Shown: piece by piece, positions 1 through 64,000 of the stretch | Layout of the letters: the number at the start of each line of letters is the position of its first letter | How positions within the stretch are numbered: position 1 is the first letter of the stretch | Source: Escherichia coli | GTDB taxonomy: Bacteria > Pseudomonadota > Gammaproteobacteria > Enterobacterales > Enterobacteriaceae | Assembly: GCF_044324875.1 (NCBI RefSeq) | Contig: NZ_CP172185.1 | DNA: 64,000 bases | Direction: 5' to 3' (one strand) | Translations under genes and position numbers: made by a program | Notes under the pieces: model-generated | The model's database searches: none | The model's input: the letters and a program-made list of their open reading frames with translations, nothing else | Told to the model about the DNA's origin: nothing

Positions 1-2
1 TG

Positions 3-638
3 ATGTCGCTGCTGCTGATGGCAGTCAGCATTCCGGCGGGGGCGGCGCTGCATGATATCCCGGAGGGATACGTGCGTGTGGCGGAACAGCATGGTGTTCC
101 GGCAGAAGTACTCTATGCCGTCTCGCTGACCGAGACGGCCATGGTCCCCTCCGCCATTGGTGCTGTAATGAAAAAACGGAATGAGGATTACAGGGTACCA
201 GCAGTGGCACGTCCCTGGCCCTGGACCATCAATGTGGCGGGCCGGGGATACCGCTATGCCAGTCGACTGGAGGCCTGGCAGGCCCTCCAGGTTTTTCTGA
301 AACGATATCCGGCCCGACGGATTGATGTGGGGATAGCCCAGGTCAATCTGGGCTGGAACGGGCACCGTTTTGCGTCCACATGGGCGGCATTTGACCCGTA
401 CACCAGTCTGAACACGGCGGCGGTCATCCTGAGAGAATGTCGCCGTCGCCATCCTGACAGCTGGCTGCAGGCTGCCGGCTGTTATCACCATCCGGCAGGC
501 GGCGCACCCGCAGTACGCTACATCGCGCTGGTGAGGCGGCATATTGACCGCCTCCACCGTGATGCGGTCAGTACGTCAGGTGTGACTGCCATGAATCCCC
601 GTTATATCCGGACAGAACCCCGGGAGTTAACCCCATGA
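3..638 (+). CDS. SLT-domain lytic transglycosylase of ICE transfer module; 5' end may continue upstream of window
   Basis: ORF opens at window edge; SLT-like motifs (LTETAM, GIAQVNLGW); first gene of co-oriented overlapping operon. Confidence 0.5.
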   Translation: MSLLLMAVSIPAGAALHDIPEGYVRVAEQHGVPAEVLYAVSLTETAMVPSAIGAVMKKRNEDYRVPAVARPWPWTINVAGRGYRYASRLEAWQALQVFLKRYPARRIDVGIAQVNLGWNGHRFASTWAAFDPYTSLNTAAVILRECRRRHPDSWLQAAGCYHHPAGGAPAVRYIALVRRHIDRLHRDAVSTSGVTAMNPRYIRTEPRELTP

Positions 639-1162
639 AACGATTTAAACGATATGTCATGACGACCGCAACGGGTCTGTTGCTGTGCGCGGCTCAGGCC
701 GGCGCGGAGCTCAGGGTGATTGCTGACCTTGGTGGCAGTGATGCCGGCAGGTTTTATGAAGCAATAAACCGCCAGGCGGACAGCGGAACGTCGTCGCCTG
801 TCACGGCGCTGCTGCCGCAGGGGGAGAGTGCGATGCTGCCGGTGTCCACACCGGAAATGTCTCCCGGAGAGGTGACGCCGAGATCACTGCAGTTACCGGG
901 GCTGGGGGCACTGTTCCTCGTGGGGGATGATGCACTCTCCCGTCAGTGGCTGCAGACGAATGCGGCCGCGCTGCTTGAAAGGAAGGCTGCCGGTATGGTG
1001 GTGAGCGTGACGAATGAGAGCGGTCTGCAGGCGCTGCGGGCGCTGGCTCCCGGTGTGATGATGGTACCGGCTTCCGGTTCAGCACTGGCCCGCCGTCTGC
1101 AGCTTGACCACTGGCCGGTGCTGATAACGGACAGTGGTATCAGCAGTGTGGTGATGCCGTGA
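635..1162 (+). CDS. ICE-associated exported protein, function unknown
   Basis: N-terminal signal-like segment; start overlaps upstream stop (operon coupling). Confidence 0.45.
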   Translation: MKRFKRYVMTTATGLLLCAAQAGAELRVIADLGGSDAGRFYEAINRQADSGTSSPVTALLPQGESAMLPVSTPEMSPGEVTPRSLQLPGLGALFLVGDDALSRQWLQTNAAALLERKAAGMVVSVTNESGLQALRALAPGVMMVPASGSALARRLQLDHWPVLITDSGISSVVMP

Positions 1163-1752
1163 TGCAGAGACAACTGACGGACCTGTTACAGGAAGGCACG
1201 TGGCACGGCATTCTGCTGTGCGTACTGGTCGTGCTGTTTCTGTTTTTTCCGCTCCTGTGGGGGCGATGCAGACGTCGTGAACGCGCCAGTGAGCGTCGTC
1301 ACCGCCGTTACCGCGCTGCGGCTGAACGTGTGCTGACAAAGCTGCCGGAAGGTGGGGCGGGTGTGAAATACCTGCGAAAAATTAACCCGTATGTGTTTGA
1401 AGAACTGCTGCTTCTGGCGTTTGAACGCAGGGGGATGGCGGTCATCCGTAACACACGTTACAGCGGAGATGGTGGCCTGGATGGTCAGGTGCTGATTGAC
1501 GGCGAGCGGTGGCTGATTCAGGCCAAACGTTACGGACGGACCATCCGTCCGTCACATATTGATGATTTTGGTGACCTGCTGCGCCGTGAAGGCTGCCGTG
1601 GATTTTTTATTCACACCGGTCGTACGGGACCGGCCAGCCGGGCACGGCTGGCGCTGTGGCCGGATATTGAGCTGGTCAGCGGGCAGCGTCTGCTGAAACT
1701 GCTGAACGGGGCATTGCTGCCGGATGAACTTACCAGAGGAGCGCGGAGATGA
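1159..1752 (+). CDS. membrane-anchored restriction-endonuclease-fold (Mrr-like) protein of ICE transfer module
   Basis: N-terminal TM helix then segment resembling Mrr catalytic core (DG..D...QAKRY); overlaps neighbours. Confidence 0.45.
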   Translation: MMQRQLTDLLQEGTWHGILLCVLVVLFLFFPLLWGRCRRRERASERRHRRYRAAAERVLTKLPEGGAGVKYLRKINPYVFEELLLLAFERRGMAVIRNTRYSGDGGLDGQVLIDGERWLIQAKRYGRTIRPSHIDDFGDLLRREGCRGFFIHTGRTGPASRARLALWPDIELVSGQRLLKLLNGALLPDELTRGARR

Positions 1753-2261
1753 TGACGGTAAAACGGATGTTTATGTTTTTATTCAGAATAACGATTGTCT
1801 GGCCATCCATGCTGACAGGATGCGTGATGATGCTGTATTTCGCGGAGGTCGCCGGCGGTGGTGTGGCGGGACTGGAGCAGCGTTACGGGGTGGAATCCGC
1901 CCGCTGGCGTGATGCGCCGGAAGGGATGGTGATGACAGCGCAGTGCCCGTCGCGTCCCTTTATGGCGCCTGTGAGTGCCGGGGAGTGGCGTGCACTGGCT
2001 GCATCTGATGATGAATGCAGCCAGGTTCCGCGCTCTTTCAGAGAAGCTGCAGAGGGCGATGTGCAGTCGCTGCGCAGAGTGGCACTGACACTTCTGCTGG
2101 CATCCGTGGTTCTGGAAGCGCTTTCAGCCTGCATTCTGCGCCGGGTAACGGCATCCGTCCGGGTATCACCACACTGTGGATATGGCTGCGGACGTGGTGC
2201 GGTGGCGCACTGGCCAGAGAGTCGCGTTCACGCTGCACCGGAGAAAGGAGAGCGGGTGTGA
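1749..2261 (+). CDS. ICE-associated putative exported/lipoprotein
   Basis: hydrophobic N-terminus with LTGC lipobox-like motif; start overlaps upstream stop. Confidence 0.4.
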   Translation: MMTVKRMFMFLFRITIVWPSMLTGCVMMLYFAEVAGGGVAGLEQRYGVESARWRDAPEGMVMTAQCPSRPFMAPVSAGEWRALAASDDECSQVPRSFREAAEGDVQSLRRVALTLLLASVVLEALSACILRRVTASVRVSPHCGYGCGRGAVAHWPESRVHAAPEKGERV

Positions 2262-3043
2262 ACGTTTCATTTACTGAACAGGTGCAGAGGGATATGCCGC
2301 AATGGGCGAATGACCCGTTACTGGCATGGGATGCCACCGCGTTTGCGGCAATGTCGGATTTTATTACAGAGCACTACTGGACGGGACAGGGCAGCATCAA
2401 TGTGTTCCGCATTGTGGGAACTGACCATCCACAGTATGCCGGAATGACCTGGCTGGAGCTGCTGGAGCGCGGTAACCGTATGGACATCAATATCCCGTTA
2501 CTGGAAAAAAATCCGGGATACTACACGCAGGCAGAGCAACAGCATGCCGGGATGAGTTTTGTCAGCACGGATGGCGTTGACTGGTATGTCAGTACAGACG
2601 GCAATCACCGCAGTTGCCTGGCACGCTTTCTGTTTCACCTGCAGGGGGAGGAGCGCACACAGCTTCACAACGTGGCACAGAGTATTTATCACACAGACCG
2701 GGCGTTCTGGTCTGCCTGCCGGGAAATCCACAACCTGACTGACGCGCTGTCCCGGCATGGTGTATATATCCGTCTGCAGATCCGACGGCAGTGTGTTGCC
2801 CGCGAAGACCTGGCCTGCTGGAAAGTGGACCGTTTCAGCACAGAGGCGCAGCTGACAGTGGATGACGTGCGTGCCGGCGGACATGATATGCCTGCGGTGT
2901 ATAAGACGTTGCTGCTGAATGCGGCAGACGCATGGCGTGAGGTGATGGTATTACAGCGCAGACTGGAGGCGCTGTCTGCATCACCGGGGAACGATTTGCC
3001 ACGCACATGGTGGCGACGTCTTTTACGGAAGGGGGACATGTAA
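2258..3043 (+). CDS. ICE-associated hypothetical protein
   Basis: GTG start overlapping upstream stop (GTGA) after GGAGAAAGGAG; long ORF in operon frame; table ORF 2015-3043 trimmed. Confidence 0.4.
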   Translation: MNVSFTEQVQRDMPQWANDPLLAWDATAFAAMSDFITEHYWTGQGSINVFRIVGTDHPQYAGMTWLELLERGNRMDINIPLLEKNPGYYTQAEQQHAGMSFVSTDGVDWYVSTDGNHRSCLARFLFHLQGEERTQLHNVAQSIYHTDRAFWSACREIHNLTDALSRHGVYIRLQIRRQCVAREDLACWKVDRFSTEAQLTVDDVRAGGHDMPAVYKTLLLNAADAWREVMVLQRRLEALSASPGNDLPRTWWRRLLRKGDM

Positions 3044-5160
3044 TGAGCAACCGCTATGTCATTGAGGCATTGCTGAGACCGGCTGTGGAGTTCAATACGG
3101 CAGTGGTGGCAGCAACAGCAGCATGTATCTGTGTGACAGCCCCCTGGGCGGTGGCGCTGGCACCCACCGTCAGTTACGCCACTGCCGGTGGATTTGCCCT
3201 GCTGGCCGTGGTGCGTTTCCGGCAGGGGATGAACATCATCCGGTATCGCCGTAATCTGCGCCGGCTGCCCCGCTATGTGATGAGTACACGGCAGATCCCG
3301 CTCAGCCGTCAGCGGCTGTTTCTGGGGCGGGGATTTCGCTGGACCCAGAAGCATACCCAGCGTCTCCAGGATACGCTGCGACCGGAGGTGGCACACTATC
3401 TGCAGCCGGGCGGACTTTACCGGCTGGCGCGCTGGCTGGAAATGAAAACGGAACACCGTCTGCCCGCGCTGGGGAAACTGCTCCGGCATGAGTCGTCGCT
3501 GAATCCTGTGCGTCCTCTGCCGCCGGTGGGGGGAAATCCCGCCCTGCATGGTATTGAGCCGGATGAACAGGATGTGACGCTGGCTCTGGGGGAGCGTGTG
3601 GGGCATACCATTGTCTACGGCACCACCCGTGTCGGTAAAACCCGCCTGGCAGAACTGCTGGTCACTCAGGATATTCGCAGGGGAGAGGTGACCATTGTTT
3701 TTGATCCCAAAGGTGATGCTGATCTGCTGCTGCGTGTCTGGGCGGAAGCACACCGTGCCGGGCGGGGTGATGAACTGTATATTTTCCATCTGGGATGGCC
3801 GGAAATTTCGGCCCGATATAATGCGGTGGGACGCTTCGGGCGTGTTTCGGAAGTGGCTTCCCGTGTGGCCGGGCAGTTGTCCGGTGAAGGGAACTCGGCG
3901 GCTTTCCGCGAGTTCGCCTGGCGGTTCGTCAACATCATTTCCCGCGCCCTGGTGGCACTCGGTGAGCGCCCGGACTACCTGCTGATTGTGCGGTATGTGA
4001 ACAACATAGCCGATCTCTATATCCGCTATGCCGGAAAGGTGATCCGCGAGCGCATGCCGGAACTGGAGCAGGCGATTGCGAATAACCAGAATGTGATCAG
4101 CGAGGAGGATGTTCCCCGCACCATGCAGAACCAGCCGGATGCGGTACGTATCTGGTCCATCGAGATGGCCCTGAGCAGTGAGGAGGGTAAAAAAATTTAC
4201 GATCCGATCCTGGACGGGCTTCGCAGTGCGGTCCGCTATGACCGTACCTATTTTGACAAAATCGTGGCGTCCCTGCTGCCGCTGCTGGAAAAACTCACCA
4301 CGGGCAGGATCGCAGAGCTGCTGGCACCGGACTATCTGGACATGAACGATGCGCGACCGATTTTTGACTGGGAACAGGTGATCCGTAAAAAGGCGGTGGT
4401 CTATATCGGCCTGGATGCACTCAGCGACAGTGTGGTAGCCAGTGCTGTGGGGAATTCGATGTTTGCGGACCTGGTGAGCGTGGCGGGGCATATCTACAAG
4501 CACGGCATGCATGCCGGTCTGCCCGGTAAGGGGGAAGGCAAAAATGTGGTGAACCTGCACTGCGATGAGTTTAACGAACTGATGGGGGATGAGTTTATTC
4601 CGCTCATTAACAAGGGGGGCGGTGCCGGTATGCAGGTCACCGCGTACACCCAGACATCGTCAGATATTGAAGCGCGTATCGGTAATGCAGCCAAAACGGC
4701 GCAGGTTCAGGGAAACTTCAACAACATGATCATGCTGCGTGTCAGGGAGAACAGGACGGCAGAGCTGCTGACCACACAACTGCCTCAGGTGGAGATCTAC
4801 ACCAAGACGCTGGTCTCCGGTCACCAGGATACGGCGGACGTGTCTGCCGGTCAGGATTTCACGTCCAGCACCCAGGATCGTGTCGGCACGGTGAAGGTAC
4901 CTCTGCTGGAGCCGTCAGATATTGTCACCCTGCCCAAGGGACAGGCGTTTGCCCTGCTGGAAGGGGGGCAGCTGTGGAAAATCCGGATGCCGCTGCCGGC
5001 AGGGGATACGGATGACGTGCTGATGCCGGAGAACATTGCCCGGGTGGCAGAGGCGATGAGACAGAACTATCACACCGGTGAAGGATGGTGGAATGAGCCG
5101 CCGTCAGCGCAGGCCGCCGGAACAGATGAAGGAGGCGGATATGGCGGAAGCGCGTCGTGA
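3043..5160 (+). CDS. traD: conjugative coupling protein TraD (VirD4-like ATPase), ICE class
   Basis: 706 aa; N-terminal TM helices; Walker A GTTRVGKT; ATG 1 nt overlap with upstream stop, GGGGGA RBS. Confidence 0.8.
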   Translation: MSNRYVIEALLRPAVEFNTAVVAATAACICVTAPWAVALAPTVSYATAGGFALLAVVRFRQGMNIIRYRRNLRRLPRYVMSTRQIPLSRQRLFLGRGFRWTQKHTQRLQDTLRPEVAHYLQPGGLYRLARWLEMKTEHRLPALGKLLRHESSLNPVRPLPPVGGNPALHGIEPDEQDVTLALGERVGHTIVYGTTRVGKTRLAELLVTQDIRRGEVTIVFDPKGDADLLLRVWAEAHRAGRGDELYIFHLGWPEISARYNAVGRFGRVSEVASRVAGQLSGEGNSAAFREFAWRFVNIISRALVALGERPDYLLIVRYVNNIADLYIRYAGKVIRERMPELEQAIANNQNVISEEDVPRTMQNQPDAVRIWSIEMALSSEEGKKIYDPILDGLRSAVRYDRTYFDKIVASLLPLLEKLTTGRIAELLAPDYLDMNDARPIFDWEQVIRKKAVVYIGLDALSDSVVASAVGNSMFADLVSVAGHIYKHGMHAGLPGKGEGKNVVNLHCDEFNELMGDEFIPLINKGGGAGMQVTAYTQTSSDIEARIGNAAKTAQVQGNFNNMIMLRVRENRTAELLTTQLPQVEIYTKTLVSGHQDTADVSAGQDFTSSTQDRVGTVKVPLLEPSDIVTLPKGQAFALLEGGQLWKIRMPLPAGDTDDVLMPENIARVAEAMRQNYHTGEGWWNEPPSAQAAGTDEGGGYGGSAS

Positions 5161-5902
5161 TGCGGAACGCAGCCCGCAGTCCCGGGCGCCCCGTCAGCAT
5201 GGTCTGCTGTACAATCTGGTGTGGGGCTGGCCGTGGGCACTGGTGGGGCTGATTTTATCCTCCCTGCTGCTGAGTCTGTTGATTGAGTATGCCGGTATGA
5301 CGTTTTTCTGGAGTGAGGAGGGGGCGGCGCACAGCCGCGCTGTCATGAACACGGAGCTGGGCTGGCTGTCAACGGAGTTCACCCGCAGTCTGCTGCTTTC
5401 CGCGCCGGCAGAAACGGTGCCTGCGTGGATTTCCGCCGCGTATCAGTGGCTGTTTGTGGACAGTGGCATGCAGACATGGCTGCATGCACAGCAGGCGGGG
5501 ACGGCGGCAGGCAGAAGCGTGTCTGAATTCAGCAGTGAGCTGAGTCAGTGGCTGGCTTATCATCTTCATGACTACCTGCTGGCGACGGTGTATGTGACGG
5601 TGGTGACGATGGTCAGGGTGGTTATTCTCGTCCTGTCCGTTCCGTTGTTTGTGATGGTGGTTCTGGTGGCCGTTGTGGAGGGGCTGGGGCGCCGTGATTT
5701 GCGGCGTTACGGCGCGGCTTATGAGTCCAGCTTTGTCTATCATCATGCAAAAAAATCAGTCAGACCGGCGATTTATGTCCCCTGCATTATTTACCTTTCC
5801 TGGCCCGGCGCGGTATATCCGAACCTGCTGATATGGCCGGCGGCCATGCTGCTGGGACTGGCGGTTACCGTGACTGTGGCATCGTTCAAAAAATATCTCT
5901 GA
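5141..5902 (+). CDS. ICE-associated inner-membrane protein
   Basis: GGAGG RBS 7 nt upstream of ATG; several TM segments; start inside 3' end of traD. Confidence 0.5.
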   Translation: MAEARRDAERSPQSRAPRQHGLLYNLVWGWPWALVGLILSSLLLSLLIEYAGMTFFWSEEGAAHSRAVMNTELGWLSTEFTRSLLLSAPAETVPAWISAAYQWLFVDSGMQTWLHAQQAGTAAGRSVSEFSSELSQWLAYHLHDYLLATVYVTVVTMVRVVILVLSVPLFVMVVLVAVVEGLGRRDLRRYGAAYESSFVYHHAKKSVRPAIYVPCIIYLSWPGAVYPNLLIWPAAMLLGLAVTVTVASFKKYL

Positions 5903-6320
5903 TTCATGCGCCGGACACCCCGGTGCAAAACGTGTTTTGTGGCGGGGTGTCGGCAGACAAGCCACGTACTGACTGTCACAGCGCGTCAGCGTAAGAGCAC
6001 CGGCAGCAAGGGAATGACAACAATGGTGATGACGATGATGAGCAGGTTGATGCCCCTGATGACGTCATATAACCAGACAGGGCACTGTGGCTCTTCCCTG
6101 ACGATATATAACACAACAAAAAACCAGGTAAGACTGAACAGGGCCCGGTACGGAAGGGCGGTGAGGAGAAATTCCATGCTGATGTTTCCTCTTTACGGGG
6201 GGTCATTAGCGGGAAACTGTAGTGATGACCTGTTTCAGTAAACAGAAAAAATCATTAAAGATGGAATAAAATTGCGCCCCGGCGCGGGGATATGTTCCGG
6301 CATTCAGCCATGTCCGTTTT

Positions 6321-6341
6321 CCCTTAAAAATTTTCAGTTTT
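6321..6341 (+). promoter_or_regulatory. conserved upstream motif shared with 17145-17166
   Basis: see paired feature; lies in 520-bp noncoding gap before RAQPRD gene. Confidence 0.3.
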
Positions 6342-6420
6342 ACAAATAGAGTTTATCGCTGACCGGCACACCTGCCTTCTTCATGCTGTACGCACCCACA
6401 GATTCTTAACGGAGGTGCGT

Positions 6421-6762
6421 ATGTTTTCTCTTCCCGCATTTCCCCGGCGTGCCGCTGCCCTGGCAGGTACTACCGGGATGATGCTTCTTGCCATTGTGGC
6501 TGTGCCGGCTCAGGCCGCCGAAAAGGATGAGCTGGCAACGGCCATGCGTCAGCTTGACCAGGTACGGGAGGCGCTTGACCGTGCGAGAACGGTTTCCCTT
6601 CAGGCCACGCCTCATGACGGGCGTTATTTCTTCGACTACCCGCGTGCACAGGCTGACATTCAGACCATACAGGCGGGTATTGACCGTTATCTCACGCCGT
6701 CCCGTGCCCAGCCCCGAAACGGCAGTGCCGTGACCGGTGAATACCGGCGGGAGCGTCCCTGA
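6421..6762 (+). CDS. RAQPRD-motif ICE protein (exported)
   Basis: GGAGG RBS; signal peptide; motif PSRAQPRNG typical of RAQPRD family of ICE proteins. Confidence 0.55.
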   Translation: MFSLPAFPRRAAALAGTTGMMLLAIVAVPAQAAEKDELATAMRQLDQVREALDRARTVSLQATPHDGRYFFDYPRAQADIQTIQAGIDRYLTPSRAQPRNGSAVTGEYRRERP

Positions 6763-7004
6763 TGGCGCTGACGTCGGCACAGACCACGGCCTTTATGGCG
6801 GCATCCGGTGGCCTGGCAGTGAATGAGCTGCATCTGACCGCTGTGGGAATACTGGTTGCCGTTCTCTTTCTCTGGGCCGCCTGGGGACTGTCGGATGCAT
6901 GGTCCGGGTGGCGTAACGGTGACGTCAGGGAATCTTCGTTTATCTGGTTTACCGTCCGTACCGCACTGCTGCTTGTCAGCAGTATCTGGATGTTTGCGGG
7001 CTGA
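6762..7004 (+). CDS. small ICE membrane protein
   Basis: 80 aa, two hydrophobic helices, start overlaps upstream stop. Confidence 0.45.
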   Translation: MALTSAQTTAFMAASGGLAVNELHLTAVGILVAVLFLWAAWGLSDAWSGWRNGDVRESSFIWFTVRTALLLVSSIWMFAG

Positions 7005-7031
7005 TTTTCCGTTTTCTTTAAGGAGACATAC

Positions 7032-7397
7032 ATGTGTAAAAAGGTTTTTACTTTCCGTCACCTGCGTCTGGCGGGAATGGGACTGATTGCTTTTCTGCTG
7101 GGCAGTCTGACCCCGGCACTGGCCGATTTGCCCAAAATTGAGCCGCCATCATCCGGTGGGGGTGGTGGTTTTTTTAATCAACTCAAAGGCTATATCCAGG
7201 ATGGCATTGTGCTGTTTGGTCTGGTAGTTGCAGCGGCGGCCTTTGTGAAGGTGGCGGAGGCTGCCGTTACCACTTTTTCTGAGGTGCGTGACGGCAAGAC
7301 GGGCTGGGGACAGTTCGGGGCCATTATCGTGGTCGGGGTGGTGCTGCTGGTTGCGGTTATCTGGCTGCTCGGCAAATCCGCGAACATCATCCTGTAA
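7032..7397 (+). CDS. ICE membrane protein, possible conjugative pilin-like subunit
   Basis: signal-like N-terminus, Gly run (SSGGGGGFF), two C-terminal hydrophobic helices; AAGGAG RBS. Confidence 0.45.
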   Translation: MCKKVFTFRHLRLAGMGLIAFLLGSLTPALADLPKIEPPSSGGGGGFFNQLKGYIQDGIVLFGLVVAAAAFVKVAEAAVTTFSEVRDGKTGWGQFGAIIVVGVVLLVAVIWLLGKSANIIL

Positions 7398-7415
7398 TCC
7401 ACCAGAGGGCTGTTT

Positions 7416-7781
7416 ATGGAAACCATTCGTTTTCTGCCCGATCGTCTGAATGCCGAACCGACGGTGTTCCGGGGATTCACCACGCCAGAGCTGGGTCTGG
7501 CCGCACTGAGCGGTGTCTTTCTCGGTCTTCTCTGGACACTGCCACTGATACCGCTGTTCGGCTGGGTGATTATTCCCACCGGTGCCCTGCTCACTCCACT
7601 GCTTCTGGTCTGGACCGGCGGCGTGTGGATCACCCGGCTGAAACGGGGCAAACCGGATAACTGGCTCTGGCAGCGTATTGAAGAGAAAAAAGCGGCGCTG
7701 GGTGTGGGGCGCCCTGCATTTATCAGGGAAGCACAGGGCTGGTCCCTGCGTCGTTCCCGCGTCAGGGGAGGAAAAGGATGA
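7416..7781 (+). CDS. ICE membrane protein (transfer region)
   Basis: two TM helices; in-operon spacing. Confidence 0.45.
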   Translation: METIRFLPDRLNAEPTVFRGFTTPELGLAALSGVFLGLLWTLPLIPLFGWVIIPTGALLTPLLLVWTGGVWITRLKRGKPDNWLWQRIEEKKAALGVGRPAFIREAQGWSLRRSRVRGGKG

Positions 7782-8425
7782 GTCGTTTTCGTCATGCCCT
7801 GCAGGATCGTGACCAGCATATTTTGACGCTTCGTGTGTTCAGTGGTGTGCTGGCGGGGCTGCTTCTGATGGTCACCCTCGGCTGGATGTCTGCACCTGAC
7901 CGGCTGACCATCCATAATCCACCTGATTTACGTTCCGGCAGTACCCGTCCGTGGTGGGAGGTTCCGCCTTCCACTGTCTATTCCTTTGCGTATTACATTT
8001 TCCAGCAACTGAATGCCTGGCCGAAAAACGGTGAGGTGGATTATCCGGCAAAAATTCATGCCCTGTCGGCCTATCTGACACCGTCGTGCCGGGAAATCCT
8101 TGAAACGGATGCACGACGCCGTAAGGACGCGGGGGAACTGCTGGATCGTGTTCGTGTGGTGTATGAGATCCCTGAGCACGGTTACGGCGGACGTTACAAC
8201 CGTAATCCGGTCACGGTGGAAGGCCGGGACAACTGGCAGGTTCGTCTCGACTTAGTGGTGGATGAGTATTTTCATGCTGAGCCGGTCAAACGGGCGCTGG
8301 TCCGCTATCCGATGAAGGTGGTGCGTATGGAGGGCGATCCGGAACTTAATCCGTTTGCTCTGGCGCTGGACTGTTACAGCTCCACGCCGCAGCGTCTGGA
8401 AGCCGTGAAGGGAGGTGGTGAATGA
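7778..8425 (+). CDS. ICE mating-pair formation protein (VirB8/TraE-like candidate)
   Basis: single N-terminal TM helix then periplasmic domain; overlapping start/stop. Confidence 0.45.
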   Translation: MSRFRHALQDRDQHILTLRVFSGVLAGLLLMVTLGWMSAPDRLTIHNPPDLRSGSTRPWWEVPPSTVYSFAYYIFQQLNAWPKNGEVDYPAKIHALSAYLTPSCREILETDARRRKDAGELLDRVRVVYEIPEHGYGGRYNRNPVTVEGRDNWQVRLDLVVDEYFHAEPVKRALVRYPMKVVRMEGDPELNPFALALDCYSSTPQRLEAVKGGGE

Positions 8426-9342
8426 GAACCTGTGTACTGCGCAACCTGCTGCGTCCTGCCGCTGTGATGTTGTCGCTGTCAGTGATGTCCCTGACGGCGC
8501 AGGCAGATGAACTGATGAAGTGGGAGCGTATTCCGCTGGATGTCCCGCTGATGGTGGGGCAGGAGCGGGTCATTTTTGCCGATAAAAACGTGAGGGTGGG
8601 CTTTCCGCCTGCACTGAACGGCAGGCTGCGGGTGCAGAGCACCGGCGGTGCCGTCTACCTGAAAGCGGACAGCGCCTTTCCGAAAACGCGGGTTCAGCTG
8701 CAGGATGTGGAAAGCGGGGAGATGATCCTGCTGGATGTGACGGCCGCAGAAAAGGGGCCCACTGAGCCTGTCCGGATTGTGTATGACGGGGAGGTGAACA
8801 CGGTGAGCCGTGCCGGCGGCAGCGCTCCGGAGAGCGCGAAGGCGGGCAGCAGTGACGGACGTCCCGGGAAAGTCGGTGCGGATGACGGCACGCAGGCCCG
8901 CCGGACCGCCCCCCGTTATGACGAGCCCTTGCCGGTTCTGCTGACCCGGTATGCGGCACAGTCCCTGTATGCTCCGCTGCGCACCCTTGAACCGGTTGCG
9001 GGGATCAGACCGGTGGTGCCACCTCTTCCCCGGCAAATCACCACGCTTTACCCGTCTGAACCCCTGACGGTATCCCCGGTGGCGGCATGGTCCGCCGGCG
9101 GACGAACCGTGGTGGCCCTGAAACTCACCAGTACGGTGAGCCGGCGTATTGTGCTTGATCCGCGAGCCCTGCAGGGCCGTTTTGTGGCGGCCACCTTCCA
9201 GCACCGCTGGCTGGGTGCTGCCGGGACACCGGAAGACACCACAATGCTGTATGTGGTGACGGCAGGCCGCCCGGAGAAGGCCTTTGTGGCAGAGCCTGTG
9301 GCACCGCGCAGGACGGGCGGGGAGGTGAAACATGCAGATTAA
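8422..9342 (+). CDS. ICE mating-pair formation protein (VirB9/TraK-like candidate), exported
   Basis: signal peptide; operon coupling. Confidence 0.45.
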   Translation: MRTCVLRNLLRPAAVMLSLSVMSLTAQADELMKWERIPLDVPLMVGQERVIFADKNVRVGFPPALNGRLRVQSTGGAVYLKADSAFPKTRVQLQDVESGEMILLDVTAAEKGPTEPVRIVYDGEVNTVSRAGGSAPESAKAGSSDGRPGKVGADDGTQARRTAPRYDEPLPVLLTRYAAQSLYAPLRTLEPVAGIRPVVPPLPRQITTLYPSEPLTVSPVAAWSAGGRTVVALKLTSTVSRRIVLDPRALQGRFVAATFQHRWLGAAGTPEDTTMLYVVTAGRPEKAFVAEPVAPRRTGGEVKHAD

Positions 9343-10810
9343 GTCCAATACCCTGGTGAAATTTGTGGTACCTGCTGTGGTACTGGCGGGGCTGGTGATC
9401 ACGATGAAAAGCTGCAGCACACCGGAGAGCGGGAGTGAGAGTACAGCACAGAGCGGTGCGCTGGCCGGATTATCGTCAGAAGAGCTGCGTGCGCTGGGCG
9501 TGGAAGGGGACACGCCGGAGGATACCCTGCGGACCCTGGTTGCCCGCCTGAACCAGGTCAGGGATAACCAGAAAACGCTGGAGAGCCAGAATGCGCAGTT
9601 GCTGAAGGACAACGAACAACTGCGTCGCCGGGGGACGGATGTGTCCGGCCAGGTCAGTGAAGCCGTGGCGGGAATGCAGAAAACCTACGATCAGAAGCAG
9701 CGTGAACTGCAGGAGCAGCAGCGCTCCCTGATGTCGCAGATTGATGTGCTGCGGGGGCAACTGAGTGACCAGCTGACGGGAAGTCACACGAAGCTCAGCG
9801 ATATTCCTGACGGGCTGGGACTGGATTCAGGCAGTGGTTCCGGGTCGTTGATCTCGCAGGGGGCGGACGGGCTGATGTGGGTGAGTCCGGCCGATCAGTC
9901 ACAGGATGATCCGCTGAGCAGCGGCGGAAAGAGCGGTCCGCGTTTTCCGACCTCCTTCCTTGAAGATAACCCCCTGACCCGGCAGAAAGCAGCCTATGAG
10001 CAGCAGGTGAAGGGGTACAGCAATGAGCAGCAGGCGGCCACCACGCAGGCCGTGTACACCCTGCCGGAGAACTCAACCCTGACGGGCAGCCGTGCCATGA
10101 CGGCCCTGCTGGGCAGGGTGCCGGTAAACGGCACGGTGACCGATCCGTATCCGTTCAAGATCCTCGTGGGGCGCGATAACCTCACGGCAAACGGCATTGA
10201 ACTGCCGGATGTGGAGGGGGCTGTGGTGTCAGGGACGGCCAGCGGTGACTGGACGCTTTCCTGTGTGCGCGGACAGGTGAACAGCATCACCTTTGTGTTT
10301 GCTGACGGCACGGTACGCACGCTGCCACAGGCGGATGTGAACGGTACCACCAACAGCAATCAGCAGGCGAAAAACGGGAATAACGCAGGCGGGATTGGCT
10401 GGATTTCGGATGAGGATGGGATCCCGTGTATCAGCGGCACCCGTAAATCCAATGCGTCAACCTACCTGCCGACGATATTCGGGCTGGCCGCAGCCGGCGC
10501 GGCAGGGGATGCCCTGAGTGAGGGGCAGTACACCTCGCAGAACAATGTCAACGGTATAACCTCGACGCTGACCGGCAGTGCCGGTGAAGCGGCGCTGGGT
10601 AAGGCCCTTTCCGGCGGGATGAATGAGACCGCGGACTGGGTAAGACAGCGTTACGGGCAGACCTTTGATGCCATTTATGTGCCGCCGGGAAAAACGCTGG
10701 CCGTTCACATTACCCGTCAGCTGGCGATTGATTATGAAGAGCGTGGACGTCGTGTGCGTTATGACTTCACCCTGCCGGGAGAAGCGGGCGACCGGGGCGG
10801 CCTTGACTGA
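9332..10810 (+). CDS. ICE mating-pair formation protein (VirB10/TraB-like candidate)
   Basis: N-terminal TM anchor, coiled-coil region, Gly/Ser-rich linker, C-terminal domain. Confidence 0.5.
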   Translation: MQIKSNTLVKFVVPAVVLAGLVITMKSCSTPESGSESTAQSGALAGLSSEELRALGVEGDTPEDTLRTLVARLNQVRDNQKTLESQNAQLLKDNEQLRRRGTDVSGQVSEAVAGMQKTYDQKQRELQEQQRSLMSQIDVLRGQLSDQLTGSHTKLSDIPDGLGLDSGSGSGSLISQGADGLMWVSPADQSQDDPLSSGGKSGPRFPTSFLEDNPLTRQKAAYEQQVKGYSNEQQAATTQAVYTLPENSTLTGSRAMTALLGRVPVNGTVTDPYPFKILVGRDNLTANGIELPDVEGAVVSGTASGDWTLSCVRGQVNSITFVFADGTVRTLPQADVNGTTNSNQQAKNGNNAGGIGWISDEDGIPCISGTRKSNASTYLPTIFGLAAAGAAGDALSEGQYTSQNNVNGITSTLTGSAGEAALGKALSGGMNETADWVRQRYGQTFDAIYVPPGKTLAVHITRQLAIDYEERGRRVRYDFTLPGEAGDRGGLD

Positions 10811-10827
10811 ACAGGGAGAATGAGTCC

Positions 10828-11232
10828 GTGAAACGATTACTGTTCGTGATGAGTGTGGCACTGGTGCTGTCGGGCTGTGCCACCTCTAAAGAAGAGCTGC
10901 TGCCTGCCGGAGAGCAGACGATGCTGGAGCTCTGGCAGGGTAAAACCGCAGGTGGCGGTCAGCGGCATGCGCTGGCCGCCCGGGAAACGTTGCGCCGTCC
11001 CCTTACGGTAACGGAGCAGCAGGGGATGAACGCGGAGGCGTACAGCTACAGCCGGACGCAGGAAAGCGAAATCAGCCAGCAGTTTCCGCGTCTGCCGAAT
11101 CCCGACATGGTGATGTATGTGTTTCCGCATCTGGCCGGCGGTACGTCGCCGGTTCCGGGCTACAGCACGGTATTTCCTTTTTACAGCAGGACGCAGTATG
11201 CGCTGCCAGGTGAGCGTACGGAGGCTCTGTAA
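10828..11232 (+). CDS. conjugal transfer lipoprotein (TraV-like)
   Basis: lipobox LSGC at residues 15-18. Confidence 0.55.
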   Translation: MKRLLFVMSVALVLSGCATSKEELLPAGEQTMLELWQGKTAGGGQRHALAARETLRRPLTVTEQQGMNAEAYSYSRTQESEISQQFPRLPNPDMVMYVFPHLAGGTSPVPGYSTVFPFYSRTQYALPGERTEAL

Positions 11233-14081
11233 TGACATTCTCGCTTTTCAGACGCCGTGAGGAAAAAGGTACAGCAGAGACCAGGGAACGACCGGAAGCA
11301 GAAGCGGGGGCATCTTCATCGGCCTTTGTTCCGCCCTGTCCTCCGGGGGCACAGCCCCTGCGACGTCCGGGACAGATGACCCGTGATGCTGAGGCGGCGG
11401 TTTATCATGCCGGTCCGTCGGTTATTGATTTTCTGCCATGGGTGGAATATCTGGATGAGGAGCAGTGTCTGCTGCTTGACGACGGGGTGTCGGTGGGAGC
11501 GGTCTATTCGGTGACGCCGGCCGCAACGGAAGGGCGTACGGAAGAGCGCCTGGCGCAAATCAGGGACATGGTGGAGGATGCCCTGCAGGACAGTTTTGAT
11601 GAGTACGACACGCATCCCTGGGTGGTGCAGTTCTACTGTCAGGATGAAAATGATGTGGATGCGTACCTGGACTATCTGAAGGGGTATGTGAAACCCCACG
11701 CGCAGGGAACGGCATTCACGGAGGCCTGGCTGGGTGAAATGGCCCGCCATCTCAGGGGGATTGCCCGTCCTGAGGGACTGTTTACGGACACCCTGGTCAC
11801 CGGTCAGCCCTGGCGGGGACAGCAGCGACGAACCCGGATGGTGGTTTACCGTCGTATCGGGAAGAACAATAACGATCCGATGTCGCCGGTGGCGATGCTG
11901 AACCAGGTCTGCGACCGCGTGGTGTCCGCACTGGGTGGAGCCGGTATCCGCTGTACCCGGATGAACGGTCAGCAGGTGCACAGCTGGCTGCTGCGGTTAT
12001 TTAATCCGGCACCGGACTGGATTGCCCGTGAAGAGCTGTACCGGATGGCCTCACGGGTTGATCCGCGTGAGCGTGGTGATGATGTGATGCCGGTGATGAC
12101 GGATTTTGCCGAGAGCCTGTGGTTTAACCCGCCGTATTCCGATCCGGAGAACGGGGTGTGGTGGCTGGACGCCATGCCGCACTGTGCCGTGGTGGTGGAA
12201 AAGCTGCGTACGCCGCCGGAGCCGGGGACCATCACCGGAGAGATGCCCCGTGGGGAAAAAACGGTGAATGCGCTGATGGACACCTTTCCGGAGGGAACGG
12301 TGATGTGCATGACCATCGTGGTGCAGCCCCAGGACACCCTGGAGGACCGTTTCACCCGGCTGTCGAAAAATGCGGTGGGTGAGAACACGGAATCCATCCG
12401 GGCGCGTCAGGACGTGAAGGTGGTGAAGGAGCTGCTGGGGAACCGGCACAAGCTGTACCGGGCAGGGCTCACCTTTCTTCTGCGGGCAGAGGATATGGAC
12501 AGCCTGAAACGCCGGCGTGTGGAGCTGACCACGGTGCTTCTGGGGGCTGGTCTGCAGCCGGTGCGGCCTGAGTTTGACGTGGGGCCGCTGAACAGCTGGC
12601 TGCGGGCGCTGCCGATGTGTTTTGATCCGGATACGGACAAAAAGCAGTGGTACACGCGTCTGATGTGGGTACAGCACATGGCAGGATTGTTGCCGGTGAC
12701 CGGCCGGGATACGGGGACCGGACATCCGGGGTTCAGTTTTTTTAACCGGGGTGGTGATGTGCTGACTTTCGATCCGCTGAACAAGCTGGACCGTACCCAG
12801 AACGCGCATCTGCTGCTGTTCGGACCAACGGGGGCCGGTAAATCGGCCACGCTGTGTGCTTCACTGTCGCAGGTGATGGCAGTACACCGTCCCCGCCTGT
12901 TCATTGCCGAAGCGGGGAACTCGTTTGGTCTGCTGGCCGATTATTTTGAGAGTCTCGGGCTGTCGGTGAACAAAATCAGCGTCAGACCGGGAACCGGTGT
13001 GACCCTGCCGCCGTTTGCAGATGCGCATAAACTGGTTGAGGAAGGGCAGGATCTGCAGTGCGTGGATGAGCACTCACTGCCTGATATTGAGGATGAAGCC
13101 GGGGATGAAGGGGAGGATAAACGAGACATTCTGGGCGAGATGGAAATCTCAGCCAGGATGATGATCACCGGGGGGGACCCGAAAGAAGAGGCCGCGCTGA
13201 AGCGTGCGGACAGGGCGATGATCCGCGAGGCGCTGCTGATGGCCACACACCGGACATACCGTGAGGGGCGGCAGATGCTGCCGGAGGATTTGCAGTCCGC
13301 CCTGTGGGAGATCTCCCGTGACAGCAGCCGTAACGATGTGCGCAATGCAAAGGCGGCGGAGATGGCGGAGTCTCTGGGGATGTTCACCCAGAAGGGGAGT
13401 TTTGAGGCGGAGTTGTTCAACCGTGAGGGCGAACTGTGGCCGGAAGCGGATGTGACGCTGATTGACCTGGGGCATCTGGCCCGTGAGGGGTATGAGGCAC
13501 AGATGGCGCTGACCATGGTGTCGATGACCAACATGATCAATAACATTGCCGAACGTGATCAGTATCTGGGGCGTGACATCGTGTTTGCGGTGGATGAGGC
13601 GCATATCGTGACGGTCAATCCGCTGCTTTCGCCGTACATGACGAAGGTTGTGAAGATGTGGCGTAAGCTGGGAGCGTGGCTGTGGCTGGCGACACAGAAC
13701 CTGAAGGATTATCCGGATGTGTCGGAGAAGATGCTGAATATGGCGGAATGGTGGGTGTGTCTGACGATGCCACCGGAGGAAGTGAACAACATTGCACGCT
13801 TTAAATCACTGACGGAAGAGCAGAAAGCGGTGCTGATGTCGGCGAGTAAGCTGTCCGGCTGTTATACCGAAGGCGTGGTGCTGGCGAAACAGATTGAGGC
13901 GCTGTTTCGTGCGGTGCCGCCAAGTCTCTATCTGGCGCTGGGCATGACGGAGAAAGAAGAGAAGGCTGAGCGGCGCATGCTGATGAAGGAACATAACTGC
14001 AGCGAACTGGAGGCGGCGTTCCATGTGGCGCGTAAGCTGGACAGGCTGCGTGGTCTGTCGGCCATGGAGGCGGATGTATGA
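11232..14081 (+). CDS. traC: conjugative transfer ATPase (VirB4/TraC-like), ICE class
   Basis: 949 aa; Walker A GPTGAGKS; Walker B-like FAVDEAH. Confidence 0.8.
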   Translation: MTFSLFRRREEKGTAETRERPEAEAGASSSAFVPPCPPGAQPLRRPGQMTRDAEAAVYHAGPSVIDFLPWVEYLDEEQCLLLDDGVSVGAVYSVTPAATEGRTEERLAQIRDMVEDALQDSFDEYDTHPWVVQFYCQDENDVDAYLDYLKGYVKPHAQGTAFTEAWLGEMARHLRGIARPEGLFTDTLVTGQPWRGQQRRTRMVVYRRIGKNNNDPMSPVAMLNQVCDRVVSALGGAGIRCTRMNGQQVHSWLLRLFNPAPDWIAREELYRMASRVDPRERGDDVMPVMTDFAESLWFNPPYSDPENGVWWLDAMPHCAVVVEKLRTPPEPGTITGEMPRGEKTVNALMDTFPEGTVMCMTIVVQPQDTLEDRFTRLSKNAVGENTESIRARQDVKVVKELLGNRHKLYRAGLTFLLRAEDMDSLKRRRVELTTVLLGAGLQPVRPEFDVGPLNSWLRALPMCFDPDTDKKQWYTRLMWVQHMAGLLPVTGRDTGTGHPGFSFFNRGGDVLTFDPLNKLDRTQNAHLLLFGPTGAGKSATLCASLSQVMAVHRPRLFIAEAGNSFGLLADYFESLGLSVNKISVRPGTGVTLPPFADAHKLVEEGQDLQCVDEHSLPDIEDEAGDEGEDKRDILGEMEISARMMITGGDPKEEAALKRADRAMIREALLMATHRTYREGRQMLPEDLQSALWEISRDSSRNDVRNAKAAEMAESLGMFTQKGSFEAELFNREGELWPEADVTLIDLGHLAREGYEAQMALTMVSMTNMINNIAERDQYLGRDIVFAVDEAHIVTVNPLLSPYMTKVVKMWRKLGAWLWLATQNLKDYPDVSEKMLNMAEWWVCLTMPPEEVNNIARFKSLTEEQKAVLMSASKLSGCYTEGVVLAKQIEALFRAVPPSLYLALGMTEKEEKAERRMLMKEHNCSELEAAFHVARKLDRLRGLSAMEADV

Positions 14082-14464
14082 TGTGTCTGAAATACCCGAA
14101 ACCGGAGGTGATGACAGAGGTCATGCCCGGGGGCAGCGTGTTTTTTCTGCCGCCGCAGGGAAAACCGGGTGTTGCGGATCTGGCGCAACCGCATCTGCAG
14201 CGCCTGCGGTCACAGCTTGAACGCAGGCTGGGTACGCTGCATCGTGTGGTGTGTCAGCCCCAGCGGGTGGGGCAGAGCAGCAGTGTGGCCGTGACAGCAG
14301 AAGGGGCGTGTGGCGAGGTGCATCTTCTGCTGACAGTAGGGGGGCATGAGAGCTGGCCCTCTGAAGAGGAATACCGGCATCCGCGCTGGTATATCCAGGT
14401 GGTGGATGCGGCCGATCTGTTCTACCTGCTGCTCTGGCTGTGTGATGGCGGGCAGGAAGCGTGA
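14078..14464 (+). CDS. ICE hypothetical protein; last 62 bp duplicated downstream of iha
   Basis: start overlaps traC stop; C-terminus VVDAADLFYLLLWLCDGGQEA repeated at 16806-16870. Confidence 0.4.
   Translation: MMCLKYPKPEVMTEVMPGGSVFFLPPQGKPGVADLAQPHLQRLRSQLERRLGTLHRVVCQPQRVGQSSSVAVTAEGACGEVHLLLTVGGHESWPSEEEYRHPRWYIQVVDAADLFYLLLWLCDGGQEA
14399..14460. repeat. direct repeat copy 1 (62 bp) flanking iha insertion
   Basis: 59/62 nt identical to 16806-16867. Confidence 0.8.
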
Positions 14465-14553
14465 AGTAAAAATACTTCCACTGGCAAACTGCTCCAGTGG
14501 AAGTGTATGTAATGTTTTGTTGTTTATTTTAATTTCTTGTAAAACACAAACAC

Positions 14554-14570
14554 TAATTATTCTCATTATT
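14554..14570 (+). promoter_or_regulatory. candidate Fur box upstream of iha
   Basis: TAATTATTCTCATTATT matches about 13/17 of the core of consensus GATAATGATAATCATTATC; 50 bp upstream of ATG. Confidence 0.35.
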
Positions 14571-14619
14571 GTTTAGATTTGTGTATCTTTCGCCCGATTA
14601 ATATAATCGGAGAGAAGAT

Positions 14620-16707
14620 ATGCGAATAACCACTCTGGCTTCAGTAGCCATCCCTTGTCTCGGATTTTCAGTCAGCAGCATGGCTGCGGAAGATGTGATG
14701 ATAGTCACCGCATCCGGCTATGAAAAAAAATTAACCAGTGCAGCTGCGAGTGTTTCGGTGATCAGTCAGGAGGACTTGCGATCCAGCCAGTATCATGATC
14801 TTGGGGAGGCACTGAGATCCGTAGAGGGGGTGGATGTTGAAAGCGGTACGGGTAAAACCGGTGGACTGGAAATCAGCATCCGTGGAATGCCTGCCAGTTA
14901 TACGCTGATACTGATTGATGGTGTCCGTCAGGGCGGGAGCAGAGACGTAACCCCGAACGGTTTTTCTGCCATGAACACGGGGTTTATGCCACCTCTGGCC
15001 GCCATCGAACGTATTGAGATTATCAGGGGCCCCATGTCCACTCTGTACGGCTCTGATGCCATGGGGGGCGTGGTGAATATCATCACCAAAAAGAATGCAG
15101 ACAAATGGCATTCTTCAGTTAATGCCGGGCTGAACCTGCAGGAAAGTAACAAATGGGGGAACAGCAGCCAGTTTAATTTCTGGAGCAGCGGCCCCCTGGT
15201 GGATAATTCTCTCAGCCTGCAGGTACGTGGCAGCACGCAGCAGCGACAGGGCTCATCGGTCACATCACTGAGCGGCACCTCAGCCACGCGCATCCCTTAT
15301 CCAACAGAGTCACAGAATTATAATGCAGGTGCTCGTCTTGACTGGAAAGCAACGGACAAGGATATGTTCTGGCTTGATATGGATACTGCACGACAGCGTT
15401 ATGATAACCGGGACGGCCAGCTGGGCAGCCTTACTGGCGGTTATGATCGTACCCTGCGCTATGAACGTAATAAAATTTCGGCAGGTTATGATCATGCATT
15501 CACCTTCGGAACCTGGAAGTCATCCCTGAACTGGAATGAGACGGAAAATAAAGGCCGTCAGCTTGTACGCAGCGTACTGAAGCGTGATAAATGGGGACTT
15601 GCCGGCCAGCCGAGGGAGCTTAAGGAGTCGAATTTTATCCTGAATTCCTTACTGCTTGCACCTGTGGGTGAATCTCACCTGGTTACTGTCGGTGGTGAGT
15701 ACCAGAACTCATCCATGAAAGACGGGGTTGTTCTCACCAGTACAGGCGAAACCTTCCGGCAGAAAAGCTGGTCGGCATTTGTTGAGGATGAGTGGCATAT
15801 CACGGATGCGGTTGCACTGACTGTGGGCAGTCGTTATGAACATCATGAGGTGTTCGGAGGACACCTCAGTCCGCGGGCATATATGGTCTGGGATGTGGCT
15901 GATGAGTGGACGCTGAAAGGTGGGGTGACCACGGGATATAAGGCACCCGGCATGGGGCAGTTACATAAGGGGATCAGCGGTGTGTCCGGTCAGGGGCGTA
16001 CGAATCTTCTCGGTAACCCGGACCTGAAGCCGGAGGAGAGTGTCAGCTATGAAGCGGGCGTGTATTACGATAATCATGCCGGTCTGAACGCCAATATCAC
16101 GGGCTTTATGACAGAGTTCTCCAACAAGATCGTATCTTATTCTATTGATGATAATACCCGCAGCTATACAAACAGCGGAAAGGCCAGGACTCAGGGTGTG
16201 GAGTTTGCCGGCACACTGCCTCTGTGGTCAGAGGATGTGACGCTGTCTCTGAATTATACCTGGACGCAGAGTGAACAACGGGATGGGGATAATAAAGGTG
16301 CACCACTGAGTTACACCCCTGAGCATATGGTGAATGCGAAACTGAACTGGCAGATTACTGAAGATGTGTCATCATGGCTGGGTGCCCGTTACCGCGGGAA
16401 AACGCCACGTTTCACCCAGAATTATTCGTCACTCTCAGCTGTACAGAAGAAAGTGTATGATGAGAAAGGTGAATATCTGAAAGCCTGGACGGTACTGGAT
16501 GCGGGCATGTCGTGGAAAGTGACGGATGCACTGACGCTGAATGCAGCGGTGAATAATGTGCTTAACAAGGATTACAGTGACGTAAGTCTGTATCGTGCCG
16601 GCAGTGGTACGCTTTATGCGGGTGATTACTTCCAGACGGGGGCATCGACAACAGGTTATGTGATACCGGAGAGAAATTACTGGATGTCGCTGAGCTATCA
16701 GTTCTGA
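14620..16707 (+). CDS. iha: TonB-dependent outer-membrane siderophore receptor/adhesin, Iha/IrgA-like
   Basis: 695 aa; signal peptide; TonB box EDVMIVTAS; plug motif IEIIRGPMSTLYGSDAMGGVVNIITKK; C-terminal YQF; N-terminus matches recalled Iha sequence. Confidence 0.75.
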   Translation: MRITTLASVAIPCLGFSVSSMAAEDVMIVTASGYEKKLTSAAASVSVISQEDLRSSQYHDLGEALRSVEGVDVESGTGKTGGLEISIRGMPASYTLILIDGVRQGGSRDVTPNGFSAMNTGFMPPLAAIERIEIIRGPMSTLYGSDAMGGVVNIITKKNADKWHSSVNAGLNLQESNKWGNSSQFNFWSSGPLVDNSLSLQVRGSTQQRQGSSVTSLSGTSATRIPYPTESQNYNAGARLDWKATDKDMFWLDMDTARQRYDNRDGQLGSLTGGYDRTLRYERNKISAGYDHAFTFGTWKSSLNWNETENKGRQLVRSVLKRDKWGLAGQPRELKESNFILNSLLLAPVGESHLVTVGGEYQNSSMKDGVVLTSTGETFRQKSWSAFVEDEWHITDAVALTVGSRYEHHEVFGGHLSPRAYMVWDVADEWTLKGGVTTGYKAPGMGQLHKGISGVSGQGRTNLLGNPDLKPEESVSYEAGVYYDNHAGLNANITGFMTEFSNKIVSYSIDDNTRSYTNSGKARTQGVEFAGTLPLWSEDVTLSLNYTWTQSEQRDGDNKGAPLSYTPEHMVNAKLNWQITEDVSSWLGARYRGKTPRFTQNYSSLSAVQKKVYDEKGEYLKAWTVLDAGMSWKVTDALTLNAAVNNVLNKDYSDVSLYRAGSGTLYAGDYFQTGASTTGYVIPERNYWMSLSYQF

Positions 16708-16805
16708 TAACAACAAAACCGATATAACGCACAGTAAAATGTAAACATGCTGCTGCTGTCACTGCAGGCAGTGGCAGCAGCGTATAACCGCAGATGTTTG
16801 TCCAT

Positions 16806-16867
16806 GTGGTGGATGCGGTCGATCTGTTCTGTCTGCTGCTCTGGCTGTGTGATGGCGGGCAGGAAGC
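16806..16867. repeat. direct repeat copy 2 (62 bp) flanking iha insertion
   Basis: re-encodes VVDAVDLFCLLLWLCDGGQEA plus stop. Confidence 0.8.
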
Positions 16868-17144
16868 CTGAAAAAACTGCCGCTACTGGCAACTGTGTCG
16901 TGGTGGCATGTTACTGGCAGGTGGTTTACGGAGTATGGGCCCAATTCTGGCCTGCCGGAACATGCCCTTATAACCTTTAACACAGCGGTTACATAAAAAA
17001 CAATGTCTTTTGTGCACAGCAGTATTGTGGCTGAAAGTGAAATAAAAGCGCGATATTATACTGCTTCGCGTCCGGTTGTCATTATCATGGATAGTGCGTT
17101 ATGTTTATAAAGGCGTGACGGACGCTTAATTCTCACGCAACGCA

Positions 17145-17166
17145 CCCCTCTTAAATTTTCAGTTTC
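17145..17166 (+). promoter_or_regulatory. conserved upstream motif shared with 6321-6341
   Basis: CCCCTCTTAAATTTTCAGTTTC vs CCCTTAAAAATTTTCAGTTTT, each 80-100 bp upstream of an ICE operon start. Confidence 0.3.
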
Positions 17167-17244
17167 CGGTTTTGAATTTATTGCTGCTATTGGTGCTGCT
17201 TATGCGCACGCTGTAAGTCGGATATTGTCTGACGGAGGCGTACA

Positions 17245-17640
17245 ATGTACCGGATTTTCTGTTCCCTGTTTTTCCTGCCGCTGGCAGCGTCTGCCGGCAC
17301 AACAATTTATACCGATTCTCAGCACCTCCCCGTTAATCCTCCCGATGGTGTCAGGGTGGTTCTGCTGGATGCACCGGAGCAGCTTCAGACCCGCTTTTTT
17401 GGCACGTTGCCTGCTGATGCGGATAAGGCTGAAGCGGTGGTCAGGGCACGTATGCAGTCTCCCGAATGGCAGATGATGCAGGCGGAACTGGCTGCTCATT
17501 ACCGCGATGTGGCACATGCCTGGTCGCTGGGCGTGAAGAAATATCCTGCCGTGGTGTTTGATGACAGTGAGGTGGTTTACGGCATCACGGATGTGGTGGT
17601 GGCCGGGAAACTCCGTACTGAGGGAGGAGTTCAGCCATGA
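17245..17640 (+). CDS. ICE exported protein, function unknown
   Basis: signal peptide; GGAGG RBS. Confidence 0.45.
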   Translation: MYRIFCSLFFLPLAASAGTTIYTDSQHLPVNPPDGVRVVLLDAPEQLQTRFFGTLPADADKAEAVVRARMQSPEWQMMQAELAAHYRDVAHAWSLGVKKYPAVVFDDSEVVYGITDVVVAGKLRTEGGVQP

Positions 17641-18611
17641 TGACCCTGAAAAGTCGTCTGCGTGCCTGCGTACTGTTACTGAGTGTGGCATCACTGCCTC
17701 TGGCGTCTGCGTCACTGAATACTGCCAGCATTATCGCCAGTGCGGCGGCACCGGACTGTATCAGCTGGCGTGTCAGCGGGATTTGTTACTGGCTTTACTG
17801 CAGCGCGTCTGGCTGTACGGTCAGAACTTCCGTGAAGGTGACACATTTCATCCCGGAAGTGGTTATTTCCACCTATACGGCACCGGGTGGTAATCCCTGG
17901 AAAGAGATGTCGCTGGTCAGCCGGACCGCAGGTGGCCCGGAGAATGCCATCACTGACGGCCTGTCCGGGCTGAGTGCCGGCGGGGGAAATCCGGCGGATA
18001 TGAAAATACAGGGGAAGCGCCGTTCAGCCATTCGTTTCAAATACGCAGATGCGCTGGGTCATCCGGCCACACAGCTTATCGGCGGGATGGTACCCGGATT
18101 CAGCTGTGATTCACCGGTGACACCGGCCATGCCCTATTTCCTCAGTACCCTGGACAGCATCGTCTGGCGAACGGGATTACCTGAATCCCTGTATCCAGAG
18201 GCACAGGTTCCCGGCAAACGCGAGATTGGCACCCAGGCCGATAAAAACATGTGGGGGAGCGTTTATCCCCGGAGTGGTTTTGTGATGCAGACCGATGATG
18301 ACCGGGCAGCGGCGGTGGTGGCCCAGCGGGTGGCCGACATTATCACGCGGACGGGGGAGCCGCATGTCTACAGGGAGGTTAAGGGCGTGAAACGTGACGG
18401 CTACTGGCCCCCGGAGGCGGTGGAGGAAAACACCGGCACCCGAAATCACAAATGGCAGCGACTGACGCCGTCAGTGTCGCGTTCCTGTGCCGTTTTCCCG
18501 GATGGTGAACATCAGGCAGCGGAGAACGGTAATGCCGCCTTTTCACTGTGGCAGCCCTATAGCTGCTGTAAAAAGCGCGGGCAGCGATTTCTTGGCAGTA
18601 CGAATTTTTAA
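17637..18611 (+). CDS. TraU-like conjugal transfer protein
   Basis: signal peptide; Cys-rich periplasmic protein about 320 aa at expected operon position. Confidence 0.5.
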   Translation: MMTLKSRLRACVLLLSVASLPLASASLNTASIIASAAAPDCISWRVSGICYWLYCSASGCTVRTSVKVTHFIPEVVISTYTAPGGNPWKEMSLVSRTAGGPENAITDGLSGLSAGGGNPADMKIQGKRRSAIRFKYADALGHPATQLIGGMVPGFSCDSPVTPAMPYFLSTLDSIVWRTGLPESLYPEAQVPGKREIGTQADKNMWGSVYPRSGFVMQTDDDRAAAVVAQRVADIITRTGEPHVYREVKGVKRDGYWPPEAVEENTGTRNHKWQRLTPSVSRSCAVFPDGEHQAAENGNAAFSLWQPYSCCKKRGQRFLGSTNF

Positions 18612-18617
18612 GGAACC

Positions 18618-20039
18618 ATGATGATGAAGATGAAAACAGGTGTGGTGGCACTGAGTGTGATGCTGTGCTGCAGTACTCCGGTGATGGCTGATCTTCTTTC
18701 TCTGCCGAAACTGAATGACAGCACGTTCGGTTACGGGAAATCCGTTGATGGCGCCGTATCCGACAAACTGTTCTATACGCTGGGTGGCGGCTCGGTGATC
18801 TCACAGCCGGCCACGCGCAGCAACATGCAGAAGCTGGGTATGGACCTGGGCTGGAGCAGCGATCTGATGTGCGGCAACTTTGACCTGAAGACCACGGTGG
18901 GTAATCAGCTTAACGGCGTGACTGAAGGCTTTAAAAATCTGATGGGGGATGTGATTCAGGGGGCGACCGGCGCCGTTGCCAGTCTGCCGGCGATGGTGAT
19001 ACAGCGTGCCAATCCAGGCCTGTACGACATGATCACCAACGGTGTGCTGCAGGCGAATGTGGCTTTCGACAAGGCGCAACTGAACTGCCAGAACATGGCA
19101 AAACGGATGATGGACTTTTCTGATCGCAGCAAATGGACGCAGGCTGCGATGCTGGAAGAGTACAAGAAGGTGGTGAACAGCGGTGACGGTGATGCGGTGA
19201 AAGGGGATGAGGCCGGGCGTCAGGCCACCGGGAAGGAGGGTAAGAAATGGATTGGCGGACAGCAGCGCGGCGGGGCAGGTCAGCCCGCCATCCGGCCGGT
19301 GCATGATCTGACAGCGGCCGGGTTTAACATGATGAACAGTCTGCCCGTGACCAGTAGGGCCAGCGTCAGTGCCGGTAACTGTAACGGCAGCGCCTGTGAG
19401 ATGTTCCGGAATGCAGAAGAGGCCGCTAAGGCGGTGGTAAAGGTGCTGGGTGATCGTACCATGCGCACCTGTACGGATGCGAAGGCCTGTACCAGCGGGG
19501 ATAATGAACAGCAACAGGGAACCGTTGCAGGAACGGGGTTTGCGCCGGTGCTGGAAGAGGCGACTAGGGTGAACACGGAACAATTGGTCCGTCTGGTGAA
19601 TGGTCAGGAAAAACCCACTGCAGAGAATCTGGCAAAACTGAAAACCGGCAGTCTGGCTGTATCTGCAGGGGTGATCCATGCCCTGCGTCGTGACCCGGAC
19701 AATATGTCCCTGACGTCACGGCTGGCGGGAGAACTGGCGATGGCGCATACCGTGGAAACGGCTCTGGTGATGCGCAGAATGCTGCTCACCGGGATGTCTG
19801 AGCCGTACGCGGCCGCAGAAGATGCCGCGATTCAGGAAGGCGACCGGCGTATCGCTGCACTGGACAGGGAAATCATGGCGCTGAAGAACGAGATGGAGCT
19901 GAAACGCGATCTGGCACGTAACAGCGTGCTGACCATCATTGAACGCGACAATGAGCGCGTGGGCAGCAACCCGATGATCCAGCCTGCAGACAATACTGAC
20001 AGTCGTGTCCGGGCACTGGACATTCCGGACGGGGAGTAA
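18618..20039 (+). CDS. ICE exported transfer protein
   Basis: signal peptide, 473 aa, C-terminal coiled coil. Confidence 0.45.
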   Translation: MMMKMKTGVVALSVMLCCSTPVMADLLSLPKLNDSTFGYGKSVDGAVSDKLFYTLGGGSVISQPATRSNMQKLGMDLGWSSDLMCGNFDLKTTVGNQLNGVTEGFKNLMGDVIQGATGAVASLPAMVIQRANPGLYDMITNGVLQANVAFDKAQLNCQNMAKRMMDFSDRSKWTQAAMLEEYKKVVNSGDGDAVKGDEAGRQATGKEGKKWIGGQQRGGAGQPAIRPVHDLTAAGFNMMNSLPVTSRASVSAGNCNGSACEMFRNAEEAAKAVVKVLGDRTMRTCTDAKACTSGDNEQQQGTVAGTGFAPVLEEATRVNTEQLVRLVNGQEKPTAENLAKLKTGSLAVSAGVIHALRRDPDNMSLTSRLAGELAMAHTVETALVMRRMLLTGMSEPYAAAEDAAIQEGDRRIAALDREIMALKNEMELKRDLARNSVLTIIERDNERVGSNPMIQPADNTDSRVRALDIPDGE

Positions 20040-20043
20040 GCGT

Positions 20044-20403
20044 ATGGCGATGACTCAGGGGACAAAAGCGGGGCTGGTTCTGAAGGGCGTTAAGGTGGCC
20101 GGCATGTGGCTGTCGGGCCTTATTGCCATGATGATTCTGGCCCTCCTGGTGGCTGATACGGGCATGCGGAATACGCAGGAAGTGGAAGCATTACGGCTCT
20201 GGCTCCACGAGACACGTTTCGGATGGCTGGGGTGGCGGGTGTGCCTCTACGGTGCGCTGGCATGGGGATGCCGGAAAACCTGGCGTGCGCCGGGGTTCAG
20301 ACCGGAATACCGCCGTCCCTTTGCGCGGATTTGTCTGGTCAGTGCCCTGTTTGCGTTACTTTGCGAGTACAGCATTTTTTTCGGACCGGGGGTTGAACTG
20401 TGA
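20044..20403 (+). CDS. small ICE membrane protein
   Basis: GGGGAG RBS; TM helices; table ORF 20005 trimmed to ATG 20044. Confidence 0.4.
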   Translation: MAMTQGTKAGLVLKGVKVAGMWLSGLIAMMILALLVADTGMRNTQEVEALRLWLHETRFGWLGWRVCLYGALAWGCRKTWRAPGFRPEYRRPFARICLVSALFALLCEYSIFFGPGVEL

Positions 20404-21923
20404 CCACGAATAACTATCTGGAACACTTTCTGACCCTGCTGGGCTGGCTGGTGAATAATGGCCTGTGGGATCTGCTGACGGGGACGGGGCTGTTTGCCCT
20501 GCCACTGGCCTTCAGGGTTATCGGGATCTGGCTGAAAGTGCGGGAAGAGGGGGCGGATGAGGGAAATAAAGGGATGCTCTCACTGCCCCGCATTGAGCAT
20601 GCCCTGTATGGTGCATTTTTTGTGATGGTGGCCTGTTGTGTGCCGCTGGTACAGGTGACGCTGGACACGCTGAAATTTGATCGCAGCCGTGCCCAGACCT
20701 GCGGTGTGTGGACACCGAAAGCACCCGGTGATACCGGGTACAGCGGGGTGATCAGCAGCCTGGGTGACAGGACAGCGGCCGCCCCGGTGTGGTGGGTGGT
20801 GGTGCATAAACTCTCCAAAGGTGTGACGCAGGCTGCTGTGGCTTCCATTCCCTGCCGGCCGGATATACGGCAACTGCGTTTTGAGGTGCAGCGGACATTC
20901 ATTGCGAACCGGGCGCTGGCCGACGAGCTGCAGGATTTCACCAACGACTGTTACTCGCTGGCGCTATATCAGTGGAAGCAGCGTGACCAGGGGATGACGA
21001 AGGACAGGAAGCTGCTTTCGGATATCAGCTGGATTGGCAGCAGTACGTTCATGCAGGGTGACTACGGAACACTGCAGTCGAAAATGCCACGTGCGGCATT
21101 CCCGTGGAATAGCGCCCGTGACAGCGGCCGTCCGGATACGGGACGGGGTGGTTATCCCACATGCCGTGAATGGTGGAGTGACAGTAGTGTCGGGCTGAAG
21201 AAGCGGGTGACAGGGGAAGTCGATGAAGGACTGTGGTTGCGTATTTCGGCGGCAATGAAAATGCTGGGGAACGCGCAGGCGAACTACCAGGAGGAAATCA
21301 TCAAACGTCTGGTGAGTCCGGCGAACCTGACCCTGTCACAGGGTGGTGAGGTGTACCGCGGCTATGGCGGTAATGCAGATATGACGGCGGCGAATGCGGT
21401 CACGCGTGCAGCAGGCACGGCGGGGTCTGCCGTTGCGAGTCTGGCAGCGTTTCCGGCGTTTGATGCGATGCGGCAGGCGCTGCCGATGGTGCAGAGTATT
21501 CTGCTGATGGCGGTGTATATCATGCTTCCGTTGATTCTGGCGTTTGCGGCGTATGAATTCAGCACGCTGATCACACTGACGTTTGTGGTGTTTGCGCTGA
21601 ACTTCCTGACGTTCTGGTGGGAGCTGGCGCGGTGGCTTGACAGCTGGATGCTGACGGCCTTGTACAGTTCGGACACGCATTCCCGAGTGAACATGATGGG
21701 GCTGCAGAACACGTCGGATGATATCATCATGAATTTTGTGATGGGCACGATGTTTATTATATTGCCAGCGGTGTGGCTTGGGGCTTTATCCTGGGCGGGT
21801 ATTAGCGCAGGTGTTGCTATTGCTAATGCAGCCAGAGATGGAACAAGTGCAGCACATCAAGCAGCTTCAAAGGCAGGAGATCTTGTTGGGAAAGTAGGAA
21901 ATTCTTTAGGTAAAAATCAATAA
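20400..21923 (+). CDS. TraG_N-like mating-pair stabilisation membrane protein; C-terminal tail AT-rich
   Basis: GTG start overlapping upstream stop; multiple TM helices; composition shifts near 21760. Confidence 0.55.
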   Translation: MTTNNYLEHFLTLLGWLVNNGLWDLLTGTGLFALPLAFRVIGIWLKVREEGADEGNKGMLSLPRIEHALYGAFFVMVACCVPLVQVTLDTLKFDRSRAQTCGVWTPKAPGDTGYSGVISSLGDRTAAAPVWWVVVHKLSKGVTQAAVASIPCRPDIRQLRFEVQRTFIANRALADELQDFTNDCYSLALYQWKQRDQGMTKDRKLLSDISWIGSSTFMQGDYGTLQSKMPRAAFPWNSARDSGRPDTGRGGYPTCREWWSDSSVGLKKRVTGEVDEGLWLRISAAMKMLGNAQANYQEEIIKRLVSPANLTLSQGGEVYRGYGGNADMTAANAVTRAAGTAGSAVASLAAFPAFDAMRQALPMVQSILLMAVYIMLPLILAFAAYEFSTLITLTFVVFALNFLTFWWELARWLDSWMLTALYSSDTHSRVNMMGLQNTSDDIIMNFVMGTMFIILPAVWLGALSWAGISAGVAIANAARDGTSAAHQAASKAGDLVGKVGNSLGKNQ

Positions 21924-21970
21924 ATGGAAAAGAAAATAGCGTTTGTCGGAGTACAAACGCTATTAAAATT

Positions 21971-22177
21971 TTATTTTTGTTCTTCCCATTGTTGATATTC
22001 CCAATAGGGGCGAGAGTCTAAAAAGGCAGGTAATTCATCATTTTTTTCTGGTGAATTTGTCAATTTTATGGAATTTGACAACTCAACAGCCAAAAGTTTT
22101 TTCAGCAGAGAGCTGAAAGTCCATGGGGTATCAGATGTTTTGCAACTCCACATTGCTTTTTCTGTTTCATTGTTCAT
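21971..22177 (-). CDS. small hypothetical protein
   Basis: AGGAGG RBS 7 nt upstream of ATG; AT-rich. Confidence 0.3.
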   Translation of the reverse strand: MNNETEKAMWSCKTSDTPWTFSSLLKKLLAVELSNSIKLTNSPEKNDELPAFLDSRPYWEYQQWEEQK

Positions 22178-22474
22178 CTCGTGCCTCCTGTAAGTGGATA
22201 ATCATCCTGGTACTATCATACGTGTTGTATGATAAATATTCAATGCTTGCAAATCCAGGTGTAATTGTCTGATTTTACTCTTCTTGCTGTACAGCCTGTG
22301 ATGTGGGCCAGGACGTGGCACTGCATGTCACAATAGCTCCAGGAGCTTCAGTCTCAGCCCTGCTGAACATTGTGTGATTAATTTTTAAAAATGCGAAAAG
22401 AATAATCTCTCTTTTTAGTCGTCCGGCTATGCCTTAATTCTCCCTGAGTCAAAACCTGTATCAGGAGAAGCTGA

Positions 22475-23047
22475 ATGAAAATATCAAAACTGGTTGTTAT
22501 GGCTACAGTATGTTCCACGTTGAGTGCATGCTCTGTGGAAGAGATGGCTGCTGTGAACAAGAAAATCAGTGACGGTGCATTTGCTGTGACGAAAGCGCTC
22601 AACGGGGGAACGGGCTACGCGGATAATGGTATGCCGATCCTTAACAAGCAATTGCCGCCGGAGCAGGATAAACGCGAAAATATTATTGATGTCCCTGTTG
22701 ATGTGGATACCGCAGCAGGCCGACTGAAACGCTATTACAAGTTTTACTCAAATGATGAGGTGAATGCGATACGCAATAACGGCACAACTGACGGAAAATG
22801 GCAGGCAAGTGCGATTATTGACAATGGACATATCTGGGATGCGATGCCGGGCAGTTACTACAAAATGGGAGGAAACTGGCGTAAAAGCAGCTTTGATGAT
22901 CACCTGACGATTGAGGTGGAAAAGAACGGTAAGGGAAGCCGGGTCTATATCACCTATGCTTCAGCTTCTCAGGCGCATTTGCAGGCAAGTTCTCTTGAGC
23001 CTCTGTTTAAGCGAGTGAAGGATGTGGCTGAAGGAAAGGTTCGTTGA
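22475..23047 (+). CDS. hypothetical lipoprotein
   Basis: lipobox LSAC; AGGAGAAG RBS. Confidence 0.5.
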   Translation: MKISKLVVMATVCSTLSACSVEEMAAVNKKISDGAFAVTKALNGGTGYADNGMPILNKQLPPEQDKRENIIDVPVDVDTAAGRLKRYYKFYSNDEVNAIRNNGTTDGKWQASAIIDNGHIWDAMPGSYYKMGGNWRKSSFDDHLTIEVEKNGKGSRVYITYASASQAHLQASSLEPLFKRVKDVAEGKVR

Positions 23048-23270
23048 TGAGCACATCACGGGCAAGCCCTTATGGCTAAAGGAGAGGGAGATTGCCCGTG
23101 GCGGCCCACTTTTTTAATCATTTTTTTACCATGTTGTCCAGTATTTTTACATAAGTGAAACATCTGGTGTTGTTTTCTGTTCATCGTGCTGGAAGTTACA
23201 GGGCTTGTAATTGAACGGGGAGAGATGTAATTTACGTGCGCAAAAATTTTACTCAAGGGGGAGAAAACCG

Positions 23271-23534
23271 ATGAAACCGAATATCCATCCTGAATACCGT
23301 ACTGTGGTGTTCCACGATACCAGTATCGATGAGTACTATAAAATTGGTTCGACCATCAAGACTGAACGTGTGATTGAGCTTGATGGTGTCACCTATCCGT
23401 ACGTAACTATTGACGTTTCCTCTAAGTCGCATCCTTTCTACACCGGCAAACTGAGAACTGTTGCTTCAGAAGGTAACGTGGCGCGCTTTAACCAGCGTTT
23501 CGGGCGTTTTGTTGACACCAAAAAAGGTGCCTGA
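23271..23534 (+). CDS. rpmE2: 50S ribosomal protein L31 type B (zinc-independent paralog)
   Basis: 87 aa [18 protein letters not shown]... lacking the Cys zinc motif; near-identical to recalled YkgM. Confidence 0.8.
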
Positions 23535-23575
23535 CCAGAAATTGATCACAGGCGCGCTTGATACGCAAAAGTATT
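23468..23575. repeat. direct repeat copy 1 (about 108 bp; 3' end of rpmE2 plus downstream)
   Basis: about 90 percent identical to 26863-26970. Confidence 0.75.
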
Positions 23576-23640
23576 ATTTGTATTATTTCTGATATTTTAT
23601 TTCAAAGGCGGTATTTACCGCCTTAATTAGTTTTATCCGT

Positions 23641-24813
23641 TTATTTATTTCCTTTTGAACGATTATGCGTAACGCAAAGCATTTCGCAATTATCAGGCTT
23701 ACTTTCACCCCCCTTACTCCATGCGGAAACATGGTCGGCTTCCATTTCTTTCAAAGCCCAGATTTTTGTTTTATTGGCATTATCTGAACTGGCGCAAAGG
23801 GGGCAGTTTGAAATACCTTGTTGCTCCGCTTTATCTGTTTGCCTTTTGTAGGCTTGTTTTTTAATTTTTTCATCAAAAAAGCGAATGTTTAATAAACGTT
23901 TATCAGATTGACCACCTAACACATATTCCCAGATGCCTTTAATGTTTTTTACACTATCATCCTGATATAATTTATTGATTTGCGTGGCTAATTCACCTGG
24001 ATTGTATGGTTTGTCTTTATAGGTTTCGTATAAACGCCCCCATTCCAGTCCGCACATTTCTTTTTTTACCTCGGTAAATGTGGTGTTAACCCAGTCAATC
24101 ACGCTATTGAAATAGGTTTTTAATTCCTTGATATTGTCATCATTACGATGGGCATTCATGTATTCGCTGATATTTCCTTTACTGACCCAGTTTAACGCAC
24201 ATTCTAAAATTTCCTGGCGTTTAACATTACCTTTGATGTAAGCACTCCATTTTTGCACATTTGAATTAGCAGAATTACTGAATTCTGCTTTTGCCAGTGT
24301 AACAAATTTGCCCGAATACACCGCATTCAATAATTCTTGTTCATTTAAAGGGACGCCAGTAATATTAATCGTTTTAAACCATTCTTTAATTTCGCTTTCT
24401 GTACCCTTACATTTGTAAATCAGCAAAGTGGTTTGTTTGATTTTCTCTTGTTGGTCTTGCGGTAAACTATGGAAATAGTATGGCGTGCCTTTATCATCTA
24501 TAATGGCGAATTTTCCGGTAACAAACCGCCCAATACTGGTAATGCGCTGCTGACCATCCAGTACTTCAAATGTATCTTCTGTATCTTTGTCAGGTTGATT
24601 AAAATAAATCAAACCGAGCGGATAACCTTTTAATACTGACTGGATAACTGCCACATCTTTCTTACCGTCTGCATAAATATAATTGCGTTGATATTCGGGC
24701 TGAATGGTAAGCTTTCCTGATAAACCAAACAAGCCTTTTCCCTCCAGTTCATTATAAACAAATCCATCGCACAATTGTTCAACGGTGATTGATGTATCTA
24801 ATTGTGTTTTCAT
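23641..24813 (-). CDS. DUF262 (ParB-like, DGQQR) plus C-terminal HNH nuclease
   Basis: motifs QPEYQR and DGQQR near N-terminus; HNH-like HVSAWSKGG...[10 protein letters not shown] at C-terminus; 15 bp after methyltransferase stop. Confidence 0.6.
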
Positions 24814-24828
24814 TTTTCACTTTTCCTT

Positions 24829-25983
24829 TTATTTATTTTGTGGATTGATGTGTTTAATAAGAATGCGTCCATAAGTACGTTTGCCGTTAATAACTGTACA
24901 CCCACCCCTATCTTCAGAATGTTGAGAATAATTTAAAATCTCCAGTATCTCTTCGGGAGTTGATGCTCGTGTATTACCACTTGCTTGCCAAATAATTTCA
25001 AACTGTTCAGGACAATATTTATCCAAAAAGCTAATTGGCACGCCCATAACTCCTGCATAATCGCTAGGAATACCGTTAGTTCTGGGCACTTCAATAGCAT
25101 CATAATTGTCATATGCCTGATAAGCGTTAGGGTCATTGATAATTTGTTTGTTGTATTTTAAATTATCCGCCATAGACATTAGCTGTAAAGATTGATGCCG
25201 TCTGCCGTGTTCAATATTGGTAAACCAACAAGAGTTACCCAAACGAGTATAATCACCTATATATCCTAGACGCTCCGCTTTTTTCTTATCAGCTTCCCTC
25301 ACATCAGCACCTTGTGGTACAGCAAAAACCATATCATTACCATTCCCAGTAGCACCCAACCAAATTTTATTTCCTTTGATAAGTGGAAAAATCTCTTTAT
25401 AAGTAATAGCATTCATATTACCGATAACGGCAAACTGCTTTTTACCTTCCATAATCCATGCCATAAATTCGCGAAACAGCGAAAAAGGCGGATTGGTGAT
25501 AATTATGTCGCTTTCATCGCGTAGAGCTTTGATTTCATCACTACGAAAATCGCCATCACCCTGCAGGTATTGCCATTTAATATCTTTAAAATCAATTACA
25601 CCATCGTGATTACTGTCTTCGGTTAGCGTGTAAATTTTGCCATGTTTCTGGCTTTTATCACTGTCGTATTGTTCACTTTCGCTTTCAAATAATGATGGCT
25701 GATAAGCTGTGTTTAACTGTTTGGATTGATGAGCGTAGCTGGTACTGATGAGCTTCTTTAATCCAAGTCGTTCAAAGTTTTGTGCAAAATAAAGTGTGAA
25801 ATTGCTCCACTCGGGGTCATCACATGGTAAGAGAATGGTTTTGCCACGAAATACGTCTTTATTGAAATCAAGATAGGCATTCATCTCTTTTTCAATATCA
25901 TGGTATTGGGTGTAAAATTCGTCATTTTTGGCTTTTTTTGCAGCAGAAAGATTACTGTTTTTGGCAGAAATATTCTTTGACAT
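24829..25983 (-). CDS. N6-adenine DNA methyltransferase (NPPF motif)
   Basis: catalytic motif IITNPPF; GGAGG RBS 7 nt upstream. Confidence 0.6.
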   Translation of the reverse strand: MSKNISAKNSNLSAAKKAKNDEFYTQYHDIEKEMNAYLDFNKDVFRGKTILLPCDDPEWSNFTLYFAQNFERLGLKKLISTSYAHQSKQLNTAYQPSLFESESEQYDSDKSQKHGKIYTLTEDSNHDGVIDFKDIKWQYLQGDGDFRSDEIKALRDESDIIITNPPFSLFREFMAWIMEGKKQFAVIGNMNAITYKEIFPLIKGNKIWLGATGNGNDMVFAVPQGADVREADKKKAERLGYIGDYTRLGNSCWFTNIEHGRRHQSLQLMSMADNLKYNKQIINDPNAYQAYDNYDAIEVPRTNGIPSDYAGVMGVPISFLDKYCPEQFEIIWQASGNTRASTPEEILEILNYSQHSEDRGGCTVINGKRTYGRILIKHINPQNK

Positions 25984-26033
25984 TTCAAACCTCCAAAACA
26001 GTATTGAAGGTTTGAAAAAACGGGGTTACATTA

Positions 26034-26152
26034 TGCTTGTTGCTTGTTGCTTGTTGCTTGTTGCTTGTTGCTTGTTGCTTGTTGCTTGTTGCTTGTTGCT
26101 TGTTGCTTGTTGCTTGTTGCTTGTTGCTTGTTGCTTGTTGCTTGTTGCTTGT
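26034..26152. repeat. heptanucleotide microsatellite (TGCTTGT)x17
   Basis: 17 perfect tandem units, 119 bp, beginning 50 bp upstream of the methyltransferase ATG. Confidence 0.9.
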
Positions 26153-26211
26153 ATTAGCATTGGATTTTCCCTTTTACTTGTCAAGTATTTTCTTTTGGAT
26201 TCTGAAGTTTT

Positions 26212-26538
26212 TCACGTATTCGTAACGATGGCATCAAGTGCAGCGATAATTTCATTTCTGGATGAAGAAATATTACATATAAAATCTTTGCTGTTTATTT
26301 TTTTTGCATCCAGGAACGTGAGCGCCGGGGTGAACACATAGAAATCCGATGTCTCTATTTTAACTAATGGCGTTATCCTTTTCTTTTTAAGCTCAATATC
26401 ATTTTTTGATACCAGAGGCACGACTATCCTTGTGGTTAAATCGTCAAAATAATCATTCTGGAGAATAAGGTAGAACGGCCAGAGTTTATTCGTTCTGACC
26501 GATGGATTGCGGTATACATCAAATTGCTTTGGCATCAC
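26212..26538 (-). CDS. CcdB-like toxin candidate
   Basis: 108 aa; QFDVYRN...FYLILQNDYF...PL pattern resembles CcdB; 4-nt overlap with upstream antitoxin-like ORF. Confidence 0.4.
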   Translation of the reverse strand: MMPKQFDVYRNPSVRTNKLWPFYLILQNDYFDDLTTRIVVPLVSKNDIELKKKRITPLVKIETSDFYVFTPALTFLDAKKINSKDFICNISSSRNEIIAALDAIVTNT

Positions 26539-26783
26539 AGACTCCCAAAGAAATCGTCATCCGTCAACATTCCTGCTTTTGCCATAAATTTATTCATAGT
26601 GTGCATATCCTGTTTTTCTTCTTCCCGCTCTACAGTTTTGGCCTCGATAGCCTGTGCCAGAAGGTTATCCAGTGTTGCCGACAGGTTCATGTCCATACTC
26701 CGGGCTTTATCAACCAGTGAGGCCGTCAGGTAAACGTTGGTGCTTCTTTTGTTGCTGTTACGAGTGGTGGCAACTGTATTCAT
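26535..26783 (-). CDS. CcdA-like antitoxin candidate
   Basis: 82 aa from ATG 26783 (AGGAG RBS); table ORF 26535-26879 trimmed. Confidence 0.4.
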   Translation of the reverse strand: MNTVATTRNSNKRSTNVYLTASLVDKARSMDMNLSATLDNLLAQAIEAKTVEREEEKQDMHTMNKFMAKAGMLTDDDFFGSL

Positions 26784-26862
26784 TATGCTTGCTCCTGTGC
26801 GCAGATGTATGCGCATAATTATGATGGGGGAAGGATAAACAATCAAGTGTGATCCTTCCGTT

Positions 26863-26970
26863 AGAAGGTAATGTGGCATGCTTTAACCAGCGTTTCGGGT
26901 GTTTTGTTGACACCAAAAAAGGTGCCTGATCAGAAATCGATCACAGGCGCTATTGATATGCAAAAGTATT
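26863..26970. repeat. direct repeat copy 2 (about 108 bp)
   Basis: re-encodes ...[21 protein letters not shown] plus stop and downstream flank. Confidence 0.75.
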
Positions 26971-27053
26971 GCTTGAGTGTCTGAGGTCGGTTATTTTATG
27001 TTTCACAAGTAAAGAAGCATTTAAAAAGAAACTCACAGTCCATATTCCTTCAT

Positions 27054-27077
27054 CCCCGGTTACGGGGATTTTTTTTA
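27054..27077 (+). terminator. rho-independent terminator
   Basis: CCCCG GTTA CGGGG hairpin followed by T8; downstream of repeat copy 2. Confidence 0.45.
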
Positions 27078-27190
27078 GCTGCTGTCTGGTGAGGAGGAAA
27101 GGGGCTGTGTCGGGCAGGGCGCTGTAAGGCTGCGATTGTCCGGGTGATGTCTGAACATGCGGTATGTTTGTGTTAAACAAGGGGGGAGTA

Positions 27191-27378
27191 TGTGGATACT
27201 GATTTTCTGGCTTTCAACACCATATTCAGTGTCATCCAGCGTTGCCAGACAACCAACGCTTGCTGTTCATTCTCAGGAGTTCGCCAGCGAAAGGGCCTGC
27301 AGGAATGCGCTGGCTGAGATGAAGAAGGTGAATGTCGGAGAACTGACCCTGAGGGGTATCTGTGTCTCAAAAGAATAG
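27191..27378 (+). CDS. small exported protein, hypothetical
   Basis: G-rich RBS; signal-like N-terminus; 62 aa. Confidence 0.3.
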
Positions 27379-28121
27379 TGGGGGAGAGGGAGCGAACCAG
27401 GCAGTTTTATCAGGAATGTGATTCCGGCGAACCCGCTCGCCGCAGTCCGGCGACCGAACGTCAGTGAGTAAGCGGACGAGGAAGCGGAATGTCACCGTTC
27501 TTTCATAATGCACGAACGCTGTGTGGTTACATGGGGAAAGGATGAATGTCACCATTCTGTATCTGTTTCTGAAAAACAGTTCCGCTTGTTACCCTGTAAT
27601 TGCCGACTGGCGTTAGCATACAGAGGCGGTATTATCCCCTGTGATATCAGGGGTTATTTTGTTTTGCTCTGTAAGACCTGGCCAGCTATTATGCTGGCCT
27701 TTTTGTGGTTTATTGTTCGCAGTCCAGCATTGCAAATAATTTTCGTTTCTGTTCCTTCACATACTCAACATCAACAGTACAATCCAGATAACTTAACTCA
27801 TCTTCTGTCCAGGCATTGATGGATTCTTTTATTCGGTGTGTCACATCAGGTGTGAGTATGTCGCGCATTTCTCAATGGTATCCCGGCTTATTTCTCCTCG
27901 TGGAGATTCAAGCAGAGGAATTACGGCCTGATCTCCCGGAGGGAGTATAAGACGTAATTCATATTTAAGCGTTTCGTTGAGTAAACTACAGAAAGCACTG
28001 TATTTCTCTTTCCGGGTACTGTTCATCGTTTTATTCCTTCTAATTACTGTGCATGGGGTAAGATTAAAGTGTTTTGCAAAAAATGTACAAGTTGTTTTTA
28101 TCCTGATTTAATTTGATGTCA

Positions 28122-28802
28122 TCACTTTTCTTTTGTGTCAGTGGGTACTGCATTGTTTATTAGCCACGGCAATTGTTGATTATCCTGTATTTTTCGGATG
28201 TAGTTATCAATAATATCTTTTGTTTCATCAATATTATTATAAAAAGATTCAAGTGTGCATATAAAATCATCATTTAATGTAGGTAGCAGGATTATGTTTT
28301 TTACTGTGAACCGGATATGACGATTACTCAGTGTTTTTAAATAAAGTTTCTTTCCAATAACAGGATTTACATTGAAAATATTGTAACAGATTTCCACTGT
28401 GTTTTCTGAAGGTGCGTATAATACGTATACCGGATATTTTTTATGAAGTTTTATCAAGCAACTTATAAAATCTAAGTAATTTGTTTGTTTTGCTTTTTCT
28501 CGCATCTTATTTACGTGCTGCGAAAAGAAATATGCTTTTGTAAATATAAAAAGAAAAATAAACGCAGTGTTTAACAGAAATGTGATGACAATTGTTGTAA
28601 ATAACCATTTGCCTGAACCTGTATTAAAAATATGGGATGAAAGATACCCACCTGTCAGCAACAAAAATATAAATAATAATGACTGCATTTTTTCCTGGTT
28701 GTTTATTGATGATTTCAGACACAGAAATATAACAACACATGAAAAGGTCCAGAAAAATATAACAGCAAAATCCATATTATCACCTTTTGTCTGACAGTTC
28801 AT
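28122..28802 (-). CDS. polytopic membrane protein, hypothetical
   Basis: 226 aa, several hydrophobic helices, strongly AT-rich. Confidence 0.4.
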   Translation of the reverse strand: MNCQTKGDNMDFAVIFFWTFSCVVIFLCLKSSINNQEKMQSLLFIFLLLTGGYLSSHIFNTGSGKWLFTTIVITFLLNTAFIFLFIFTKAYFFSQHVNKMREKAKQTNYLDFISCLIKLHKKYPVYVLYAPSENTVEICYNIFNVNPVIGKKLYLKTLSNRHIRFTVKNIILLPTLNDDFICTLESFYNNIDETKDIIDNYIRKIQDNQQLPWLINNAVPTDTKEK

Positions 28803-28944
28803 TTGTTGATGCTATCACGATATTCGCGATGCGGTAAATATATCAATATGTTGGTTTATTTGTGTAATACATTATTTCCCATACGCCATAAATCAGTCTG
28901 TTGACGATAGCTTTTTTCTTTTGTTATTCTGTACCCGCTTTAAC

Positions 28945-29187
28945 TGTCGCTTCGGCGACCACCAATGTTCCATGAGGCCTGTGAGGAACGCCTTCGGGTG
29001 GCCCACGTCGCTCCGGCGACCACCAATGCTCCATCTGACCTGTGAGGAGCGCCTTCGGGTGGTCAGTTTTACACCTCCGTAGCCTGAAAGGAGCTGTGCG
29101 TGCTGATGGGATATGTTCCCGGAAGTACGGGTAAATCTGCACACCTTTGCGAGCAGATGTCACCACGGTTTACGTGATGATGAAGGC
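28945..29187. repeat. 244-bp direct repeat copy A with internal 48-bp tandem sub-repeat
   Basis: about 95 percent identical to 31740-31983. Confidence 0.8.
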
Positions 29188-29921
29188 ATTCCGGATTTCG
29201 TCCGGTACTTTTACTTTTTCTCAGCAGACTTTCATAAAAATGCTTTATGGATCTGCTTCTTAAGATGTTTTCTGGCTTTCCGCATAAGCTTCTTATGACT
29301 GTGCGCACGGCATAAGGCCATTTGAAATTTGGCCGCTTGCGTGTGTACGTGGATTTTGAAGCCTTGCGGCGTCACTTGAGTGCGACCGTAGGGAACACCA
29401 AGTGACGCCACAACAATCTGCCCTGAAAGCAGCATCACGTAAGGCCAGCCAGAAAATCGTCGCTCGTGACCAGCGTTCTGATGACCGTTTCGTCTGTCTG
29501 ACAGCGTCTTTCAGTAACGTGTCCATGCCTTTCCGGCGCGTCCGTTTTCACGGACGGCCACGCCGGAATGTCTTTTTAAACTTCATAATACATGAGAGGT
29601 AAGTGTATTAACTTGTTGAAAAAAGGAATAAATATGAAAAATCGTTCTGAAGTCGGAAGGCGTCATCGTAAGATGACGGGGAGTAAAAAATCGCCCTGGT
29701 GCACAGGTAGCGAACTCCTGTAAAAACTCAACATGTGCAAGCTCTGCTACATCGACATCAAACGAGCCAGGAAGGCGAGCAACCGCGTTACAGAGCCGTC
29801 CGTGATGACGAAAAACTAACAATATCAACGATCTGGTCTGTTTATCGGAAGGGCATCTCATGCAGTTGAACTTTCAGAACGGATGGTTTTCTGCATCTTT
29901 TTTAACAGGGGGATTGACGTT

Positions 29922-30839
29922 ATGTCCCGTAAATCGTCACGTTCCAAAGTTGAAGTCTTTCGCAAGTCATTCATCTCACTTGCCCGTGATTGTGGTGGCA
30001 GCTACGCAACAACCGCTGACAGAATGCGAATTGCCAGATACTTTTTGAATTATTTGCAAGTAAACGGTATCAAACTTCGTCAGACGGGCAGTATTAAGAC
30101 GAGGCATATTTCTGGTTATCTTCTCAGCAGGAAAGAGCAGGGGATCTCTCACCGCACAATTCAGAATGAACGGGCAGTTATGCGCGCAATTCTAGAGAAA
30201 GATGGTCGCCTTAAAATAGCGGATCCGTCCAATCCTTTATTGAGCAATGAAGCTCTTGGACTCAGGGATACATGCCGTGATGGTAAAAAGATACCACTCT
30301 CACAGGATGAGTTTAATAAAGCCTTCAGTAAGGTTGAAAAAAATAATCCCGGTGTTGCTGCAGTAATGCAAATTTCTTATGTTCTTGGACTGAGGACAAA
30401 AGAAGCTGTTCAGTCTTGTAAATCAGTTAACTCGTGGCTACGTGAACTTGATTCAGGGCATGATTCTCTTCTCGTTGTTTTTGGGACGAAAGGTGGAAGG
30501 CCCAGAGATACAACGATCATTAATCGTGATGCAGTGAAACATGCGCTCATTTATGCAAAAAACATTATGGATAAACAGAATGGTAAACTTATCGATTGCC
30601 CCAATATTAAACAGGCTATAAACGTATATCGTTACCATGTAAGAAAAGCTGGTTTATCTGGAGTGAAGGCACCACATAGTATGCGTTATCATTTTTCGCA
30701 GGAAGCAAGGCAGTTTTATCGAAAAAGTGGATATGGAGATAAAGAAATTTACGCAAGGGTTTCCATGGACCTTGGTCATGGTGACGGAAGAGGGCGTTAT
30801 GTAAAACAGGTCTACTTTAAAGGCGATGATGAGAGCTGA
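29922..30839 (+). CDS. tyrosine-recombinase-like protein (integrase family)
   Basis: C-terminal HSMRYHFS...LGHGDGRGRY resembles Box II HxLRH...LGH...Y; AGGGGG RBS. Confidence 0.45.
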   Translation: MSRKSSRSKVEVFRKSFISLARDCGGSYATTADRMRIARYFLNYLQVNGIKLRQTGSIKTRHISGYLLSRKEQGISHRTIQNERAVMRAILEKDGRLKIADPSNPLLSNEALGLRDTCRDGKKIPLSQDEFNKAFSKVEKNNPGVAAVMQISYVLGLRTKEAVQSCKSVNSWLRELDSGHDSLLVVFGTKGGRPRDTTIINRDAVKHALIYAKNIMDKQNGKLIDCPNIKQAINVYRYHVRKAGLSGVKAPHSMRYHFSQEARQFYRKSGYGDKEIYARVSMDLGHGDGRGRYVKQVYFKGDDES

Positions 30840-30842
30840 TAT

Positions 30843-31583
30843 TTAAAATGAATCCGGAGGATATGTGTTTTTCGCGAACTTATTAATTTCTGTAATAAGA
30901 ATTTCTGATGCACGATTACACATGCTCTCATTAAAGTATCCTATATGGCATTCATGGATGCGGCAATTTAGTTTTCTGGATAGCCATCTGTTTGCCTCGT
31001 TACGGGATATATTTGTTTTTTGCTGATAGCTGTCAAAAAGTTTACGCACTTGTGCTCTGAGTATTCTCAAATTTTCTTTAGCTGGAGTACCTAATGGTCT
31101 CCCTGAATTTTTATGACATCCAACCCATGCATTGCATGGGCTGCAAATCCAGTAATATTTGTTTTCTGTAGTGGGTGTCGTGGAAAATGGCATAAGTGCA
31201 CCTTTTCTGAGTTGTGCCTTATTACCACAGTAAGTGCAGATTACAATTGGACGAACATCTGCAATATTCAGTGCTGCATAAGTAAGACGTTCATTTTTCA
31301 TCATGTTTCGTTTTCCACAGTCAGTGAGAATATGCTTTATTGTGTCTAATTCTTCTCGGAGTATTTTTGAACGGACGCCAGTTCGATAACGCTGTTGAAA
31401 GTAGAGCTCAATATGGCGTAGTTTTATACTATTTATTGATTTTATCTGTATATTGGATTCTTTAAGAAATGAAGCAAATCTTCTGGCTCTCCCCATATAT
31501 ACCAGTATGTCTTCTGGTGTCGGGGCGCATGCTTTAGCTATTTTGATTAGCTCATCTTTTAATTTTTTGTATTTCGATTTCAT
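30843..31583 (-). CDS. integrase-N-terminal-like domain plus Cys-rich zinc-ribbon protein
   Basis: CTYCGN...CSPCNAWVGCH and CRIHECH clusters; convergent with 29922-30839. Confidence 0.4.
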   Translation of the reverse strand: MKSKYKKLKDELIKIAKACAPTPEDILVYMGRARRFASFLKESNIQIKSINSIKLRHIELYFQQRYRTGVRSKILREELDTIKHILTDCGKRNMMKNERLTYAALNIADVRPIVICTYCGNKAQLRKGALMPFSTTPTTENKYYWICSPCNAWVGCHKNSGRPLGTPAKENLRILRAQVRKLFDSYQQKTNISRNEANRWLSRKLNCRIHECHIGYFNESMCNRASEILITEINKFAKNTYPPDSF

Positions 31584-31739
31584 CCTGATATCTCTCTTTA
31601 AGGTTCATTAAGAGTGTTACTGAGTAAAAAAATATCAAATTAAGTATTTATTGTCATTCAGTTGTAGCTTCTCAGCCGCTCCACGACAATAACAACTTGA
31701 AGTTTTATGCAGTTTGTGCTTACAATTTAAACGCTAACT

Positions 31740-31983
31740 TGTCGCTTCGGCGACCACCAATGTTCCATGTGGCCTGTGAGGAACGCCTTCGGGTGGCCCA
31801 CGTCGCTCCGGCGACCACCAATGCTTCATCTGACCTGTGAGGAGCGCCTTCGGGTGGTCAGTTTTACACCTCCTGAGCCTGAAAGGAGCTGTGCGTGCTG
31901 AAGGGATATGTTCCCGGAAGTACGGGCAAATCTGCGCACCTTTGAGAGCAGATGTCACTGCGGTTTTCCGTGATGATGAAGGC
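31740..31983. repeat. 244-bp direct repeat copy B
   Basis: pairs with 28945-29187. Confidence 0.8.
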
Positions 31984-32112
31984 TTTTTTATCACTGTATG
32001 ACCTGAGTTATCTCTGGTCTTTAAGCGCATCGTGTTATCGCGTTGATGTGTTCACCTGACGGATTTTCCAGTCCGTCAGGGCGGAACGTCCGTCTTTTAT
32101 CCGGAGGTTCCG

Positions 32113-32514
32113 ATGTTTATTCCACTTCTGTTTCGCGCAGAGATGCGCCTGACACCTTTCTTTCAGCGACTCAGACAACGTCTGTGTTATCCGGTGAGTC
32201 GTGTTCATACACAACATCCCTGGTCTTCTCCACAGTTGCGGCACCTTTACTGCACGCCGTGGTTTGTTAACGCCACCGGCAATCTGGCAGTCCGTGCCTG
32301 CATTGTTTCCATTGACGGTTCTTTGCGACACTGCTTTGAGTTCCGTGAAGGCTCTCACAGCCGTGAATACCGTTTCTGGTTTGAGGCGCTTCCTTTGTCG
32401 GTACTGCGTTTTAACGCTTTTACCGGTCGAATATCCGATCGCCGTACACTCTCTGCTGCCTCCCGTATGGCCGCGCAGCTTACTTCCTTTCGCTATCGCT
32501 TCGGTTTGCGCTGA
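32113..32514 (+). CDS. hypothetical basic protein
   Basis: GGAGG RBS 7 nt upstream; Arg-rich. Confidence 0.3.
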   Translation: MFIPLLFRAEMRLTPFFQRLRQRLCYPVSRVHTQHPWSSPQLRHLYCTPWFVNATGNLAVRACIVSIDGSLRHCFEFREGSHSREYRFWFEALPLSVLRFNAFTGRISDRRTLSAASRMAAQLTSFRYRFGLR

Positions 32515-32666
32515 AGCTGTTTGAGGTCGTTATGACCGTCATTTTCTCTACGAGCAGCGTTGTCTGATCGCGCCATTCAGAACGCGATGACAAAGCTGAT
32601 TTTTCCTTAACCCGTCCGGGAGCGCTTCCGTTCGGGGAACGGTCTCTCTGTTTCTGGAGATTGTTT

Positions 32667-33053
32667 ATGGGACTCGATATTTTTTTCCTTGGGCGTGATC
32701 GTGTTTGTGTTACCGACGCAGTGGTATCGGTACCGGAAACGCGGGAAGTGGGGTACTTTCGCAAGGTTAACCCACTGATTGCCTGGTTTGAGAAGCATTG
32801 TGGACCGCTTGAAAATGCCGTGGAGCGTCCGGTTTCCAGAACGAAACTGGAGGCACTACTGAGCGATCTTGAATGCCTTACGCCGGAGAACTGCCGGGAA
32901 TTCTTCCCCACAACAGAAGGATTCTTTTTTGGCTCTCAGGAGTATGACCAGTATTACTGGAAGGATGTTGAGGACGTGAAGTCGTGGGTCAGACGCACGC
33001 TTGATTCGTTTGATTTTGAACGAAAAATACTGTTGCTCTGGGCATGGTGGTAA
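32667..33053 (+). CDS. hypothetical protein
   Basis: GGAGA RBS; 128 aa. Confidence 0.35.
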   Translation: MGLDIFFLGRDRVCVTDAVVSVPETREVGYFRKVNPLIAWFEKHCGPLENAVERPVSRTKLEALLSDLECLTPENCREFFPTTEGFFFGSQEYDQYYWKDVEDVKSWVRRTLDSFDFERKILLLWAWW

Positions 33054-33139
33054 CTATTTCTCAGTCCTTATTTTTAACCATGTGATTATTCGCAGAGGCC
33101 CGACAGCTCTGGCCTGCTTTTATTCCGGAGAATGAGATT

Positions 33140-33331
33140 ATGCAAATAAGTGCAGAAACTCGCGCTGTTTTACGTCACTACAGACAGATCATTAACGCCA
33201 GACGGCGTGAAGATGGCATGAAAGCTCTCAGCACGCCGCAAATCGTTGATGAGATCTGTGAGTTTATGCTCAGCCAGCCAGCAGTGTATCTGGGGGGGCA
33301 GTTCATCATGCAGAAGGCCAGAACAAGATAG
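33140..33331 (+). CDS. small hypothetical protein
   Basis: GGAGA RBS; 63 aa. Confidence 0.3.
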   Translation: MQISAETRAVLRHYRQIINARRREDGMKALSTPQIVDEICEFMLSQPAVYLGGQFIMQKARTR

Positions 33332-33884
33332 CTGTCTTTGTTCATGGCTTTTCAACAGACCGTTATGCTTTCGCCACCACATGGTAAGGCGGGTCTGATT
33401 TTACTGTTAACCGTACGGTTCACTCTCATACCGTACGGTGGGAGTGAACCCTTTTCATTAAGGACACTCTCATGAAAACGAAAACTTCTGCACCTGCTGT
33501 ATATGTTGGTACCTGGGCTAAATACAACAATGGCAGCATAGAAGGATGCTGGTTTAATGATTTAACCGTTTTTGAAACTGAAAGCGATTTTTTATCTGCG
33601 GCCCGTAAGTTTCATCAGGATGAAAAAGATCCTGAATTTATGTACCAGGATTATGAAAACTTTCCTTCGGGAATGGCTTCAGTGCAAAATGGCATCTGAA
33701 TCGATCGCAGTTTGGCATTCGAATCGATCATGATTTGGCATCCATCTCCGATCACAGTTTGGCATCACAATCGATCACGATTTGGCATGCTTCCGATCAT
33801 TGATTGGCATCCTGCCAGTCACTCCGGGAATTAACTCTTTTCACCACAGTCTCCATTGCCGTGTTTAAACCAGTGGAGACGTCA

Positions 33885-35450
33885 ATGTCCAGAAAGAGAA
33901 AATCCAGGAGCACTATGGAAACCTGTTTTAAGATCCTTCAGCTCAAGTTCGACAAGAAGCTGACTAACCGTTGTATCGGACTGACGTTACACATCAGCGC
34001 CTCAACCGTTTTTGAGGTTCTTGCCCGCTTCAAAGCCTCTTCTCTGTCATGGCCATTACCTGCTGATATATCCCATGACACGCTGGAGAAACTCATTTTT
34101 CCGCCCAAAGACACCTTTGCATCAGAGCTTGTAATGCCTGACATGTTGTACTTCGATACGGAAATGAGAAAACCAGGTGTGACGCGGCAACTGTTGTGGA
34201 TGGAATACAAGGCACAGGCGGGTAACAAAGCGATGGGATACTCGCACTTCTGCCGTTGCTACCGGGAGTGGAAAAAAACGCGACGTCTCTCCATGCGCCA
34301 GGAGCATCGTGCCGGCGAAAAGCTTTTTATCGACTTCTGTGGTCCTACGGTTCCTGTTATTAATCCGGACACCGGTGAGATACGCCGCGTGGCAATCTTC
34401 GTGGCCGTAATGGGGGCGTCCAACTATACCTACGTTGAAGCGTGCGAAGGTCAGGACATGATGTCATGGTTAAATGCCCACAGCCGTTGCCTGACCTTCC
34501 TGGGCGGCGTACCGAAGCTGCTCATCCCCGATAACCTCAGAAGCGCAGTGAAAAAGGCCGATCGATATGAGCCTGTCATCAACGACAGTTATCAGGCACT
34601 GGCTGAGCACTATGGCACGGTTATCATCCCGGCCCGACCACGCAAACCTAAAGATAAACCAAAAGCAGAAAACGGCGTCCTCATCGTTGAACGATGGCTT
34701 CTTGCCCGCATCCGTAATGAAACCTTCCACACGCTCAGGGCGCTGAATGCGCGCCTTAGGGAGTTACTGACAGACATGAATAACCGGCCAATGAAGGGGT
34801 ACGGCAATCAAACCCGTGCAGAACGCTTCCGCATACTGGATGCGCCAGCACTCTCTCCGCTGCCTCTGGCACCTTATGAATACACGGAATACAAAGCTGT
34901 GAAGGTTGGCCCTGACTACCACGTTGAATATGCCCGTCACTGGTACTCCGTTCCACACGAACTGGTCGGTCAGCGTCTGTCACTGAAGGCGGGGCAGTCG
35001 GTGGTACAGCTCTGGCACAAGGGGCAGTGTGTGGCGCAACATCCGCGCAGCACACATGAATATAAACACACAACCAATCCGCTTCACATGCCAGAGCGCC
35101 ACCGGCAGCACGGGACATGGACACCGGAACGCCTGATCGAGCAGGGAAAACGTACGGGCCCGTCCACAGGCCGGGTGGTTGAATCCATGCTGAAGGCAAA
35201 ACCCCATCCGGAACTGGCTTATCGTGCAGTTCTGGGGCTGCTGGCACTTCAGAAAAAATACGGCCCGGAACGGCTGGAAAAGGCCTGTTACGTTGCCCTG
35301 CACTATAACGCCCCTGACAGACGCTTTATCGACAATCTGCTGCGTCACCATCGGGAGAACCTGGAGCTTCCATTATCCCGCCAGGGCGAACAACATCCGG
35401 CATATGCTTCAGAGCATGAAAACCTGCGTGGTCCGGGCTACTACCACTGA
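33885..35450 (+). CDS. istA: IS21-family transposase IstA
   Basis: 521 aa, N-terminal HTH and DDE-like core; GGAGA RBS. Confidence 0.7.
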   Translation: MSRKRKSRSTMETCFKILQLKFDKKLTNRCIGLTLHISASTVFEVLARFKASSLSWPLPADISHDTLEKLIFPPKDTFASELVMPDMLYFDTEMRKPGVTRQLLWMEYKAQAGNKAMGYSHFCRCYREWKKTRRLSMRQEHRAGEKLFIDFCGPTVPVINPDTGEIRRVAIFVAVMGASNYTYVEACEGQDMMSWLNAHSRCLTFLGGVPKLLIPDNLRSAVKKADRYEPVINDSYQALAEHYGTVIIPARPRKPKDKPKAENGVLIVERWLLARIRNETFHTLRALNARLRELLTDMNNRPMKGYGNQTRAERFRILDAPALSPLPLAPYEYTEYKAVKVGPDYHVEYARHWYSVPHELVGQRLSLKAGQSVVQLWHKGQCVAQHPRSTHEYKHTTNPLHMPERHRQHGTWTPERLIEQGKRTGPSTGRVVESMLKAKPHPELAYRAVLGLLALQKKYGPERLEKACYVALHYNAPDRRFIDNLLRHHRENLELPLSRQGEQHPAYASEHENLRGPGYYH

Positions 35451-35466
35451 CAGAAGGAACAACAGT

Positions 35467-36222
35467 ATGAGTGATAACCTGTTAAACAAACTGACCCAAC
35501 TGAAACTCCCGGCGATGGCCGGGAGCCTGATACGGCAGCGGGAAACGCCTCAGACCTACGACGAACTGTCGTTCGAGGAAAGGCTGACGCTGCTGGTTGA
35601 TGACGAGCTTCTGAGCAGGGAAAACAGCCGTGTGGCACGGTTGAGAAAAAATGCCGGCCTGAAATACCAGGCAACACCGGAAGGGCTGCGCTATCCGGCC
35701 TCAAGAGGTCTGCGGGCTGAACAGATGAGAGAACTGCTGAACGGCCACTACATAACCCACAGGAAAAACCTGCTGATAACCGGTCCGACAGGATGTGGCA
35801 AGAGCTGGATAGCCAATGCGCTGGGCGAACAGGCATGTCGACAGAAACACAGCGTCCGGTACTGTAGAACCGGGCGATTACTGGAACAACTGGCTCAGGG
35901 ACGTGTTGATGGCAGCTGGCTGAAATATCTGAAACAGTTGCAAAAAATACAGGTTCTAATCCTGGACGATCTGGGGCTGGAACAGTTAAGTAACGCCCAG
36001 TGTAATGACCTTCTGGAGCTCATAGAGGATCGTTACGGACAAAGCAGCACGATAGTGGTAAGCCAGTTCCCGGTAGATAAATGGCATGGTCTGATGGAGA
36101 ACCCAACAACAGCAGATGCCATCCTGGACAGACTGGTACATAACTCACACCGAGTGGTCCTTCAGGGAGAGTCACTGAGGAAAAATCCCCCGGTAGTGGA
36201 AAGCAGCGAAAAAACGCGTTAA
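35467..36222 (+). CDS. istB: IS21-family helper ATPase IstB
   Basis: Walker A GPTGCGKS, Walker B ILDDLG. Confidence 0.75.
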   Translation: MSDNLLNKLTQLKLPAMAGSLIRQRETPQTYDELSFEERLTLLVDDELLSRENSRVARLRKNAGLKYQATPEGLRYPASRGLRAEQMRELLNGHYITHRKNLLITGPTGCGKSWIANALGEQACRQKHSVRYCRTGRLLEQLAQGRVDGSWLKYLKQLQKIQVLILDDLGLEQLSNAQCNDLLELIEDRYGQSSTIVVSQFPVDKWHGLMENPTTADAILDRLVHNSHRVVLQGESLRKNPPVVESSEKTR

Positions 36223-36823
36223 AAAGCGGTAGAAAAAGTTAAGTTCCCGGTTGATCGAATGGATGCGAATCGCTGATCGGACTTCGATGCCAATCCGTGA
36301 TCGAATAGAGCGGAATACGCAGCTTCAGAATATGGTTTCAACTGGGCTTATGTTGAAGGTTATCGTCTTGCCCGTGAAGAAGGCTGTGAAGATGCATGGT
36401 ATGCATGGGTTTCTAATACCGGTGATACCTGTTTCGAACAGTTCAGGGAGGCGTGGCTTGGTGGTCCTTATGACAGTGAACTCGAGTTCGCCGCGCAGTA
36501 CGTGGATGAATGCGGTTTTCTGTCAGAGGTACCTGATACTGTTGCACGCTATTTTGATTATGAGGCTTTTGCGCGCGATTTGTTCATGGAACTGGATTTT
36601 GTCGACGGACACGTTTTCCATCGGTAACTCACAGCCATGAGGGCGCATATAAGCCGTGTACTGGCGGATGTGATTTCAGCATACATTCTGCTGGTTTTTT
36701 TACCGTTGTTGACAATTTTAATCATCGCGGATGAACAACCTGAACTCTGTTGTTCACCGCCCGGAGGCATCGTTCCTTCGGACGGTGTGCTCTTTCATCA
36801 GAAAGAATCAGACAGGGGGTTTT

Positions 36824-37183
36824 ATGTATTCGCGTTTTATTACTGGTTACTGGCATCTTCAGACGCAGTCCGCTTTGCTGGCACATCTCTGTCAGCTTGA
36901 AGGTGAACTGACGATACTTCGCGCCTGGCAACGTCTCGGAATTACCCCGGTGCCGGAGGATGAAGATGAGCCTTCACCACTTTACTCAATTTTGTGGGAT
37001 GTTGGTGAGGCTCTGGGCTGGTTGCTGTATGACCTGGAGATGGAAAATGTTCCTGCACCGGGAACGATTTTCCACGAGGTATTCGACAGGGTTATATCTC
37101 TGGGGTATGAGACTGAGCCCGGTATCTGGGCTGAAAGTATCAGTACCGGAAAGCGCTACGCTGCAATGCCTGACGAATTTTAA
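36824..37183 (+). CDS. hypothetical protein (gene 1 of 4-gene cluster)
   Basis: GGGGG RBS; acidic 119 aa. Confidence 0.35.
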   Translation: MYSRFITGYWHLQTQSALLAHLCQLEGELTILRAWQRLGITPVPEDEDEPSPLYSILWDVGEALGWLLYDLEMENVPAPGTIFHEVFDRVISLGYETEPGIWAESISTGKRYAAMPDEF

Positions 37184-37250
37184 TGTTTTCCACATTCCCA
37201 CAGGGACTCATCCCTGTGGGACGGGTCCCGGCTTTTTCAGGAGAAATTTC

Positions 37251-37589
37251 ATGAGACCCGATTTGAATACTTTACCCGGAGATTCCGGCTGCAGCGTCTG
37301 GTTCTATGACGGAATGTCTCAACCGCGTCTGCTGGCGGGCAGTATTGCCGGGTTACTGACGGATGTTACGATCACATCGAATTACCGTGGTGACGTCACA
37401 TCTGAAATTCATGACGTGGTGCAGGAGTGGCTTGCGACCGGCAGGGGTAACCTGGCGGATTTAAAGGAAGAACTCTGGTACTACAACCTCTACATAAATC
37501 CGTCGGCAGACGAACTTATGAATGCCAACAGGCGGTATGGCCTCGGACATACCACCAGGCTGAAAGGCTTTATCAATAACGCGGCGTGA
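37251..37589 (+). CDS. hypothetical protein (gene 2)
   Basis: AGGAG RBS; 112 aa. Confidence 0.35.
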   Translation: MRPDLNTLPGDSGCSVWFYDGMSQPRLLAGSIAGLLTDVTITSNYRGDVTSEIHDVVQEWLATGRGNLADLKEELWYYNLYINPSADELMNANRRYGLGHTTRLKGFINNAA

Positions 37590-37664
37590 CACACCGCCAT
37601 CCCGTGAGGGCTCAGCTCCTCACGGGGCTGTTCCCTCGGTGATTTTCATACAGAGAGGAGCAGA

Positions 37665-38102
37665 ATGATGAACGTTAAGTCTGTGACTGAGGTTGACGAC
37701 GCTGTGGTTGCCCGTGTCAGTGAAGTTCTGGAATTCGCATTTCCGGGGCAGAAATTTGAAGTGCTGAAGGTATGCGATTCCGGCGTTTACAACATGATTA
37801 ATGTGTACTGGCTGGACGGCCCGACACAGGCTGAAGTGCGGTTTATCACCCGTGCGTTTGAAGGCAAAAACGGGCTGAGGTTTGTGCACGAATCCCGCGA
37901 ATTCAGTAATGAATTTGTGCAGGAGTGCATTGACCGGCTTCGCCAGAAGTACGGGCATCGCAACGTTCCGCCAGAGGTGACCGTGGAGCGTTACTGGAAA
38001 AACGATCTGTGGAAGATTAAAACAGATCGTTTCCCGGGCACTATTGAGGTTGCCATCAACGAAATGGGGATGGAAACCAGTAAATACCGGAAGGTTGTAT
38101 AA
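37665..38102 (+). CDS. hypothetical protein (gene 3)
   Basis: GAGAGGAG RBS; 145 aa. Confidence 0.35.
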   Translation: MMNVKSVTEVDDAVVARVSEVLEFAFPGQKFEVLKVCDSGVYNMINVYWLDGPTQAEVRFITRAFEGKNGLRFVHESREFSNEFVQECIDRLRQKYGHRNVPPEVTVERYWKNDLWKIKTDRFPGTIEVAINEMGMETSKYRKVV

Positions 38103-38209
38103 CCGGCTGGACTTTTGACGATGGCGGAATGTGACAATTCCGCTTTTCCCGTGAGGGCATTGTTCCTCACGGGACAATGCCCTCTTCATTTACCAGAGGA
38201 GCATTGATT

Positions 38210-39187
38210 ATGGCTGAATGGTGCAGAAATCGTTTTGAAATCACCGGTAAGTCAGTCTGTCTTGACGTACTGATTCAGTGGATTGAAGGGAATGATGCCC
38301 CCCGGTACCGTCATGCGATCCAGCAGAGCATACTGCTGTTTCTTGCAGGCTGTGCGGGGATACTGAAACCGGTAAGAACGGTGTCATATCCGCCTTATCC
38401 CGGGCTGGTCAGTCACGGTGCCGGCTCAACAACTGTAGCCAGTCAGGCGTTTGAACAATGGCTGGGATTACTGACCAGGGATGCCTTCCTTGATCACGAG
38501 ACGGTGAAGACAATAGATCGTCTTTATCATCAGACAGGGACAGGCGCTATCCGGTGGAGTAATCTGCCTGATACGGCGAAGGAGATAATCGGTGGTGTGC
38601 TTGCACAACAATATGCTGACTGGTTTGGCGTGGCGGATGTGTATGAACGCCCTGATAACGCCTTTCTCTGGGAGTCGTTGTTAACATTTGCGGAGTATTC
38701 GCAACCCTGTGATATGCTGCAGGTGATGCCAACACGACTGGCCACGGAGCTGAACGGAAGTGGTGGTTTGCTGAAAGGCACCGGAACGACCCGCAGTTTT
38801 TACTGCCGCCAGTTTGGTATGGAGTACCCACTGGGGCAGAATGTCCGGTGGAAACGAACCGGGCTGAGTACGTTGATACTGGAGTTTGATACCATCTGGT
38901 GTCCGCCTTCAGGTGTACTGGTGGGGGAGATTTCGGCAGTGTTTGACTGTGAGGTCCGTCACTGGTACAGCGAGCCGAAGAACGGAATCAGAGGCTATGA
39001 CTGTTATGATGGTGGTGAACATACGGACAGCAATATGGAAGCCGAATGGCCACACTCTGACGATGAGGGGGAGGTCGCGGAGCATGAGCAGCCACAACTC
39101 TGTCTGATCAGGGACACGCAGCCAGGTGAACGCGTCATGGCATTAGCATCAGTCGAGTCCCCGGGGCCAGTAGTAAAAATAGTGTAA
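38210..39187 (+). CDS. hypothetical protein (gene 4)
   Basis: AGGAG RBS; 325 aa, acidic C-terminus. Confidence 0.35.
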   Translation: MAEWCRNRFEITGKSVCLDVLIQWIEGNDAPRYRHAIQQSILLFLAGCAGILKPVRTVSYPPYPGLVSHGAGSTTVASQAFEQWLGLLTRDAFLDHETVKTIDRLYHQTGTGAIRWSNLPDTAKEIIGGVLAQQYADWFGVADVYERPDNAFLWESLLTFAEYSQPCDMLQVMPTRLATELNGSGGLLKGTGTTRSFYCRQFGMEYPLGQNVRWKRTGLSTLILEFDTIWCPPSGVLVGEISAVFDCEVRHWYSEPKNGIRGYDCYDGGEHTDSNMEAEWPHSDDEGEVAEHEQPQLCLIRDTQPGERVMALASVESPGPVVKIV

Positions 39188-39196
39188 TGAAACAAT

Positions 39197-39221
39197 GCGC
39201 CACATTTTGTGGCGCTTTTTT
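39197..39221 (+). terminator. rho-independent terminator
   Basis: GCGCCACA tttt GTGGCGC followed by T6. Confidence 0.55.
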
Positions 39222-39268
39222 AATAAATCAGTGATGGCAGAGTTGTTATTGTAAATAACTCTCCGTGT

Positions 39269-42184
39269 TTACTGAGTCAGTTTTTTTATCAGGTCGTGAA
39301 TTTTATCACCTGAAAACTGGGTCATGAAAGTTATCTTTATGGATTTACTGATTTGTTCGAAGAGTTTCTGTGCATGTTTTATTTTATCGCGTTCTTCATG
39401 TCTGAGTTCACGTTTGCCATCAACATTTTTGGTTTCAATAATAAGGTTCAGATAATCACCCTTTGACGTGTTTACAACATAAGCGAAGTCAGGGGAGTAA
39501 GTGTATCCTCCCGCTACAGGAATTTTTATTGAATTTTTGGGGATCTTTGTGAAGACAATGACTGACCTGACCTCACCCTCTGTCATATTGAGTTTTTCAA
39601 GTTCTGAATCATAAAATACTTCTTCAAAAAGATAAGAGTCCAGTGGAGGGCTTGTATTATCCTGTAAAACGCCAAGATCACTTGACAATACATCAGCAAG
39701 ATAACCGCCGTCTGCATTGGTGAATTTCGTGGGATGGACAGTTCCTGATATTACATTATACCCAAGGCTGAATTTACTGAACGAGTTATTAAGCAAATAC
39801 TTGCTGAAACCAGATTTAATTTTTCTGATTGTCTGAATGTTAAGGTATTCAGTTATATTTATGATGTCTTTTATATCACAAAAAACCTTATGCATGGTGT
39901 CATGTTTGACAAAAATAGTCTGTGATAATTTATCAAGGAATTCACGATAGCTCATTGTGTTTATTTTGTGAAAATTATCCTCATCAACACTGAGAATGCT
40001 TTTCGACATTGCCGTATCATTATGGATATAAATTCTTTCAATACGAGTATGAGCACCGGATTTGGTAAATCTGTCTGCTTCTTCCAGCATAAACGCTCTG
40101 AAAAGGGATAAAAACTCACGTTCACTTTTTATTTTATACTCAATCACGACCTTTTGATTGATCAAGTCCCATAGTTCTTTCAGCTCACTGAACTTACCAA
40201 CACGCATTTTAGTGCGTCTTTTTCCATCAGAGGCTTTTTTTATTTTGCCTGGTTTCACTCCTGCAGGAAATGCTGCCGGATATCTGGCTTTTAAGCGGCT
40301 ATAGGCATCTGAATCTTTGAAGTTATCATTATCATCAATGATCTCATCATCAAAAATTTCATTCAAGAGTGTTCTGGAGGAAAGCTCCGGATATTGAGAC
40401 AGGATTTTATCCTTAAGTTCCTGAGTAAACTTACCTGGAACAGTCTCTTTGAAAGAACTATCGTTGATCTCTTTGACAAGAGAATCGACAAAATCTTTTT
40501 CTGTAAAATCAACATAATAGTTGAGGGTAAAATTGCGGTCTTTCACACGACACATGTATTCATTCACCGGAAGACGTAAACCACGCCCTACTTCCTGAAG
40601 TTTAGATGTGGTGCTACCGCTCGAACGGAGCTTACAAATCTGAAAGACATTTGGGTTATCCCATCCCTCACGCAACGTCCATTTAGAGAAAATGAAACGG
40701 CGAGGATTTTCTAAAGACAATAGAAGCTCTTTATCATGAAGGATTTCGTTGATTTCCTGCTCAATTTTATCATCTTTATCACTATTATCTTTTGAAAAAT
40801 AACCACCATGAACAGAAGATATATCCTTAACAGTTTTTTCAAGGTAGTTTCTGTAAAACTCATCTTTTTCTGTTTTTAACAGTTCATTTGCTTCTGCCAA
40901 AACGTATTCTTCGAACTTAGTTTTCAGGCTTCCTGCAATATCATTACCATCACGATAGCCTTCAATGTCATCAATGAAGAAAAGAGTAAGAGGTTTTATG
41001 CGTGGCCTTTGTGTCAGATACTCTTTTTCTAACTTAAAGTGTTCTTTGACAGCTTTACGTATCATGTTATCAGCAAGTGTCTGATCGTAAGAATAGGGGT
41101 TTATCGAACTACCAATTTTTAGCTCAATACCATTACTCAACACTGCTGTATTCTTATTTAAAGCATCAAGAGTTAAATCATGGATCGCACTATGCGTCTT
41201 AGATAGTGATTCACCTTTGGCTAACTTAAAAATTTTTTTATTATTATTTTCGTTCAGTTCAAATGTAGCTTCTTTTCCGTCAGATTTGACCAACTTGAGG
41301 TTGGCATTACCATCACCAACTATATCCTCAATGTATGCATCAATACCTTTAACAAGATCTTCATTGAAGGCATCTACGGCTGTAAGACGATAAACTAAGT
41401 TCTTATATCCTTCACTAAAGGTTGCACCATAGCGGATGATATATTGGGCATTAAATTTTTGAATATGTTCCCATGTCTTTTTACCAGTAGGAAATTTATG
41501 AGGCTCATCAATGATAATGAATGGTTTTATCGCACTAAGTGCAGAAAATGGGGTATCAAACTGATTATTAAGCAAGCCAACATCATAAGTGTCAGTTAAA
41601 GACTTAGAGTTAATCATCCCTGAATTGATCACAAGAATGTGTATATATTTCTTATTGAAATTACTTGCTTCAACAAAATCATGGATAGCTTGAGGCATAT
41701 ACGATTTTGTATTTTTACCCGAACGTTTCTGACTTTCAACAACGTAAGTCTTTAGTTCACGCTCGTAATCATCTCGAAAGTGTTCTTTTATAGCATCGCT
41801 TTTTAAAAAGTTAACGGTTCCGGCTTTGATCGATAGGGTAGGAACAATGATGATAAACTTGTTAATACCAAATGATTTGTTCAGGTCAAAAATTGTTTTG
41901 GTGTAAGTATAAGTTTTACCTGTACCTGTCTCCATAGAAACATCAATTACGTTGCTTTTAGCATCGTAATTATCTTTTGAGTGCTCAATACCATTGAACT
42001 CCTGAACATTTTTTATGTTGTTGTAGTATTGTTGTTCAGATAGATTCAGTTCTGGATTAGCTAACAGGCGAATTGCAACATGATCCGTCTGATGAGGTAT
42101 GGCGGATACAAAGACATTCATTACCGAATCAACGCCAGCCTTTTGATGAGGTAAATTTTTTTCGAATGTGAACCCTTTAGACAT
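39269..42184 (-). CDS. res: Type III restriction enzyme, Res subunit
   Basis: 971 aa; Walker A METGTGKT; DEAH-like IIIDEPH; immediately downstream of mod. Confidence 0.8.
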   Translation of the reverse strand: MSKGFTFEKNLPHQKAGVDSVMNVFVSAIPHQTDHVAIRLLANPELNLSEQQYYNNIKNVQEFNGIEHSKDNYDAKSNVIDVSMETGTGKTYTYTKTIFDLNKSFGINKFIIIVPTLSIKAGTVNFLKSDAIKEHFRDDYERELKTYVVESQKRSGKNTKSYMPQAIHDFVEASNFNKKYIHILVINSGMINSKSLTDTYDVGLLNNQFDTPFSALSAIKPFIIIDEPHKFPTGKKTWEHIQKFNAQYIIRYGATFSEGYKNLVYRLTAVDAFNEDLVKGIDAYIEDIVGDGNANLKLVKSDGKEATFELNENNNKKIFKLAKGESLSKTHSAIHDLTLDALNKNTAVLSNGIELKIGSSINPYSYDQTLADNMIRKAVKEHFKLEKEYLTQRPRIKPLTLFFIDDIEGYRDGNDIAGSLKTKFEEYVLAEANELLKTEKDEFYRNYLEKTVKDISSVHGGYFSKDNSDKDDKIEQEINEILHDKELLLSLENPRRFIFSKWTLREGWDNPNVFQICKLRSSGSTTSKLQEVGRGLRLPVNEYMCRVKDRNFTLNYYVDFTEKDFVDSLVKEINDSSFKETVPGKFTQELKDKILSQYPELSSRTLLNEIFDDEIIDDNDNFKDSDAYSRLKARYPAAFPAGVKPGKIKKASDGKRRTKMRVGKFSELKELWDLINQKVVIEYKIKSEREFLSLFRAFMLEEADRFTKSGAHTRIERIYIHNDTAMSKSILSVDEDNFHKINTMSYREFLDKLSQTIFVKHDTMHKVFCDIKDIINITEYLNIQTIRKIKSGFSKYLLNNSFSKFSLGYNVISGTVHPTKFTNADGGYLADVLSSDLGVLQDNTSPPLDSYLFEEVFYDSELEKLNMTEGEVRSVIVFTKIPKNSIKIPVAGGYTYSPDFAYVVNTSKGDYLNLIIETKNVDGKRELRHEERDKIKHAQKLFEQISKSIKITFMTQFSGDKIHDLIKKLTQ

Positions 42185-42186
42185 GA

Positions 42187-44223
42187 TTAGTTTCTTACCA
42201 CCAAATCTAAATCAATAGATTTTTTATTAGCATAACTTTTTAGTGCTTCATTGAGTTCCATCTGTTTCGCACTTTCGAAGTTGCTGCCATAAAATACAAC
42301 TTTGTTAGGGGCAAAGTCTTTGTCTGCATCCAGCTTTTGAAGTAAAGCTTTCAAAGCCTCACTTGTGAAATTAGGCGCAATTAGATATAGCCGACCATCG
42401 CACAAGTGTGCTTTGTAGCCATTAAGGTCAATATCTTCAATTGGTGTTGTTAGCAAGCTGCCATCATACACGCACCATGTCGTCAATAGAGTGTCATACT
42501 GCTCTGGTGTCAATACAGCATCGTCAAAGAAACTAAGATTAGAAAGCGTAAGTTCAGACTCATCTTTCACTCGAAAATTATGAACTGTTTCAAATATTTT
42601 AAATCCCAAATCTCCATTATAATTAGGATTATCTTTTTTCAGCTTTTTTCCTGCCTTAATAATTCTGTCTTTTGTTATATTGAAGATGGATTTATACCCT
42701 TCTTTATAGGCTTGTTTCTTTTTATCTGTTTCTTCATCTAATTGAACACAGATGAAGTTTCTTTTCCTGCCGTCTTCAATATTTAACTCCAGAATACCAT
42801 GAGCTGTAGTTCCAGAGCCAGCAAAAAAGTCAAGATAAATGTCTTTATCTTCGGTTTTTACTGAACCAAATAGTGTTTTTATTAAACTTGTTGGCTTCGG
42901 GTAGGAGAAATATCCTTTCCCACCAAAAAGATTTTCAACCTCAACACCACCATCACTTTTAGTTGAAATAATTGATCTTAGTAAAAACTCTTCAACTTCA
43001 TCTAAAAATTTAACCGAACTGGGTTGGGTGTTTTCTGTACTGGCAAACCAAATTCCACCACAAATAACGCTACCATCATGTAGTTTTTTGATATCTGCAT
43101 ACTTTCCATCTATTCTTTTTGCAATATGATTAAAAGTGCCTTCTTTCCAACGCCAGCCTCTGTCTGGGATTTTGACAGGGTTATTAGTCAAAGGGTGCAA
43201 TACTTCATACGTGGGTCCAAATGAATCTGCATTAGGCCAGCTCATATTAATTTTACCCCATGGCCTATAATCTTCGTTCAAACAGTTGTAAAGAGTAATT
43301 CCACGATCATATCCGTTGGAGCTGTAGAATTTTTTGAGTTGCTGCTCTGCTTTATCTAATGGCACCTTCTCCTTTTTTAACTTTTCAATAAACTGATATA
43401 CATCATCAATACCATCTTTCCGCATTAAAAATTCTTTACTTATTTCGTTATTCTTCGCATAAGCAAGGATGTACTCATGGATATTACCAATACCCTTATC
43501 ATTTTTAGGGATACGTTTATTCCATACAATATTTTCTATGAAATTTGCTTCGCCAAAAATTTCATCACAAATAGTTTTAAGTTGATTTAATTCATTTTCG
43601 TCAATCGAAATAAATATCACACCATCTTCACGTAGAAGCTCACGAGCAATATATAAACGAGGATAAATGAACGTTAACCATGCGCTATGGCTGCTTGAAC
43701 CATTCGTGGTAAATTCAAGTATACGTTTAGCCTCATCAAGATCGATACCTGCCAGATCAGAAAGCTGTTCAGGTGTAAACTTGCGATCATCGTTATAGGC
43801 GAATCCATCCTTACCTGTATTGTATGGTGGATCAATGTAAATCATCTTCACCTTTTCAGAGTAAGCATTAACCATATGCTTCAATACTTCGAGGTTATCC
43901 CCTTTGATTAACAGATTCTGACTGTTTTTGTTCTCTTCACGTTGGTTATGGTCTTTATCTTCGGAGAGTAATGTCTTCGGCGGCAAGTTAGCTAACAGAC
44001 GGGCATAGGATTTACCAAGCCAGTTCAGGCTGTATGATTCTTTGGAGAGTTCAACATCCGATGATTTGACGATTTCAAGCAATTTTTCCTGAATGAACGC
44101 TCCATTTTTATCAAAACACTGTGGAAAGTTAGCCTTTAAAATCGCAAGCTGTTTACTGTTTGTGGTTTCAGTTTCAGAGAAAAGAGTTTCTTTTTTCAGT
44201 TGAAATTGGGGTTGTGTATTCAT
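42187..44223 (-). CDS. mod: Type III restriction-modification methyltransferase, Mod subunit
   Basis: 678 aa; DPPY motif (IYIDPPYNTG); AdoMet motif FFAGSGTT; GGAGG RBS. Confidence 0.8.
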   Translation of the reverse strand: MNTQPQFQLKKETLFSETETTNSKQLAILKANFPQCFDKNGAFIQEKLLEIVKSSDVELSKESYSLNWLGKSYARLLANLPPKTLLSEDKDHNQREENKNSQNLLIKGDNLEVLKHMVNAYSEKVKMIYIDPPYNTGKDGFAYNDDRKFTPEQLSDLAGIDLDEAKRILEFTTNGSSSHSAWLTFIYPRLYIARELLREDGVIFISIDENELNQLKTICDEIFGEANFIENIVWNKRIPKNDKGIGNIHEYILAYAKNNEISKEFLMRKDGIDDVYQFIEKLKKEKVPLDKAEQQLKKFYSSNGYDRGITLYNCLNEDYRPWGKINMSWPNADSFGPTYEVLHPLTNNPVKIPDRGWRWKEGTFNHIAKRIDGKYADIKKLHDGSVICGGIWFASTENTQPSSVKFLDEVEEFLLRSIISTKSDGGVEVENLFGGKGYFSYPKPTSLIKTLFGSVKTEDKDIYLDFFAGSGTTAHGILELNIEDGRKRNFICVQLDEETDKKKQAYKEGYKSIFNITKDRIIKAGKKLKKDNPNYNGDLGFKIFETVHNFRVKDESELTLSNLSFFDDAVLTPEQYDTLLTTWCVYDGSLLTTPIEDIDLNGYKAHLCDGRLYLIAPNFTSEALKALLQKLDADKDFAPNKVVFYGSNFESAKQMELNEALKSYANKKSIDLDLVVRN

Positions 44224-44432
44224 AACGCACCTCCAGAATGCACGGAGGTACTTGACGCGGAATTTTTATACAGGCATATTGTTGCGTTGCGTTGCGTTGC
44301 GTTGCGTTGCGTTGCGTTGCGTTTCGTTGCGTTGCGTTGCGTTGCGTTGCGTTGCGTTGCGTTGCGTTGCGTTGCGTTGCGTTGCGTTGCGTTGCGTTGC
44401 GTTGCGTTGCGTTGCGTTGCGTTGCGTTTCAT
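44220..44432 (-). CDS. repeat-encoded leader ORF (QRNAT)n overlapping mod start
   Basis: ATG at 44432 followed by the 5-mer tract; TGA overlaps mod ATG as ATGA. Confidence 0.35.
   Translation of the reverse strand: MKRNATQRNATQRNATQRNATQRNATQRNATQRNATKRNATQRNATQRNATICLYKNSASSTSVHSGGAL
44281..44425. repeat. pentanucleotide microsatellite (GTTGC)x29; GCAAC on mod strand
   Basis: 29 tandem units with one GTTTC variant. Confidence 0.9.
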
Positions 44433-44514
44433 TAAATAGCCTCGAGTTTCGTTTTACAGGTTTTTATTCTAACCTGAATTGTTGATTTTCTGAATAAGTC
44501 TGACGTCAGTTGTT

Positions 44515-44680
44515 ACGGGAAGGTATCAGAGTGGCTAGATGCACTGTGGCACGTCTCATGGCGGTTATGGGGCTTGCCGGCGTTCTCCGGGGGGTAAAGC
44601 TCCGTGCTACTGTCACCTGGAACGCCGTTGCCGCAGGCGACCGCGTAAACCGTCTGTACCGCCCGGGCCCAATATTAAGA
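44515..44680 (+). pseudogene. IS3-family (IS629-like) transposase OrfB N-terminal fragment
   Basis: GIRVARCTVARLMAVMGLAGVLRG... resembles IS3-family OrfB; no start or DDE core. Confidence 0.35.
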
Positions 44681-44709
44681 ACTAACGTCATACCAGGGAC
44701 GTTGTCTGA

Positions 44710-45723
44710 ATGGATGAGAAGCTAAAACATGCGGATTTATCGTCTTTGCCAGAGCAGGTGAGGGTTGCCGCTAGGGAGCTTGTTGACCTGAAGTTTCGTA
44801 TCGATATGGCAGCAAGAGGCGGTACGTCAGGGATACCACTTGACCTGCATGGGAGGATGACAGGAGGAGAATGGGGGCCGCATTGCGGGCTGGAATTTTT
44901 CTGCAGCATCATTCCTTTTTTCCCGCGAGATTTTGAAACCTGTTCAGTAACTGAAATGTTGGTTCCTACCTTACATACCTTCGGCTGCAACTGGCGTTGG
45001 TGGCCCGATCGTTATTGTAGCGACAAAGATGAACACTATATACGGCGTCACATTTTTTCTGATTACGGGCTGAAAAGTACGAGCTATACCTTCATTCCTC
45101 AGTTGGGATTGTTCTGCCCGAGTGAAGGTAAAAATCGTGTTAACTTCTGCCGCCATCACGGTATCGAATATATCCCCGCACAGGTTTATTCCCATGATTA
45201 CCCAGAAGCAAATCGAATCTCTGTGTACGTTCAGGATACTGCCGGAGGGCTGGATGTGTGGGCCGTTCTTGATAATCGCTATGTTCAGAAGGTTACTCAC
45301 TATGCCTTTGCGCTCCCACTTTTGTGCGCTTATGGGGTAGAGTTCCCAGGTAAGTGGCCAGCAGGATGGCCATCGATATCGGACCTCCTGGCTAATCAAC
45401 TGTGTTGCACTGATGACACAACCTTTCATAAACCCGTGATCGATATGCAAGCTGTCAGGGATACGCTGGATCGTGATGAGAACAGCAGAGAGGATGGGGA
45501 GATGTATGTCAAAACCAATGTGGTTGAGCTGCCGCTGGCCGGGCTGGTTCGCTTCATTCTGATCGCAATGTTACTGAGTTTAGGTGCGTTGTTCATCCAC
45601 GAGGTACTGGATGAGGGAAGCCTGTCCAGGATTGCACTGGGAATAAGCACTTTCACGGCTGGCGTGGTTGCTTCGTTTTTTATCCCAGCGTTCCGTATCA
45701 AGAAAAAATATCTTCGCAAATAG
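44710..45723 (+). CDS. hypothetical protein with C-terminal membrane anchor
   Basis: 337 aa, Cys/Trp/His-rich domain then two hydrophobic helices. Confidence 0.4.
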   Translation: MDEKLKHADLSSLPEQVRVAARELVDLKFRIDMAARGGTSGIPLDLHGRMTGGEWGPHCGLEFFCSIIPFFPRDFETCSVTEMLVPTLHTFGCNWRWWPDRYCSDKDEHYIRRHIFSDYGLKSTSYTFIPQLGLFCPSEGKNRVNFCRHHGIEYIPAQVYSHDYPEANRISVYVQDTAGGLDVWAVLDNRYVQKVTHYAFALPLLCAYGVEFPGKWPAGWPSISDLLANQLCCTDDTTFHKPVIDMQAVRDTLDRDENSREDGEMYVKTNVVELPLAGLVRFILIAMLLSLGALFIHEVLDEGSLSRIALGISTFTAGVVASFFIPAFRIKKKYLRK

Positions 45724-45739
45724 TTGTGGCATTTCTTGA

Positions 45740-45993
45740 ACACTTTTTCGAGACAGGTTCAACCGCAGGCATTCAGGCCAAACATGCGGTTAAACTACGT
45801 ATTCAATTAACTGCCCTAAATATGGCTAAGCGCCCGGACGATATGTCTGTCTGCACCTAGGTGGAAATTACACCCTCTAAAGGGAGCTGATCTTAGAGGT
45901 CATTGGGAAATATCAGTAAACTCTAACTGGCGAATTACCTTTCGATTTGAAGGCGAAGACGCAATTCTGGTTGACTATCAGGATTATCATTGA
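45740..45993 (+). pseudogene. HigB-like (RelE/killer family) toxin gene, frameshifted
   Basis: C-terminus KLHPLKGADLRGHWEISVNSNWRITFRFEGEDAILVDYQDYH; N-part in another frame ending TAG near 45858. Confidence 0.45.
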
Positions 45994-46001
45994 GGGATAA
46001 C

Positions 46002-46746
46002 TGAACCGCCCCGGGAATCCTGGAGACTAAACTCCCTGATAAAGAGGTAAACAGAATGACTAAAAATACTCGTTTTTCCCCCGAAGTCCGTCAGAGGGCG
46101 ATTCGTATGGTTCTGGAAAGTCAGGGCGAATATGACTCACAGTGGGCGGCAATTTGTTCCATTGCCCCAAAGATTGGCTGTACACCGGAGACTCTGCGTG
46201 TCTGGGTACGCCAGCATGAGCGGGATACCGGAGGCGGTGATGGCGGGCTCACCACCGCTGAACGTCAGCGTCTGAAAGAGCTGGAACGTGAAAATCGTGA
46301 ACTGCGCCGCATCGTCTATGGAAACGACATTCGTGCTGGATGCTCTGGAGCAGGCGTTATGGGCCCGTCGACCGTCCGGCACAGTCCATCACAGTGATAA
46401 AGGTTCTCAGTATGTATCGCTGGCCTACACACAGCGGCTTAAGGAAGCCGGATTACTGGCATCAACAGGAAGTACTGGTGACTCGTATGACAACGCGATG
46501 GCGGAGAGCATCAATGGCCTTTACAAAGCGGAGGTAATACACCGTAAGAGCTGGAAAAACCGGACAGAAGTGGAGCTGGCCACACTCACGTGGGTGGACT
46601 GGTATAACAATCGACGATTGCTGGAAAGGCTGGGCCATATCCCACCGGCAGAAGCAGAAAAAGCTTATTATGCTTCCATCGGAAACGATGATCTGGCAGC
46701 CTGAGTTCACAGATAAAACACTCTCCAGGAAACCCGGGGCGGTTCA
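46002..46746 (+). mobile_element. IS629-like (IS3 family) element with internal deletion
   Basis: terminal inverted repeats TGAACCGCCCCGGG...; OrfA 46056-46380 joined to OrfB C-terminus (to 46704); flanked by AAC/AAC. Confidence 0.6.
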
Positions 46747-46750
46747 AACT

Positions 46751-46959
46751 ATGAGTCGTATTCATAATCCCGCCACTCAGGCGCGGTTCTTCGTGAAGAT
46801 CTGGGAGATATGTCAGTCACAGACGCTGCCACCGCATTGGGCATTACTCGCACGGCGCTTTCCCGGATTCTGAACGAAAAAGCGGGTATTTCTGCGGATA
46901 TGGCGCTCCGTCTGGAATCAGCACTCGGAACCAGCGCCGAAATGTGGACAGGTATGTAA
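46751..46959 (+). pseudogene. HigA-like HTH antitoxin gene, frameshifted
   Basis: MSRIHNP... then frame switch to ...ALGITRTALSRILNEKAGISADMALRLESALGTSAEMW. Confidence 0.4.
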
Positions 46960-47159
46960 TCACAGTATGAGCTTTGGGTTGCTTCGCAAACTGCTCGCCC
47001 AAACATTCGCCCATTATTTCACCATGCCTGACATGCATTCCCCAACATTGGACGGGGAGCCGTCATGGAGGGGGCTACGCAGGAACCGCCGAAAGCACGC
47101 TGTTTTATATTTGTTTTATTGAATATAAGAGGAGGCCATAAAACGGCCCCCTTGTTTTT

Positions 47160-47480
47160 ATCAGAAAGAGTAACGGAAGCTGGCGTTCACCGCGTTATCC
47201 ACGTTGTACTTACCAAATGCCGATTTCTCAAACTCCAGACCAAAGCGGAGATTATCGCGAATTTCTGCATTCAGACCAACATTCATGAGCATACGTCCGT
47301 CTTTCTCGCCTTTGATGCGTTTTTCACCAGAGGCATCGCGCGGAACGGTTTCACTGTTTGCCAGAATGTCAAACTGGTAACCGAGGCCGGCACGGGCAGT
47401 GACTTTCCAGTCCTTACCAGAGAAGGTTTTACCGACATCGATACCGGTACGGCCAATCAGCGGGTTGAAGTCCTTTCTGG
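47160..47480 (-). pseudogene. outer-membrane beta-barrel protein gene fragment
   Basis: minus-strand reading ends ...NASFRYSF stop; no intact ORF. Confidence 0.3.
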
Positions 47481-47640
47481 TGTGAGAACCTTAAGGAAAT
47501 CGTCCGCAGCCCCATTACCGTCTTATATCACTGGCGCTGACATGTATTATCCGGGGAGTTAAGTCTGTCGATGTCCGACAGACTTTTGATAATGGAAACA
47601 ACATGCAGCGATAATGTGCATGCTGTTTTGCAGGTGGAAC

Positions 47641-48843
47641 TCAGAAGGTGAACTGCAACTGTGCGACCGCACCGTAAGTGTTGTCCGTGCCGATCAGGCC
47701 TGCCACATCAAGGTGAACCACATCAAACGGTGAGATACCAACCCCGGCCGTGAATGCACTGCCGTTGTTGCTGGCCAGATTCTGGCGGTAACCGGTACGT
47801 AACTGTGCCCATTTCCAGGCATTAAACTCAGCACCAACGGCGGCAAACTGACGTTTGCTGTCTGATGTGAAGCCGCTGGCCGGGGTCAGATCCACATCCA
47901 GTGCCGTGGTGAACATGTCGTTGTGCCATGATACGCCGGTCGTTACCTGCGGACGGATCCTGAAGGTTTCAGTGACACCATGTACCTCTTTGGTCTCAAT
48001 GCTGCGTGGGATCAGGTTTTGTGCGACCAGACCCAGCGTCCAGTTGTCATCCAGGTCCATGCTGGCACCGATATCAGCGTTAATACCGTTTTGGGTGTTG
48101 TGGTAACGGTTACCTTTGAATGCGCTGCTGTCATAGTTTTTGATCAGCGTATTGTAGTTAAACAGGTCAACACGCTGGAATTTTGGTGTGAAGCCCAGTG
48201 ACCATTTTTGTCCGGCCGTTTCCAGTTCAGTGGCCAGCGCAACGCCCACATCGGTGATCAGTGCGGCACGGGCAAAAGCCTGTGAGGTCAGTCTGTTTTT
48301 ATCCACATCCTGGCTGCCACTGTCTGCAATGCTTTCCAGATAGTTCAGGTCGGCATCGCTGACTTTACCGTCGACGCTGACAGTCCCGAACGTTTTCAGC
48401 ATCAGTGCAGCAGCGAGGGTATCACCGGGAAGGGCCGCCACAGCAGATACCCCGGCCTGTGCGCTGGCATGGGTGTTCCGGAAGTCCTGCAGTCTCTCTT
48501 TCAGGCGGGCCGCTGTCTGCGGTACCCCGGAGTGGCTGTCGACGGCACGGTCGAAGGCTTTCCAGTCATCGCTGATTTTGTCGGCGTTGTCGGCGATATT
48601 ACCCGGATCGGACAGCTGCGCACCCACGGACGGAAGCAGAAGACTGAAGTCATCTTTTGCACCGGATTTTGTCAGCAGTGCCGGGTTTGCCAGTGGGGCC
48701 ACACCATAGTGAGAGGAGGCAACCCCCGTTCCTCCCATCGCATCATTGCGGGCTTCAAAATATGACGTTGCTGCAGTCGAATTAAAGGAAAATAAAACGG
48801 CAGACGCGATGAGAGTACGGGTAATATGCTTTTTCATCATCAT
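47641..48843 (-). CDS. outer-membrane beta-barrel protein
   Basis: signal peptide; 400 aa; C-terminal ...QLQFTF aromatic terminus. Confidence 0.45.
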   Translation of the reverse strand: MMMKKHITRTLIASAVLFSFNSTAATSYFEARNDAMGGTGVASSHYGVAPLANPALLTKSGAKDDFSLLLPSVGAQLSDPGNIADNADKISDDWKAFDRAVDSHSGVPQTAARLKERLQDFRNTHASAQAGVSAVAALPGDTLAAALMLKTFGTVSVDGKVSDADLNYLESIADSGSQDVDKNRLTSQAFARAALITDVGVALATELETAGQKWSLGFTPKFQRVDLFNYNTLIKNYDSSAFKGNRYHNTQNGINADIGASMDLDDNWTLGLVAQNLIPRSIETKEVHGVTETFRIRPQVTTGVSWHNDMFTTALDVDLTPASGFTSDSKRQFAAVGAEFNAWKWAQLRTGYRQNLASNNGSAFTAGVGISPFDVVHLDVAGLIGTDNTYGAVAQLQFTF

Positions 48844-48944
48844 TTCAGTTTCCTGTATTGAGGTATTTTGGGTATAACAACAGAGGGCACGGCTGTGCCA
48901 TTAAAAATAGTTGGTGTATTATTCCGGTTTGTTGCTCAGTATTA

Positions 48945-49766
48945 TTACCAGGGGGATAACGGAACCCTGAATAACGCAGTGGGTAATATTTTTCCTGTTA
49001 TCAGATATTCTGCCTGTGCCGGAGTGAGTGTTACGGCGCGAACAGGGATATCCGGAGATATTTTTCGGGCCATCTGAAACCAGCCTTCTTTTTCTATATC
49101 CATTCTGACCGGATATAACGAAAGTACCGGATAAATAATGGTGTTATTAATTTCTTTTTTCTGCCTGAGCAGAACGCCGCAATATTCTCCGGAATGCGTT
49201 CCGGCAAACGGAAAACCATGCCAGAGAATAATGTCCATATTCTCGCGGGCTGAAATAATCCTGCAGAATATCTCCTGTGTGGCTGGCCAGTCTCCCGGAC
49301 GATACAGTGGATAATGCACCCTGCCGTTCAGCCATTCCGGACTGAGATAAAACCAGTCAGCCAGTGCTGCAAGAATCTCCCCGCTCAGATAGTCAGTGAG
49401 TCTGTCCGGCTCCCGGAAGACGGCAGGGCGGATATTCCAGGGGGCCAGTAATGCAGCCATCGTTGTTGCGCTGATATCATGTGCCTGCATGATGTGCTCC
49501 ATCCTGCTGAGAAGACGGCGGACGATGTTATCTGCAGGAAGAAACATTTCACTTAACGCGTCTTCGACCAGGATACGCGTCAGGTCAGAGACGGAAAGAG
49601 AAAGCTGTTCGCTCATGATACCAAGGGCATCCCTGACTCCCTGCGGATAACGAACCTGCAGGGGTGTGGACTGCAGCTGGCGATGACTGAGCAGGCATTC
49701 GCAAATTCGCTCCCTGTCCAGGGAGAGCATCATACGGGCGGCAATACCTGTGCTGTCAGTTTTCAT
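48945..49766 (-). CDS. hypothetical protein
   Basis: 273 aa ORF between OMP gene and rci. Confidence 0.35.
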   Translation of the reverse strand: MKTDSTGIAARMMLSLDRERICECLLSHRQLQSTPLQVRYPQGVRDALGIMSEQLSLSVSDLTRILVEDALSEMFLPADNIVRRLLSRMEHIMQAHDISATTMAALLAPWNIRPAVFREPDRLTDYLSGEILAALADWFYLSPEWLNGRVHYPLYRPGDWPATQEIFCRIISARENMDIILWHGFPFAGTHSGEYCGVLLRQKKEINNTIIYPVLSLYPVRMDIEKEGWFQMARKISPDIPVRAVTLTPAQAEYLITGKILPTALFRVPLSPW

Positions 49767-49978
49767 TTCACCTCCATGCGGGTCAGCGTGTTTTGTTCAT
49801 AAATTGAGTCTAAAGAGAGTGTTTTTTAAACGGAAGCGAGTTATTTCGATCGTTATGATCGAGTGTGTTTCAAGAGTGTTTGCAACTCTGTTTTAAGGGC
49901 GAATGAAAAGGATTCGGACAGGATGACCGTGATTAATTTAACCCGGAAGCAAAAGTTGATTTTCATTCTGATATGCCT

Positions 49979-51103
49979 TCAGTTTGTTAACGGACAAATC
50001 ATGACCCGTTCATCAATGTTTGCGGGTAGCTCGCCTGGCGTGGGAACGCGTTCACCCCGCTGAGCAGCCTGTGCCAGTGTGCGCAGCAACAATACGCTGG
50101 CATGAGATATAGCCAGTTCCCGGGTTTCTGCACGGGTTTCAAGGTCGAAATCGTGCAGTGTCACGACAAACAGCCCGTTTCTGCACCCGACAGTTGCAGG
50201 GTAGGGAACAAAATAAGGTGAAATTTTGCTGGTCTGTTTACGCCTTGCATCGAGTTTGCTGACCAGCTGATATGCCCGGAGATGCGTGTACCGTTTTAAC
50301 ATGTTCAGGGAGCGGTGGCCTGAAATAGCGGCAACTTCAATGACATTCAATGTACCAAGTTCGAAAAATCGGCTGATGGCTTCATGACGGAGATCGTGAA
50401 AATGCAGATTTTCTATTTTCAGGTCCAGAAGTGCGGTACGCCAGGCGCTTTTGAAACCGGATGAGGTGTAACTGAACACATTGCCGTTTATCTGTTGTGG
50501 CAGAATTTGCAGGTAGTTGCGAGCTTTCCGGGAGAGTGGGACATCGCGTGGTAAACCATTTTTCGTTTCAGGAAGATGCGCCACTCCGTGCTGCAAATCG
50601 AGGTGTTCCCAGCGTAATGTGAGAATTTCCCCCTGTCGCATTGCTGTTTCCAGGGCCAGATGGAAGATAACGTAGAGCTGCTGATTTTTATCTCTGAAAT
50701 AGCGGGAGAGTCGGCGTTCTTCGCCAGAAGTCAGGCGACGCTCTCGCCCATTACTGATTTTGGGTTTTCGGACCAGTTCAACAGGATTCATACGGCATGT
50801 CCCCCATTCCACACGGGCGATATTGAATAATGATGATAAAAGAGCAAGTTCAAGACGGACGGTGTTTCCGGTGATTTGACGCCCAGTTCGTGGGTTAATT
50901 TGAGCCAAACGCTGATCCCGGTAACTGGCGATATCAACGGTCGTGATTTCATCCATATAGCGATCGGCCACAGGGTGACGTTTAATCACATTGACGCGAT
51001 AAACCTCCTGCAGATGCCCTTTTTTATGGACGGAAACGGTTTTCAGGTATTTGTCCAGCGCCCGGTTGAGAGTCATTTTGCGAATTTTGATTTTTCGAAA
51101 CAT
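49979..51103 (-). CDS. rci: shufflon-specific tyrosine recombinase Rci
   Basis: 375 aa from ATG 51103 ([23 protein letters not shown]...); [11 protein letters not shown] and RYTHLRAY motifs; table ORF start inside shufflon repeat region trimmed. Confidence 0.75.
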
Positions 51104-51165
51104 ATCGGCCTTCCACGATAAAAACGGGGAAGGTAGGAATAGTGAAACGGAAATGCAATATCGCC

Positions 51166-51184
51166 GTGCCAATCCGGTTTGTGG
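51166..51184 (+). repeat. shufflon crossover repeat R1
   Basis: GTGCCAATCCGGTTTGTGG. Confidence 0.7.
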
Positions 51185-51673
51185 CTTGGAGGCAATAAAG
51201 TGAACTATTCTGCCTGTAAATGGTATGAAGCGACCTCCGCACATTTTATCGGTGGCAGAAGCGGAGGCTCTATTTATTACAAGCCGATTCAGTGCCCTGC
51301 CGGGTACGTCATGACAGGTACAAGAATGTACGGCATCGGAGATGGTGTTGATGAAGAGCACGTCGATGCTTACTGTTGCCCTTTTGGTTAGATTCCGAGG
51401 GCCGGTATTTAATTTTCTCCCGTTGGCTTATTTCTCACAGATTGCTATAGCCTGGAAACAACTCAGGGAGCCAGAGCCAGTAGCAATCCACCGATTGTTT
51501 TTGTAATCAGGGTAACTACCATCTGGTGAGTTGTATCCGTTATGGACCCACTGGGATAACCTGTAGCCGCCGGAGACCAACTTACTCCCCGATGGGCATA
51601 CCGCGTAAGACGATGTCTGAAAGCACCCATTCCCGCCGGATACTGTGAAACGCTCTTTTTTGTCACTGTTTTG

Positions 51674-51692
51674 CCACACACCGGATTGGCAC
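51674..51692 (-). repeat. shufflon crossover repeat R2
   Basis: reverse complement of GTGCCAATCCGGTGTGTGG. Confidence 0.7.
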
Positions 51693-51700
51693 TGGCCTCC

Positions 51701-51719
51701 GTGCCAATCCGGTGTGTGG
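51701..51719 (+). repeat. shufflon crossover repeat R3
   Basis: GTGCCAATCCGGTGTGTGG, 8 bp from R2. Confidence 0.7.
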
Positions 51720-52095
51720 ATTGGCTTTGAATCCTACCCTGTGGGAAGCCCTATCCCATGGCCATCTGCCACTCCTCCACAAGGCTATCTGTTGATGAAC
51801 GGCCAGTCGTTTTCCTGTTCCCGGTATCCTCAGCTTGCCCGTGCTTATCCTGGCTGTAAATTGCCCGATCTGCGCGGTGTTTTTATCCGTGGCTGGGATA
51901 ACGGGAAGGGACTTGATGGTGATCGGAACAGACAACTCCTGAGTTATCAGGCCGATCAATCAGGCGTCTATCACGAACGTGGCGGATGGCTGAAAGGGCA
52001 TCATAGTGGTATGCCATACTGGGCACAGGGGAGTACCACAGAAATGCGTCCCAAAAATATTGCATTCAACTACATTGTTAAAGCCAGCTAGGGAC

Positions 52096-53385
52096 TCACA
52101 TCTGATAGGCATACACAGAGAAAACACCGTTACCACAGGCGTAATTTTGTGGTGGTCTGGAGATGATTTGATATGACGCTCCCACTGGCACGGCAAATGA
52201 AATAAATGCTGTCTTTCCGTAGGAGGGGTTATTGCTGGCATTCATACCAATGAAAGCGCCGTTCACATAGCCCTGAAGATTTGATGTGTTGGCGCAATCA
52301 CCGCCACCGGCACCATTTCCACCGGAAGCGTACACAAACAAAGTTCCTCTGCCGTTATTTCTCCCGTTAAATGTTCCCCGGTGAGAACCCAGATTGCTGT
52401 AACTTCCGTCAGGTGCACCAATCGTTCGCCACACACCGGATTGGCACGAAAGTATTGCCCCTTTACTGTCGCGGCCTACAAGTCCGTCCGGTGAGCAGGA
52501 AGTACCTGCGGTGGCTGTTTTTTCCAGCTGTAAATACTCACCCGTGGAAAGACGCCCCTCAGACCGGACAGTTCCACCACTGACTTTTCCTCCTTTGAGC
52601 TCTCCTTCGGTTGTGATCCCTTTGTTGTTAACAGCACGTATCCATTGGCTGTCCGTCATGGTGAAGCCGCCACCATTTGGATGTAACCAACGATTTGATG
52701 TGACATCGCCTGAAAATCTGGCGTTTTTACCACTGGCTTCATTGATATTGGTGATGCTGTTATTATTCATATCAATGCCAGTATGCATTCTGTTTAAATC
52801 GGGTCTTCCCTGAACGCTGTAGCGGTAAAGCCGATCGCTTTCCTCCAGATCTTTTCCAGCCATTCGCATGGCGATATGCCCCTTGTTGCAGGTAATCTGA
52901 TAATTACTTCCCAGATCGGTCCAGCCGCCAAAGGCACCTGTAACGGAATTATTCTGGAGCATAAAACCACCGAGTCCATTAATCTGGCCCGCTATGCGAC
53001 GTAACCCATCTTCTTTAATATCCTGTCCTCCGGTTGTGCAGGTAAGTGCTTCCAGACGACCGGATAAATTATTTTTTCTGATACCGGTAATATAGCTGTG
53101 TCCAAAGGGGGAGCGGGAAAAACCGTTGTTCAGATATCCCTGCTGAATTAATTCATTTACCGTGATGGTTTTACTGGAAAGTGAGCTGGTTTTATCAGCC
53201 ACATAATTCTTTATTGCATTATTATATTCATCAGCATGTAAAGCCGCACTTTGATAAAGTTGTTCATTCAGCCAGTCTTCAATTTCTGAATAAATCATTG
53301 GCGTGGCGATACCAATTACTATCAGGCCTGCCAGAATTTCAAGCAGAATAAAACCTTTATCGTCATCGTGTCTGAATTTTTTCAC
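52096..53385 (-). CDS. pilV: type IVB minor pilin/adhesin PilV (current shufflon configuration)
   Basis: prepilin-like N-terminus GFILLEILAGLIVIG; C-terminal segment starts at R4. Confidence 0.7.
   Translation of the reverse strand: MKKFRHDDDKGFILLEILAGLIVIGIATPMIYSEIEDWLNEQLYQSAALHADEYNNAIKNYVADKTSSLSSKTITVNELIQQGYLNNGFSRSPFGHSYITGIRKNNLSGRLEALTCTTGGQDIKEDGLRRIAGQINGLGGFMLQNNSVTGAFGGWTDLGSNYQITCNKGHIAMRMAGKDLEESDRLYRYSVQGRPDLNRMHTGIDMNNNSITNINEASGKNARFSGDVTSNRWLHPNGGGFTMTDSQWIRAVNNKGITTEGELKGGKVSGGTVRSEGRLSTGEYLQLEKTATAGTSCSPDGLVGRDSKGAILSCQSGVWRTIGAPDGSYSNLGSHRGTFNGRNNGRGTLFVYASGGNGAGGGDCANTSNLQGYVNGAFIGMNASNNPSYGKTAFISFAVPVGASYQIISRPPQNYACGNGVFSVYAYQM
52429..52447 (-). repeat. shufflon crossover repeat R4, inside pilV
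   Basis: reverse complement of GTGCCAATCCGGTGTGTGG at constant/variable junction. Confidence 0.7.
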
Positions 53386-54032
53386 GTGAATATCTCCGAT
53401 GTGTGGATAACGGAATCAGGGAAGAGGGTCAGCACATACAGGGACCCGCAGAGAAACGGGGCAAACGGCAGCGCCAGCTGGCGTCTGCGACGGCAGAAAA
53501 TGAGGATAAACAGAAATGCTCCGGAGGCTGCGGCGGTGATTATGAGTGGAGTGTGTTGCGGTTGCGTCCACATTGCGATCCCCGCAATCAGGAACACATC
53601 ACCAAGGCCGAGCGCTTCCGTCCCTTTCGCTGCCAGAAAAATGCGTCGTAACAGGTATATCATGCCGAACCACAGTGACGCGTTGAGCAGGGCATGAGCC
53701 AGTGAGTCCTGGCTGTATCTGAACGCTGCGCCCAGAATAATAAGAGAAAGCGTGAATATCCGGGGAAGCCGACAGACAGCAATATCCGTCAGCGTCATTA
53801 CAGTTAATAATCCCGTCAGAATGGAAAGGAATAACAGTCCTGTCGCGTCAACACCATATGCACCGTTGAGGCAAATGCTCAGGACAGCCAGAAGACAACA
53901 GATGCACACCGCAGCGTTGTGTGGGCGGGTATTGTGTACTTCTGATAAATATACTGTGGCGGCGCTGTATGAAAGATACAGAATTGCCGCAAGGACAATC
54001 AGGATAATGCATATCGGGAGTAATTCAGACAC
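53382..54032 (-). CDS. pilU: prepilin peptidase PilU
   Basis: polytopic membrane protein, GLGDV motif. Confidence 0.65.
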   Translation of the reverse strand: MSELLPICIILIVLAAILYLSYSAATVYLSEVHNTRPHNAAVCICCLLAVLSICLNGAYGVDATGLLFLSILTGLLTVMTLTDIAVCRLPRIFTLSLIILGAAFRYSQDSLAHALLNASLWFGMIYLLRRIFLAAKGTEALGLGDVFLIAGIAMWTQPQHTPLIITAAASGAFLFILIFCRRRRQLALPFAPFLCGSLYVLTLFPDSVIHTSEIFT

Positions 54033-54044
54033 AGTTACCTCAGC

Positions 54045-54521
54045 TTAATCTTTTCTGAAATACCGGTTGTGGATTATTCGGGCATATATCATGCGCCGGG
54101 CTGTGTTATTTTTGCTGAATCCTGCGTTGTAACTGCCAAGGCATTCCCAGTTAACGCCGCAGCGTTGAAAATGGCGGGCCAGTATCCAGGCACCGGTATG
54201 AATATTCAGGCAGGGCTTTTTAAGCAGTTCATCCTTGTTTTTAATGACGCCCAGTTTTTTCAGTTCAGGAATATGCACTGAATTAATCTGCATTATTCCG
54301 TAATCCGTACTGATGATTTTTCCGGATTTGTTTTTATTGTGATTTATCGCAGTGGCGACCAGGCCGCTTTCCTGCTGTGCAATGGTTTTCAGAAGCTCAG
54401 GGGCAATCAGGTAACGTTTTCCGGCCTGAATAAAACAGGAATCGAGATGATTATTATTCATCACAGATGCGATTGATGTGTGACTGAATAAAAGCAGGAC
54501 AGAGAGATATAACCATTTCAT
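54045..54521 (-). CDS. pilT: lytic transglycosylase PilT
   Basis: signal peptide; SLT motifs ESG and GIMQIN. Confidence 0.6.
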   Translation of the reverse strand: MKWLYLSVLLLFSHTSIASVMNNNHLDSCFIQAGKRYLIAPELLKTIAQQESGLVATAINHNKNKSGKIISTDYGIMQINSVHIPELKKLGVIKNKDELLKKPCLNIHTGAWILARHFQRCGVNWECLGSYNAGFSKNNTARRMIYARIIHNRYFRKD

Positions 54522-54579
54522 TATGATAATCCCGGCAGTGACAGCATCCTCTGGTATTTAAGGATGCTGTCCGGAAACA

Positions 54580-55116
54580 TTAGCTGTTTGTTTCAAGGGT
54601 GATGTTATTTTTGTCGTTACTACATACTGTTACGGGATCCACAGTAGCCGGGGCGGTATTCATGATTTTGGTAAACATGGATGAACTGCGCAGGCTGTTA
54701 ATGAGTTCCACGCAATTTTCTTTCGGTACATTATTGCTGGTAATCGTATAACCATACTTATCTGCTGTTGCCTTAATGGTGACATCACCGCCCCAGGCAT
54801 TTTTGGCCTTGTTACCACCGGCGATCATATCGGCCGGCAGGGAACCACTCTGCGTCAGCGTTTTGATATAATCACTGCTGGTATATTGTCCCTGGAACTT
54901 GTACTGCTTCATTTTGGTTGCAATAGTCTGCAGGTTTTTCAGTTCGCGCTGGTTATCACTGGATGACATTGTGCTGGACATCTGACTTATTGCGAGAGCT
55001 ACCACAATACCGATGATAATCAGTGCACCGGCAATTTCCAGTAATGTTAAACCTTTATCCTCCTCTTTCTCTTTTTTTAAAGCAAAATAAGAATAAAGAC
55101 ATGATCTGAAGTTCAT
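54580..55116 (-). CDS. pilS: type IVB major pilin PilS
   Basis: prepilin leader then GLTLLEIAGALIIIGIV. Confidence 0.65.
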   Translation of the reverse strand: MNFRSCLYSYFALKKEKEEDKGLTLLEIAGALIIIGIVVALAISQMSSTMSSSDNQRELKNLQTIATKMKQYKFQGQYTSSDYIKTLTQSGSLPADMIAGGNKAKNAWGGDVTIKATADKYGYTITSNNVPKENCVELINSLRSSSMFTKIMNTAPATVDPVTVCSNDKNNITLETNS

Positions 55117-55165
55117 ATATCACTCCTGGTTTATGGGATGTTTCAGAAATATTCTGTATGCGGGA

Positions 55166-56266
55166 TTATTGTTTCAGCATGTCGCTGATACTGTAGATGG
55201 CAGATATCATGTTAAGAATAAAAAAGAAGACAAAACCTCCTGATATACCGGTAATAATTAATCCCATTCGTTTTACCCGTTTTTTTGCCTCTTCCAGCCA
55301 CTGATCGGCATAGAGTGCCATGGTTGCCACTCTGTCCTCCCTTTCGGAGTTCAGGAGCAGTTTATTGATGCATATTCTGGACGGAAAATCGTAACCGGAA
55401 TTTCGCATTGCTGTGGCCAGATTCTGACCGGATAATACATGTTTTCGTATTGCCTGAATTCTCTCCTTTAACCATTTATTCTTTTCTGCACCTTTTTCCA
55501 TTCGGAGCAGCGCCTGCGAAAGAGGAATATTAATCTGCAGCATGGATGAAATACTGAACAGATAATTCACCCCGTGTAAGGTCTGATACAGTGACCAGGG
55601 GGGAGCCTTGTCCAGCATCCTCCGGCCGGGGCCGGTATACCGGCTGAATGAAAAACGGATCAGAAGCGTCAGGGCGAAAATGGTCCCACAGAGCCAGAAT
55701 CCGTACCCGATGAAAAATTCCGACATGCCGGCAAGCAATTTCATCTGGAATGACCATTTATCTTCTGAAGCAAACGCACTGACGATGGGGATGATACGGG
55801 TATGGGCGTTGTACATATTCACCACACAGAGCGAAAGCAGCAGAAGGGGGTAGAGGCAGACGGCAATGAGGCTGGATGTCATTTCCCGCCGGGCTTTAAC
55901 GGTTCTGGCCACCTGGAAAAGGGCGTCGGCAATATTTCCGCGCTCTTCCCCGTTTCTGATTAACGTGGCTTCCTCCGGTGGCACCCAGGTTAACAGGGCA
56001 CCGGATAACATGCCGCTGGCTTTGATGGAATCGATGCATTCTTTTGCCAGAAAATACATGCCGGATGTGCCTTTCTTTTCACCAAAATCGGTTTCGATCT
56101 CGCAGAGAAATTCGAGTGCACGCAGGGACGGCGTTCCGTCACGTATCATGCCGCCCAGGGCTTCGTAGAACTCCACCCGGTTCAGGGCAAAGGTTTTTCT
56201 GGCTATCCAGACAGTCAGTGCTGTCAGCTCAATGTCGGTGTTGTTGAGTTTTTCCAGAAATCTCAT
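55166..56266 (-). CDS. pilR: pilus assembly inner-membrane platform protein PilR (GspF-like)
   Basis: about 366 aa with TM segments; ATG 56266 one nt after pilQ stop. Confidence 0.6.
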   Translation of the reverse strand: MRFLEKLNNTDIELTALTVWIARKTFALNRVEFYEALGGMIRDGTPSLRALEFLCEIETDFGEKKGTSGMYFLAKECIDSIKASGMLSGALLTWVPPEEATLIRNGEERGNIADALFQVARTVKARREMTSSLIAVCLYPLLLLSLCVVNMYNAHTRIIPIVSAFASEDKWSFQMKLLAGMSEFFIGYGFWLCGTIFALTLLIRFSFSRYTGPGRRMLDKAPPWSLYQTLHGVNYLFSISSMLQINIPLSQALLRMEKGAEKNKWLKERIQAIRKHVLSGQNLATAMRNSGYDFPSRICINKLLLNSEREDRVATMALYADQWLEEAKKRVKRMGLIITGISGGFVFFFILNMISAIYSISDMLKQ

Positions 56267-56267
56267 G

Positions 56268-57788
56268 TCAGTGCAGCAGCGTATAGCTGTCCTCGTCGAT
56301 GGGAGAGATGTAATGGGCCGCCAGCGGATCAACCTGCCCGCTGTTGATTTTTCCCAGCAGATGCTGATTTCGTGTCATGCCGCCCAGCTCCCGGTGCCAG
56401 TATGTTCTGGCCTCAATACGCCCCTTTTCCCGGTACAACTGGAAAAAACGGGCATCCGGGGAGATGACTTCTGCGATCACCGTTCGTCCTGTCACGCCAC
56501 GCCAGCAGTGCGGGCAGCCTTCATGATTTCGCAGATATACCTGGTCCGGGTTGCAGACGCTTTCCACCAGGCGCCGTTCATCATCCGTGCGCTCGGTAGC
56601 CACCTCATGCCAGGGGCGACGGCAGTGCGGACATATCAGCTGAACCAGACGCTGGCTCAGCAGGCCAATGAACAGTTGCGGGTCGGCAATCATCCTGGCC
56701 TGTACCCCCTCCATCTCAAGACGTTCGAGGATGTTAATCGGGTCGTTCGCATGGATGGTGGTCAGCATCAGATGCCCGGTCATGGCGGCTTTTATTGCCG
56801 TAATGGCGGAATCGTGGTCACGGATTTCGCCGTTCAGGATCCCGTCAGGGTCAAGACGCAGTGCTGATTTAATGGAGTCCACCCAGCCCTGTGCGGAATC
56901 CATGACGGCAGTCTGAATGGCACCGGGTATACGGCCCTCTGGCGGGGATTCAATGGTGAACAGCCTGCGACGGGGCAGAAGAATACCGCCGGTATTGTTG
57001 AAGCCGTACTGTTCAAGGTATGCCGCAGAGGCGGTTCTCAGCGTGGTGGATTTTCCTGAACCTGTTGGTCCTGAGAGCGTGATAATACCTTCAGGGCGCT
57101 GCAGAATACGGCGCAGGGTGCGCTCCTGCTCAGGGTGGTAGCCCAGCATGCTGAAGGTCGGGATTTGCTGACTGTCATCCTTGATCAGACGGAGCACAGC
57201 ATAGAGGCCGCCCACGCAGGGATAGTGGGAGTAGCGTGCACCAAACAGACCGGCCAGTTTCAGGTACTGCTCTGAAAGACGCGCATCCTGAGGCACCCCG
57301 GGATCAAACTGTGTGCCCTTGATGACGTCGGTCATGCCGGAATAGGTGGCCCCCAGTAATTCGAGGCCTTCTTCTTTCCGGAGGATATCGAGCACTTCCA
57401 GTTCGCCGTGAACCCGGGCTTCCACATAGGTGAAGTCCGTGTTGTCTCGTCCCGGGGTCATATGAAGGTCTGAGGCATCCAGTTGAGCGGCTTTTCTGAT
57501 GTAATCAAGAACTTTTCTTTGTACTGTGTTGATCCCTCCGTCGGATAAAACGCCCGGTGCACGTTCCGTATTATTGCTGTTCAGGGTTGCGATAACGTCA
57601 AGAGTGGTAAAATCGAATTTGCTGATTTTTCCCGGATAGCGGGAGCGTAAGAGCGTCAGGTAACGTTGTACAGAGGTGATGTGCTTCTTCGCCTCGACGA
57701 CTTTCACCCTGATTTTTCCGTCAGCGTCATGCTGAATTGCGACGAAATCACGAATATCTTCAGGAGGCAGTTCGATAGTCTCTGGCAT
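56268..57788 (-). CDS. pilQ: pilus assembly ATPase PilQ (GspE-like)
   Basis: Walker A SGPTGSGKST; C-terminal Cys tetrad CPHC...CPHC. Confidence 0.8.
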   Translation of the reverse strand: MPETIELPPEDIRDFVAIQHDADGKIRVKVVEAKKHITSVQRYLTLLRSRYPGKISKFDFTTLDVIATLNSNNTERAPGVLSDGGINTVQRKVLDYIRKAAQLDASDLHMTPGRDNTDFTYVEARVHGELEVLDILRKEEGLELLGATYSGMTDVIKGTQFDPGVPQDARLSEQYLKLAGLFGARYSHYPCVGGLYAVLRLIKDDSQQIPTFSMLGYHPEQERTLRRILQRPEGIITLSGPTGSGKSTTLRTASAAYLEQYGFNNTGGILLPRRRLFTIESPPEGRIPGAIQTAVMDSAQGWVDSIKSALRLDPDGILNGEIRDHDSAITAIKAAMTGHLMLTTIHANDPINILERLEMEGVQARMIADPQLFIGLLSQRLVQLICPHCRRPWHEVATERTDDERRLVESVCNPDQVYLRNHEGCPHCWRGVTGRTVIAEVISPDARFFQLYREKGRIEARTYWHRELGGMTRNQHLLGKINSGQVDPLAAHYISPIDEDSYTLLH

Positions 57789-57797
57789 GATGGCACC

Positions 57798-58259
57798 TCA
57801 CGGGAGTAGCGTCTGCCTGTTGCCGTTGTATTCCAGAATCACACTGTCCGGTGTGATTTGTTCCACCATGAACAGTGTACCGGGTAATGCCTGTCCGGCC
57901 CTGACATCAGTTTCAGTTCCTCCGGGGAGTATGACGCGTGCTGAAAGCTGTGGCTGAATACCAAAGATTTCTTTCAGACGGGGGGATGAAAATGCCTGTG
58001 AACCGGAGGAGGTGCCAGCCGCATTTTCCGGCTGATGTCCCGTGACAGAACCGGAAACCGGGGAGATACCCTGTTCCAGTGTCCGCAATTCATGACGAAT
58101 TTTTTCTCTTGCCAGCATCGCTTCATACAGGGCGGTTTCTTCCTGAATCTGCTCAATCTGCAGTTGTTTGTTCTGTGACGCGTCATTTTCGTTGCCGGCC
58201 ACTGCCATTGCCGGTAACAGCAGGGCTGCAATCAGCAGCGCTTTTGTTTTATCGTGCAT
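57798..58259 (-). CDS. pilP: pilus assembly protein PilP
   Basis: signal peptide MHDKTKALLIAALLLPAMAVA; table ORF trimmed. Confidence 0.45.
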   Translation of the reverse strand: MHDKTKALLIAALLLPAMAVAGNENDASQNKQLQIEQIQEETALYEAMLAREKIRHELRTLEQGISPVSGSVTGHQPENAAGTSSGSQAFSSPRLKEIFGIQPQLSARVILPGGTETDVRAGQALPGTLFMVEQITPDSVILEYNGNRQTLLP

Positions 58260-59547
58260 AATATTTACCTGTGAACTGATAACGGAAACGACCATTTTCC
58301 AGTTGTCTTGTGACAGAGAGAAAACGGACAGATGGCTCGCTGAAGCGCTCTGCCAGCTGGTTAGCCGGGAGTAGCGTCTGTATCTGCAGGTCATACTCTT
58401 TCCACGGTGGCTGGATGATGTTTCCGTTTTCATCAGTGAAGCTGTTATTGACTTCCTGCCAGTCAATCTGCAGTTGAACTGACTGTGCGAGCGTGGTCAG
58501 TCGTTCCTGCAGGTCTCGGGTTTCCGGAAGGGAATCAACCGGGACAGGATTATCCGGGAGCCGGAATGTGACCGGCAGTGCAACGCCGCCAGAGTTCCCT
58601 TCAGGCATAACAATAAACGGCCGGGTGTCTGTGAGTTCAGTGATGCGCCGGATGAAGGCTGTCACTGTCGTGCCTGCTGTATTGGTGTATGAAGAACGCA
58701 GATTACCGCTGTTACCGTCAGAAGAACATTCAGCCAGGGTATAACGCCATCCGGCAGCAGACAGTGGCGTCTGGTTCCATGTTGTGCTGCATTGCCGGAT
58801 AAATTCTCCGCTCTCAGGCTGCCTCGTCCATGGTGGCGTTATACGTGCTTCAGCTGCTTTCCGGGCGCTTTCTTCCCGTTCCGCTTTTTCCGCCTGCCAG
58901 ATTTCATAACGTTGCCAGCCGTACCACGATGCGCCAAGCAGCGTGATGATGAGTAAGGCTGTCATTAACTGTGGGCCTCTGGACACGGGGAGCAGACGCG
59001 CTTCTGCCGGATGCTTTCTGGTGCTGATCAGGTTTGACAGCGGTAGCGGGATACACCGACTGTCTGGTGAAAAACCGTCAGGTTCGTAGCGTACCCAGCC
59101 GTTTTCCGGTTCCGCATTGAGCATCAGGAACGTGTTGCGGGCTTCCGTGATTTCAGTCGGGGTACCGGTAACGTCGTTAACCAGAATGCCATTAATCACC
59201 GATACAAACGCACAGGTGAGTTCAGCGTCGTCGTTCTCGATGATGAAAATGGCATACCCACCTGATTTGAGTAGCGGGCGTATTAACATTGCCAGTGACA
59301 GGCACTGGCGAATGTTACGGGGGATATCTGCATCCTGACGACTGAGCAGGGCAATCATCATTTCATCACCGTTTTCACCGTCGTGGTTGTGGCAGGAAAG
59401 ATACAGTTCTGCGCCCTGTGACCGGGCAAACCGCCGGGCATTCCGGTAACCGGGAGGTATGCTCTTCCAGTCAAGGCCCGCAAGGAATGCCTGTTTACCC
59501 GATATCAGTGAAACCGGACGAATTTTTTTCTGCATTGACCCGTTCAA
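58249..59547 (-). CDS. pilO: pilus assembly protein PilO
   Basis: 432 aa, single internal TM helix; operon position. Confidence 0.45.
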   Translation of the reverse strand: MNGSMQKKIRPVSLISGKQAFLAGLDWKSIPPGYRNARRFARSQGAELYLSCHNHDGENGDEMMIALLSRQDADIPRNIRQCLSLAMLIRPLLKSGGYAIFIIENDDAELTCAFVSVINGILVNDVTGTPTEITEARNTFLMLNAEPENGWVRYEPDGFSPDSRCIPLPLSNLISTRKHPAEARLLPVSRGPQLMTALLIITLLGASWYGWQRYEIWQAEKAEREESARKAAEARITPPWTRQPESGEFIRQCSTTWNQTPLSAAGWRYTLAECSSDGNSGNLRSSYTNTAGTTVTAFIRRITELTDTRPFIVMPEGNSGGVALPVTFRLPDNPVPVDSLPETRDLQERLTTLAQSVQLQIDWQEVNNSFTDENGNIIQPPWKEYDLQIQTLLPANQLAERFSEPSVRFLSVTRQLENGRFRYQFTGKYYAR

Positions 59548-59558
59548 GGGAACCTCCG

Positions 59559-61184
59559 TCAGATTACGTGCGGTGTGATCAGCACAACCAGAATGGTGTC
59601 ATCGTCACCGCTGTCAGTGCCGCCACCCAGCCCGAAGAATGCCGGGCTGCCGACGCCCTGGCGCACGGATTTGCTGCCGGACTGCCGGAATCCGCTGAGA
59701 ATGACGGTCTGACCTGATTTCAGGTCGATGGTCTGGTTGATGGTTTTCAGGTCCACCGTGGGTACCTGTGCCCGGCTGCCGCCGCTCTCGAACACCTCAA
59801 AGGTGGGTTTGTCGGAGAGGTTCATGCTGAAGAGCAGCTGCAGGCTGCGCGCATCCGGCTGAATGAACGGCAGCAGGGTCATGTTGAAGCCGGTGGTGAT
59901 GGTGGCGGCGTTCAGGGAGGTGCTGGTCCCGACGTTGGCCGTGGTGTCGGTGGTGACACCTTCGATATAGCCCTGCTGGCTGGCCACCTGCATGGGCACC
60001 GGCGTCATGTTTTTGGTGACGGCGGAGTTCTGTGTGACCACGCTGACGGTGCCCTGACTGGAGAGCGCCTTCAGGAAGGCCTTCGAGCCGGTGAGCTTAC
60101 CGTCCACAATGGAGACGCCACTGGTGATGATGTCATCGGCGGCACTGCTGAATGCCCCTCCCAGCGTGAGGCCGAGACGTCCGTCGCTGAAGACGGCATT
60201 CCAGTCAATGCCGGCCTGGTCACGGCGGGTTTTTCTGACGCTGAGGACTTCCACGTTCAGCACCACCTGACGTCGCATCTCGCGGTTACGTGCCTCCACA
60301 AAACGGCTGACGGTGTCGAGGACCCGAGGGGTGTCGGTGACGGTGAGAAAGCCGGTGGCAAGCACCATCCGGCCGGTCCCGGGGGTCAGCATGGCACCGA
60401 CGGCATTTTTCAGGTCCTCATAGAGGGTGGACTTCATGTCGACCGTGGTGGTCTGGGTGTTGCTGGCCTCCCCGCTGAGGGTGCCGGCGTTACTGCCGGT
60501 ACTGCTGCCGGATGAGGAGGAGGCGGTGCCACTGACGACTCTGGCATTGTAGGCGACCTGGCTGTCCATGTAGGTGACCGGGAAGGTGCGTGTCTCCAGC
60601 CAGTAAAAGGTGATGGCGCGCCGGTCACTGTCGTAACGGTACGAGATACCGAGCCGGGAGGCGACGGTATCCAGCAGCTGCCGCAGCCCGGTGGCGCTGA
60701 GTTCCGGCAGGACGGCACCGCCGCCCGGGGGGATGACCTGTGCGCCACTGCCGACGGCGGCCAGCGGCACCATGCCGTTCGGGTCAGGTGCGGGGATTGC
60801 GCCTGTCAGCTGCTGTGTGGGGCCGGTGGTGGCCAGCGCCTGCCAGACGTCGGCGGTGATGGTCACGGGGATACCGCAGCTTCCGGTGATGCGCTGGGCT
60901 ATCTGCCGCAGGCTGATATCCCGGCGGGTGTTGATGATGATGGGGCAGCCCGGCAGGCTCTGGTGTGCGGGGCTGACGCTGACAGGAGAGGGGTTGATCC
61001 ACTGTCGCGTGGTCTCCGTGACCACCGGCCGGGATTTACGGAGTTCGCCCGCGTGCCGGCGCGCTTTCTCCAGTGTGGCGGTGGCGTCTTTTTCCGTGTT
61101 GCTGATACGTTCGGCCGTACCGCAGCCTGACAGCAGCAGGGCGACGGCAGTCAGTGGCAGGAGCATGTGTTGTCTTTTTTTCAT
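59559..61184 (-). CDS. pilN: secretin-like outer-membrane lipoprotein PilN
   Basis: lipobox LLSGC; large Gly/Ser/Thr-rich secretin-like body; table ORF trimmed. Confidence 0.6.
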   Translation of the reverse strand: MKKRQHMLLPLTAVALLLSGCGTAERISNTEKDATATLEKARRHAGELRKSRPVVTETTRQWINPSPVSVSPAHQSLPGCPIIINTRRDISLRQIAQRITGSCGIPVTITADVWQALATTGPTQQLTGAIPAPDPNGMVPLAAVGSGAQVIPPGGGAVLPELSATGLRQLLDTVASRLGISYRYDSDRRAITFYWLETRTFPVTYMDSQVAYNARVVSGTASSSSGSSTGSNAGTLSGEASNTQTTTVDMKSTLYEDLKNAVGAMLTPGTGRMVLATGFLTVTDTPRVLDTVSRFVEARNREMRRQVVLNVEVLSVRKTRRDQAGIDWNAVFSDGRLGLTLGGAFSSAADDIITSGVSIVDGKLTGSKAFLKALSSQGTVSVVTQNSAVTKNMTPVPMQVASQQGYIEGVTTDTTANVGTSTSLNAATITTGFNMTLLPFIQPDARSLQLLFSMNLSDKPTFEVFESGGSRAQVPTVDLKTINQTIDLKSGQTVILSGFRQSGSKSVRQGVGSPAFFGLGGGTDSGDDDTILVVLITPHVI

Positions 61185-61373
61185 GCAGAAATCCTTGTGT
61201 GAAACGTGAAAACAGTGAGCAGAGCAGGGAGGGCAGAAGCGCTTCGGGACTGAAGTCTGCGCGTGATGGCGATATATCCGCGGGACATGACCGCGGCCGG
61301 ATATGCAGACTTCAGTCCACAGGCTCCTCACACTGTGCGGGACAGCGAAGGTTAACGGTGCAGTGATGTCCCG

Positions 61374-61811
61374 CTAGTTGAAATAAACAAATGCGCTGTC
61401 AGGAATGACGGACGGCACGCTGATACCGGTGTCCTGACCTGTGGTGTTCAGCAGTCGCCGCCCCTTCACCCGGCCTGCCAGCGCGGTTTTGTGGGTGATG
61501 TCTGCCAGCGCACCTGCAAGCCCAGGGCGGTCATCCTGCCAGACAAAGACCCGCTGTCCGGCGATGATATGGCGGGTACCGTATACCGGGCGGAAACCCG
61601 TGGCGGTGACGGGGAGCGTGCCACCCCCCGTGCGCTCAGCCGGATGGGTGTACAGCCGGTCGTTAATGCCGTTCATGAGGCGGACCATCTCCCACGCACG
61701 TTCACGCATCTCCGCCTGCTCGCTGTACACGGTGACCCGGTGGGTACTGCTGTTGTGAAACCAGGTCAGCGCCACGGTCAGGGCCATGACCAGGGAGAGC
61801 GACCAGCCCAT
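61374..61811 (-). CDS. pilM: pilus assembly protein PilM
   Basis: 146 aa with N-terminal TM helix. Confidence 0.4.
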   Translation of the reverse strand: MGWSLSLVMALTVALTWFHNSSTHRVTVYSEQAEMRERAWEMVRLMNGINDRLYTHPAERTGGGTLPVTATGFRPVYGTRHIIAGQRVFVWQDDRPGLAGALADITHKTALAGRVKGRRLLNTTGQDTGISVPSVIPDSAFVYFN

Positions 61812-61813
61812 GG

Positions 61814-62539
61814 TCAGTCTCCCGGTCTGTCGCTGACGTGCACCACACACTGCGTGCTGTTGATGGCTGCATACAGCGGCGTCTGTGCGTCCTGATAGAG
61901 ACGGAAGAGTTCACTGAGCGCGTGGCGGAACTCGCCGGTGAAATGCAGCGGCGCATCGATGCTGTAATTGAGTCTGGGGTTCTGCCAGGCCAGCTGCCAG
62001 GTGCCACCGGCCTGACAGGGAACGGCGGCCACCCACTGCTCAAGACCGGCACGCAGCAGGGTTCCGCGGGCAAGAGTCCAGGTGGTCCGTGCATGCGCCG
62101 GTTGCGGCATGTTTGCTGATTTTTCCGCGGTTTTTTCCTGCAGACTGGTGGTGCCCGGGGTGGCCTGAGACGGACTGAACAGGGTGTTCCGCTCAATACG
62201 TACATGCTTCTTCTCCGTGTCGGTGATGGCGCGGAGCTGATATTTTTTCAGCATGCGTTCCGTAACGTAATTCCACTGGTCATTTCCCTTCCATGACACC
62301 GTGCGGGGCGGCCTGACATCCGGTGCAATGTCAAATGTCCATCCCGGCGGTATCAGTTGCTGCATGGCTTTTTTCAGTGATAACCCTTTACCGTCCCGGG
62401 GAATAAATTTCAGTGCTCCCGGAGCGCTGCTGACCGTGGACGATGAGGGTGCACTGACCTGAGAAGGTGACGGTGCAGCAAAAAGTGGAACAGAAAATGC
62501 CAGCAGCGGCACAATAAGAAGTGGTTTCAGTGGTGTCAT
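61814..62539 (-). CDS. pilL: pilus assembly protein PilL (exported)
   Basis: signal peptide; first large gene of minus-strand pil operon. Confidence 0.45.
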   Translation of the reverse strand: MTPLKPLLIVPLLAFSVPLFAAPSPSQVSAPSSSTVSSAPGALKFIPRDGKGLSLKKAMQQLIPPGWTFDIAPDVRPPRTVSWKGNDQWNYVTERMLKKYQLRAITDTEKKHVRIERNTLFSPSQATPGTTSLQEKTAEKSANMPQPAHARTTWTLARGTLLRAGLEQWVAAVPCQAGGTWQLAWQNPRLNYSIDAPLHFTGEFRHALSELFRLYQDAQTPLYAAINSTQCVVHVSDRPGD

Positions 62540-62591
62540 ATTATGGTCCTGTATCGCACATTTTTTGTGTTTCCTGAGCCTGTATCCGGTT

Positions 62592-62810
62592 TTATTCCGG
62601 CTGAACTCTGCTGCATGAGAATGCGGTGACGTTCACTTTCACACTGAACGATTTACCGGCCTCTTTTTCTTTTAAAAACAGCCTGACGCATTCAGGCTCA
62701 GTCATCGGTGTGTTCTGAAAACGCACCCAGGATACCGGTGCACCACCAGGCTTCAGGATGGTGGCTTCAATCCGGTATTTATGCGGTGTGGTGTCTGTTG
62801 TTGCTGTCAT
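62592..62810 (-). CDS. small hypothetical protein upstream of pilL
   Basis: 72 aa ORF. Confidence 0.3.
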   Translation of the reverse strand: MTATTDTTPHKYRIEATILKPGGAPVSWVRFQNTPMTEPECVRLFLKEKEAGKSFSVKVNVTAFSCSRVQPE

Positions 62811-63336
62811 TCATGGCTCCTGTTGCCGGTTTCCGGTCCCGGAAAAACAGGCGACATCAGCAACAAGGGGAAAAACGCGATGTCGCCTGAAAGGTACTGG
62901 TGCAGCGGTGCGTTGTACGGACGCAGGTCCGCACAACCGGAAATACACGGGATGATTCGGTCAGTGTATTTTCGTGTTGTGCGCCTGTACTGATACGGCA
63001 GGGTGTGATGAGTGTTACCTGTGGCTGCAGGCGCGGCACGTCACTCATAACGTAGCATTCTGTTTCCTCCTCAGCCCGGCTTCAGGGCGTTGCCGCAATA
63101 CCCGATTGTTAAAGAGCCTTACCGGCATGGTGTCCGGTGTCACCGCGCGGATAACGATACGGCGGTGTCTGAAGGGATGATGCTGCGGCGCTCTGCACAT
63201 GGCGACGATTAATTCTTTTTGTGTTTCTGAAAATTTATTGCCGGGAAATTTCTGGTGTGACAGGGTGAATTAATTCTGGTCAGCGACGCTCCTGAGAAGG
63301 CAGAGTGCGCTGACATTTCGTGAACGGAGGAATGCC

Positions 63337-64000
63337 ATGTCCCTGAATCCCACCGATGAACAGTCAGCCATCATTCACTGGCAGGGGGAAAAACTGGTGG
63401 TGAATGCCTTTGCCGGTACAGGCAAAACCAGCACACTGGTGCAGTTCGCCGCAGCCTGCCCTGAGAGCCGGATGCTGTATCTGGCCTATAACCGCGCGAT
63501 TCGTGATGAGGCGGAGCGCCGGTTTCCCTTTAATGTGGAGTGCAAAACCTCCCATCAGCTGGCGTATTCGCGGTTCGGAAAGCATTTCCGGCATCGTCTG
63601 GTGCCGGGGCTGTCAGTGACGGATGTAGCGAGAAAACTGAACACCCGCTACTGGACGCTTGCCCGTGTTGCCATGACCGCGCTGAATCAGTTCATCTGTT
63701 CGGCGGACGTGGCGCCCGGAATGCAGCATATGCCGCCTCCCGACGAGATGAAGGGCATGTCGCCACAGGATGCGCTGCGTGCCGTGCAGATCCTCTGGCA
63801 TGAAATGAGCAATCCGGATGGCAATTTTCCGGTCACTCACGACACCTATCTGAAGCTCTATCAGCTTTCCTCACCGGATCTGTCACGCAGGTGGGATACG
63901 ATCCTTTTTGATGAGGCCCAGGATGCGAATCCGGTGACGTCCGCACTGGTGCTGGGGCAGCGGTGCAGGGTGGTACTGGTTGGCGACCGTTACCAGCAGA
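63337..64000 (+). CDS. UvrD/Rep-family DNA helicase, 3' end beyond window
   Basis: GGAGG RBS; Walker A AGTGKTS; FDEAQD motif. Confidence 0.6.
   Translation, partial: MSLNPTDEQSAIIHWQGEKLVVNAFAGTGKTSTLVQFAAACPESRMLYLAYNRAIRDEAERRFPFNVECKTSHQLAYSRFGKHFRHRLVPGLSVTDVARKLNTRYWTLARVAMTALNQFICSADVAPGMQHMPPPDEMKGMSPQDALRAVQILWHEMSNPDGNFPVTHDTYLKLYQLSSPDLSRRWDTILFDEAQDANPVTSALVLGQRCRVVLVGDRYQQ

What the first reader, a model, noticed from the sequence alone, without database searches (positions are those of the whole stretch)
26034..26152. Perfect heptanucleotide microsatellite (TGCTTGT)x17 just upstream of a methyltransferase-nuclease operon
Seventeen perfect tandem 7-bp units (119 bp) end 50 bp upstream of the methyltransferase ATG (25983, minus strand), directly followed on the coding strand by CATAAT, then the GGAGG RBS. 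Perfect long tracts of this kind are prone to slipped-strand mispairing, and a 7-bp step would change promoter spacing or operator phasing with each unit. Together with the 5-mer tract at the Type III locus, both methyltransferase loci in this cargo carry a 5' microsatellite, which suggests stochastic switching of two methylomes.
Basis: partly seen in the sequence, partly recalled or inferred. Interest (0 to 1): 0.75.

Follow-up and report, generated by a model that had tools for sequence, protein, structure and literature searches.

The report
Hypermutable leader repeat gating a methyltransferase
A perfect 17-copy 7-base repeat in front of an E. coli restriction-modification operon is real and varies from 2 to 21 copies between strains with identical flanks; it most likely sits inside a tiny upstream reading frame whose frame decides whether ribosomes can open a hairpin hiding the methyltransferase's ribosome-binding site, so it would be a random switch acting on translation, not on the promoter.

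Summary
(TGCTTGT)x17, which is (ACAAGCA)x17 on the coding strand, lies at 26034-26152 and ends 50 nt before the ATG of an EcoRI-family adenine methyltransferase. That gene is followed by a DUF262/HNH nuclease, making a Type II R-M pair on an E. coli integrative conjugative element.

The tract is hypermutable. In 21 other E. coli assemblies it has 2-21 perfect units, and the lineage-1 flanks have no mismatch in 180 nt.

The promoter-spacing reading is not supported. The tract follows a conserved SD and ATG, so it lies in a leader ORF. The third frame ends at a TGA 1 nt before the methyltransferase ATG. To get there it crosses a 14-bp hairpin (-17 kcal/mol) that buries the GGAGG.

Homologues in Mannheimia, Haemophilus, Spirabiliibacterium, Alysiella and Moraxella share this layout but with different repeat units (5, 7 or 11 nt). 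Their hairpin arms covary. In two homologues the repeat lies inside the methyltransferase ORF.

The window's Type III mod locus has the same design. The inferred mechanism is frame-gated translational coupling; the window (n=17) is predicted OFF or low. No expression data exist. I rate it a new variant of a known kind.

The parts
26818..26846 (-). Best sigma-70-like promoter upstream, TTGATT-17-CATAAT, in front of ccdA. It is a possible source of read-through transcripts into the leader.
   Evidence: (9 of 12 matches). No terminator-like site was found on the minus strand between ccdB and the methyltransferase. The function is inferred.
26212..26783 (-). ccdA-ccdB toxin-antitoxin pair, directly upstream and on the same strand as the leader.
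   Evidence: RefSeq annotation of identical loci; Pfam CcdA/CcdB on the called genes; NCBIfam CcdB.
26187..26215 (-). Weak candidate promoter GTGAAA-17-GAAAAT (8 of 12). If used, its transcript would include the leader ORF.
   Evidence: Relaxed scan. It is below the threshold of the standard scan and is speculative.
26161..26176 (-). Shine-Dalgarno region of the leader ORF, TAAAAGGGAAAATCCA (AAGGG about 8 nt before the ATG).
   Evidence: An equivalent AAGGA or AGGAG lies 6-7 nt before the leader ATG in Moraxella, Mannheimia, Spirabiliibacterium, H. paraphrohaemolyticus and an Elusimicrobia genome.
26026..26160 (-). Leader ORF (uORF) as it reads in this window: ATG at 26160, MLIQA(TSNKQQA)n...TSIM, stop TAA at 26028..26026 (44 codons). 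This is the early-stop frame, predicted OFF or low.
   Evidence: The ATG is conserved in all three E. coli lineages.
26034..26152 (-). Hypermutable heptanucleotide tract (ACAAGCA)x17. There are no stop codons in any frame on this strand, and each unit gained or lost shifts the leader frame by +1 or -1.
   Evidence: The tract RNA is predicted to be unstructured.
26026..26033 (-). Pair of stop codons in two different frames immediately after the tract (TAA at 26033..26031; ATA-ATG-TAA ending at 26026).
   Evidence: Two frames stop 39-54 nt before the methyltransferase ATG in all 7 species with the split layout.
25983..26017 (-). Hairpin sequestering the SD. The 5' arm UUUCAAACCUUCAA (26017..26004) pairs with UUGGAGGUUUGAAA (25996..25983), with loop UACUGUU. 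It buries GGAGG (25994..25990) and the A of the ATG.
   Evidence: -17 kcal/mol, z = -3.75, 0 of 200 shuffles fold as well. It is kept in the fold of the whole leader. The arms covary across homologues.
25985..25987 (-). TGA stop of the long leader frame (used when n is a multiple of 3). It lies 1 nt before the methyltransferase ATG, a translational-coupling geometry.
   Evidence: RefSeq annotates this 46-aa ORF in strain 2013C-3033, n=12. A 67-aa ORF is called at n=21.
24829..25983 (-). EcoRI-family N6-adenine DNA methyltransferase, 384 aa.
23641..24813 (-). DUF262 (GmrSD_N) + HNH nuclease, 390 aa, the cognate Type II restriction enzyme. It starts 15 nt after the methyltransferase stop and has its own AAGGA.
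   Evidence: A homologue follows the methyltransferase in 74 of 80 related loci.
44223..44432 (-). Second copy of the same switch design, in front of the Type III mod gene (42187..44223). It has a leader ATG at 44432, a (GCAAC) tract of about 30 units, an anti-SD hairpin, and a leader stop overlapping the mod start as ATGA. In this window it is in the coupled frame, predicted ON.

Best explanation
The tract is a contingency-locus microsatellite lying inside a short translated leader ORF in front of a Type II restriction-modification operon. It acts through reading frame, not through promoter geometry.

A ribosome starts at the leader ATG (26160) and reads through (ACAAGCA)n. Each 7-bp slip shifts the frame by one. 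In two of the three frames the ribosome meets a TAA directly after the tract, 42-47 nt before the methyltransferase start. A 14-bp hairpin then keeps the methyltransferase GGAGG and the A of its ATG base-paired, so methyltransferase translation is off or low. The nuclease probably falls with it through polarity or coupling.

In the third frame (n a multiple of 3 in E. coli) the ribosome runs through the hairpin and terminates at a TGA 1 nt before the methyltransferase ATG. It melts the hairpin and re-initiates, giving the ON state. With n=17 this window is in an early-stop frame.

Shown here: the tract and its polymorphism, the leader ORF and its frames, the hairpin and its covariation, and the recurrence of the layout in homologues. 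Inferred: that the leader is transcribed and translated, that the long frame activates, and that the nuclease follows the methyltransferase.
For: 1. Hypermutability. n = 17 (window), 5, 7, 7, 11, 11, 11, 13, 14 and 21 occur with 0 mismatches in 180 flanking nt. A second lineage has 2, 4, 7, 8, 8, 9, 12, 12 and 14, and a third has 2 and 2. All three frames occur.

2. Conserved SD+ATG 3-9 nt before the tract in E. coli and in the four split homologues whose contig reaches that far, and 17 nt before it in L070.

3. Frame layout. In 8 of 8 Type II leaders (7 species) two frames stop 39-54 nt upstream. The third ends between -3 and +11 of the methyltransferase ATG (TGAnATG, ATGA or TAATG). The chance per locus is 0.02-0.12 by shuffling.

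4. Hairpin. It has -17 kcal/mol and z = -3.75 in E. coli. The SD lies in a stem in all 8 leaders folded, and in the mod leader. Native arm pairs average -14.6 kcal/mol against -8.5 for arms swapped between species. SSR-bearing leaders differ from 64 SSR-less homologues (median -15.7 vs -7.2 kcal/mol; 10.5 vs 6 of the last 13 nt paired; p about 0.005).

5. Independent recurrence. Homologous methyltransferases carry different units at the same position: AATCA, AACGC, TTCGG, AACACGC, an 11-mer, and a degenerate CAGCA. All unit lengths are non-multiples of 3.

6. In an Elusimicrobia and an Acinetobacter genome the repeat lies inside the methyltransferase ORF with no separate start, the classical frame switch.

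7. Moraxella pluranimalium has a decayed, no longer mutable tract fixed in the long frame.

8. The same design sits before the window's Type III mod gene.

9. Published methylomes of Bibersteinia trehalosi report a Type III methyltransferase with (CGCAA)n ending 43 bp before its ATG. It is active at n=15 and inactive at n=14 and 17, which share one frame. The authors left this unexplained (PMC4996451).
Against: There is no transcription start, ribosome-profiling, reporter or methylome data for this locus.

No strong promoter upstream of the leader ORF was found in E. coli: only a weak 8-of-12 candidate and possible read-through from ccdAB.

The methyltransferase has a strong GGAGG of its own, so some uncoupled expression is possible.

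Only 4 of 21 assemblies are in the predicted ON frame (and earlier). Three n=2 alleles are locked in an early-stop frame; at least L005 and L104 still have intact R and M genes (L006 has IS1 in the nuclease). So OFF may mean 'low', or the polarity could be reversed.

Many n values come from short-read assemblies, which can mis-size repeats.

The B. trehalosi leader sequence could not be fetched, so it was not checked for the same layout.
Confidence: 0.65

Rival explanations
1. Same architecture but opposite polarity. Ribosomes translating the long leader frame across the SD and start occlude methyltransferase initiation, so the long frame is OFF. The early-stop frames then allow independent initiation at GGAGG.
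For: The methyltransferase has a strong SD with good spacing. Seventeen of 21 assemblies, including the locked n=2 alleles (two of them with intact R and M genes), are in early-stop frames, which is what one would expect if that state were the working one.
Against: A -17 kcal/mol hairpin that covaries and pairs all 13 nt before the ATG only makes sense if uncoupled initiation is meant to be blocked. Stop/start overlaps such as ATGA, TAATG and TGAnATG are classical re-initiation geometries (established knowledge). The decayed Moraxella tract is fixed in the long frame. With two OFF frames out of three, about 67% OFF is expected without any selection.
Confidence: 0.12
2. An hmw1A-like 5'-UTR effect. 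The transcribed tract changes mRNA length, structure or processing, so expression falls or rises gradually with unit number, independent of frame.
For: Like the H. influenzae hmw1A/hmw2A repeats, this is a heptanucleotide tract upstream of the ATG with a wide range of copy numbers (PMC12721329; PMC2651432).
Against: The hmw mechanism needs the repeats to pair with a G-rich arm to form a long RNase III substrate. Here the tract is predicted to be unstructured and the only stable helix is the SD hairpin. A graded model does not explain the conserved SD+ATG, the two conserved stops, the stop/start overlap, or why the unit lengths avoid multiples of 3.
Confidence: 0.08
3. The tract lies in or next to the promoter, and each 7-bp step changes the -35/-10 spacing, UP-element phasing or operator phasing.
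For: CATAAT follows the tract, and GCAACA lies 16 nt upstream of it within the repeat (8 of 12). TTGACA lies 24 nt before the tract.
Against: The standard scan finds no promoter there. The in-tract candidate is identical for every n>=4, so it cannot sense unit number. TTGACA has no -10 partner at 15-19 nt. The 'CATAAT' position is conserved in homologues as two stop codons, not as a -10 box. The repeat-inside-ORF relatives show that the tract acts on the frame.
Confidence: 0.06
4. A relic in E. coli. The switch evolved in a low-GC host-adapted lineage and now merely drifts in length on the element, with no effect on fitness or expression.
For: The R-M genes are 37% GC in a 51% GC window. The closest relatives are in Moraxella and Pasteurellaceae. 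Frame classes are not significantly skewed (4, 5 and 12 of 21). Some alleles have collapsed to n=2, and one nuclease is disrupted by IS1.
Against: Long perfect tracts (up to 21 units) persist in three E. coli lineages with an intact leader, hairpin and genes. Without selection, tracts usually acquire interruptions or collapse.
Confidence: 0.09

Closest known systems
Phase-variable methyltransferases with a repeat inside the ORF just after the ATG (Type III mod and Type I hsdM 'phasevarions', e.g. modA, modP/modQ GCACA(n), M.Btr188III ACAGC(n))
   Same: A 5' hypermutable tract whose unit length is not a multiple of 3, and a switch that is read out through the reading frame, acting on a DNA methyltransferase. 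Two homologues of this methyltransferase (L070, L076) have exactly this fused form (PMC10123105; PMC4996451).
   Different: Here the repeat is in a separate leader ORF. All three frames stop before the methyltransferase coding sequence, the methyltransferase has its own SD and ATG, and a hairpin plus a stop/start overlap transmit the frame information. The enzyme is a Type II (EcoRI-family) methyltransferase with a separate nuclease.
Bibersteinia trehalosi Type III M.Btr192II with (CGCAA)n ending 43 bp upstream of the ATG (PMC4996451)
   Same: The repeat lies about 45 bp upstream of a methyltransferase ATG. The unit is a cyclic permutation of the window's mod tract (GCAAC) and of the Spirabiliibacterium tract (AACGC). 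Activity is reported at n=15 but not at 14 or 17, which fits a frame rule.
   Different: The authors gave no mechanism ('warrants further study'). I could not fetch the sequence to confirm the leader ORF and hairpin. The enzyme is Type III, not Type II.
H. influenzae biogroup aegyptius F3031 (CAAG)32 located 58 bp upstream of an 'adenine specific methylase (EcoRI)' (PMC2651432)
   Same: The same methyltransferase family and the same position of the tract relative to the ATG. It is probably a further member of this group.
   Different: It was only catalogued in a repeat survey, with a tetranucleotide unit and no mechanism or polymorphism analysis. Its sequence was not examined here.
H. influenzae hmw1A/hmw2A heptanucleotide repeats (ATCTTTC)n
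   Same: A 7-bp unit upstream of the coding sequence, transcribed, with many alleles.
   Different: In hmw the repeats form one arm of a long 5'-UTR hairpin cut by RNase III, and expression falls gradually with n. Here the tract is unstructured and the signal is the frame.
Translational coupling through a leader ORF that opens an SD-sequestering hairpin (a general bacterial mechanism, e.g. the intergenic small ORF promoting translation of a Salmonella Mg2+ transporter, PMC8092293 title/abstract only; uORF coupling survey PMC13285730)
   Same: A leader ORF with its own SD, a hairpin burying the downstream SD, and a stop adjacent to or overlapping the downstream start.
   Different: Known cases are constitutive or respond to physiology. 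Here a microsatellite makes the coupling stochastic and heritable.
H. influenzae lex2A/lex2B (recalled from memory; not verified in the papers I could read)
   Same: A tetranucleotide tract in a short upstream ORF (lex2A) is said to control a downstream glycosyltransferase ORF (lex2B).
   Different: It is not a methyltransferase, and I could not check the hairpin or overlap details. The one paper I read (PMC6479036) simply calls lex2A the glucosyltransferase gene.

Membership tests
SSR-driven phase-variable DNA methyltransferase (contingency locus / phasevarion type) | Long, perfect simple-sequence repeat in or next to the 5' end of a methyltransferase gene | tested here: met
SSR-driven phase-variable DNA methyltransferase (contingency locus / phasevarion type) | Tract length varies between closely related strains while the flanks stay constant | tested here: met
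   The 22 tracts (the window plus 21 assemblies) show 12 different unit numbers, from 2 to 21. There are 0 mismatches in 180 flanking nt within lineage 1.
SSR-driven phase-variable DNA methyltransferase (contingency locus / phasevarion type) | Tract length varies within a clonal population at high frequency and reversibly | not testable with these tools
   This needs amplicon fragment analysis or long reads from single cultures.
SSR-driven phase-variable DNA methyltransferase (contingency locus / phasevarion type) | Unit number switches methyltransferase expression and genome methylation ON and OFF | not testable with these tools
   It is only predicted from frames and the hairpin. Indirect support comes from the B. 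trehalosi methylomes.
SSR-driven phase-variable DNA methyltransferase (contingency locus / phasevarion type) | Repeat lies inside the methyltransferase ORF so that slippage frameshifts the enzyme itself | tested here: not met
   All three frames stop before the methyltransferase ATG. The feature is met only in homologues L070 and L076.
Phasevarion in the strict sense (methylation switch controlling a regulon) | Differential methylation changes expression of multiple host genes | not testable with these tools
   No expression data. The presence of a cognate nuclease suggests a defence role at least.
Promoter-spacer or promoter-proximal SSR switches (hifA/B, opc, porA, nadA type) | Tract lies between -35 and -10, or at a fixed phase from a mapped promoter, so that length changes alter transcription | tested here: not met
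   No promoter spans the tract. The in-tract 8-of-12 candidate does not depend on n.
hmw1A-type 5'-UTR heptanucleotide switch | Repeats form an arm of a long 5'-UTR hairpin (RNase III substrate) | tested here: not met
   The tract is unpaired in the centroid fold of the whole leader.
uORF-mediated translational coupling with SD sequestration | Leader ORF with its own SD and start codon, conserved among relatives | tested here: met
uORF-mediated translational coupling with SD sequestration | Stable hairpin pairing the downstream SD and start, supported by covariation | tested here: met
uORF-mediated translational coupling with SD sequestration | Leader stop codon adjacent to or overlapping the downstream start | tested here: met
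   Met in one of the three frames, in 8 of 8 Type II leaders and in the mod leader.
uORF-mediated translational coupling with SD sequestration | Leader ORF is actually transcribed and translated, and downstream translation depends on it | not testable with these tools
   Needs 5' RACE, ribosome profiling and reporter mutants.
Type II restriction-modification system | Separate methyltransferase and endonuclease genes that co-occur as a conserved pair | tested here: met
   PF13651 methyltransferase; GmrSD_N+HNH nuclease matching PADLOC REase_II; the pair is kept in 74 of 80 related loci. The recognition site is unknown.

The most novel reading that the evidence does not exclude
A portable 'frame-gated coupling' cassette has been grafted onto unrelated methyltransferase families: the EcoRI-family Type II enzyme and the Type III Mod in this window, and probably others. 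The cassette consists of an SD, an ATG, a microsatellite, two stops, an anti-SD hairpin and an overlapping stop/start. It spreads on conjugative elements, here giving E. coli two independently and randomly switching R-M and methylation states. Recombination within or between the repeats themselves (as in the 5-mer/7-mer fusion in CP126293.1) would be the route by which cassettes are swapped.
Probability: 0.45. Interest if true: 0.78.

Novelty: new variant of a known kind. Interest (0 to 1): 0.66.

Why it matters
Surveys of phase-variable methyltransferases look for repeats inside annotated ORFs or in promoters. A repeat in an unannotated leader ORF that acts through a hairpin and a stop/start overlap would be missed or filed as 'intergenic, unexplained'. 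That is what happened for B. trehalosi and H. influenzae F3031.

If the model holds, it gives a simple rule for reading ON and OFF states of such loci from genome sequence: unit number modulo 3, relative to the leader ATG. It would extend stochastic switching to a classical two-gene Type II system, which raises the question of how cells survive the OFF transition. It would also show that E. coli, in which SSR-driven methyltransferase switching has rarely been reported, carries two such switches on one conjugative element. That is relevant to phage and plasmid uptake barriers and to methylome heterogeneity in avian and human pathogenic strains.

Tried and rejected
1. 'Steps of three units'. The first seven genomes (17, 14, 11 | 12, 9 | 2, 2) suggested that only 21-bp changes are tolerated. 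With 21 assemblies all residue classes occur (4, 5 and 12; chi-square about 5.4, p about 0.07, and the samples are not independent), so I dropped the idea.

2. Promoter search. The standard and relaxed scans gave nothing convincing at the tract.

3. Metagenome scan for the 5' junction. It returned one contig, which breaks inside the tract.

4. Counting alleles through leader-ORF peptides in the protein collection. Gene callers rarely call the leader ORFs. Only the 46-aa n=12 forms turned up, along with unrelated TSNKQQA-repeat ORFs in Treponema, Brachyspira and Streptococcus, which I did not follow.

5. Fetching the B. trehalosi mod locus, either through homologues of the window's Mod or through RNATQ-repeat peptides. 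It was not recovered.

6. Literature search on the bare 7-mer gave 18,659 irrelevant papers. A 14-15-mer search gave nothing relevant.

7. Rfam: no family matches; there is one sub-threshold chance hit to the hairpin. The PDB has no sequence relative of the methyltransferase. NCBIfam has no model for either enzyme.

8. A MAFFT alignment of the leaders was too poor for column-wise covariation, so I used an arm-swap energy test instead.

9. Plasmid collection: only ccdAB matches at the DNA level, and the methyltransferase homologues there are 63% identical or less.
Full report
**1. The observation**

Tandem Repeats Finder reports a 7-bp array at 26034..26152 with 17.0 copies, 100% identity, no indels and a score of 238. 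The raw sequence agrees. All neighbouring genes are on the minus strand, where the unit reads ACAAGCA.

Downstream lie a 384-aa ORF (24829..25983) and a 390-aa ORF (23641..24813):
- The first is an EcoRI-family N6-adenine methyltransferase (Pfam PF13651, E 1.9e-131; PADLOC MTase_II).
- The second has a GmrSD_N/DUF262 domain plus HNH, and matches a PADLOC Type II restriction enzyme model at 3e-86.

Upstream on the same strand is a ccdA-ccdB toxin-antitoxin pair. The surrounding genes (TraG, TraU, integrases, ArdA) mark an integrative conjugative element in an E. coli chromosome. The R-M genes are 37% GC in a 51% GC window.

**2. Is the tract polymorphic?**

Yes. Six complete E. coli chromosomes carry the locus, and exact-protein look-ups added more assemblies.
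- With 100 nt of 5' flank and 80 nt of 3' flank identical to the window, n is 5, 7, 7, 11, 11, 11, 13, 14 or 21, and 17 in the window.
- A second sequence lineage has n = 2, 4, 7, 8, 8, 9, 12, 12 and 14.
- A third lineage has n = 2 and 2.

All tracts are perfect. One caveat is that part of these assemblies come from short reads, which can mis-size repeats. Contigs do break at this tract.

**3. What the tract sits in**

On the coding strand the sequence is TTGACAAGTAAAAGGGAAAATCCA-ATG-CTAAT-(ACAAGCA)17-TAATGTAACCCCGTTTTTTCAAACCTTCAATACTGTTTTGGAGGTTTGAA-ATG.

An ATG with an AAGGG about 8 nt upstream lies 8 nt before the tract. The tract has no stop codon in any frame and encodes (TSNKQQA)n. After the tract the three frames behave differently:
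- One frame stops at once (GCA-TAA).
- One stops after two codons (ATA-ATG-TAA).
- The third runs 16 codons to a TGA that ends 1 nt before the methyltransferase ATG.

Because 7 mod 3 is 1, each unit gained or lost moves the leader ORF to the next frame. The long frame is used when n is a multiple of 3. RefSeq annotates it as a 46-aa protein at n=12, and a gene caller calls a 67-aa ORF at n=21. With n=17 the window is in the ATA-ATG-TAA frame.

**4. The hairpin**

The 50-nt spacer folds into a 14-bp stem: UUUCAAACCUUCAA, a 7-nt loop, then UUGGAGGUUUGAAA. It pairs the whole SD, the spacer and the A of the start codon. Its energy is -17 kcal/mol, z = -3.75, and none of 200 shuffles folds as well. 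The stem survives in the centroid fold of the entire 241-nt leader, in which the tract itself is unpaired. Rfam has no family for it.

**5. Relatives**

A protein-guided scan of species-representative genomes returned 80 loci. In 74 of them the nuclease homologue follows the methyltransferase. Most are from Bacteroidota or Chloroflexota and have no repeat. A group mostly from host-associated Proteobacteria does carry perfect tracts at the same place, each with a different unit:

| Organism | Locus | Repeat |
|---|---|---|
| Mannheimia haemolytica | L051 | (AATCA)13 |
| Spirabiliibacterium falconis | L052 | (AACGC)13 |
| Haemophilus paraphrohaemolyticus | L056 | 11-mer x11 |
| Alysiella crassa | L045 | (AACACGC), at least 8 |
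| [Haemophilus] felis | L031 | (TTCGG)n at a contig end |
| Moraxella pluranimalium (closest relative, 81% aa identity) | L012 | degenerate (CAGCA), about 4.6 |
| Balneolales MAG | L020 | degenerate (AGTC)11 |

The features of the E. coli leader recur across the six split homologues (L012, L031, L045, L051, L052, L056):
- Where the contig reaches that far (L012, L051, L052, L056), an SD and ATG lie 3-9 nt before the tract.
- Two frames stop 39-54 nt before the methyltransferase ATG in all six.
- The third frame ends between -3 and +11 of the ATG (TGAnATG, ATGA or TAATG) in all six.
- Shuffling each leader gives this stop pattern with probability 0.02-0.12 per locus.
- All leaders fold with the SD in a stem.

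The anti-SD arm covaries with its own SD arm. Native duplexes average -14.6 kcal/mol against -8.5 for arms swapped between species, and the native partner ranks first in 6 of 8 and second in 2 of 8. Repeat-bearing leaders are more structured than those of 64 repeat-less homologues: median -15.7 vs -7.2 kcal/mol, and 10.5 vs 6 of the last 13 nt paired, at p about 0.005.

In an Elusimicrobia genome (L070, GAACGCC x6) and an Acinetobacter genome (L076, GAACAGC, at least 7) there is no separate methyltransferase start. There the repeat lies inside the ORF, which is the classical frame switch. All unit lengths seen (4, 5, 7 and 11) are non-multiples of 3.

**6. Mechanism**

The data fit a frame-gated translational coupling switch.
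- In two frames the leader ribosome is released before the hairpin. The SD stays buried and methyltransferase translation is low.
- In the third frame the ribosome unwinds the hairpin and terminates next to the methyltransferase ATG, allowing re-initiation.

Several steps are inference: that the leader is transcribed and translated in E. coli, that the long frame is the ON state, and that the nuclease (own AAGGA, 15 nt after the methyltransferase stop) falls with the methyltransferase through coupling or Rho-dependent polarity.

Three observations support the long frame as ON. The hairpin is strong. The stop/start geometry favours re-initiation. The decayed Moraxella tract is fixed in the long frame.

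Against it, or at least unexplained, are two observations. Only 4 of 21 assemblies are in the long frame. Three n=2 alleles are locked in an early-stop frame, and at least two of them still have intact genes. OFF may therefore mean low.

The promoter is also unresolved. The only 9-of-12 site is in front of ccdA (26846..26818). No terminator separates ccdB from the leader. A weak 8-of-12 site at 26215..26187 would include the leader ORF. In the relatives, my own reading of the upstream sequences shown suggests -10-like boxes upstream of the leader ORF (TATAAT-type in Mannheimia, H. paraphrohaemolyticus and Spirabiliibacterium; TGTATAAT in Moraxella). No promoter scan was run on those loci.

**7. 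Literature**

The paradigm is a repeat inside the ORF just after the ATG, or in the promoter (PMC10123105; PMC5909438). The latter paper reports a different, in-ORF CAGCGAC tract as the first phase-variable methyltransferase in pathogenic E. coli.

Two earlier papers noted what are probably members of the present class without explaining them:
- (CAAG)32 lying 58 bp upstream of an EcoRI-like adenine methylase in H. influenzae F3031 (PMC2651432).
- (CGCAA)n ending 43 bp upstream of the Type III M.Btr192II in B. trehalosi. It is active at n=15 and inactive at n=14 and 17, and the authors wrote that this 'warrants further study' (PMC4996451). Fourteen and 17 units share one frame and 15 is another, as the present model requires, but I could not retrieve that sequence to check the layout.

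The hmw1A heptanucleotide switch works through a repeat-containing hairpin and RNase III (PMC12721329), which does not fit here. Three full-text searches combining phase variation with translational coupling, leader ORFs or re-initiation found no description of this design. The library does not cover most subscription journals. From memory, lex2A/lex2B of H. influenzae may be a partial precedent.

**8. The second locus**

The Type III mod gene (42187..44223) has the same design:
- A leader ATG at 44432, followed by AAA.
- The (GCAAC) tract.
- One frame with an early stop at -42.
- An anti-SD hairpin (-14.9 kcal/mol).
- One frame ending in an ATGA overlap with the mod start.

In the window the leader is in that overlap frame. 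The mod leader resembles those of the Pasteurellaceae Type II loci (GTCAAG..CACTTCC..GGAGGTGC), which suggests a portable cassette. The tract has about 30, 48, 14, 34 and 26 units in the window and four other E. coli genomes, and all three frame outcomes occur.

**9. Verdict**

I classify the feature as a new variant of a known kind: SSR phase variation of a methyltransferase, delivered through a leader ORF and an SD-sequestering hairpin, on a Type II system in E. coli. My confidence in the mechanism is about 0.65.

Noticed in passing
window 44223-44432 (minus strand); L112-L115: The Type III mod gene's pentanucleotide tract is not inside the mod ORF as usually assumed. It lies in a leader ORF (ATG at 44432) followed by an anti-SD hairpin and an ATGA stop/start overlap. 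Its length is about 30, 48, 14, 34 and 26 units in the window and four other E. coli genomes, with all three frame outcomes seen. RefSeq annotates one out-of-frame version as a hypothetical protein overlapping mod.
   Followed up: partly
L010 / L100 (CP126293.1, 4654294-4675448), corresponding to window 26152-44281: In one complete E. coli chromosome the mod leader start ATGAAAC(GCAAC)n is joined through a single N directly to (ACAAGCA)12 and the Type II leader. About 18 kb, including mod, res and ccdAB, is missing. The two tracts have the same orientation and share the word GCAAC. This is either a real repeat-to-repeat deletion or an assembly collapse. If real, it shows how such leader cassettes could be exchanged.
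   Followed up: partly
window 28946-29062 and 31741-31857: Two nearly identical 117-bp elements, each made of 1.9 copies of a 61-bp unit at 89% identity, lie in direct orientation. They flank a roughly 2.7-kb segment that holds two tyrosine-recombinase-like genes (29883..30839 on the plus strand, 30843..31583 on the minus strand). This may be a small excisable or invertible module inside the element.
   Followed up: no
window 33690-33811: An array of 23-bp (also scored as 47-bp) imperfect direct repeats, TGGCATCCGAATCGATCACAATT x4.3. It looks like iterons or a partition site of the conjugative element.
   Followed up: no
window about 23271-23534 (plus strand); L001 2772-3035: A 'type B 50S ribosomal protein L31' paralogue is encoded as cargo right next to the nuclease gene. 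The same gene recurs elsewhere on related elements.
   Followed up: no
L006 3458-4211 (NZ_CP027340.1); L005, L006, L104: In strain 2015C-3121 an IS1 element splits the nuclease gene. That strain, STEC2018-553 and one lineage-2 assembly carry a collapsed n=2 tract locked in an early-stop leader frame. These may be steps in decay or domestication of the system.
   Followed up: partly
proteins P0003, P0006, P0007, P0010, P0011, P0027, P0057: Short hypothetical ORFs made of the same TSNKQQA heptapeptide repeat (that is, ACAAGCA-type 7-nt tracts) are annotated in Treponema denticola, Brachyspira hyodysenteriae, Streptococcus agalactiae, S. suis, S. caballi and Enterococcus faecalis. The same repeat unit may therefore be used at contingency loci in distant phyla.
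   Followed up: no
L057, L069, L072, L074, L078, L081 (Bacteroidales homologues), 17 nt before the methyltransferase ATG: Repeat-less Bacteroidales homologues share a different conserved, strongly paired pre-ATG motif (AACTATCAATCGCT-ATG, -14 to -20 kcal/mol). This hints at another, unrelated way of regulating the same R-M family.
   Followed up: no
L056 and L070 leaders; PMC4996451: Leader ORFs of unrelated methyltransferases begin with the same few codons before the repeat: ATG-CCT-CAT (MPH) in H. paraphrohaemolyticus and the Elusimicrobia genome, and MPN(STAQH)n in the B. trehalosi Type I methyltransferase. This is consistent with a shared 5' cassette.
   Followed up: no

Follow-up and report, generated by a model that had tools for sequence, protein, structure and literature searches.

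Two direct repeats enclose a 2.55-kb interval carrying a tyrosine-recombinase-like gene in the window analyzed here, a stretch of 64,000 nucleotides from the Escherichia coli contig NZ_CP172185.1 (assembly GCF_044324875.1), and this locus raises the question of what the repeats are and what they do for the genes beside them. An earlier note, made from the letters of the DNA, had offered two possibilities: that they serve as att sites for a small unit able to integrate or invert, or that they are duplicated noncoding RNA genes. From the analysis, which was carried out in silico, we consider it likely that the repeats are copies of the STAXI RNA motif, which is present at least three times within an SPI-7-type integrative conjugative element (ICE), that they serve as promoter-driven RNA units or leaders, and that the module headed by copy 1 resembles the mobilization module of SGI1 (mobSGI1) rather than an integrase with its att sites. 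The features of the locus are collected in Table 1.

Table 1. Features of the repeat locus, in positions of the window
Feature	Position	Strand	Remarks
Sigma-70-like promoter of STAXI copy 1	28901-28930	+	TTGACG-18-TATTCT, TG-extended
Repeat copy 1, STAXI RNA unit	28941-29190	+	RF01728 match 28945-29117
Copy 1, 5' hairpin	28946-28959		
Copy 1, pseudoknot unit 1	28960-29005		
Copy 1, hairpin between units 1 and 2	29007-29020		
Copy 1, pseudoknot unit 2	29021-29066		
Copy 1, degenerate third unit	29067-29117		
Copy 1, 3' hairpins	29118-29190		
Terminator-like hairpin and T-rich tail, directly 3' of copy 1	29191-29215	+	CCGGATTTCGTCCGG
GC-rich inverted repeat, then AT-rich sequence	29533-29566	.	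CCGGCGCGTCCG-TTTTCA-CGGACGGCCACGCCGG; read from sequence
EFASI RNA motif	29642-29764	+	RF02957, 71.7 bits (gathering score 51.2)
PF12835 (Integrase_1) and PF12834 protein, MpsA-like, tyrosine-recombinase-related	29922-30839	+	RefSeq start 29922; ORF could begin at 29883
Convergent gene, PF12834 core-binding-like N-domain and DUF3268 zinc-finger domain	30843-31583	-	
Sigma-70-like promoter of STAXI copy 2	31697-31726	+	TTGAAG-18-TACAAT
Repeat copy 2, STAXI RNA unit	31736-31986	+	RF01728 match 31740-31911; terminal GGC-TTTTTT
Co-oriented genes downstream of copy 2	32113-33681	+	32113-32514, 32661-33053, 33140-33331, ardA 5' part 33472-33681

Identity and fold of the repeats

The pair was recovered by a repeat search at 28945-29171 and 31740-31966 (96% identity, spacing 2795) and was widened by pairwise alignment and BLAST to the limits given in Table 1. 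The two copies lie in direct orientation and are 94.7% identical, with 12 mismatches and one gap over 247 nt, in agreement with the direct repeats of about 244 bp and some 95% identity that had been described from the sequence. Both copies have sharp edges, beyond which the flanking sequence is unrelated between them. An internal tandem of period 61 and 1.9 copies was reported by TRF at 28946-29062 and 31741-31857, and the 48-bp sub-repeat seen previously (GGCGACCACCAATG...GCCTTCGGGTGG) was found again in each copy as the conserved core of this 61-nt unit. The covariance-model search proposed in the earlier note was run against Rfam, and both copies matched the STAXI RNA motif (RF01728), described in 2010 by Weinberg et al. 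(PMC2864571), across model positions 1-153 of 153, with 85.3 bits for copy 1 and 83.3 bits for copy 2 against a gathering score of 40.5. With both copies above 80 bits in the STAXI model, the repeats are not due to chance. Each consists of two full pseudoknot units followed by a degenerate third.

The comparative set comprised 131 distinct STAXI elements from Enterobacterales, and covariation was measured over 89 distinct units. The MFE fold of the whole 288-nt unit was only weakly better than that of shuffled sequences (z about -1.8 to -1.9) and did not reproduce the consensus, and for this reason covariation was used as the evidence for the fold. Over the 89 units 98% of cells were paired, compared with 33-49% in slid controls, and eight pairs were changed on both sides; the pseudoknot helix was 99.6% paired with three such pairs, and the P1 helix had five. 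With respect to the strand of the fold, G.U pairs outnumbered A.C pairs by 55 to 11 on the sense strand, to which one invariant G.U pair is to be added. STAXI elements fold on the gene-sense strand as tandem H-type pseudoknots, with strong covariation, and within these pseudoknots the unpaired motifs CCAAUG and CUGNGAG are invariant. A role as a CsrA sponge was considered and rejected, because the GGA motifs are paired within the pseudoknot. It may be noted that G.T pairs are tolerated in DNA too, so that the fold is formally compatible with a function of the sense DNA strand.

Promoters, neighbors and sequence types of STAXI elements

Each repeat is preceded by a sigma-70-like promoter. The predicted start from the copy 1 promoter falls at about 28937, immediately ahead of the repeat edge, and the promoter region of copy 2 is not homologous to that of copy 1 and stands at an equal distance from its repeat. 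Across the comparative set a promoter whose -10 element ends 29-34 nt before the first unit was present in 83 of the 131 distinct elements, roughly 21-fold over other positions, while the flanks of these promoter-bearing elements were otherwise unrelated. Taken with the gathering-level STAXI matches and the sense-strand covariation, these promoters bear out the suggestion that the repeats are duplicated noncoding RNA genes. Terminator-like sites were found 3' of 53 of 123 STAXI elements, compared with 24 and 11 in two controls; as a recognizable terminator is present in only 43% of elements, the 3' end of STAXI and an attenuator role for it are uncertain. STAXI transcripts of 228 nt adjoining topB have been seen by RNA-seq in Pectobacterium (PMC4710047), and STAXI has been detected by RT-qPCR in E. 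coli vesicles (PMC12370729). The fixed-distance promoter, the sense-strand fold and these published transcripts from other hosts favor action as RNA over action as DNA.

A role for STAXI as folded single-stranded DNA, for example as a signal for priming or single-strand initiation or as a single-strand promoter, acting on the strand that is transferred or displaced in conjugation or rolling-circle replication and analogous to Frpo/ssi elements in the leading regions of plasmids or to the sso of rolling-circle plasmids, was raised as a possibility by the discoverers of the motif (PMC2864571). It is in keeping with the presence of ssb, topB, primase, ArdA and ArdC nearby in a conjugative element, with a carrier that is a 3.1-kb plasmid (p3) encoding a HUH-type Rep, and with the tolerance of G.T pairs in DNA hairpins. 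The promoter hexamers of STAXI, however, are not part of the structure and stand at a fixed distance from it in flanks that are neither paired nor conserved, as expected of an ordinary duplex promoter making sense RNA; UUCG and GNRA loops stabilize RNA rather than DNA; and transcripts have been observed experimentally in other hosts. Frpo-type elements fold on the template strand, unlike STAXI. In p3 the STAXI element is on the strand opposite rep, and if the usual polarity of such plasmids is assumed the displaced strand would carry the STAXI complement; a pC194-type nick motif was not found in this plasmid. We regard a single-stranded DNA function as very unlikely.

The window is part of an SPI-7-type ICE of E. 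coli at tRNA-Phe. A third STAXI copy, sharing 98.4% identity with copy 2, was located some 34 kb off, on the far side of the type IV secretion genes and adjoining topB; this topB-proximal copy comes from the same ICE type, with topB, STY4534 and ssb as its neighbors. The orientation of STAXI relative to adjacent genes is strict, co-orientation being found downstream for the PF12835 gene in 76/76 cases, for the STY4534 family in 29/29, for ssb in 18/18 and for ArdC-like genes in 30/30. A homologue of the gene at 32113-32514 sits at about +200 nt past STAXI and is always co-oriented (27/27), and topB is upstream and co-oriented in 24/24. STAXI is also present without a PF12835 gene behind it, as at topB, ahead of the ardA operon and on a 4.4-kb plasmid lacking EFASI, and its role is therefore not specific to the PF12835 module. 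The layout STAXI - EFASI - PF12835 - gene - STAXI was also found in Salmonella SGI-4, in Edwardsiella, in Erwinia and in another E. coli, and the flanking STAXI copies of related ICEs differ in their number of units. The block that is swapped between ICE types extends from the predicted start site through the 3' end of the unit. All three STAXI copies of one ICE share a single sequence type, and in a 99%-identical ICE the three sites share a second type. Small plasmids have the type found in the ICE with which they reside, and no ICE gene follows STAXI on them. On large E. coli plasmids STAXI fragments were met within IS-rich remnants, and these are uninformative on orientation relative to a known oriT. 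No STAXI was found in the 50,697 phage records searched, and a reported link to c4/P1 is thus irrelevant here. The fixed-distance promoter, the strict co-orientation, the residence in SPI-7-type ICEs and on small plasmids, and the coordinated sequence types are new observations for STAXI.

As we picture it, each STAXI copy would be a transcription unit of about 250 nt under its own sigma-70 promoter, giving an RNA that starts with a 5' hairpin, continues into the tandem H-type pseudoknots and ends at a weak terminator-like signal. Read-through transcripts would enter the co-oriented downstream genes, so that STAXI would act as a discrete small RNA and at the same time form the promoter-proximal leader of ICE operons for DNA processing and anti-restriction, and it probably sets the extent of onward transcription. 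Copy 2 would in this manner head an operon ending in ardA.

STAXI might instead be mainly a trans-acting multi-copy small RNA or a protein sponge with element-specific types, its placement upstream of genes being incidental. Such a role would suit the sharply bordered, discrete unit of about 250 nt, the 228-nt transcripts seen by RNA-seq, the sharing of one sequence type by three sites of an ICE when a 99%-identical ICE has another, and the match between small plasmids and their co-resident ICE in the absence of a downstream ICE gene, and the invariant unpaired CCAAUG and CUGNGAG of the tandem pseudoknots suggest repeated binding sites. On the other hand, orientation to the downstream genes is invariant, the 160-200 nt or so between the last unit and the next start codon often leave no room for a second promoter, the homogenized types could be explained by plain gene conversion, and no target or partner was identified. 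We think a mainly trans-acting role unlikely; it is compatible with the leader model and does not exclude it.

The interval between the repeats

The two genes reported previously between the repeats, one tyrosine-recombinase-like and one convergent with a core-binding-like N-terminus and zinc-ribbon motifs, were recognized again, as a PF12835/PF12834 gene and a convergent PF12834-DUF3268 zinc-finger gene. The ORF at 29883/29922-30839 matched Pfam Integrase_1 (PF12835) with an E value of 2e-51 as well as Phage_int_SAM_2 (PF12834), and its residues R158, K190, H252, R255, H286 and Y298 are kept in 49 homologues of 39-100% identity. The N-terminal domains of this protein and of the zinc-finger protein are 25% identical (E 6e-10). 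The description as tyrosine-recombinase-like holds with respect to the PF12835 match and the conserved catalytic residues; the characterized member of the family, SGI1 MpsA, behaves as a relaxase and not as an integrase. Judged by sequence, the enclosed "integrase", of the kind after which STAXI is named, is a PF12835 member, as is the atypical relaxase MpsA of SGI1: the two proteins are 26% identical by BLASTP (E 8e-6), MpsA itself matches PF12835 (E 1.1e-10), and PF12835 serves as a signature of MpsA-type relaxases (PMC10484663).

These results bear on the proposal that the repeats are att or recombination sites for the enclosed protein and that the 2.55-kb interval can be excised or inverted. 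Direct repeats do bracket a gene of the tyrosine recombinase superfamily with all catalytic residues kept, four genera show the flanked layout, and segments of high identity are kept between the copies. Against this, the repeats are not confined to the two ends of a unit, since there is a third copy and there are further copies on plasmids, including small plasmids without the recombinase-like gene, and recombination with the third copy, about 34 kb off, would delete the transfer apparatus. The repeat was also compared with databases for its occurrence without the intervening genes, as had been recommended, and a reconstructed empty site (left flank, one repeat and right flank) was covered contiguously over at least 80% in 0 of 5,426 E. 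coli genomes. The limits of the repeat match those of a promoter-defined RNA unit rather than a crossover core, the covariation preserves a single-strand pseudoknot and not a duplex protein-binding core, and the characterized PF12835 member works at oriT, not at att sites. With the third copy, the lack of empty sites, the differences in unit number and the transcription-unit limits all speaking against it, the att-site proposal is not upheld, and we consider it highly improbable.

Between copy 1 and the PF12835 gene lies EFASI, placed 158-280 nt ahead of the start of that gene. Among 47 EFASI matches a PF12835-like gene was next in 39, at a median of 106 nt. No promoter of its own was found in the sequence upstream of EFASI, and EFASI is therefore probably part of the transcript begun at STAXI. 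A small ORF inside EFASI was rejected as it is not conserved. The inverted repeat in the spacer has a CGTCCG-N6-CGGACG core that recurs upstream of EFASI in several genera, and it is a candidate oriT-like site or RNA hairpin, the oriT-like role being suggested solely by analogy with the SGI1 oriT. MOB-suite typed p3 as mobilizable and a sister plasmid with the same module as non-mobilizable, and since the two are called differently their typing lends no support to an oriT within the module. Copy 1 would then head a structured leader of about 0.95 kb, made up of STAXI, the spacer with its GC-rich inverted repeat, and EFASI, followed by the PF12835 gene, and the whole most likely serves DNA transfer or DNA processing, as a module akin to mobSGI1. 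The identity of the elements, their promoter, the strand on which they fold, their co-orientation with the genes that follow, their presence in several copies and the protein family are in silico results, and from them we infer an attenuator role for STAXI and a mobilization role for the module.

Comparison with known systems

The mobilization module of SGI1 consists of the P5 promoter, oriT, sgm-sRNA, MpsA and MpsB (PMC6414798, PMC9299015). [quoted passage not shown] The module in the window shares with mobSGI1 a homologous PF12835 protein with the catalytic residues R, K, HxxR, H and Y, a strong sigma-70 promoter located some hundreds of nt before the gene, a terminator-like hairpin near that promoter, a GC-rich inverted repeat in mid-region, a structured RNA immediately preceding the gene, with all parts in one direction (EFASI being in the position equivalent to that of the SGI1 sRNA), a further protein in which one domain resembles the integrase core-binding domain, and an association with MOBH-type conjugation systems. 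It differs in that its partner protein is convergent, has a zinc finger and is not MpsB-like, in that its host ICE transmits itself and encodes its own TraI whereas SGI1 is a mobilizable island, and in that its RNA region has no detectable sequence or covariance-model similarity to that of SGI1. For this comparison the SGI1 module sequence was taken from one PLSDB record. Neither STAXI nor EFASI similarity was found in its RNA region with Rfam and nhmmer, MpsB had no significant similarity to the zinc-finger protein at 30843-31583, and the SGI-4 partner gene had none to it either. The parallel with SGI1 thus rests on one homologous protein and on layout. Among 5.8 billion proteins a profile search picked up only close family members, none of them named MpsA, and the SGI1 primer sequences had no match in E. 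coli genomes.

A more specific form of this parallel is offered tentatively, by analogy, and we hold it to be possible though the less probable outcome. STAXI, spacer and EFASI may make up the noncoding half of a relaxase module of the MpsA type (MOB_M) that is native to SPI-7-type ICEs, in which EFASI would be the functional counterpart of sgm-sRNA, an RNA required for relaxosome function, the inverted repeat at 29533-29566 would be oriT, and STAXI would be a promoter-proximal attenuator dosing the primary transcript and reused before other early ICE operons. Small plasmids with the noncoding part only, and with the STAXI type of the co-resident ICE, would then be hitchers mobilized or regulated in trans. 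This functional link of STAXI and EFASI to an MpsA-type module is put forward as a new and testable hypothesis. If the MOB_M reading were true, it would give a function to two orphan Rfam motifs and would carry RNA-dependent conjugative DNA processing beyond SGI1 to many Enterobacterales elements. Should the SGI1 parallel hold, RNA-assisted start of conjugative transfer would be widespread and no peculiarity of SGI1, and the "integrase domain-containing" genes of these islands would be transfer proteins.

Type III toxin-antitoxin systems (ToxI-like) resemble STAXI in having a promoter, tandem pseudoknot repeats, a terminator and a co-oriented gene. The genes downstream of STAXI, in contrast, belong to several unrelated families with no endoribonuclease toxin among them, and its units are 46-61 nt long with another fold; identity as a type III antitoxin was rejected on account of these heterogeneous downstream genes and the missing toxin. 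Like Frpo/ssi elements, STAXI copies are repeated, structured and noncoding, and stand before ssb and antirestriction genes of a conjugative element. Frpo/ssi elements, though, fold on the transferred template strand with -35 and -10 inside the hairpin, whereas STAXI has a duplex promoter outside its sense-strand structure, and STAXI was not identified as a single-strand promoter of this kind.

With respect to the STAXI family itself nothing essential differs: the window copies are members, sharing its full-length matches above the gathering score, its tandem pseudoknot units with UUCG loops, its occurrence in Enterobacterales, and its integrase-like, ssb, topoisomerase and antirestriction neighbors. 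The same is true of the EFASI family (RF02957), the window copy lying some 450 nt past STAXI and some 160 nt ahead of the integrase-family gene, and the family description, as quoted in PMC12370729, gives the same placement with STAXI upstream and an integrase-family gene downstream. The object is in itself ordinary, two curated RNA families in a STAXI - EFASI - "integrase" arrangement that has already been described, and its value lies in the handles it provides on the function of STAXI and EFASI.

Repeat copies and the genes around them

A repeat search paired 28945-29171 with 31740-31966 at 96% identity and a spacing of 2795 nt, and alignment with BLAST widened the limits to 28941-29190 and 31736-31986 (94.7% identity, 12 mismatches, 1 gap), which bears out the direct repeat pair of about 95% identity reported in the earlier note. 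The borders were sharp, the sequences flanking copies 1 and 2 being unrelated to each other. An internal tandem sub-repeat was present in each copy as had been claimed, with a 61-nt unit repeated 1.9 times (Tandem Repeats Finder); the 48-nt motif first taken for the unit is only its conserved core. The tyrosine-recombinase-like gene and the convergent gene with a core-binding-like N-terminus and zinc motif, both described for the interval, were confirmed by their Pfam domains (Table). The N-terminal domains of the two proteins are akin (25% identity, E 6e-10), and residues R158, K190, H252, R255, H286 and Y298 of the PF12835 protein were kept in 49 homologues (39-100% identity).

The window was up to 99.9% identical to E. 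coli chromosomes. In strain CM2 the region is part of an SPI-7-type ICE at tRNA-Phe. Its gene set includes parA, dnaB-PI, parB, STY4528, topB, STY4534 and ssb, type IV secretion genes of the TIGR037xx type and a pil cluster, besides genes for TraI, an integrase and a UvrD-like helicase; almost all core genes point the same way as the repeats. Three small genes and then ardA follow copy 2. In the window ardA is broken by a 2.6-kb IS21-family element, and it is intact in related ICEs. Further upstream, 17 perfect TGCTTGT repeats (100% matches) begin 9 nt 5' of the start codon of a gene for an EcoRI-family adenine methyltransferase, and after this gene comes one for an HNH endonuclease. The tract looks slippage-prone and could make this restriction-modification pair phase-variable. 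Between these two genes and the repeat region stands a ccdB/ccdA toxin-antitoxin pair.

Table. Features of the window and of extracted loci (L-numbers)
Feature	Position	Strand	Basis
EcoRI-family methyltransferase gene	24871-26025	-	
TGCTTGT tract	26034-26152		
ccdB/ccdA	26212-26783	-	
Sigma-70-like promoter, copy 1	28901-28930	+	Sequence match at expected distance
STAXI (RF01728), copy 1	28945-29117		85.3 bits (gathering score 40.5)
Terminator-like hairpin 3' of copy 1	29191-29205		
GC-rich inverted repeat	29533-29566		
Shine-Dalgarno-like motif, window	29623-29641		
Shine-Dalgarno-like motif, L005	12611-12621		
EFASI (RF02957)	29642-29764		71.7 bits (gathering score 51.2)
PF12835 gene	29883/29922-30839	+	Integrase_1 PF12835, Phage_int_SAM_2 PF12834
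Zinc-finger gene	30843-31583	-	PF12834, DUF3268 zinc-finger domain
Sigma-70-like promoter, copy 2	31697-31726	+	Sequence match at expected distance
STAXI (RF01728), copy 2	31740-31911		83.3 bits (gathering score 40.5)
ardA, residues 1-70	33472-33681		
istA	33804-35450		NF033546, E 1e-84
ardA, residues 69-170	36322-36627		
STAXI compared for type, L128	1950-2260 and 4745-5010		
STAXI compared for type, L133	2971-3660		
STAXI compared for type, L126	13604-13916		
sgm-sRNA core of SGI1, L131	6140-6170		

STAXI as a probable RNA unit

An Rfam search of the whole 64-kb window at gathering thresholds gave three matches, STAXI in both copies and EFASI between them, which supports the suggestion of duplicated noncoding RNA genes. 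The 2010 description of STAXI was of pseudoknots repeated in tandem, close to genes for Ssb, topoisomerase, antirestriction and integrase proteins; it assigned no function and left the choice between RNA and ssDNA undecided (PMC2864571). EFASI, for 'Enterobacteriaceae, Frequently Around STAXI and Integrases', lies several hundred bp 3' of STAXI and 5' of integrase genes (Rfam text as quoted in PMC12370729). The element with two STAXI copies and one EFASI is therefore already known, and its finding in the window is a rediscovery of this arrangement.

With one genome scanned per species, the STAXI pattern was found at 120 loci, the true matches all lying in Enterobacterales; eight matches in other phyla were rejected as chance since the rest of the unit was missing. 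The nhmmer set comprised 216 units in 139 elements. Across 89 distinct units the P1 and pseudoknot helices were 98% paired, a figure that fell to 33-49% in controls where the partner was shifted by 1-3 columns, and eight pairs were changed on both sides. Wobble cells on the gene-sense strand numbered 55 plus one invariant pair for G.U versus 11 for A.C, which indicates that the sense strand is the one that folds. A stringent sigma-70 match with its -10 ending 29-34 nt 5' of the first unit was found in 83 of 131 distinct elements, a density about 21-fold that at other positions in surroundings otherwise unrelated in sequence, and the repeat start coincides with the predicted transcription start site. 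Terminator-like hairpins followed 53 of 123 elements (24 and 11 in two controls). All conserved neighbour gene families were co-oriented with STAXI: downstream, the PF12835 gene (76/76, at about 685 nt), the STY4534 family (29/29, about 160 nt), homologues of 32113-32514 (27/27, about 200 nt), ssb (18/18) and ArdC-like genes (30/30), and topB (24/24), which ends just upstream. STAXI transcripts of 228 nt adjoining topB have been reported from Pectobacterium RNA-seq (PMC4710047). Taken together, fold, strand, promoter, 3' end, co-orientation and published transcripts argue that STAXI is a promoter-defined RNA unit and the 5' leader of the genes that follow.

The best-supported mechanism is that of a promoter-proximal structured RNA, in which STAXI would be made from its own promoter as a small RNA and would also serve as 5' leader for the co-oriented ICE genes downstream, copy 1 standing at the head of an MpsA-type module. 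By analogy we infer that STAXI may act as an attenuator and the module in mobilisation.

Relationships among STAXI copies

The earlier note had also raised the possibility that the repeats were att sites of a small integrative or invertible unit. A third STAXI copy sits some 34 kb from copy 1, with topB on one side and the STY4534 gene on the other, and copy 2 is nearer to it (98.4% identity) than to copy 1 (94.7%). When the repeat without its intervening genes was sought as a reconstructed empty site, none of the 5,426 complete E. coli genomes searched gave a contiguous match. E. coli 64.1, Salmonella SGI-4, Edwardsiella ictaluri and Erwinia psidii share the order STAXI, EFASI, PF12835 gene, second gene, STAXI, and in them the flanking copies differ in unit number. 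The third copy, the lack of empty sites in these genomes and the differing unit numbers speak strongly against att sites.

Flanking DNA of the strain 64.1 ICE is about 99% identical to that of the window ICE, and the PF12835 genes of the two are 99.3% identical. The three STAXI copies of the 64.1 ICE nevertheless belong to a different sequence type, which has no BLAST match to the window type. Within each of these two ICEs all copies are of one type, and the block exchanged between them spans the STAXI unit from its predicted transcription start to its 3' end. Three poultry E. coli plasmids, p3 (L003, a 3.1-kb HUH-Rep plasmid of strain 64.1), pLH50-c-F (L002, 5.3 kb) and pGF43-E (L132, 4.4 kb), carry promoter and STAXI with or without spacer and EFASI, and the PF12835 gene is absent from all three. 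Where it could be checked, the plasmid STAXI was of the type of the co-resident ICE: that of p3 was 99.6% identical to copy 2 of the 64.1 ICE (spacer and EFASI 94%), and on pGF43-E a STAXI of the window type is joined by 190 nt of spacer (97% identity), the host GF43 carrying a window-type ICE. Gene conversion would account for this matching, as would selection for matched copies.

Comparison with the SGI1 mobilisation module

PF12835 is the Burrus laboratory's signature for MpsA of the island SGI1, an atypical tyrosine-recombinase-like relaxase (PMC10484663), and a 2026 preprint, which gives the MpsA-type class the name MOB_M, reports it as common and overlooked in chromosomes. Using the SGI1 mob region of PLSDB record OX345320.1, located with primer sequences of a paper supplement, MpsA matched PF12835 at E 1.1e-10 and the window protein at 26% identity (E 8e-6). 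Distant homologues of the window protein (23-26% identity over about 90% of the length) occur on 4-15-kb plasmids of Acinetobacter, Francisella, Psychrobacter and Clostridium perfringens, typed as non-mobilizable by MOB-suite; such proteins may be MOB_M-type relaxases that have been overlooked.

No STAXI or EFASI similarity was detected in the SGI1 RNA region by Rfam or nhmmer, and none between MpsB, the partner of MpsA, and the zinc-finger protein. The core of the SGI1 small RNA (sgm-sRNA) contains a hairpin followed by GACCAGCCAATGG; this hairpin-plus-CCAGCCAATG arrangement is the same as at the start of the STAXI unit, with no profile- or covariance-level similarity detected. A Shine-Dalgarno-like AAGGAGG(A)AAA motif stands directly 5' of EFASI in most lineages; after it, neither a start codon nor an ORF is conserved. 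Between 29200 and 29900 the + strand has no further promoter-like site, and no promoter 5' of EFASI is conserved across the EFASI loci compared; a PF12835-like gene followed EFASI in 39 of 47 cases. The missing similarity of the RNAs and of MpsB limits the parallel with SGI1, as does the occurrence of STAXI without EFASI or a PF12835 gene.

The SGI1 module reads in one direction as P5, a strong sigma-70 promoter; a terminator-like repeat 66 nt past the start, which limits full-length RNA; an oriT whose inverted repeats are GC-rich; a small RNA that is essential and comes from the 3' end of a 650-700-nt primary transcript; mpsA; and mpsB, whose product is similar to the core-binding domain of integrases (PMC6414798, PMC9299015). 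The window parallels this order with promoter, STAXI, terminator-like hairpin, a spacer with its own GC-rich inverted repeat, EFASI and the PF12835 gene, and a second protein has the core-binding-like domain of the PF12835 protein.

Follow-up and report, generated by a model that had tools for sequence, protein, structure and literature searches.

The 64,000-nucleotide stretch of E. coli DNA analysed here (the window) contains a complete, ISSso4-like insertion sequence (IS) of the IS21 family, lodged within an ardA gene. The element spans positions 33683..36321 (2,639 bp, + strand), runs from 5'-TG to CA-3' and is oriented parallel to ardA; direct reading of both junctions gave its termini as TGCAAAATGG... 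on the left and ...GGAATACGCA on the right. The left TIR region (33683..33811, + strand) consists of a terminal partial unit and five direct repeats of CGATCNNNGNTTNGCAT spaced at 22-24 bp, and the right TIR region (36252..36321, - strand) of two full units (36263-36279 and 36287-36303) and the terminal sequence ...ACGCA. All seven matches to CGATCNNNGNTTNGCAT in the 64-kb window lie at the ends of the element (five on the + strand at the left, two on the - strand at the right); the chance expectation was 0.45, and none of 100 shuffled sequences reached seven. A repeat spacing of about 23 bp is the TIR architecture of the IS21 family (PMC10122671). The element is bordered by a perfect 7-bp target duplication, GCTTCAG, with its left copy at 33676..33682 and its right copy at 36322..36328, where intact loci have a single heptamer. 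Between the ends lie istA (33915..35450, + strand), encoding a DDE transposase of 511 aa from the PGAP start (an alternative ATG is at 33885), and istB (35467..36222, + strand), which begins 16 nt past the istA stop codon and encodes an AAA+ helper ATPase of 251 aa. IstA matched the NCBIfam equivalog model NF033546 (transpos_IS21) with 284.6 bits (cutoff 160) and IstB matched NF038214 (IS21_help_AAA) with 257.8 bits (cutoff 200); the IstB translation shows Walker A (GPTGCGKS) and Walker B (LILDD) motifs. Identical copies carry the PGAP annotations WP_045147483.1 (IstA) and WP_001282653.1, 'IS21-like element ISSso4 family helper ATPase IstB'.

The 5' fragment of ardA (33472..33682, + strand) comprises native codons 1-70, corresponding to the N-terminal domain 1 of ArdA. 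In the alignment to 2w82, native residue 70 falls at approximately residue 61 of the Tn916 protein, which is the end of domain 1 in the published domain map (3-61, 62-103 and 104-165), and residues essential at the dimer interface and in the VF motif belong to domain 3 (PMC2731889). The reading frame continues across the junction as an ORF of 75 codons (33472-33699), 70 of them native and five contributed by the IS (VQNGI), with the stop codon at 33697-33699 inside the left end of the element. The predicted product is still acidic (11 D/E versus 6 K/R, pI 4.5), and exactly this 75-aa product was found on two Logan SRA contigs. The 3' fragment (36329..36627, + strand) carries codons 71-169 and the stop codon; these codons span domains 2 and 3 and include both the antirestriction and the VF motif. 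A TGA at 36298-36300 precedes the open frame, which begins at 36301 and closes with the stop codon at 36625-36627; native ardA sequence resumes within it at 36322, or at 36329 when one copy of the target duplication is dropped. This fragment has no start codon of its own; translation could first begin in frame at the GTG of 36502, which has no obvious Shine-Dalgarno sequence and opens a 41-aa ORF (36502-36627). A scan for sigma-70 consensus sites revealed no + strand promoter upstream of ardA, promoter-like sites being no commoner than in shuffled sequences, so that expression of the 75-aa stub is only assumed. The same scan detected no outward-facing promoter at the right end of the IS, and there is therefore no evidence for re-expression of the 3' fragment. 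Past the end of ardA, a hairpin resembling a terminator lies at 36676-36694; given this hairpin, the insertion would be expected to exert little polarity on 36824-39187. The first-pass annotation of this DNA had described an intact istA-istB element with multiple terminal repeats lying between a 75-codon N-terminal piece that ends at an intrusive stop and a C-terminal frame (36301-36627) that lacks a start codon. Each element of that description is borne out: the IS is complete with its five plus two repeats, the stop is IS-derived, and the first in-frame start in the distal piece is the GTG at 36502.

Joined in silico, the two fragments form one contiguous protein of 169 aa, encoded by an uninterrupted ardA of 169 codons. 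Pfam model PF07275 (ArdA) matched this restored protein with E=2.7e-26, its residues 10-162 aligning with positions 1-147 of the 155-position model, and a phmmer comparison with Tn916 Orf18 ArdA (2w82_A) gave E=1.8e-8, with query residues 9-163 aligned to chain residues 5-155. None of the NCBIfam models matched, and membership in the ArdA family therefore rests on Pfam and PDB. At the level of sequence comparison, the restored protein aligned end to end with the protein of the Tn916 ArdA crystal structure, 2w82. Two motifs defined for ArdA (PMC2731889) are present: the antirestriction motif, located at the dimer interface, appears as EVPDTVARYFDYEAFARDL opposite Tn916 EVPASLQNYIDYQAYGRDL in the phmmer alignment to 2w82, and the C-terminal VF motif appears as 'HVF', 3-5 residues before the C-terminus. 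The restored protein is strongly acidic (33 D/E versus 12 K/R, pI 4.21), shares 61-63% identity, across 96% of its length, with ArdA proteins of E. coli conjugative plasmids (PLSDB), and is identical to an intact protein labelled 'antirestriction protein ArdA' in RefSeq (WP_000853152.1). By family membership it would be an inhibitor of type I R-M enzymes.

To restore the locus in silico, the IS and one copy of the duplication were deleted, and 1,710 bp were compared with other genomes. The restored DNA was 100.0% identical over the 1,710 bp to two E. coli chromosomes, NZ_CP158308.1 and NZ_CP182371.1; in 33 further genomes the identity was 99.4-99.9%, and all of these loci are annotated as ArdA. 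The empty site, with a single copy of GCTTCAG, is present in 35 genomes, and ardA is intact in 35 of the 36 complete genomes that carry this allele (identity at least 99.2%). Comparison with intact ArdA, which the first-pass annotation had suggested along with a search for isolates with the uninterrupted gene, places the insertion between codons 70 and 71 with GCTTCAG as the duplicated target. The possibility raised there, that the fragments might not align to one ArdA homologue, did not materialize, as the contiguous 169-aa protein, PF07275, 2w82 and the intact loci all attest. The interrupted allele itself is rare. When 5,426 complete RefSeq E. coli genomes were searched with the left junction, none had a match that covered 80% or more of the query, so the interrupted allele is absent from these genomes, and an exact 40-nt junction scan of 100,044 GTDB species-representative genomes gave 0 matches. 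Two SRA assemblies carry the left junction; one unitig from this source agrees letter for letter with window positions 31960-33710, reaching 28 nt past the junction.

Copies of the same IS are widespread. Places matching it with at least 80% coverage occur in 225 genomes, on chromosomes and plasmids and in up to 23 places per genome, and full-length copies at many unrelated E. coli sites are 100% identical among the matches listed. Because of this identity, the insertion in ardA is taken to be recent. Five copies that we inspected have the same ends, differing flanks and target duplications of their own of 4-7 bp; this variability in duplication length is harmless to the conclusion, since the empty site is known. 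Strain 3R was considered as a carrier of the ardA insertion and set aside, its copy of the IS lying in a dynamin-family gene on a different island.

The window is colinear, at 99.7-99.95% identity, with an element adjoining tRNA-Phe in E. coli CM2, except for the 2,639-bp block of the IS; the alignments flanking that block overlap by exactly 7 bp in CM2. By PGAP names, the CM2 element encodes TIGR03745-03759 ICE conjugation proteins, SPI-7-type DnaB, ParA and ParB, STY4528/STY4534 proteins, TraI, an integrase, topoisomerase III and Ssb; it also has a type IVb pilus locus whose pilV gene forms a shufflon. Judged by these names in the CM2 relative, the host element is an ICE of the SPI-7/pKLC102/PAGI-2 type, its ends lying outside the window. 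Carriers of the ICE are mostly from poultry, and BEN374, the host of ICEEc2, is likewise given as poultry-derived where it is cited in PMC11537424.

Two R-M loci are located on the same ICE, and both are intact, in agreement with the first-pass annotation. The type II pair (23641..25983, - strand) consists of an EcoRI-family adenine MTase (24829-25983, - strand; PADLOC MTase_II, 7.2e-96) and an HNH-type REase (23641-24813, - strand; PADLOC REase_II, 3.1e-86), both also supported by the CM2 annotation. The type III locus (39269..44223, - strand) consists of mod (42187-44223, - strand; PADLOC MTase_III, 771 bits) and res (39269-42184, - strand; PADLOC REase_III, 1600 bits), with a match to NCBIfam NF012027 at 1073.8 bits (cutoff 564). 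The annotation had also regarded the loss of ArdA as a notable functional shift in an element with its own R-M loci. That idea does not hold. The type III system EcoPI was shown to be resistant to ArdA proteins, and type II systems are not a target of antirestriction proteins (PMC10149784); because ArdA proteins inhibit neither type, there is no link between loss of ArdA and this type II and type III cargo. ArdA is directed at the type I enzymes that a recipient cell possesses. When nine ORFs near ardA were compared with PHROGs, only families of unknown function and an integrase were returned, and an 'anti-defence island' around ardA, also considered, was not substantiated by this comparison.

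The arrangement is very probably the result of a single recent cut-and-paste transposition, in which a complete and apparently active ISSso4-like IS entered ardA of the ICE between codons 70 and 71. Direct support comes from the 2,639-bp element with exact TG...CA ends, the 7-bp duplication, the restoration of a known allele on excision, and the identity of the IS to copies elsewhere. In the proposed sequence of events, IstA would bind the multiple terminal repeats spaced at about 23 bp and cleave at the terminal CA, the IstB AAA+ ATPase would capture the target DNA, and staggered strand transfer would generate the target duplication. Insertion at the boundary between domains 1 and 2 would leave the native promoter and ribosome-binding site with only the 75-aa domain-1 stub as product. 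Domains 2 and 3, to which the dimer interface belongs together with the antirestriction motif and the essential VF motif, would be stranded without a start codon. The type II and type III R-M cargo of the ICE would be unaffected and functionally unconnected with ArdA. This is an ordinary knockout by a known IS in a known type of ICE, and no new biological system is involved. Loss of domains 2 and 3, and with them the dimer interface and both motifs, argues that ardA has been inactivated.

Inactivation need not be complete, however. Natural small ArdA proteins that consist of the N-terminal or the C-terminal part alone protected lambda DNA from EcoKI and EcoR124II in E. coli (PMC12548430), and because such natural partial proteins are active, the domain-1 stub is not necessarily inert. 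The allele might accordingly be a hypomorph or neomorph rather than a null, its 75-aa product behaving like sArdN and retaining a low level of antirestriction and/or antimethylation activity towards certain type I systems; we regard this as unlikely. Both sArdN, which is of the N-terminal type, and sArdC are active in vivo against EcoKI and EcoR124II, and small ArdA proteins are proposed to have had several origins, each through the loss of part of an ardA gene (PMC12548430). The break at the boundary between domains 1 and 2 keeps a whole domain, and the stub retains its acidity. On the other hand, domain 1 packs on domain 2 and buries about 1700 A2 there (PMC2731889), so that the isolated domain may be unstable, and the sArdN that was assayed is a diverged, maintained stand-alone gene of Corynebacterium, not a fresh truncation. 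By the published definition, sArdN is a stand-alone, conserved short form (PMC12548430); here, the 3' remainder of ardA lies just past the IS, 35 of 36 carriers keep a full-length gene, and nothing points to selection for a short form. The more specific idea, that the insertion converted ardA into an sArdN-like gene whose acidic peptide partly blocks or demethylates some type I R-M systems, or in a weaker variant that insertions or selection favour disruption of ardA at codon ~70, is quite improbable.

It is also conceivable, at long odds, that the loss was adaptive, with ardA a recurrent IS target and ArdA costly to the resident host, antimodification of that host's type I system being one conceivable cost. 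An independent truncation of this ardA allele, by the IS66-family element ISCro1, occurs in strain AR_0085; there, one end of ISCro1 directly adjoins ardA nucleotide 210/211, a point within the 7 bp that the insertion in the window has duplicated. For random breakpoints in a 510-bp gene, the chance of falling within 7 bp is roughly 3%. There are, however, just two such disruption events, and the one in AR_0085 belongs to a larger rearrangement that deleted the whole left side of the ICE. The high proportion of carriers with intact ardA also argues against recurrent loss, and no sequence feature that would explain a hotspot was identified at the site. Since this IS strikes many unrelated genes, in up to 23 matching places per genome as noted above, a neutral hit is the simpler reading. 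An assembly artefact or chimeric join, in which an assembler misplaced the IS in ardA, has a negligible probability and is largely refuted already: IS copies are repeats and a common cause of broken or mis-joined assemblies, and the SRA contigs bearing the junction end 28 nt inside the IS, but the element is full-length with canonical ends and a perfect 7-bp duplication, its flanks rejoin at 100% identity into a known intact ardA allele, and contigs of two SRA samples independently contain the left junction.

With a single recent transposition as the preferred reading, this copy of the ICE is predicted to become established less efficiently wherever the recipient has active type I restriction. 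As a clonal marker the insertion junction is handy, since two SRA assemblies have it but none of the 5,426 complete RefSeq E. coli genomes does. Beyond strain-level annotation the importance of the insertion is slight; the sole wider point, a speculative one, is sArdN-like activity in an ArdA domain-1 stub, and such a conversion, if true, would be a snapshot of the proposed origin step of small ArdA families.

By profile and by full-length pairwise alignment, the interrupted gene belongs to the same family as ArdA of ColIb-P9/R64 (IncI1), pKM101 (IncN) and Tn916 Orf18. It shares with known ArdA proteins the 169-aa size class, acidity, the antirestriction and VF motifs and location on a conjugative element, whereas its nearest plasmid relatives in PLSDB are merely 61-63% identical. 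It lies on a chromosomal ICE, not in the leading region of a plasmid, and in the window it is interrupted. The 75-aa stub, like sArdN (Utkina et al. 2025, PMC12548430), is the N-terminal third of ArdA, and the 41-aa GTG ORF (36502-36627) covers the region that sArdC mimics (PMC12548430); sArdN and sArdC, however, are maintained stand-alone genes without flanking ardA fragments, whereas the pieces in the window are fresh debris of one split gene. The IS shares with the IS21 and IS5376 prototypes the istA-istB pair, TG...CA termini, TIR repeats spaced at about 23 bp and a short target duplication. It has five left and two right full repeat units, where the prototypes are drawn with L1/L2 and R1/R2, and its duplication is 7 bp (4-7 bp in sister copies), compared with a uniform 5 bp for IS5376 in vitro (PMC10122671). 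PGAP assigns elements of the very same sequence (100% identity) to the 'ISSso4 family', and the name used here is that PGAP label. The host element, in turn, resembles ICEEc2 and the pKLC102/PAGI-2/SPI-7/PAPI-1 ICEs at tRNA-Phe, a likeness drawn from the gene set and insertion site of its CM2 relative.

The ardA gene is present in the window as two pieces, a 75-codon ORF carrying its 5' part (33472-33699, +) and a 3' open frame (+) extending from 36301 to a stop codon at 36625-36627, as seen in the ORF listing and the raw sequence. The 3' frame codes for ...EYGFNWAYVEGYRLAREEG...VPDTVARYFDYEAFARDLFMELDFVDGHVFHR, and its earliest start is a GTG at 36502; two long tandem ORFs lie between the fragments. 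Reading of the junctions delimited an inserted block of 2,639 bp (33683-36321, first bases TGCAAAATGG, last bases GGAATACGCA), flanked by GCTTCAG as a perfect 7-bp direct repeat (33676-33682 and 36322-36328). When the block and one copy of GCTTCAG were deleted in silico, a clean 169-codon ardA resulted. Two E. coli chromosomes, CM2 and Br_112_kylling, match this restored locus (a 1,710-bp query of ardA with 600-bp flanks) at 100.0% identity and 33 further genomes at 99.4-99.9%, and all of them carry an unbroken gene annotated 'antirestriction protein ArdA'. The empty site observed in them fixes the insertion point and the target duplication.

The protein encoded by the restored gene matched Pfam ArdA PF07275 (E=2.7e-26, model positions 1-147 of 155) and the crystal-structure sequence of Tn916 Orf18 ArdA, 2w82 (E=1.8e-8, residues 9-163), a match that takes in the antirestriction-motif region. 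It is strongly acidic (33 D/E versus 12 K/R, pI 4.2). Searches of PLSDB with tblastn found genes annotated ArdA on ~80-120-kb E. coli and Salmonella plasmids at 61-63% identity, contiguous over 96% of the length, and matches of 45-49% on Klebsiella and Enterobacter plasmids. Together with the 100.0% identical intact loci, the Pfam, 2w82 and plasmid matches identify the two pieces as one contiguous ArdA gene, the opposite of what the first-pass annotation had set as its refutation, and they support the core interpretation of the first-pass annotation, that an ArdA gene is split by an IS21-family element.

An IstA (NCBIfam equivalog transpos_IS21, 284.6 bits, cutoff 160) and an IstB (NCBIfam IS21_help_AAA, 257.8 bits, cutoff 200) are encoded by the inserted element, and the IstB translation shows both Walker motifs, A (GPTGCGKS) and B (LILDD). 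Of 5,426 complete E. coli genomes, 1,778 contain sequence related to the IS by megablast; in 225 of the 1,778 the match is close to full length, and a single genome, chromosome and plasmids included, has as many as 23 matching places. The matches listed first were 100% identical across all 2,639 bp and are labelled by PGAP 'IS21 family transposase' and 'IS21-like element ISSso4 family helper ATPase IstB'. At the left end the unit CGATCNNNGNTTNGCAT is present in five direct copies and at the right end in two inverted ones, at a spacing of 22-24 bp; these seven matches, all at IS ends, are the only ones in the 64-kb window, against 0.45 expected. Such ends agree with the published IS21-family architecture, in which the TIRs consist of multiple direct repeats 23 bp apart with a reactive terminal CA, and IstA needs two complete repeats (PMC10122671). 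Five other copies (L001 and L006-L009), identical in IS sequence, have the same termini and each its own target duplication, of 5 (CCCGG), 6 (GTCAAT), 7 (CGCAGAC), 4 (AGGA) and 7 (TTACCTG) bp. Seven base pairs is the commonest duplication length among these insertions, yet the length is variable, in contrast to the uniform 5-bp duplication reported for IS5376 in vitro (PMC10122671).

These data confirm a split ardA with an intact IS between its parts: the insertion, its exact position, its duplication and the integrity of the IS are all shown. By analogy with the family (PMC10122671), IstA tetramers would have synapsed the repeat-bearing ends, IstB would have delivered the target DNA, and staggered strand transfer would have generated the duplication.

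The left junction was found in no complete RefSeq E. coli genome and in no GTDB species representative. The exact 75-amino-acid chimeric product was present in two Logan SRA assemblies, and a contig from one of them (SRR31072984) matches 31960-33710 of the window exactly along its whole length, reaching 28 nt past the junction. A perfect target duplication, an IS that does not differ from other copies and flanks that match intact alleles exactly show the insertion to be real, recent and rare. This ardA allele is intact in 35 of the 36 complete genomes carrying it; the remaining carrier, AR_0085 (NZ_CP029741.1), lacks the 5' part of the gene. At that locus (L011, 5948-6010), an end of the IS66-family element ISCro1 abuts ardA nucleotide 210/211 (window 33682/36328), within the heptamer that the IS21-family element duplicated on insertion, and everything to the left is replaced by unrelated island genes. 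Under random breakpoints such an agreement has a probability of ~3%; with two events only, it may be coincidence or a local hotspot.

The gene is broken at residue 70, which aligns with Tn916 residue ~61. Tn916 ArdA comprises domain 1 (3-61), domain 2 (62-103) and domain 3 (104-165); the dimer interface belongs to domain 3, as do the antirestriction motif at 126-140 and the VF motif, which is essential (PMC2731889). The native expression signals would therefore yield domain 1 only, leaving domains 2-3 without a start codon. The dimeric, 42-bp-like DNA mimic would be unable to form, and this ICE, on entering new hosts, would be expected to meet more type I restriction. In E. coli, small natural ArdA proteins that correspond to its N-terminal (sArdN) or C-terminal (sArdC) part counteract type I systems, and their proposed origin is deletion of parts of ardA (PMC12548430). 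The stub consists of the whole of domain 1 behind unaltered upstream signals and might keep partial activity. We consider this improbable: domain 1 normally buries ~1700 A2 against domain 2 (PMC2731889), the short form is not conserved, 35 of 36 carriers having the full-length gene, and sArdA genes by definition lack flanking ardA fragments (PMC12548430).

Hairpin and T-run structures lie upstream (33417-33450) and downstream (36676-36694) of ardA. These flanking hairpins point to ardA as a possible separate transcription unit, which makes any polarity on the genes of unknown function at 36824-39187 uncertain. Two copies of the 10-bp palindrome ACCGTACGGT (33410-33419 and 33430-33439) lie in and beside the upstream hairpin, which has a 13-bp stem, is followed by CTTTTC and ends ~20 nt 5' of the ardA start codon; the structure at 33410-33450 could serve as the upstream gene's terminator or as an operator for ardA.

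The first-pass annotation had further called the loss of ArdA a notable functional shift because the element carries two R-M loci. Both loci are real and intact by PADLOC and NCBIfam: a type II MTase/REase pair (23641-25983, -; PADLOC 7.2e-96 and 3.1e-86) and a type III Mod/Res pair (39269-44223, -; PADLOC 771 and 1600 bits; NCBIfam 1073.8 bits, cutoff 564). That significance does not hold, however, for loci of types II and III. ArdA of pKM101 and ColIb-P9 gave no relief of EcoPI (type III) or BREX defence, and antirestriction proteins are ineffective against type II systems; neither type II nor type III systems have an S subunit (PMC10149784). ArdA therefore does not target the R-M loci of the ICE itself, which, as methylating, addictive cargo, act on other incoming DNA.

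The window is colinear with a CM2 chromosomal element over essentially its whole length (99.7-99.95% identity). The CM2 element adjoins tRNA-Phe on the yqgA side and is annotated with TIGR037xx integrating-conjugative-element genes, TraD, TraG, a conjugative ATPase, a type IVb pilus with pilV shufflon, SPI-7-type DnaB, ParA and ParB, topoisomerase III, Ssb, TraI and an integrase; gene set and site therefore indicate an SPI-7/pKLC102/PAGI-2-type ICE. Four differences separate the copies: the IS in ardA, the absence of IS1414, an inverted shufflon segment and a small indel. In CM2 the IS256-family IS1414 separates the DUF1281 gene from the type III res gene; it is missing from the window at ~39246-39253, where the flanking alignments overlap by 8 bp; with the IS in ardA, two independent IS events therefore separate the ICE copies. 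A 1,284-bp segment (51165-52448) is inverted relative to CM2, with ~21-bp overlaps at each end, and its position, with an Rci-like integrase gene on one side and pilV on the other, makes it a shufflon inversion; the pilV ORF is 429 aa in the window (52096-53385) and 387 aa in CM2. At ~26076-26110 the alignment blocks overlap by 35 bp in the window and 77 bp in CM2, which indicates that a short repeat separating the type II MTase gene from ccdAB-like toxin-antitoxin genes differs in copy number by ~42 bp. By CM2 colinearity, a 'type B 50S ribosomal protein L31' paralogue lies next to the type II pair (~23313-23576, +) and the siderophore receptor/adhesin gene iha at 14620-16707; both are cargo, without relation to the ardA insertion.

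Rfam detected two full-length STAXI motifs, at 28945-29117 (+) and 31740-31911 (+) (85.3 and 83.3 bits; gathering score 40.5), and one EFASI motif at 29642-29764 (+; 71.7 bits). The second STAXI heads the + strand gene run containing ardA, and a third copy in the CM2 ICE (L003, 18396-18650) lies between an STY4534-family gene and topoisomerase III. The name STAXI (Ssbp, Topoisomerase, Antirestriction, XerDC Integrase) agrees with this placement; the authors who described the motif did not decide whether it works as RNA or as single-stranded DNA (PMC2864571). The insertion is of an established kind throughout, the IS, the gene and the type of ICE all being known already, and so ordinary biology; ICEEc2 of avian E. 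coli, as cited in PMC11537424, is the obvious named relative, as a candidate only.

Follow-up and report, generated by a model that had tools for sequence, protein, structure and literature searches.

What four consecutive genes of one orientation contribute to the DNA between a disrupted antirestriction gene and a Type III R-M locus was the question raised by this site. A first-pass annotation had put them forward as candidates for an uncharacterised defence or counter-defence module rather than housekeeping genes. The window, i.e. the whole stretch of 64,000 nucleotides that was analysed, is a tRNA-Phe-integrated E. coli integrative conjugative element (ICE) of the PAPI-1/pKLC102/SPI-7 kind, resembling ICEEc2; its transfer system is of MPF_G type, its relaxase of MOBH type. 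Within it the four genes, here called A to D, are accessory genes of the mobile element, in keeping with the proposed counter-defence neighbourhood. All are encoded on the plus strand: gene A at 36824–37183 (119 aa; SD site caggggg, 4 nt before the ATG), gene B at 37251–37589 (112 aa; caggag, 8 nt), gene C at 37665–38102 (145 aa; gaggag, 4 nt) and gene D at 38210–39187 (325 aa; gaggag, 8 nt). RefSeq lists the same four coding sequences with identical starts in GF43, an E. coli chromosome that is 100% identical. Pairwise dN/dS values of 0.22–0.46 (A 0.31–0.34; B 0.46; C 0.22; D 0.22–0.26), estimates underlain by few substitutions, point to purifying selection on all four, and a comparison of A with an A-like gene gave dN/dS <1 at a dS of 0.89. 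Coordinates, SD sites, RefSeq annotation and dN/dS thus agree with the ORFs and ribosome binding sites first reported, and A–D are genuine genes, more than chance ORFs.

The flanks of the run were also described correctly. On the upstream side, ardA (33472–36627, plus strand) is split into a 5′ part (33472–33682) and a 3′ part (36322–36627) by an IS21-family element of 2.64 kb (33683–36321), which contains istA and istB ORFs and is flanked by a 7-bp duplication. Downstream, an intrinsic terminator (39197–39221, plus strand) closes the run: its hairpin at 39197–39215 has an 8-bp stem with six G-C pairs and is followed by the T-run TTTTTT, and it is bidirectional, also facing the convergent res gene. 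This is the strong terminator that had been noted before; it is not the sole structure of its type, as every intergenic gap of the A–D run also contains a hairpin resembling a terminator, with a T-rich tail behind it. Beyond it follows the Type III res/mod pair (39269–44223), convergent with A–D. The pair has a GC content of 36% (versus about 50%) and is missing from most related ICEs. It is a separate low-GC cargo insertion that is unrelated to A–D, and its proximity, to which the first-pass annotation had given weight, is not informative. The informative neighbours are ArdA, which lies directly upstream of A–D, and the ICE backbone; relatives have ArdC, along with an orphan methylase.

The accessory array containing A–D is located between the TraG-N gene and the relaxase. 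Its order is fixed: it starts with STAXI, EFASI, an integrase-domain gene and STAXI again, continues with a run of small genes in one orientation and then ArdA or ArdC and DUF1281, followed in most cases by an orphan N6-methylase, and ends with a UvrD-like helicase and TraI. In the window the run is headed by a promoter-like site (31697–31726) followed by a STAXI motif (31740–31911), both on the plus strand, and this layout is repeated in seven other loci. Neither Rfam nor consensus searches revealed a Frpo-like ssDNA promoter (a large hairpin with −35 and −10 elements); STAXI heads the run instead. Here D and traI lie about 25 kb apart, with cargo and pilus genes in between, whereas traI is located directly downstream in pEB102-type relatives. 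A literature search left oriT unplaced for the PAPI-1/ICEclc family. In PAPI-1 islands, the slot flanked by TraG and the helicase has been described as a defence/anti-defence hotspot (PMC12629846). This slot (PAPI-1 ‘GI-Hotspot 2’), which often holds defence systems, together with the adjoining R-M genes, the common orientation and the short gaps, could be taken to mean that A–D are one co-operating defence system, for example a new anti-phage system, in a defence island shared with the Type III R-M. We consider this very improbable. The R-M genes are an insertion that most relatives lack, and the genes conserved as partners, anti-restriction genes and orphan methylases, belong to the offensive side. 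The small, mostly acidic products of A–D have no recognisable catalytic domain, and domain searches detected no ATPase, nuclease or other sensor or effector domain. None of the four proteins matched a family among the defence-system HMMs of PADLOC-DB 2.0 at E ≤ 0.1, which speaks against the defence role considered earlier. Characterised anti-defence families were not matched either: NCBIfam gave no matches for A, B, C or D, PHROGs returned families of ‘unknown function’ at most, a PDB sequence search with A, B and C was empty, and hits in these resources led only to ‘unknown’ entries.

A co-operating system should also be co-conserved, and A–D are not. All four genes occur together in one E. 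coli ICE lineage only (52 of 5426 genomes). Relatives of D in genome contigs escaped a scan with D alone and were found with an alignment-based scan; among 80 D loci in other Enterobacterales, a methylase was present in 58, TraI in 51 and ArdC in 31, while an A-like gene was found in four and B and C in none. ArdA exchanges with ArdC among related arrays, and A-B-C are optional. Identities are discordant in strain G8: A, B and C are 91–93% identical to those of the window, D only 64%. Order and co-occurrence are not kept across elements, and A–D are not a conserved module; the four-gene unit of the first-pass annotation, with the conservation that such a unit would entail, was not recovered. 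We also tried to read a trio of D, a hypothetical gene and a methylase as orthologous between IncF plasmids and the ICEs. This was rejected because neither the methylases nor the small genes in the middle show detectable homology, and the synteny is analogous only.

Of the four, only A and B belong to no named family. Protein A is acidic (pI 4.3), has no Pfam, NCBIfam or PADLOC family and belongs to a very small family restricted to ICE arrays of this type; one relative (P0148) sits in an array running from an integrase-domain gene through the A-like gene to ArdC and DUF1281. Protein B (pI 4.9) belongs to an unnamed family with the motif Y-F-Y-N-G..P..LA...Y-x-G-D-x-T...N-P-T, whose members occur across genera and include proteins of Firmicute phages; another relative is part of a stretch of small genes located upstream of a plasmid relaxase. 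The predicted fold of B is confident (pLDDT 83). In Foldseek it matched segments of PBECR4- and DUF3945-containing Lactobacillus proteins of 543–759 aa (probability 1.0, E 3e-4 to 1e-2, TMq 0.57–0.70), a match at the level of fold which suggests that the B fold may recur as a domain within large polyvalent-type proteins. B matched no Pfam LPD family, and a profile search of the B family against Pfam was empty. Could A and B nevertheless be decaying or spurious ORFs, leaving C and D as the only real genes? Both have very narrow distributions by word-indexed search, the dN/dS values come from few substitutions, and in a common ICE variant, the 5CRE51-type ICE, B is interrupted by a nonsense codon. 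As a pseudogene it is dispensable in that lineage. Against this, relatives of both proteins were found at 27–48% identity with conserved motifs and matching lengths, the fold of B is confidently predicted, dN/dS stays below 1 even at the high dS of the A-like pair, and both genes come with a well-formed SD site and a separate copy of the leader element described below. We regard the absence of function in A and B as highly improbable.

For C and D, family membership could be assigned. Protein C carries the large polyvalent-protein-associated domain 29 (LPD29; PF18847, i-E 2.2e-7, residues 14–69, model positions 6–57 of 93), and RefSeq names it LPD29 too. This domain occurs in polyvalent proteins (PMC5512222) and has also been placed in aca4 operons. 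Of the 163 plasmids on which relatives of C were found, 136 are conjugative; one of the settings is the IncN leading region, with the order ssb-ardB-ardR-LPD29. Protein D consists of DUF1281 (PF06924, i-E 9.7e-66, residues 31–205) and DUF1281_C (PF18406, i-E 9.6e-14, residues 211–287) and belongs to the DUF1281/YubB/Api92 family with a solved structure: it shares the fold of Api92 (2IJR) with 53% identity in the structural alignment. A ferredoxin-like core carries a helical insertion, and the protein has an acidic tail that is disordered (pLDDT <50 for C-terminal residues 286–320). D is 31–34% identical to IncF YubB. Its relatives occur across genera, and the IncF leading-region copy lies between sopB and a methylase-klcA-ssb-psiB stretch. 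The polar residues D168, E180, S242 and H251 are invariant in the family and may allow an enzymatic role.

These features of D bear on the question whether A–D serve ICE housekeeping in the donor or after integration, such as transfer regulation, replication or partition of the excised form, or entry exclusion. D is backbone-like, being located directly upstream of methylase-UvrD-TraI in many elements; its IncF copy adjoins sopAB, the invariant D, E, S and H residues fit an enzyme or ligand site, and all four families are without known function. A, B and C, however, are sporadic and replaceable, unlike core functions. Relatives of B and of LPD29 are also known from Firmicute phages, lytic or large, and from polyvalent proteins, none of which has ICE housekeeping in common with the element, and the DUF1281 copy of the F plasmid appears frameshifted although F is transfer-proficient. 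We therefore regard a housekeeping role as possible but unlikely.

Each cistron of the run is preceded by an element of ∼48 nt that directly abuts the SD site. The copy before D (38145–38192, plus strand; CM R1, 68.9 bits) can form the mutually exclusive hairpins CCCGTGAGG/CCTCACGGG and GAGGGCATTGT/ACAATGCCCTC, followed by a T-rich tail, and its 3′ arm is predicted to pair alternatively with the SD site of D. A second copy lies before C (37598–37647, plus strand; CM R1, 56.6 bits), also seen as direct repeat D4 and in the fold. The element before B (37205–37245, plus strand) is divergent and falls below CM R1 detection but folds into the same architecture, with CCCACAGGG/CCCTGTGGG followed by GGGAC/GTCCC and GCTTTTT. 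The copy before A (36757–36800, plus strand) is weaker (CM R1, 19.3 bits, E 0.005), lies outside the seed and folds as well. The element is conserved upstream of D in at least 30 loci, and covariation was observed in 8 of the 11 pairs of helix 2; the MFE fold of the copy before D is a further line of evidence. The count of 22 out of 28 in the leader-element folds is a lower bound, as boundaries set by an automatic rule were wrong for about six sequences. No Rfam family reports the intercistronic element at E ≤ 1, the element contains no sigma-70-like hexamers and no promoter-like sites were found inside the A–D run. On purely thermodynamic grounds the element is predicted to hide the SD site by means of two near-isoenergetic hairpins. 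Two other readings of the element were rejected. An H-type pseudoknot does not suit the interleaved stems, which lack connecting loops, and alternative hairpins fit better. Action as transferred single-stranded DNA was dropped since 17% of the helix-2 cells are G-U pairs, which would turn into C-A mismatches on the complementary strand.

Taken together, we somewhat favour the explanation that A–D are independent single-gene cassettes of an ICE anti-restriction/establishment array, with a proposed binding role and gated expression. The genes are separately swappable and lie in an array beside an anti-restriction gene, which makes them candidates for aiding establishment in a new host; the role is inferred from this context, by guilt by association. 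Soon after transfer the products would bind proteins or nucleic acids of the recipient cell, each acting alone and not as part of a four-part machine, and thereby might blunt host defences or help the incoming single strand to establish. Expression would result from read-through from the promoter ahead of STAXI, and each cistron would be gated by its two near-isoenergetic leader hairpins, which would set whether the SD site is free. In the window, the IS21-family insertion in ardA would cut the four genes off from the STAXI-side promoter. A more far-reaching proposal joins two claims: that the ICE array is a cassette platform whose promoterless genes each carry a copy of an undescribed bistable RNA leader (exclusive hairpins and SD/anti-SD pairing, covarying across Enterobacterales) gating translation, for example in the entry phase only, and that A–D include one or more anti-defence proteins of a new class. 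We advance this combination tentatively and regard it as rather unlikely. It would be quite surprising if, in a bolder variant, the elements, the STAXI/EFASI motifs and the integrase-domain gene mediated integron-like cassette exchange.

At present, new anti-defence proteins come most abundantly from arrays of the leading-region type. The analysis places A–D in the putative ICE counterpart of a leading region, where ArdC, DUF1281, the methylase and the relaxase are the conserved partners and the others are optional; it corrects the tempting link to the adjacent R-M genes and leaves a short, testable list of candidates. Among these, DUF1281/YubB is encoded by thousands of IncF plasmids, resistance and virulence plasmids alike, and has had a crystal structure since 2006, still without a known function. 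Should the conserved leader element prove to act as a switch, the control of dozens of promoterless cassette genes in these elements would be accounted for.

The closest known systems are the anti-defence islands of plasmid leading regions, in which small co-oriented genes mix ArdA, ArdC, KlcA, orphan methylases, ssb and uncharacterised families, with DUF1281/YubB as family 27 of the 100 largest leading-region-enriched families (Samuel et al. 2024, PMC11541004). In transconjugants, early induction has been shown for operons of the leading region that contain klcA together with an orphan methylase (PMC12672017). The ICE array and the IncF and IncN leading regions have YubB/DUF1281, LPD29, anti-restriction genes and orphan methylases in common, with ssb on the plasmid side, and in both, known anti-defence genes are interspersed in the same co-oriented run. 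In contrast to the plasmid islands, the array studied here belongs to a chromosomal MOBH/MPF_G ICE; it is headed by STAXI/EFASI and an integrase-domain gene, a Frpo-type promoter was not found, and its methylase shows no detectable homology to that of IncF. D has the DUF1281 and DUF1281_C domains of IncF YubB and of Api92 from the Yersinia pseudotuberculosis YAPI island (PDB 2IJR), and the fold of the latter, but a longer, disordered acidic C-terminal tail. Solo polyvalent-protein domains have been found beside T4SS genes and were proposed to act early in invasion (Iyer et al. 2017, PMC5512222). C carries one of these domains and the fold of B appears to resemble domains in PBECR4/DUF3945 proteins, whereas both proteins are free-standing and unfused to ArdC-N, MPTase or methylase-helicase. 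According to Weinberg et al. (2010, PMC2864571), STAXI (RF01728) and EFASI (RF02957) occur in association with genes for anti-restriction, ssb and integrase. In agreement with this, both motifs precede this array, as well as its homologues, on the sense strand. The intercistronic element shares interleaved pairings with STAXI but differs from both motifs as a distinct ∼48-nt sequence on each SD site. A repeated conserved element before several genes is also known from IncN pKM101: the CUP (conserved upstream) repeats, reportedly described by Delver and Belogurov in 1997, are said to precede several leading-region genes, to mark the boundaries of mosaic modules and to carry promoters controlled by ArdK. 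The element before A–D, devoid of sigma-70-like hexamers, looks instead like an RNA hairpin switch.

The four consecutive plus-strand ORFs, A (36824–37183, 119 aa), B (37251–37589, 112 aa), C (37665–38102, 145 aa) and D (38210–39187, 325 aa), each possess a credible Shine-Dalgarno (SD) site, and a terminator (39197–39215 plus T-run) closing the run was found in the window; coordinates, ribosome binding sites and the strong terminator described in the first-pass annotation were all verified. On the E. coli GF43 chromosome, which is 100% identical over the region, RefSeq annotates the same four CDS. Pairwise dN/dS values were 0.31, 0.46, 0.22 and 0.22–0.26 for A, B, C and D, respectively, and 0.34 (at a dS of 0.89) when A was compared with a paralogue-like gene of 62% identity. 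The four ORFs behave as genuine genes. Their products are mostly acidic, with pI values of 4.3, 4.9, 6.2 and 4.9. A common variant of the surrounding integrative conjugative element (ICE), the 5CRE51 type, carries B with an in-frame stop (E74*, L002:20653–20991; RefSeq product 73 aa).

The genes had been linked to a neighbouring Type III R-M locus. This res/mod pair (39269–44223, minus strand) converges on D in a tail-to-tail arrangement. It has a GC content of 36%, compared with 50–53% for A–D and 51% for the whole window, and it is found only in a minority of related ICEs; it is therefore an unrelated, recently acquired cargo insertion. Among 52 E. coli genomes with the whole ArdA-A-B-C-D stretch, most lose similarity ∼30 bp past the D stop without R-M, and strain 5CRE51 has other small genes and traF in its place. 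The link to the R-M locus has to be dropped: the informative context of A–D is the ICE backbone.

The window derives from a chromosomal ICE of the PAPI-1/pKLC102/SPI-7 kind. In GF43, the stretch from ParA to the site-specific integrase measures ∼78 kb and ends next to tRNA-Phe. The element's transfer genes are of the TIGR037xx (MPF_G) type, and it also has a type IVb pilus operon with shufflon and an SPI-7-type DnaB; a UvrD-like helicase and a TraI-domain relaxase adjoin the integrase. E. coli tRNA-Phe ICEs of such kind have been named ICEEc2 (cited in PMC11537424). Upstream of the small-gene array, two compared loci bear a type B (zinc-independent) ribosomal protein L31 paralogue as ICE cargo (L001:13173–13436 and L002:12692–12955, coordinates of those loci). 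In the window, a 2.64-kb IS21-family element (33683–36321) with istA and istB ORFs and a 7-bp target duplication splits ardA; the gene is uninterrupted in GF43 and most relatives. The IS stands between A–D and the upstream promoter. No sigma-70-like site was found on the plus strand between the IS and 39400, hence A–D depend on upstream transcription, which the insertion would interrupt in the window.

Two of the four proteins belong to named families that had been flagged in the literature before. D combines DUF1281 with DUF1281_C and matches PDB 2IJR (‘hypothetical protein Api92’ of the Yersinia YAPI island) with an E-value of 2e-106. Its DUF1281 family is limited to Enterobacterales ICEs and plasmids, and the family alignment contains the invariant residues D168, E180, S242 and H251. 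At least 5000 plasmids, for the most part conjugative ones of E. coli, encode relatives with 31–34% identity. On IncF plasmids sopAB immediately precedes the relative, which sits at the distal end of the leading region; next come a small ORF, an orphan methylase, klcA, ssb and psiB. Among the 100 largest leading-region-enriched families of Samuel et al. 2024 (PMC11541004), family 27 is ‘Uncharacterized; DUF1281’ (YubB/YccB/YfdA). In the classical F plasmid (NC_002483) the DUF1281/yubB homologue aligns in two frames with no CDS listed (L010:7856–8745), suggesting that F itself carries it as a pseudogene. A 406-aa Citrobacter sp. protein (P0128) joins an ArdC-N domain to DUF1281, being either a true fusion of usual neighbours or a frameshift artefact. 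C matches LPD29, one of several domains without assigned function that Iyer et al. (PMC5512222) defined in the polyvalent proteins of conjugative elements and phages; according to a 2026 preprint, aca4 operons contain LPD29 genes. Relatives are carried by 163 plasmids; in the IncN leading region, for instance, the gene lies amid ssb, ardB and ardR.

For B, no Pfam or NCBIfam family was matched; it does belong to a real family, with matches to PHROG 10958 and PHROG 32750 and ∼35 representative relatives (30–48% identity) keeping the pattern Y-F-Y-N-G...Y-x-G-D-x-T...N-P-T. Relatives are present in 44 Firmicutes phages and, on a 30-kb Rep3 plasmid, within a small-gene run upstream of the relaxase. 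In AFDB50, B matches segments of Lactobacillus proteins of 543–759 aa, two of which carry PBECR4 or DUF3945, hallmarks of polyvalent proteins. A represents a very small family with distant relatives in the same type of ICE array.

We searched 80 loci encoding D relatives in different Enterobacterales species for candidate neighbours. An orphan N6-methylase was found downstream in 58 loci, TraI downstream in 51 and ArdC upstream in 31. An A-like gene (27–30% identity) was present elsewhere in the array in four, while B, C and ArdA were found in none of the 80. E. coli ICEs contain the arrangements ArdC-A-B-C-D (strain G8), ArdC-D-methylase (RM13752) and x-D-methylase (NC101). Between G8 and the window, A, B and C are 91–93% identical whereas D is only 64% identical. 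Five kb downstream of this resident copy, G8 contains a second, internally deleted DUF1281 copy (L004:16173–16529), 92–95% identical to D of the window and with its own leader element (16108–16155); it is a trace of cassette replacement. The order ArdC-DUF1281-(DUF5983)-methylase-UvrD-TraI is present in Erwinia pEB102, Salmonella SGI4 and a Klebsiella plasmid. Given the 80-locus counts, the E. coli variants, the G8 identities and the nonsense codon in B, this order is the conserved core, and A, B and C are optional extras. The proposal of the first-pass annotation that A–D constitute one module does not hold, as the cluster is not conserved as a unit, an outcome which that annotation had itself named as refuting it.

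A related ∼48-nt element occupies every intergenic gap of the run. This conserved leader element is the most novel of the findings and merits separate study. A covariance model (CM) built from 12 copies and run over the 64 kb identified plus-strand copies at 38145–38192 (69 bits), 37598–37647 (57 bits) and 36757–36800 (19 bits, outside the seed); a divergent copy precedes B (37205–37245), and no other convincing copy was found in the 64 kb. Across 54 other loci, all 41 CM matches were on the gene strand. They lay immediately upstream of D, with weaker ones ahead of the methylase and of other cassette genes, and the element was observed just upstream of the DUF1281 genes of L004–L086. The weaker copies between DUF5983 and the orphan methylase (L012:10343–10392, L025:9050–9099, L030:8544–8593 and L026:11277–11326) indicate that the element is not DUF1281-specific and marks several cassette junctions. 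CM searches of IncF yubB loci found no leader element, and no Rfam family reports it at E ≤ 1. The element can form two mutually exclusive hairpins of near-equal stability (e.g. −20.0 versus −21.3 kcal/mol) and has a T-rich tail. Pairing reaches 85% in helix 2, where 8 of 11 pairs show compensatory changes, far more than in slid controls; for helix 1, in an alignment that is not structure-aware, pairing is 80% and 3 of 9 pairs show compensation. Covariation spans genera. The share of G-U pairs among helix-2 cells, 17%, speaks for an RNA structure of the sense strand and against one of the complementary DNA strand. Complementarity to the SD site of the next gene extends over the 3′ arm of helix 2 and the T-run, and in MFE folds helix 1 and the anti-SD pairing form together. 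The predicted SD-unpaired probability averages 0.16 for 27 D-homologue leaders versus 0.42 for 50 other ICE genes (Mann-Whitney p 1e-5). We predict that the element acts as a translational or attenuation-type leader.

A–D are hypothetical cassette genes of a known array kind, real but largely ordinary. Judged from genomic context, it is somewhat more likely than not that they are part of an ICE counterpart to the leading-region anti-defence and establishment island, acting in the recipient. A–D would then be independent, probably non-enzymatic, mostly acidic proteins, active shortly after entry, that might bind host factors or incoming DNA. The main rival, a donor-side housekeeping role, seems doubtful to us. 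None of the four matches in PADLOC, and that they are themselves a defence system is highly improbable. The counter-defence role suggested by the first-pass annotation may thus be retained as a putative one.

The layout of the array, the run of small co-oriented genes between the TraG-N gene and the relaxase, can be compared with known systems. Seven loci from five genera share the order STAXI, EFASI, integrase-domain gene, STAXI and small-gene array, with every component on the gene strand. This order recurs on the plus strand of the window: STAXI at 29006–29179, EFASI at 29642–29764 and a second STAXI at 31740–31911 that heads the array, the two STAXI and one EFASI bracketing the integrase-domain gene. 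Sigma-70-like (promoter-like) plus-strand sites (28901–28930 and 31697–31726) directly precede each STAXI, which could be a transcribed leader or entry-phase signal for the array. In transconjugants, ssDNA promoters drive a strong early induction of IncI and IncF leading-region operons, klcA and an orphan methylase included (PMC12672017). The methylases of the ICE and of IncF plasmids share no detectable homology; the likeness is therefore one of functional synteny and not of orthology. The array layout agrees with the published link of STAXI to anti-restriction, ssb, topoisomerase and integrase genes (PMC2864571), and the array occupies the slot that corresponds to the TraG-helicase slot of Pseudomonas PAPI-1 islands, a recognised defence/anti-defence hotspot (PMC12629846).
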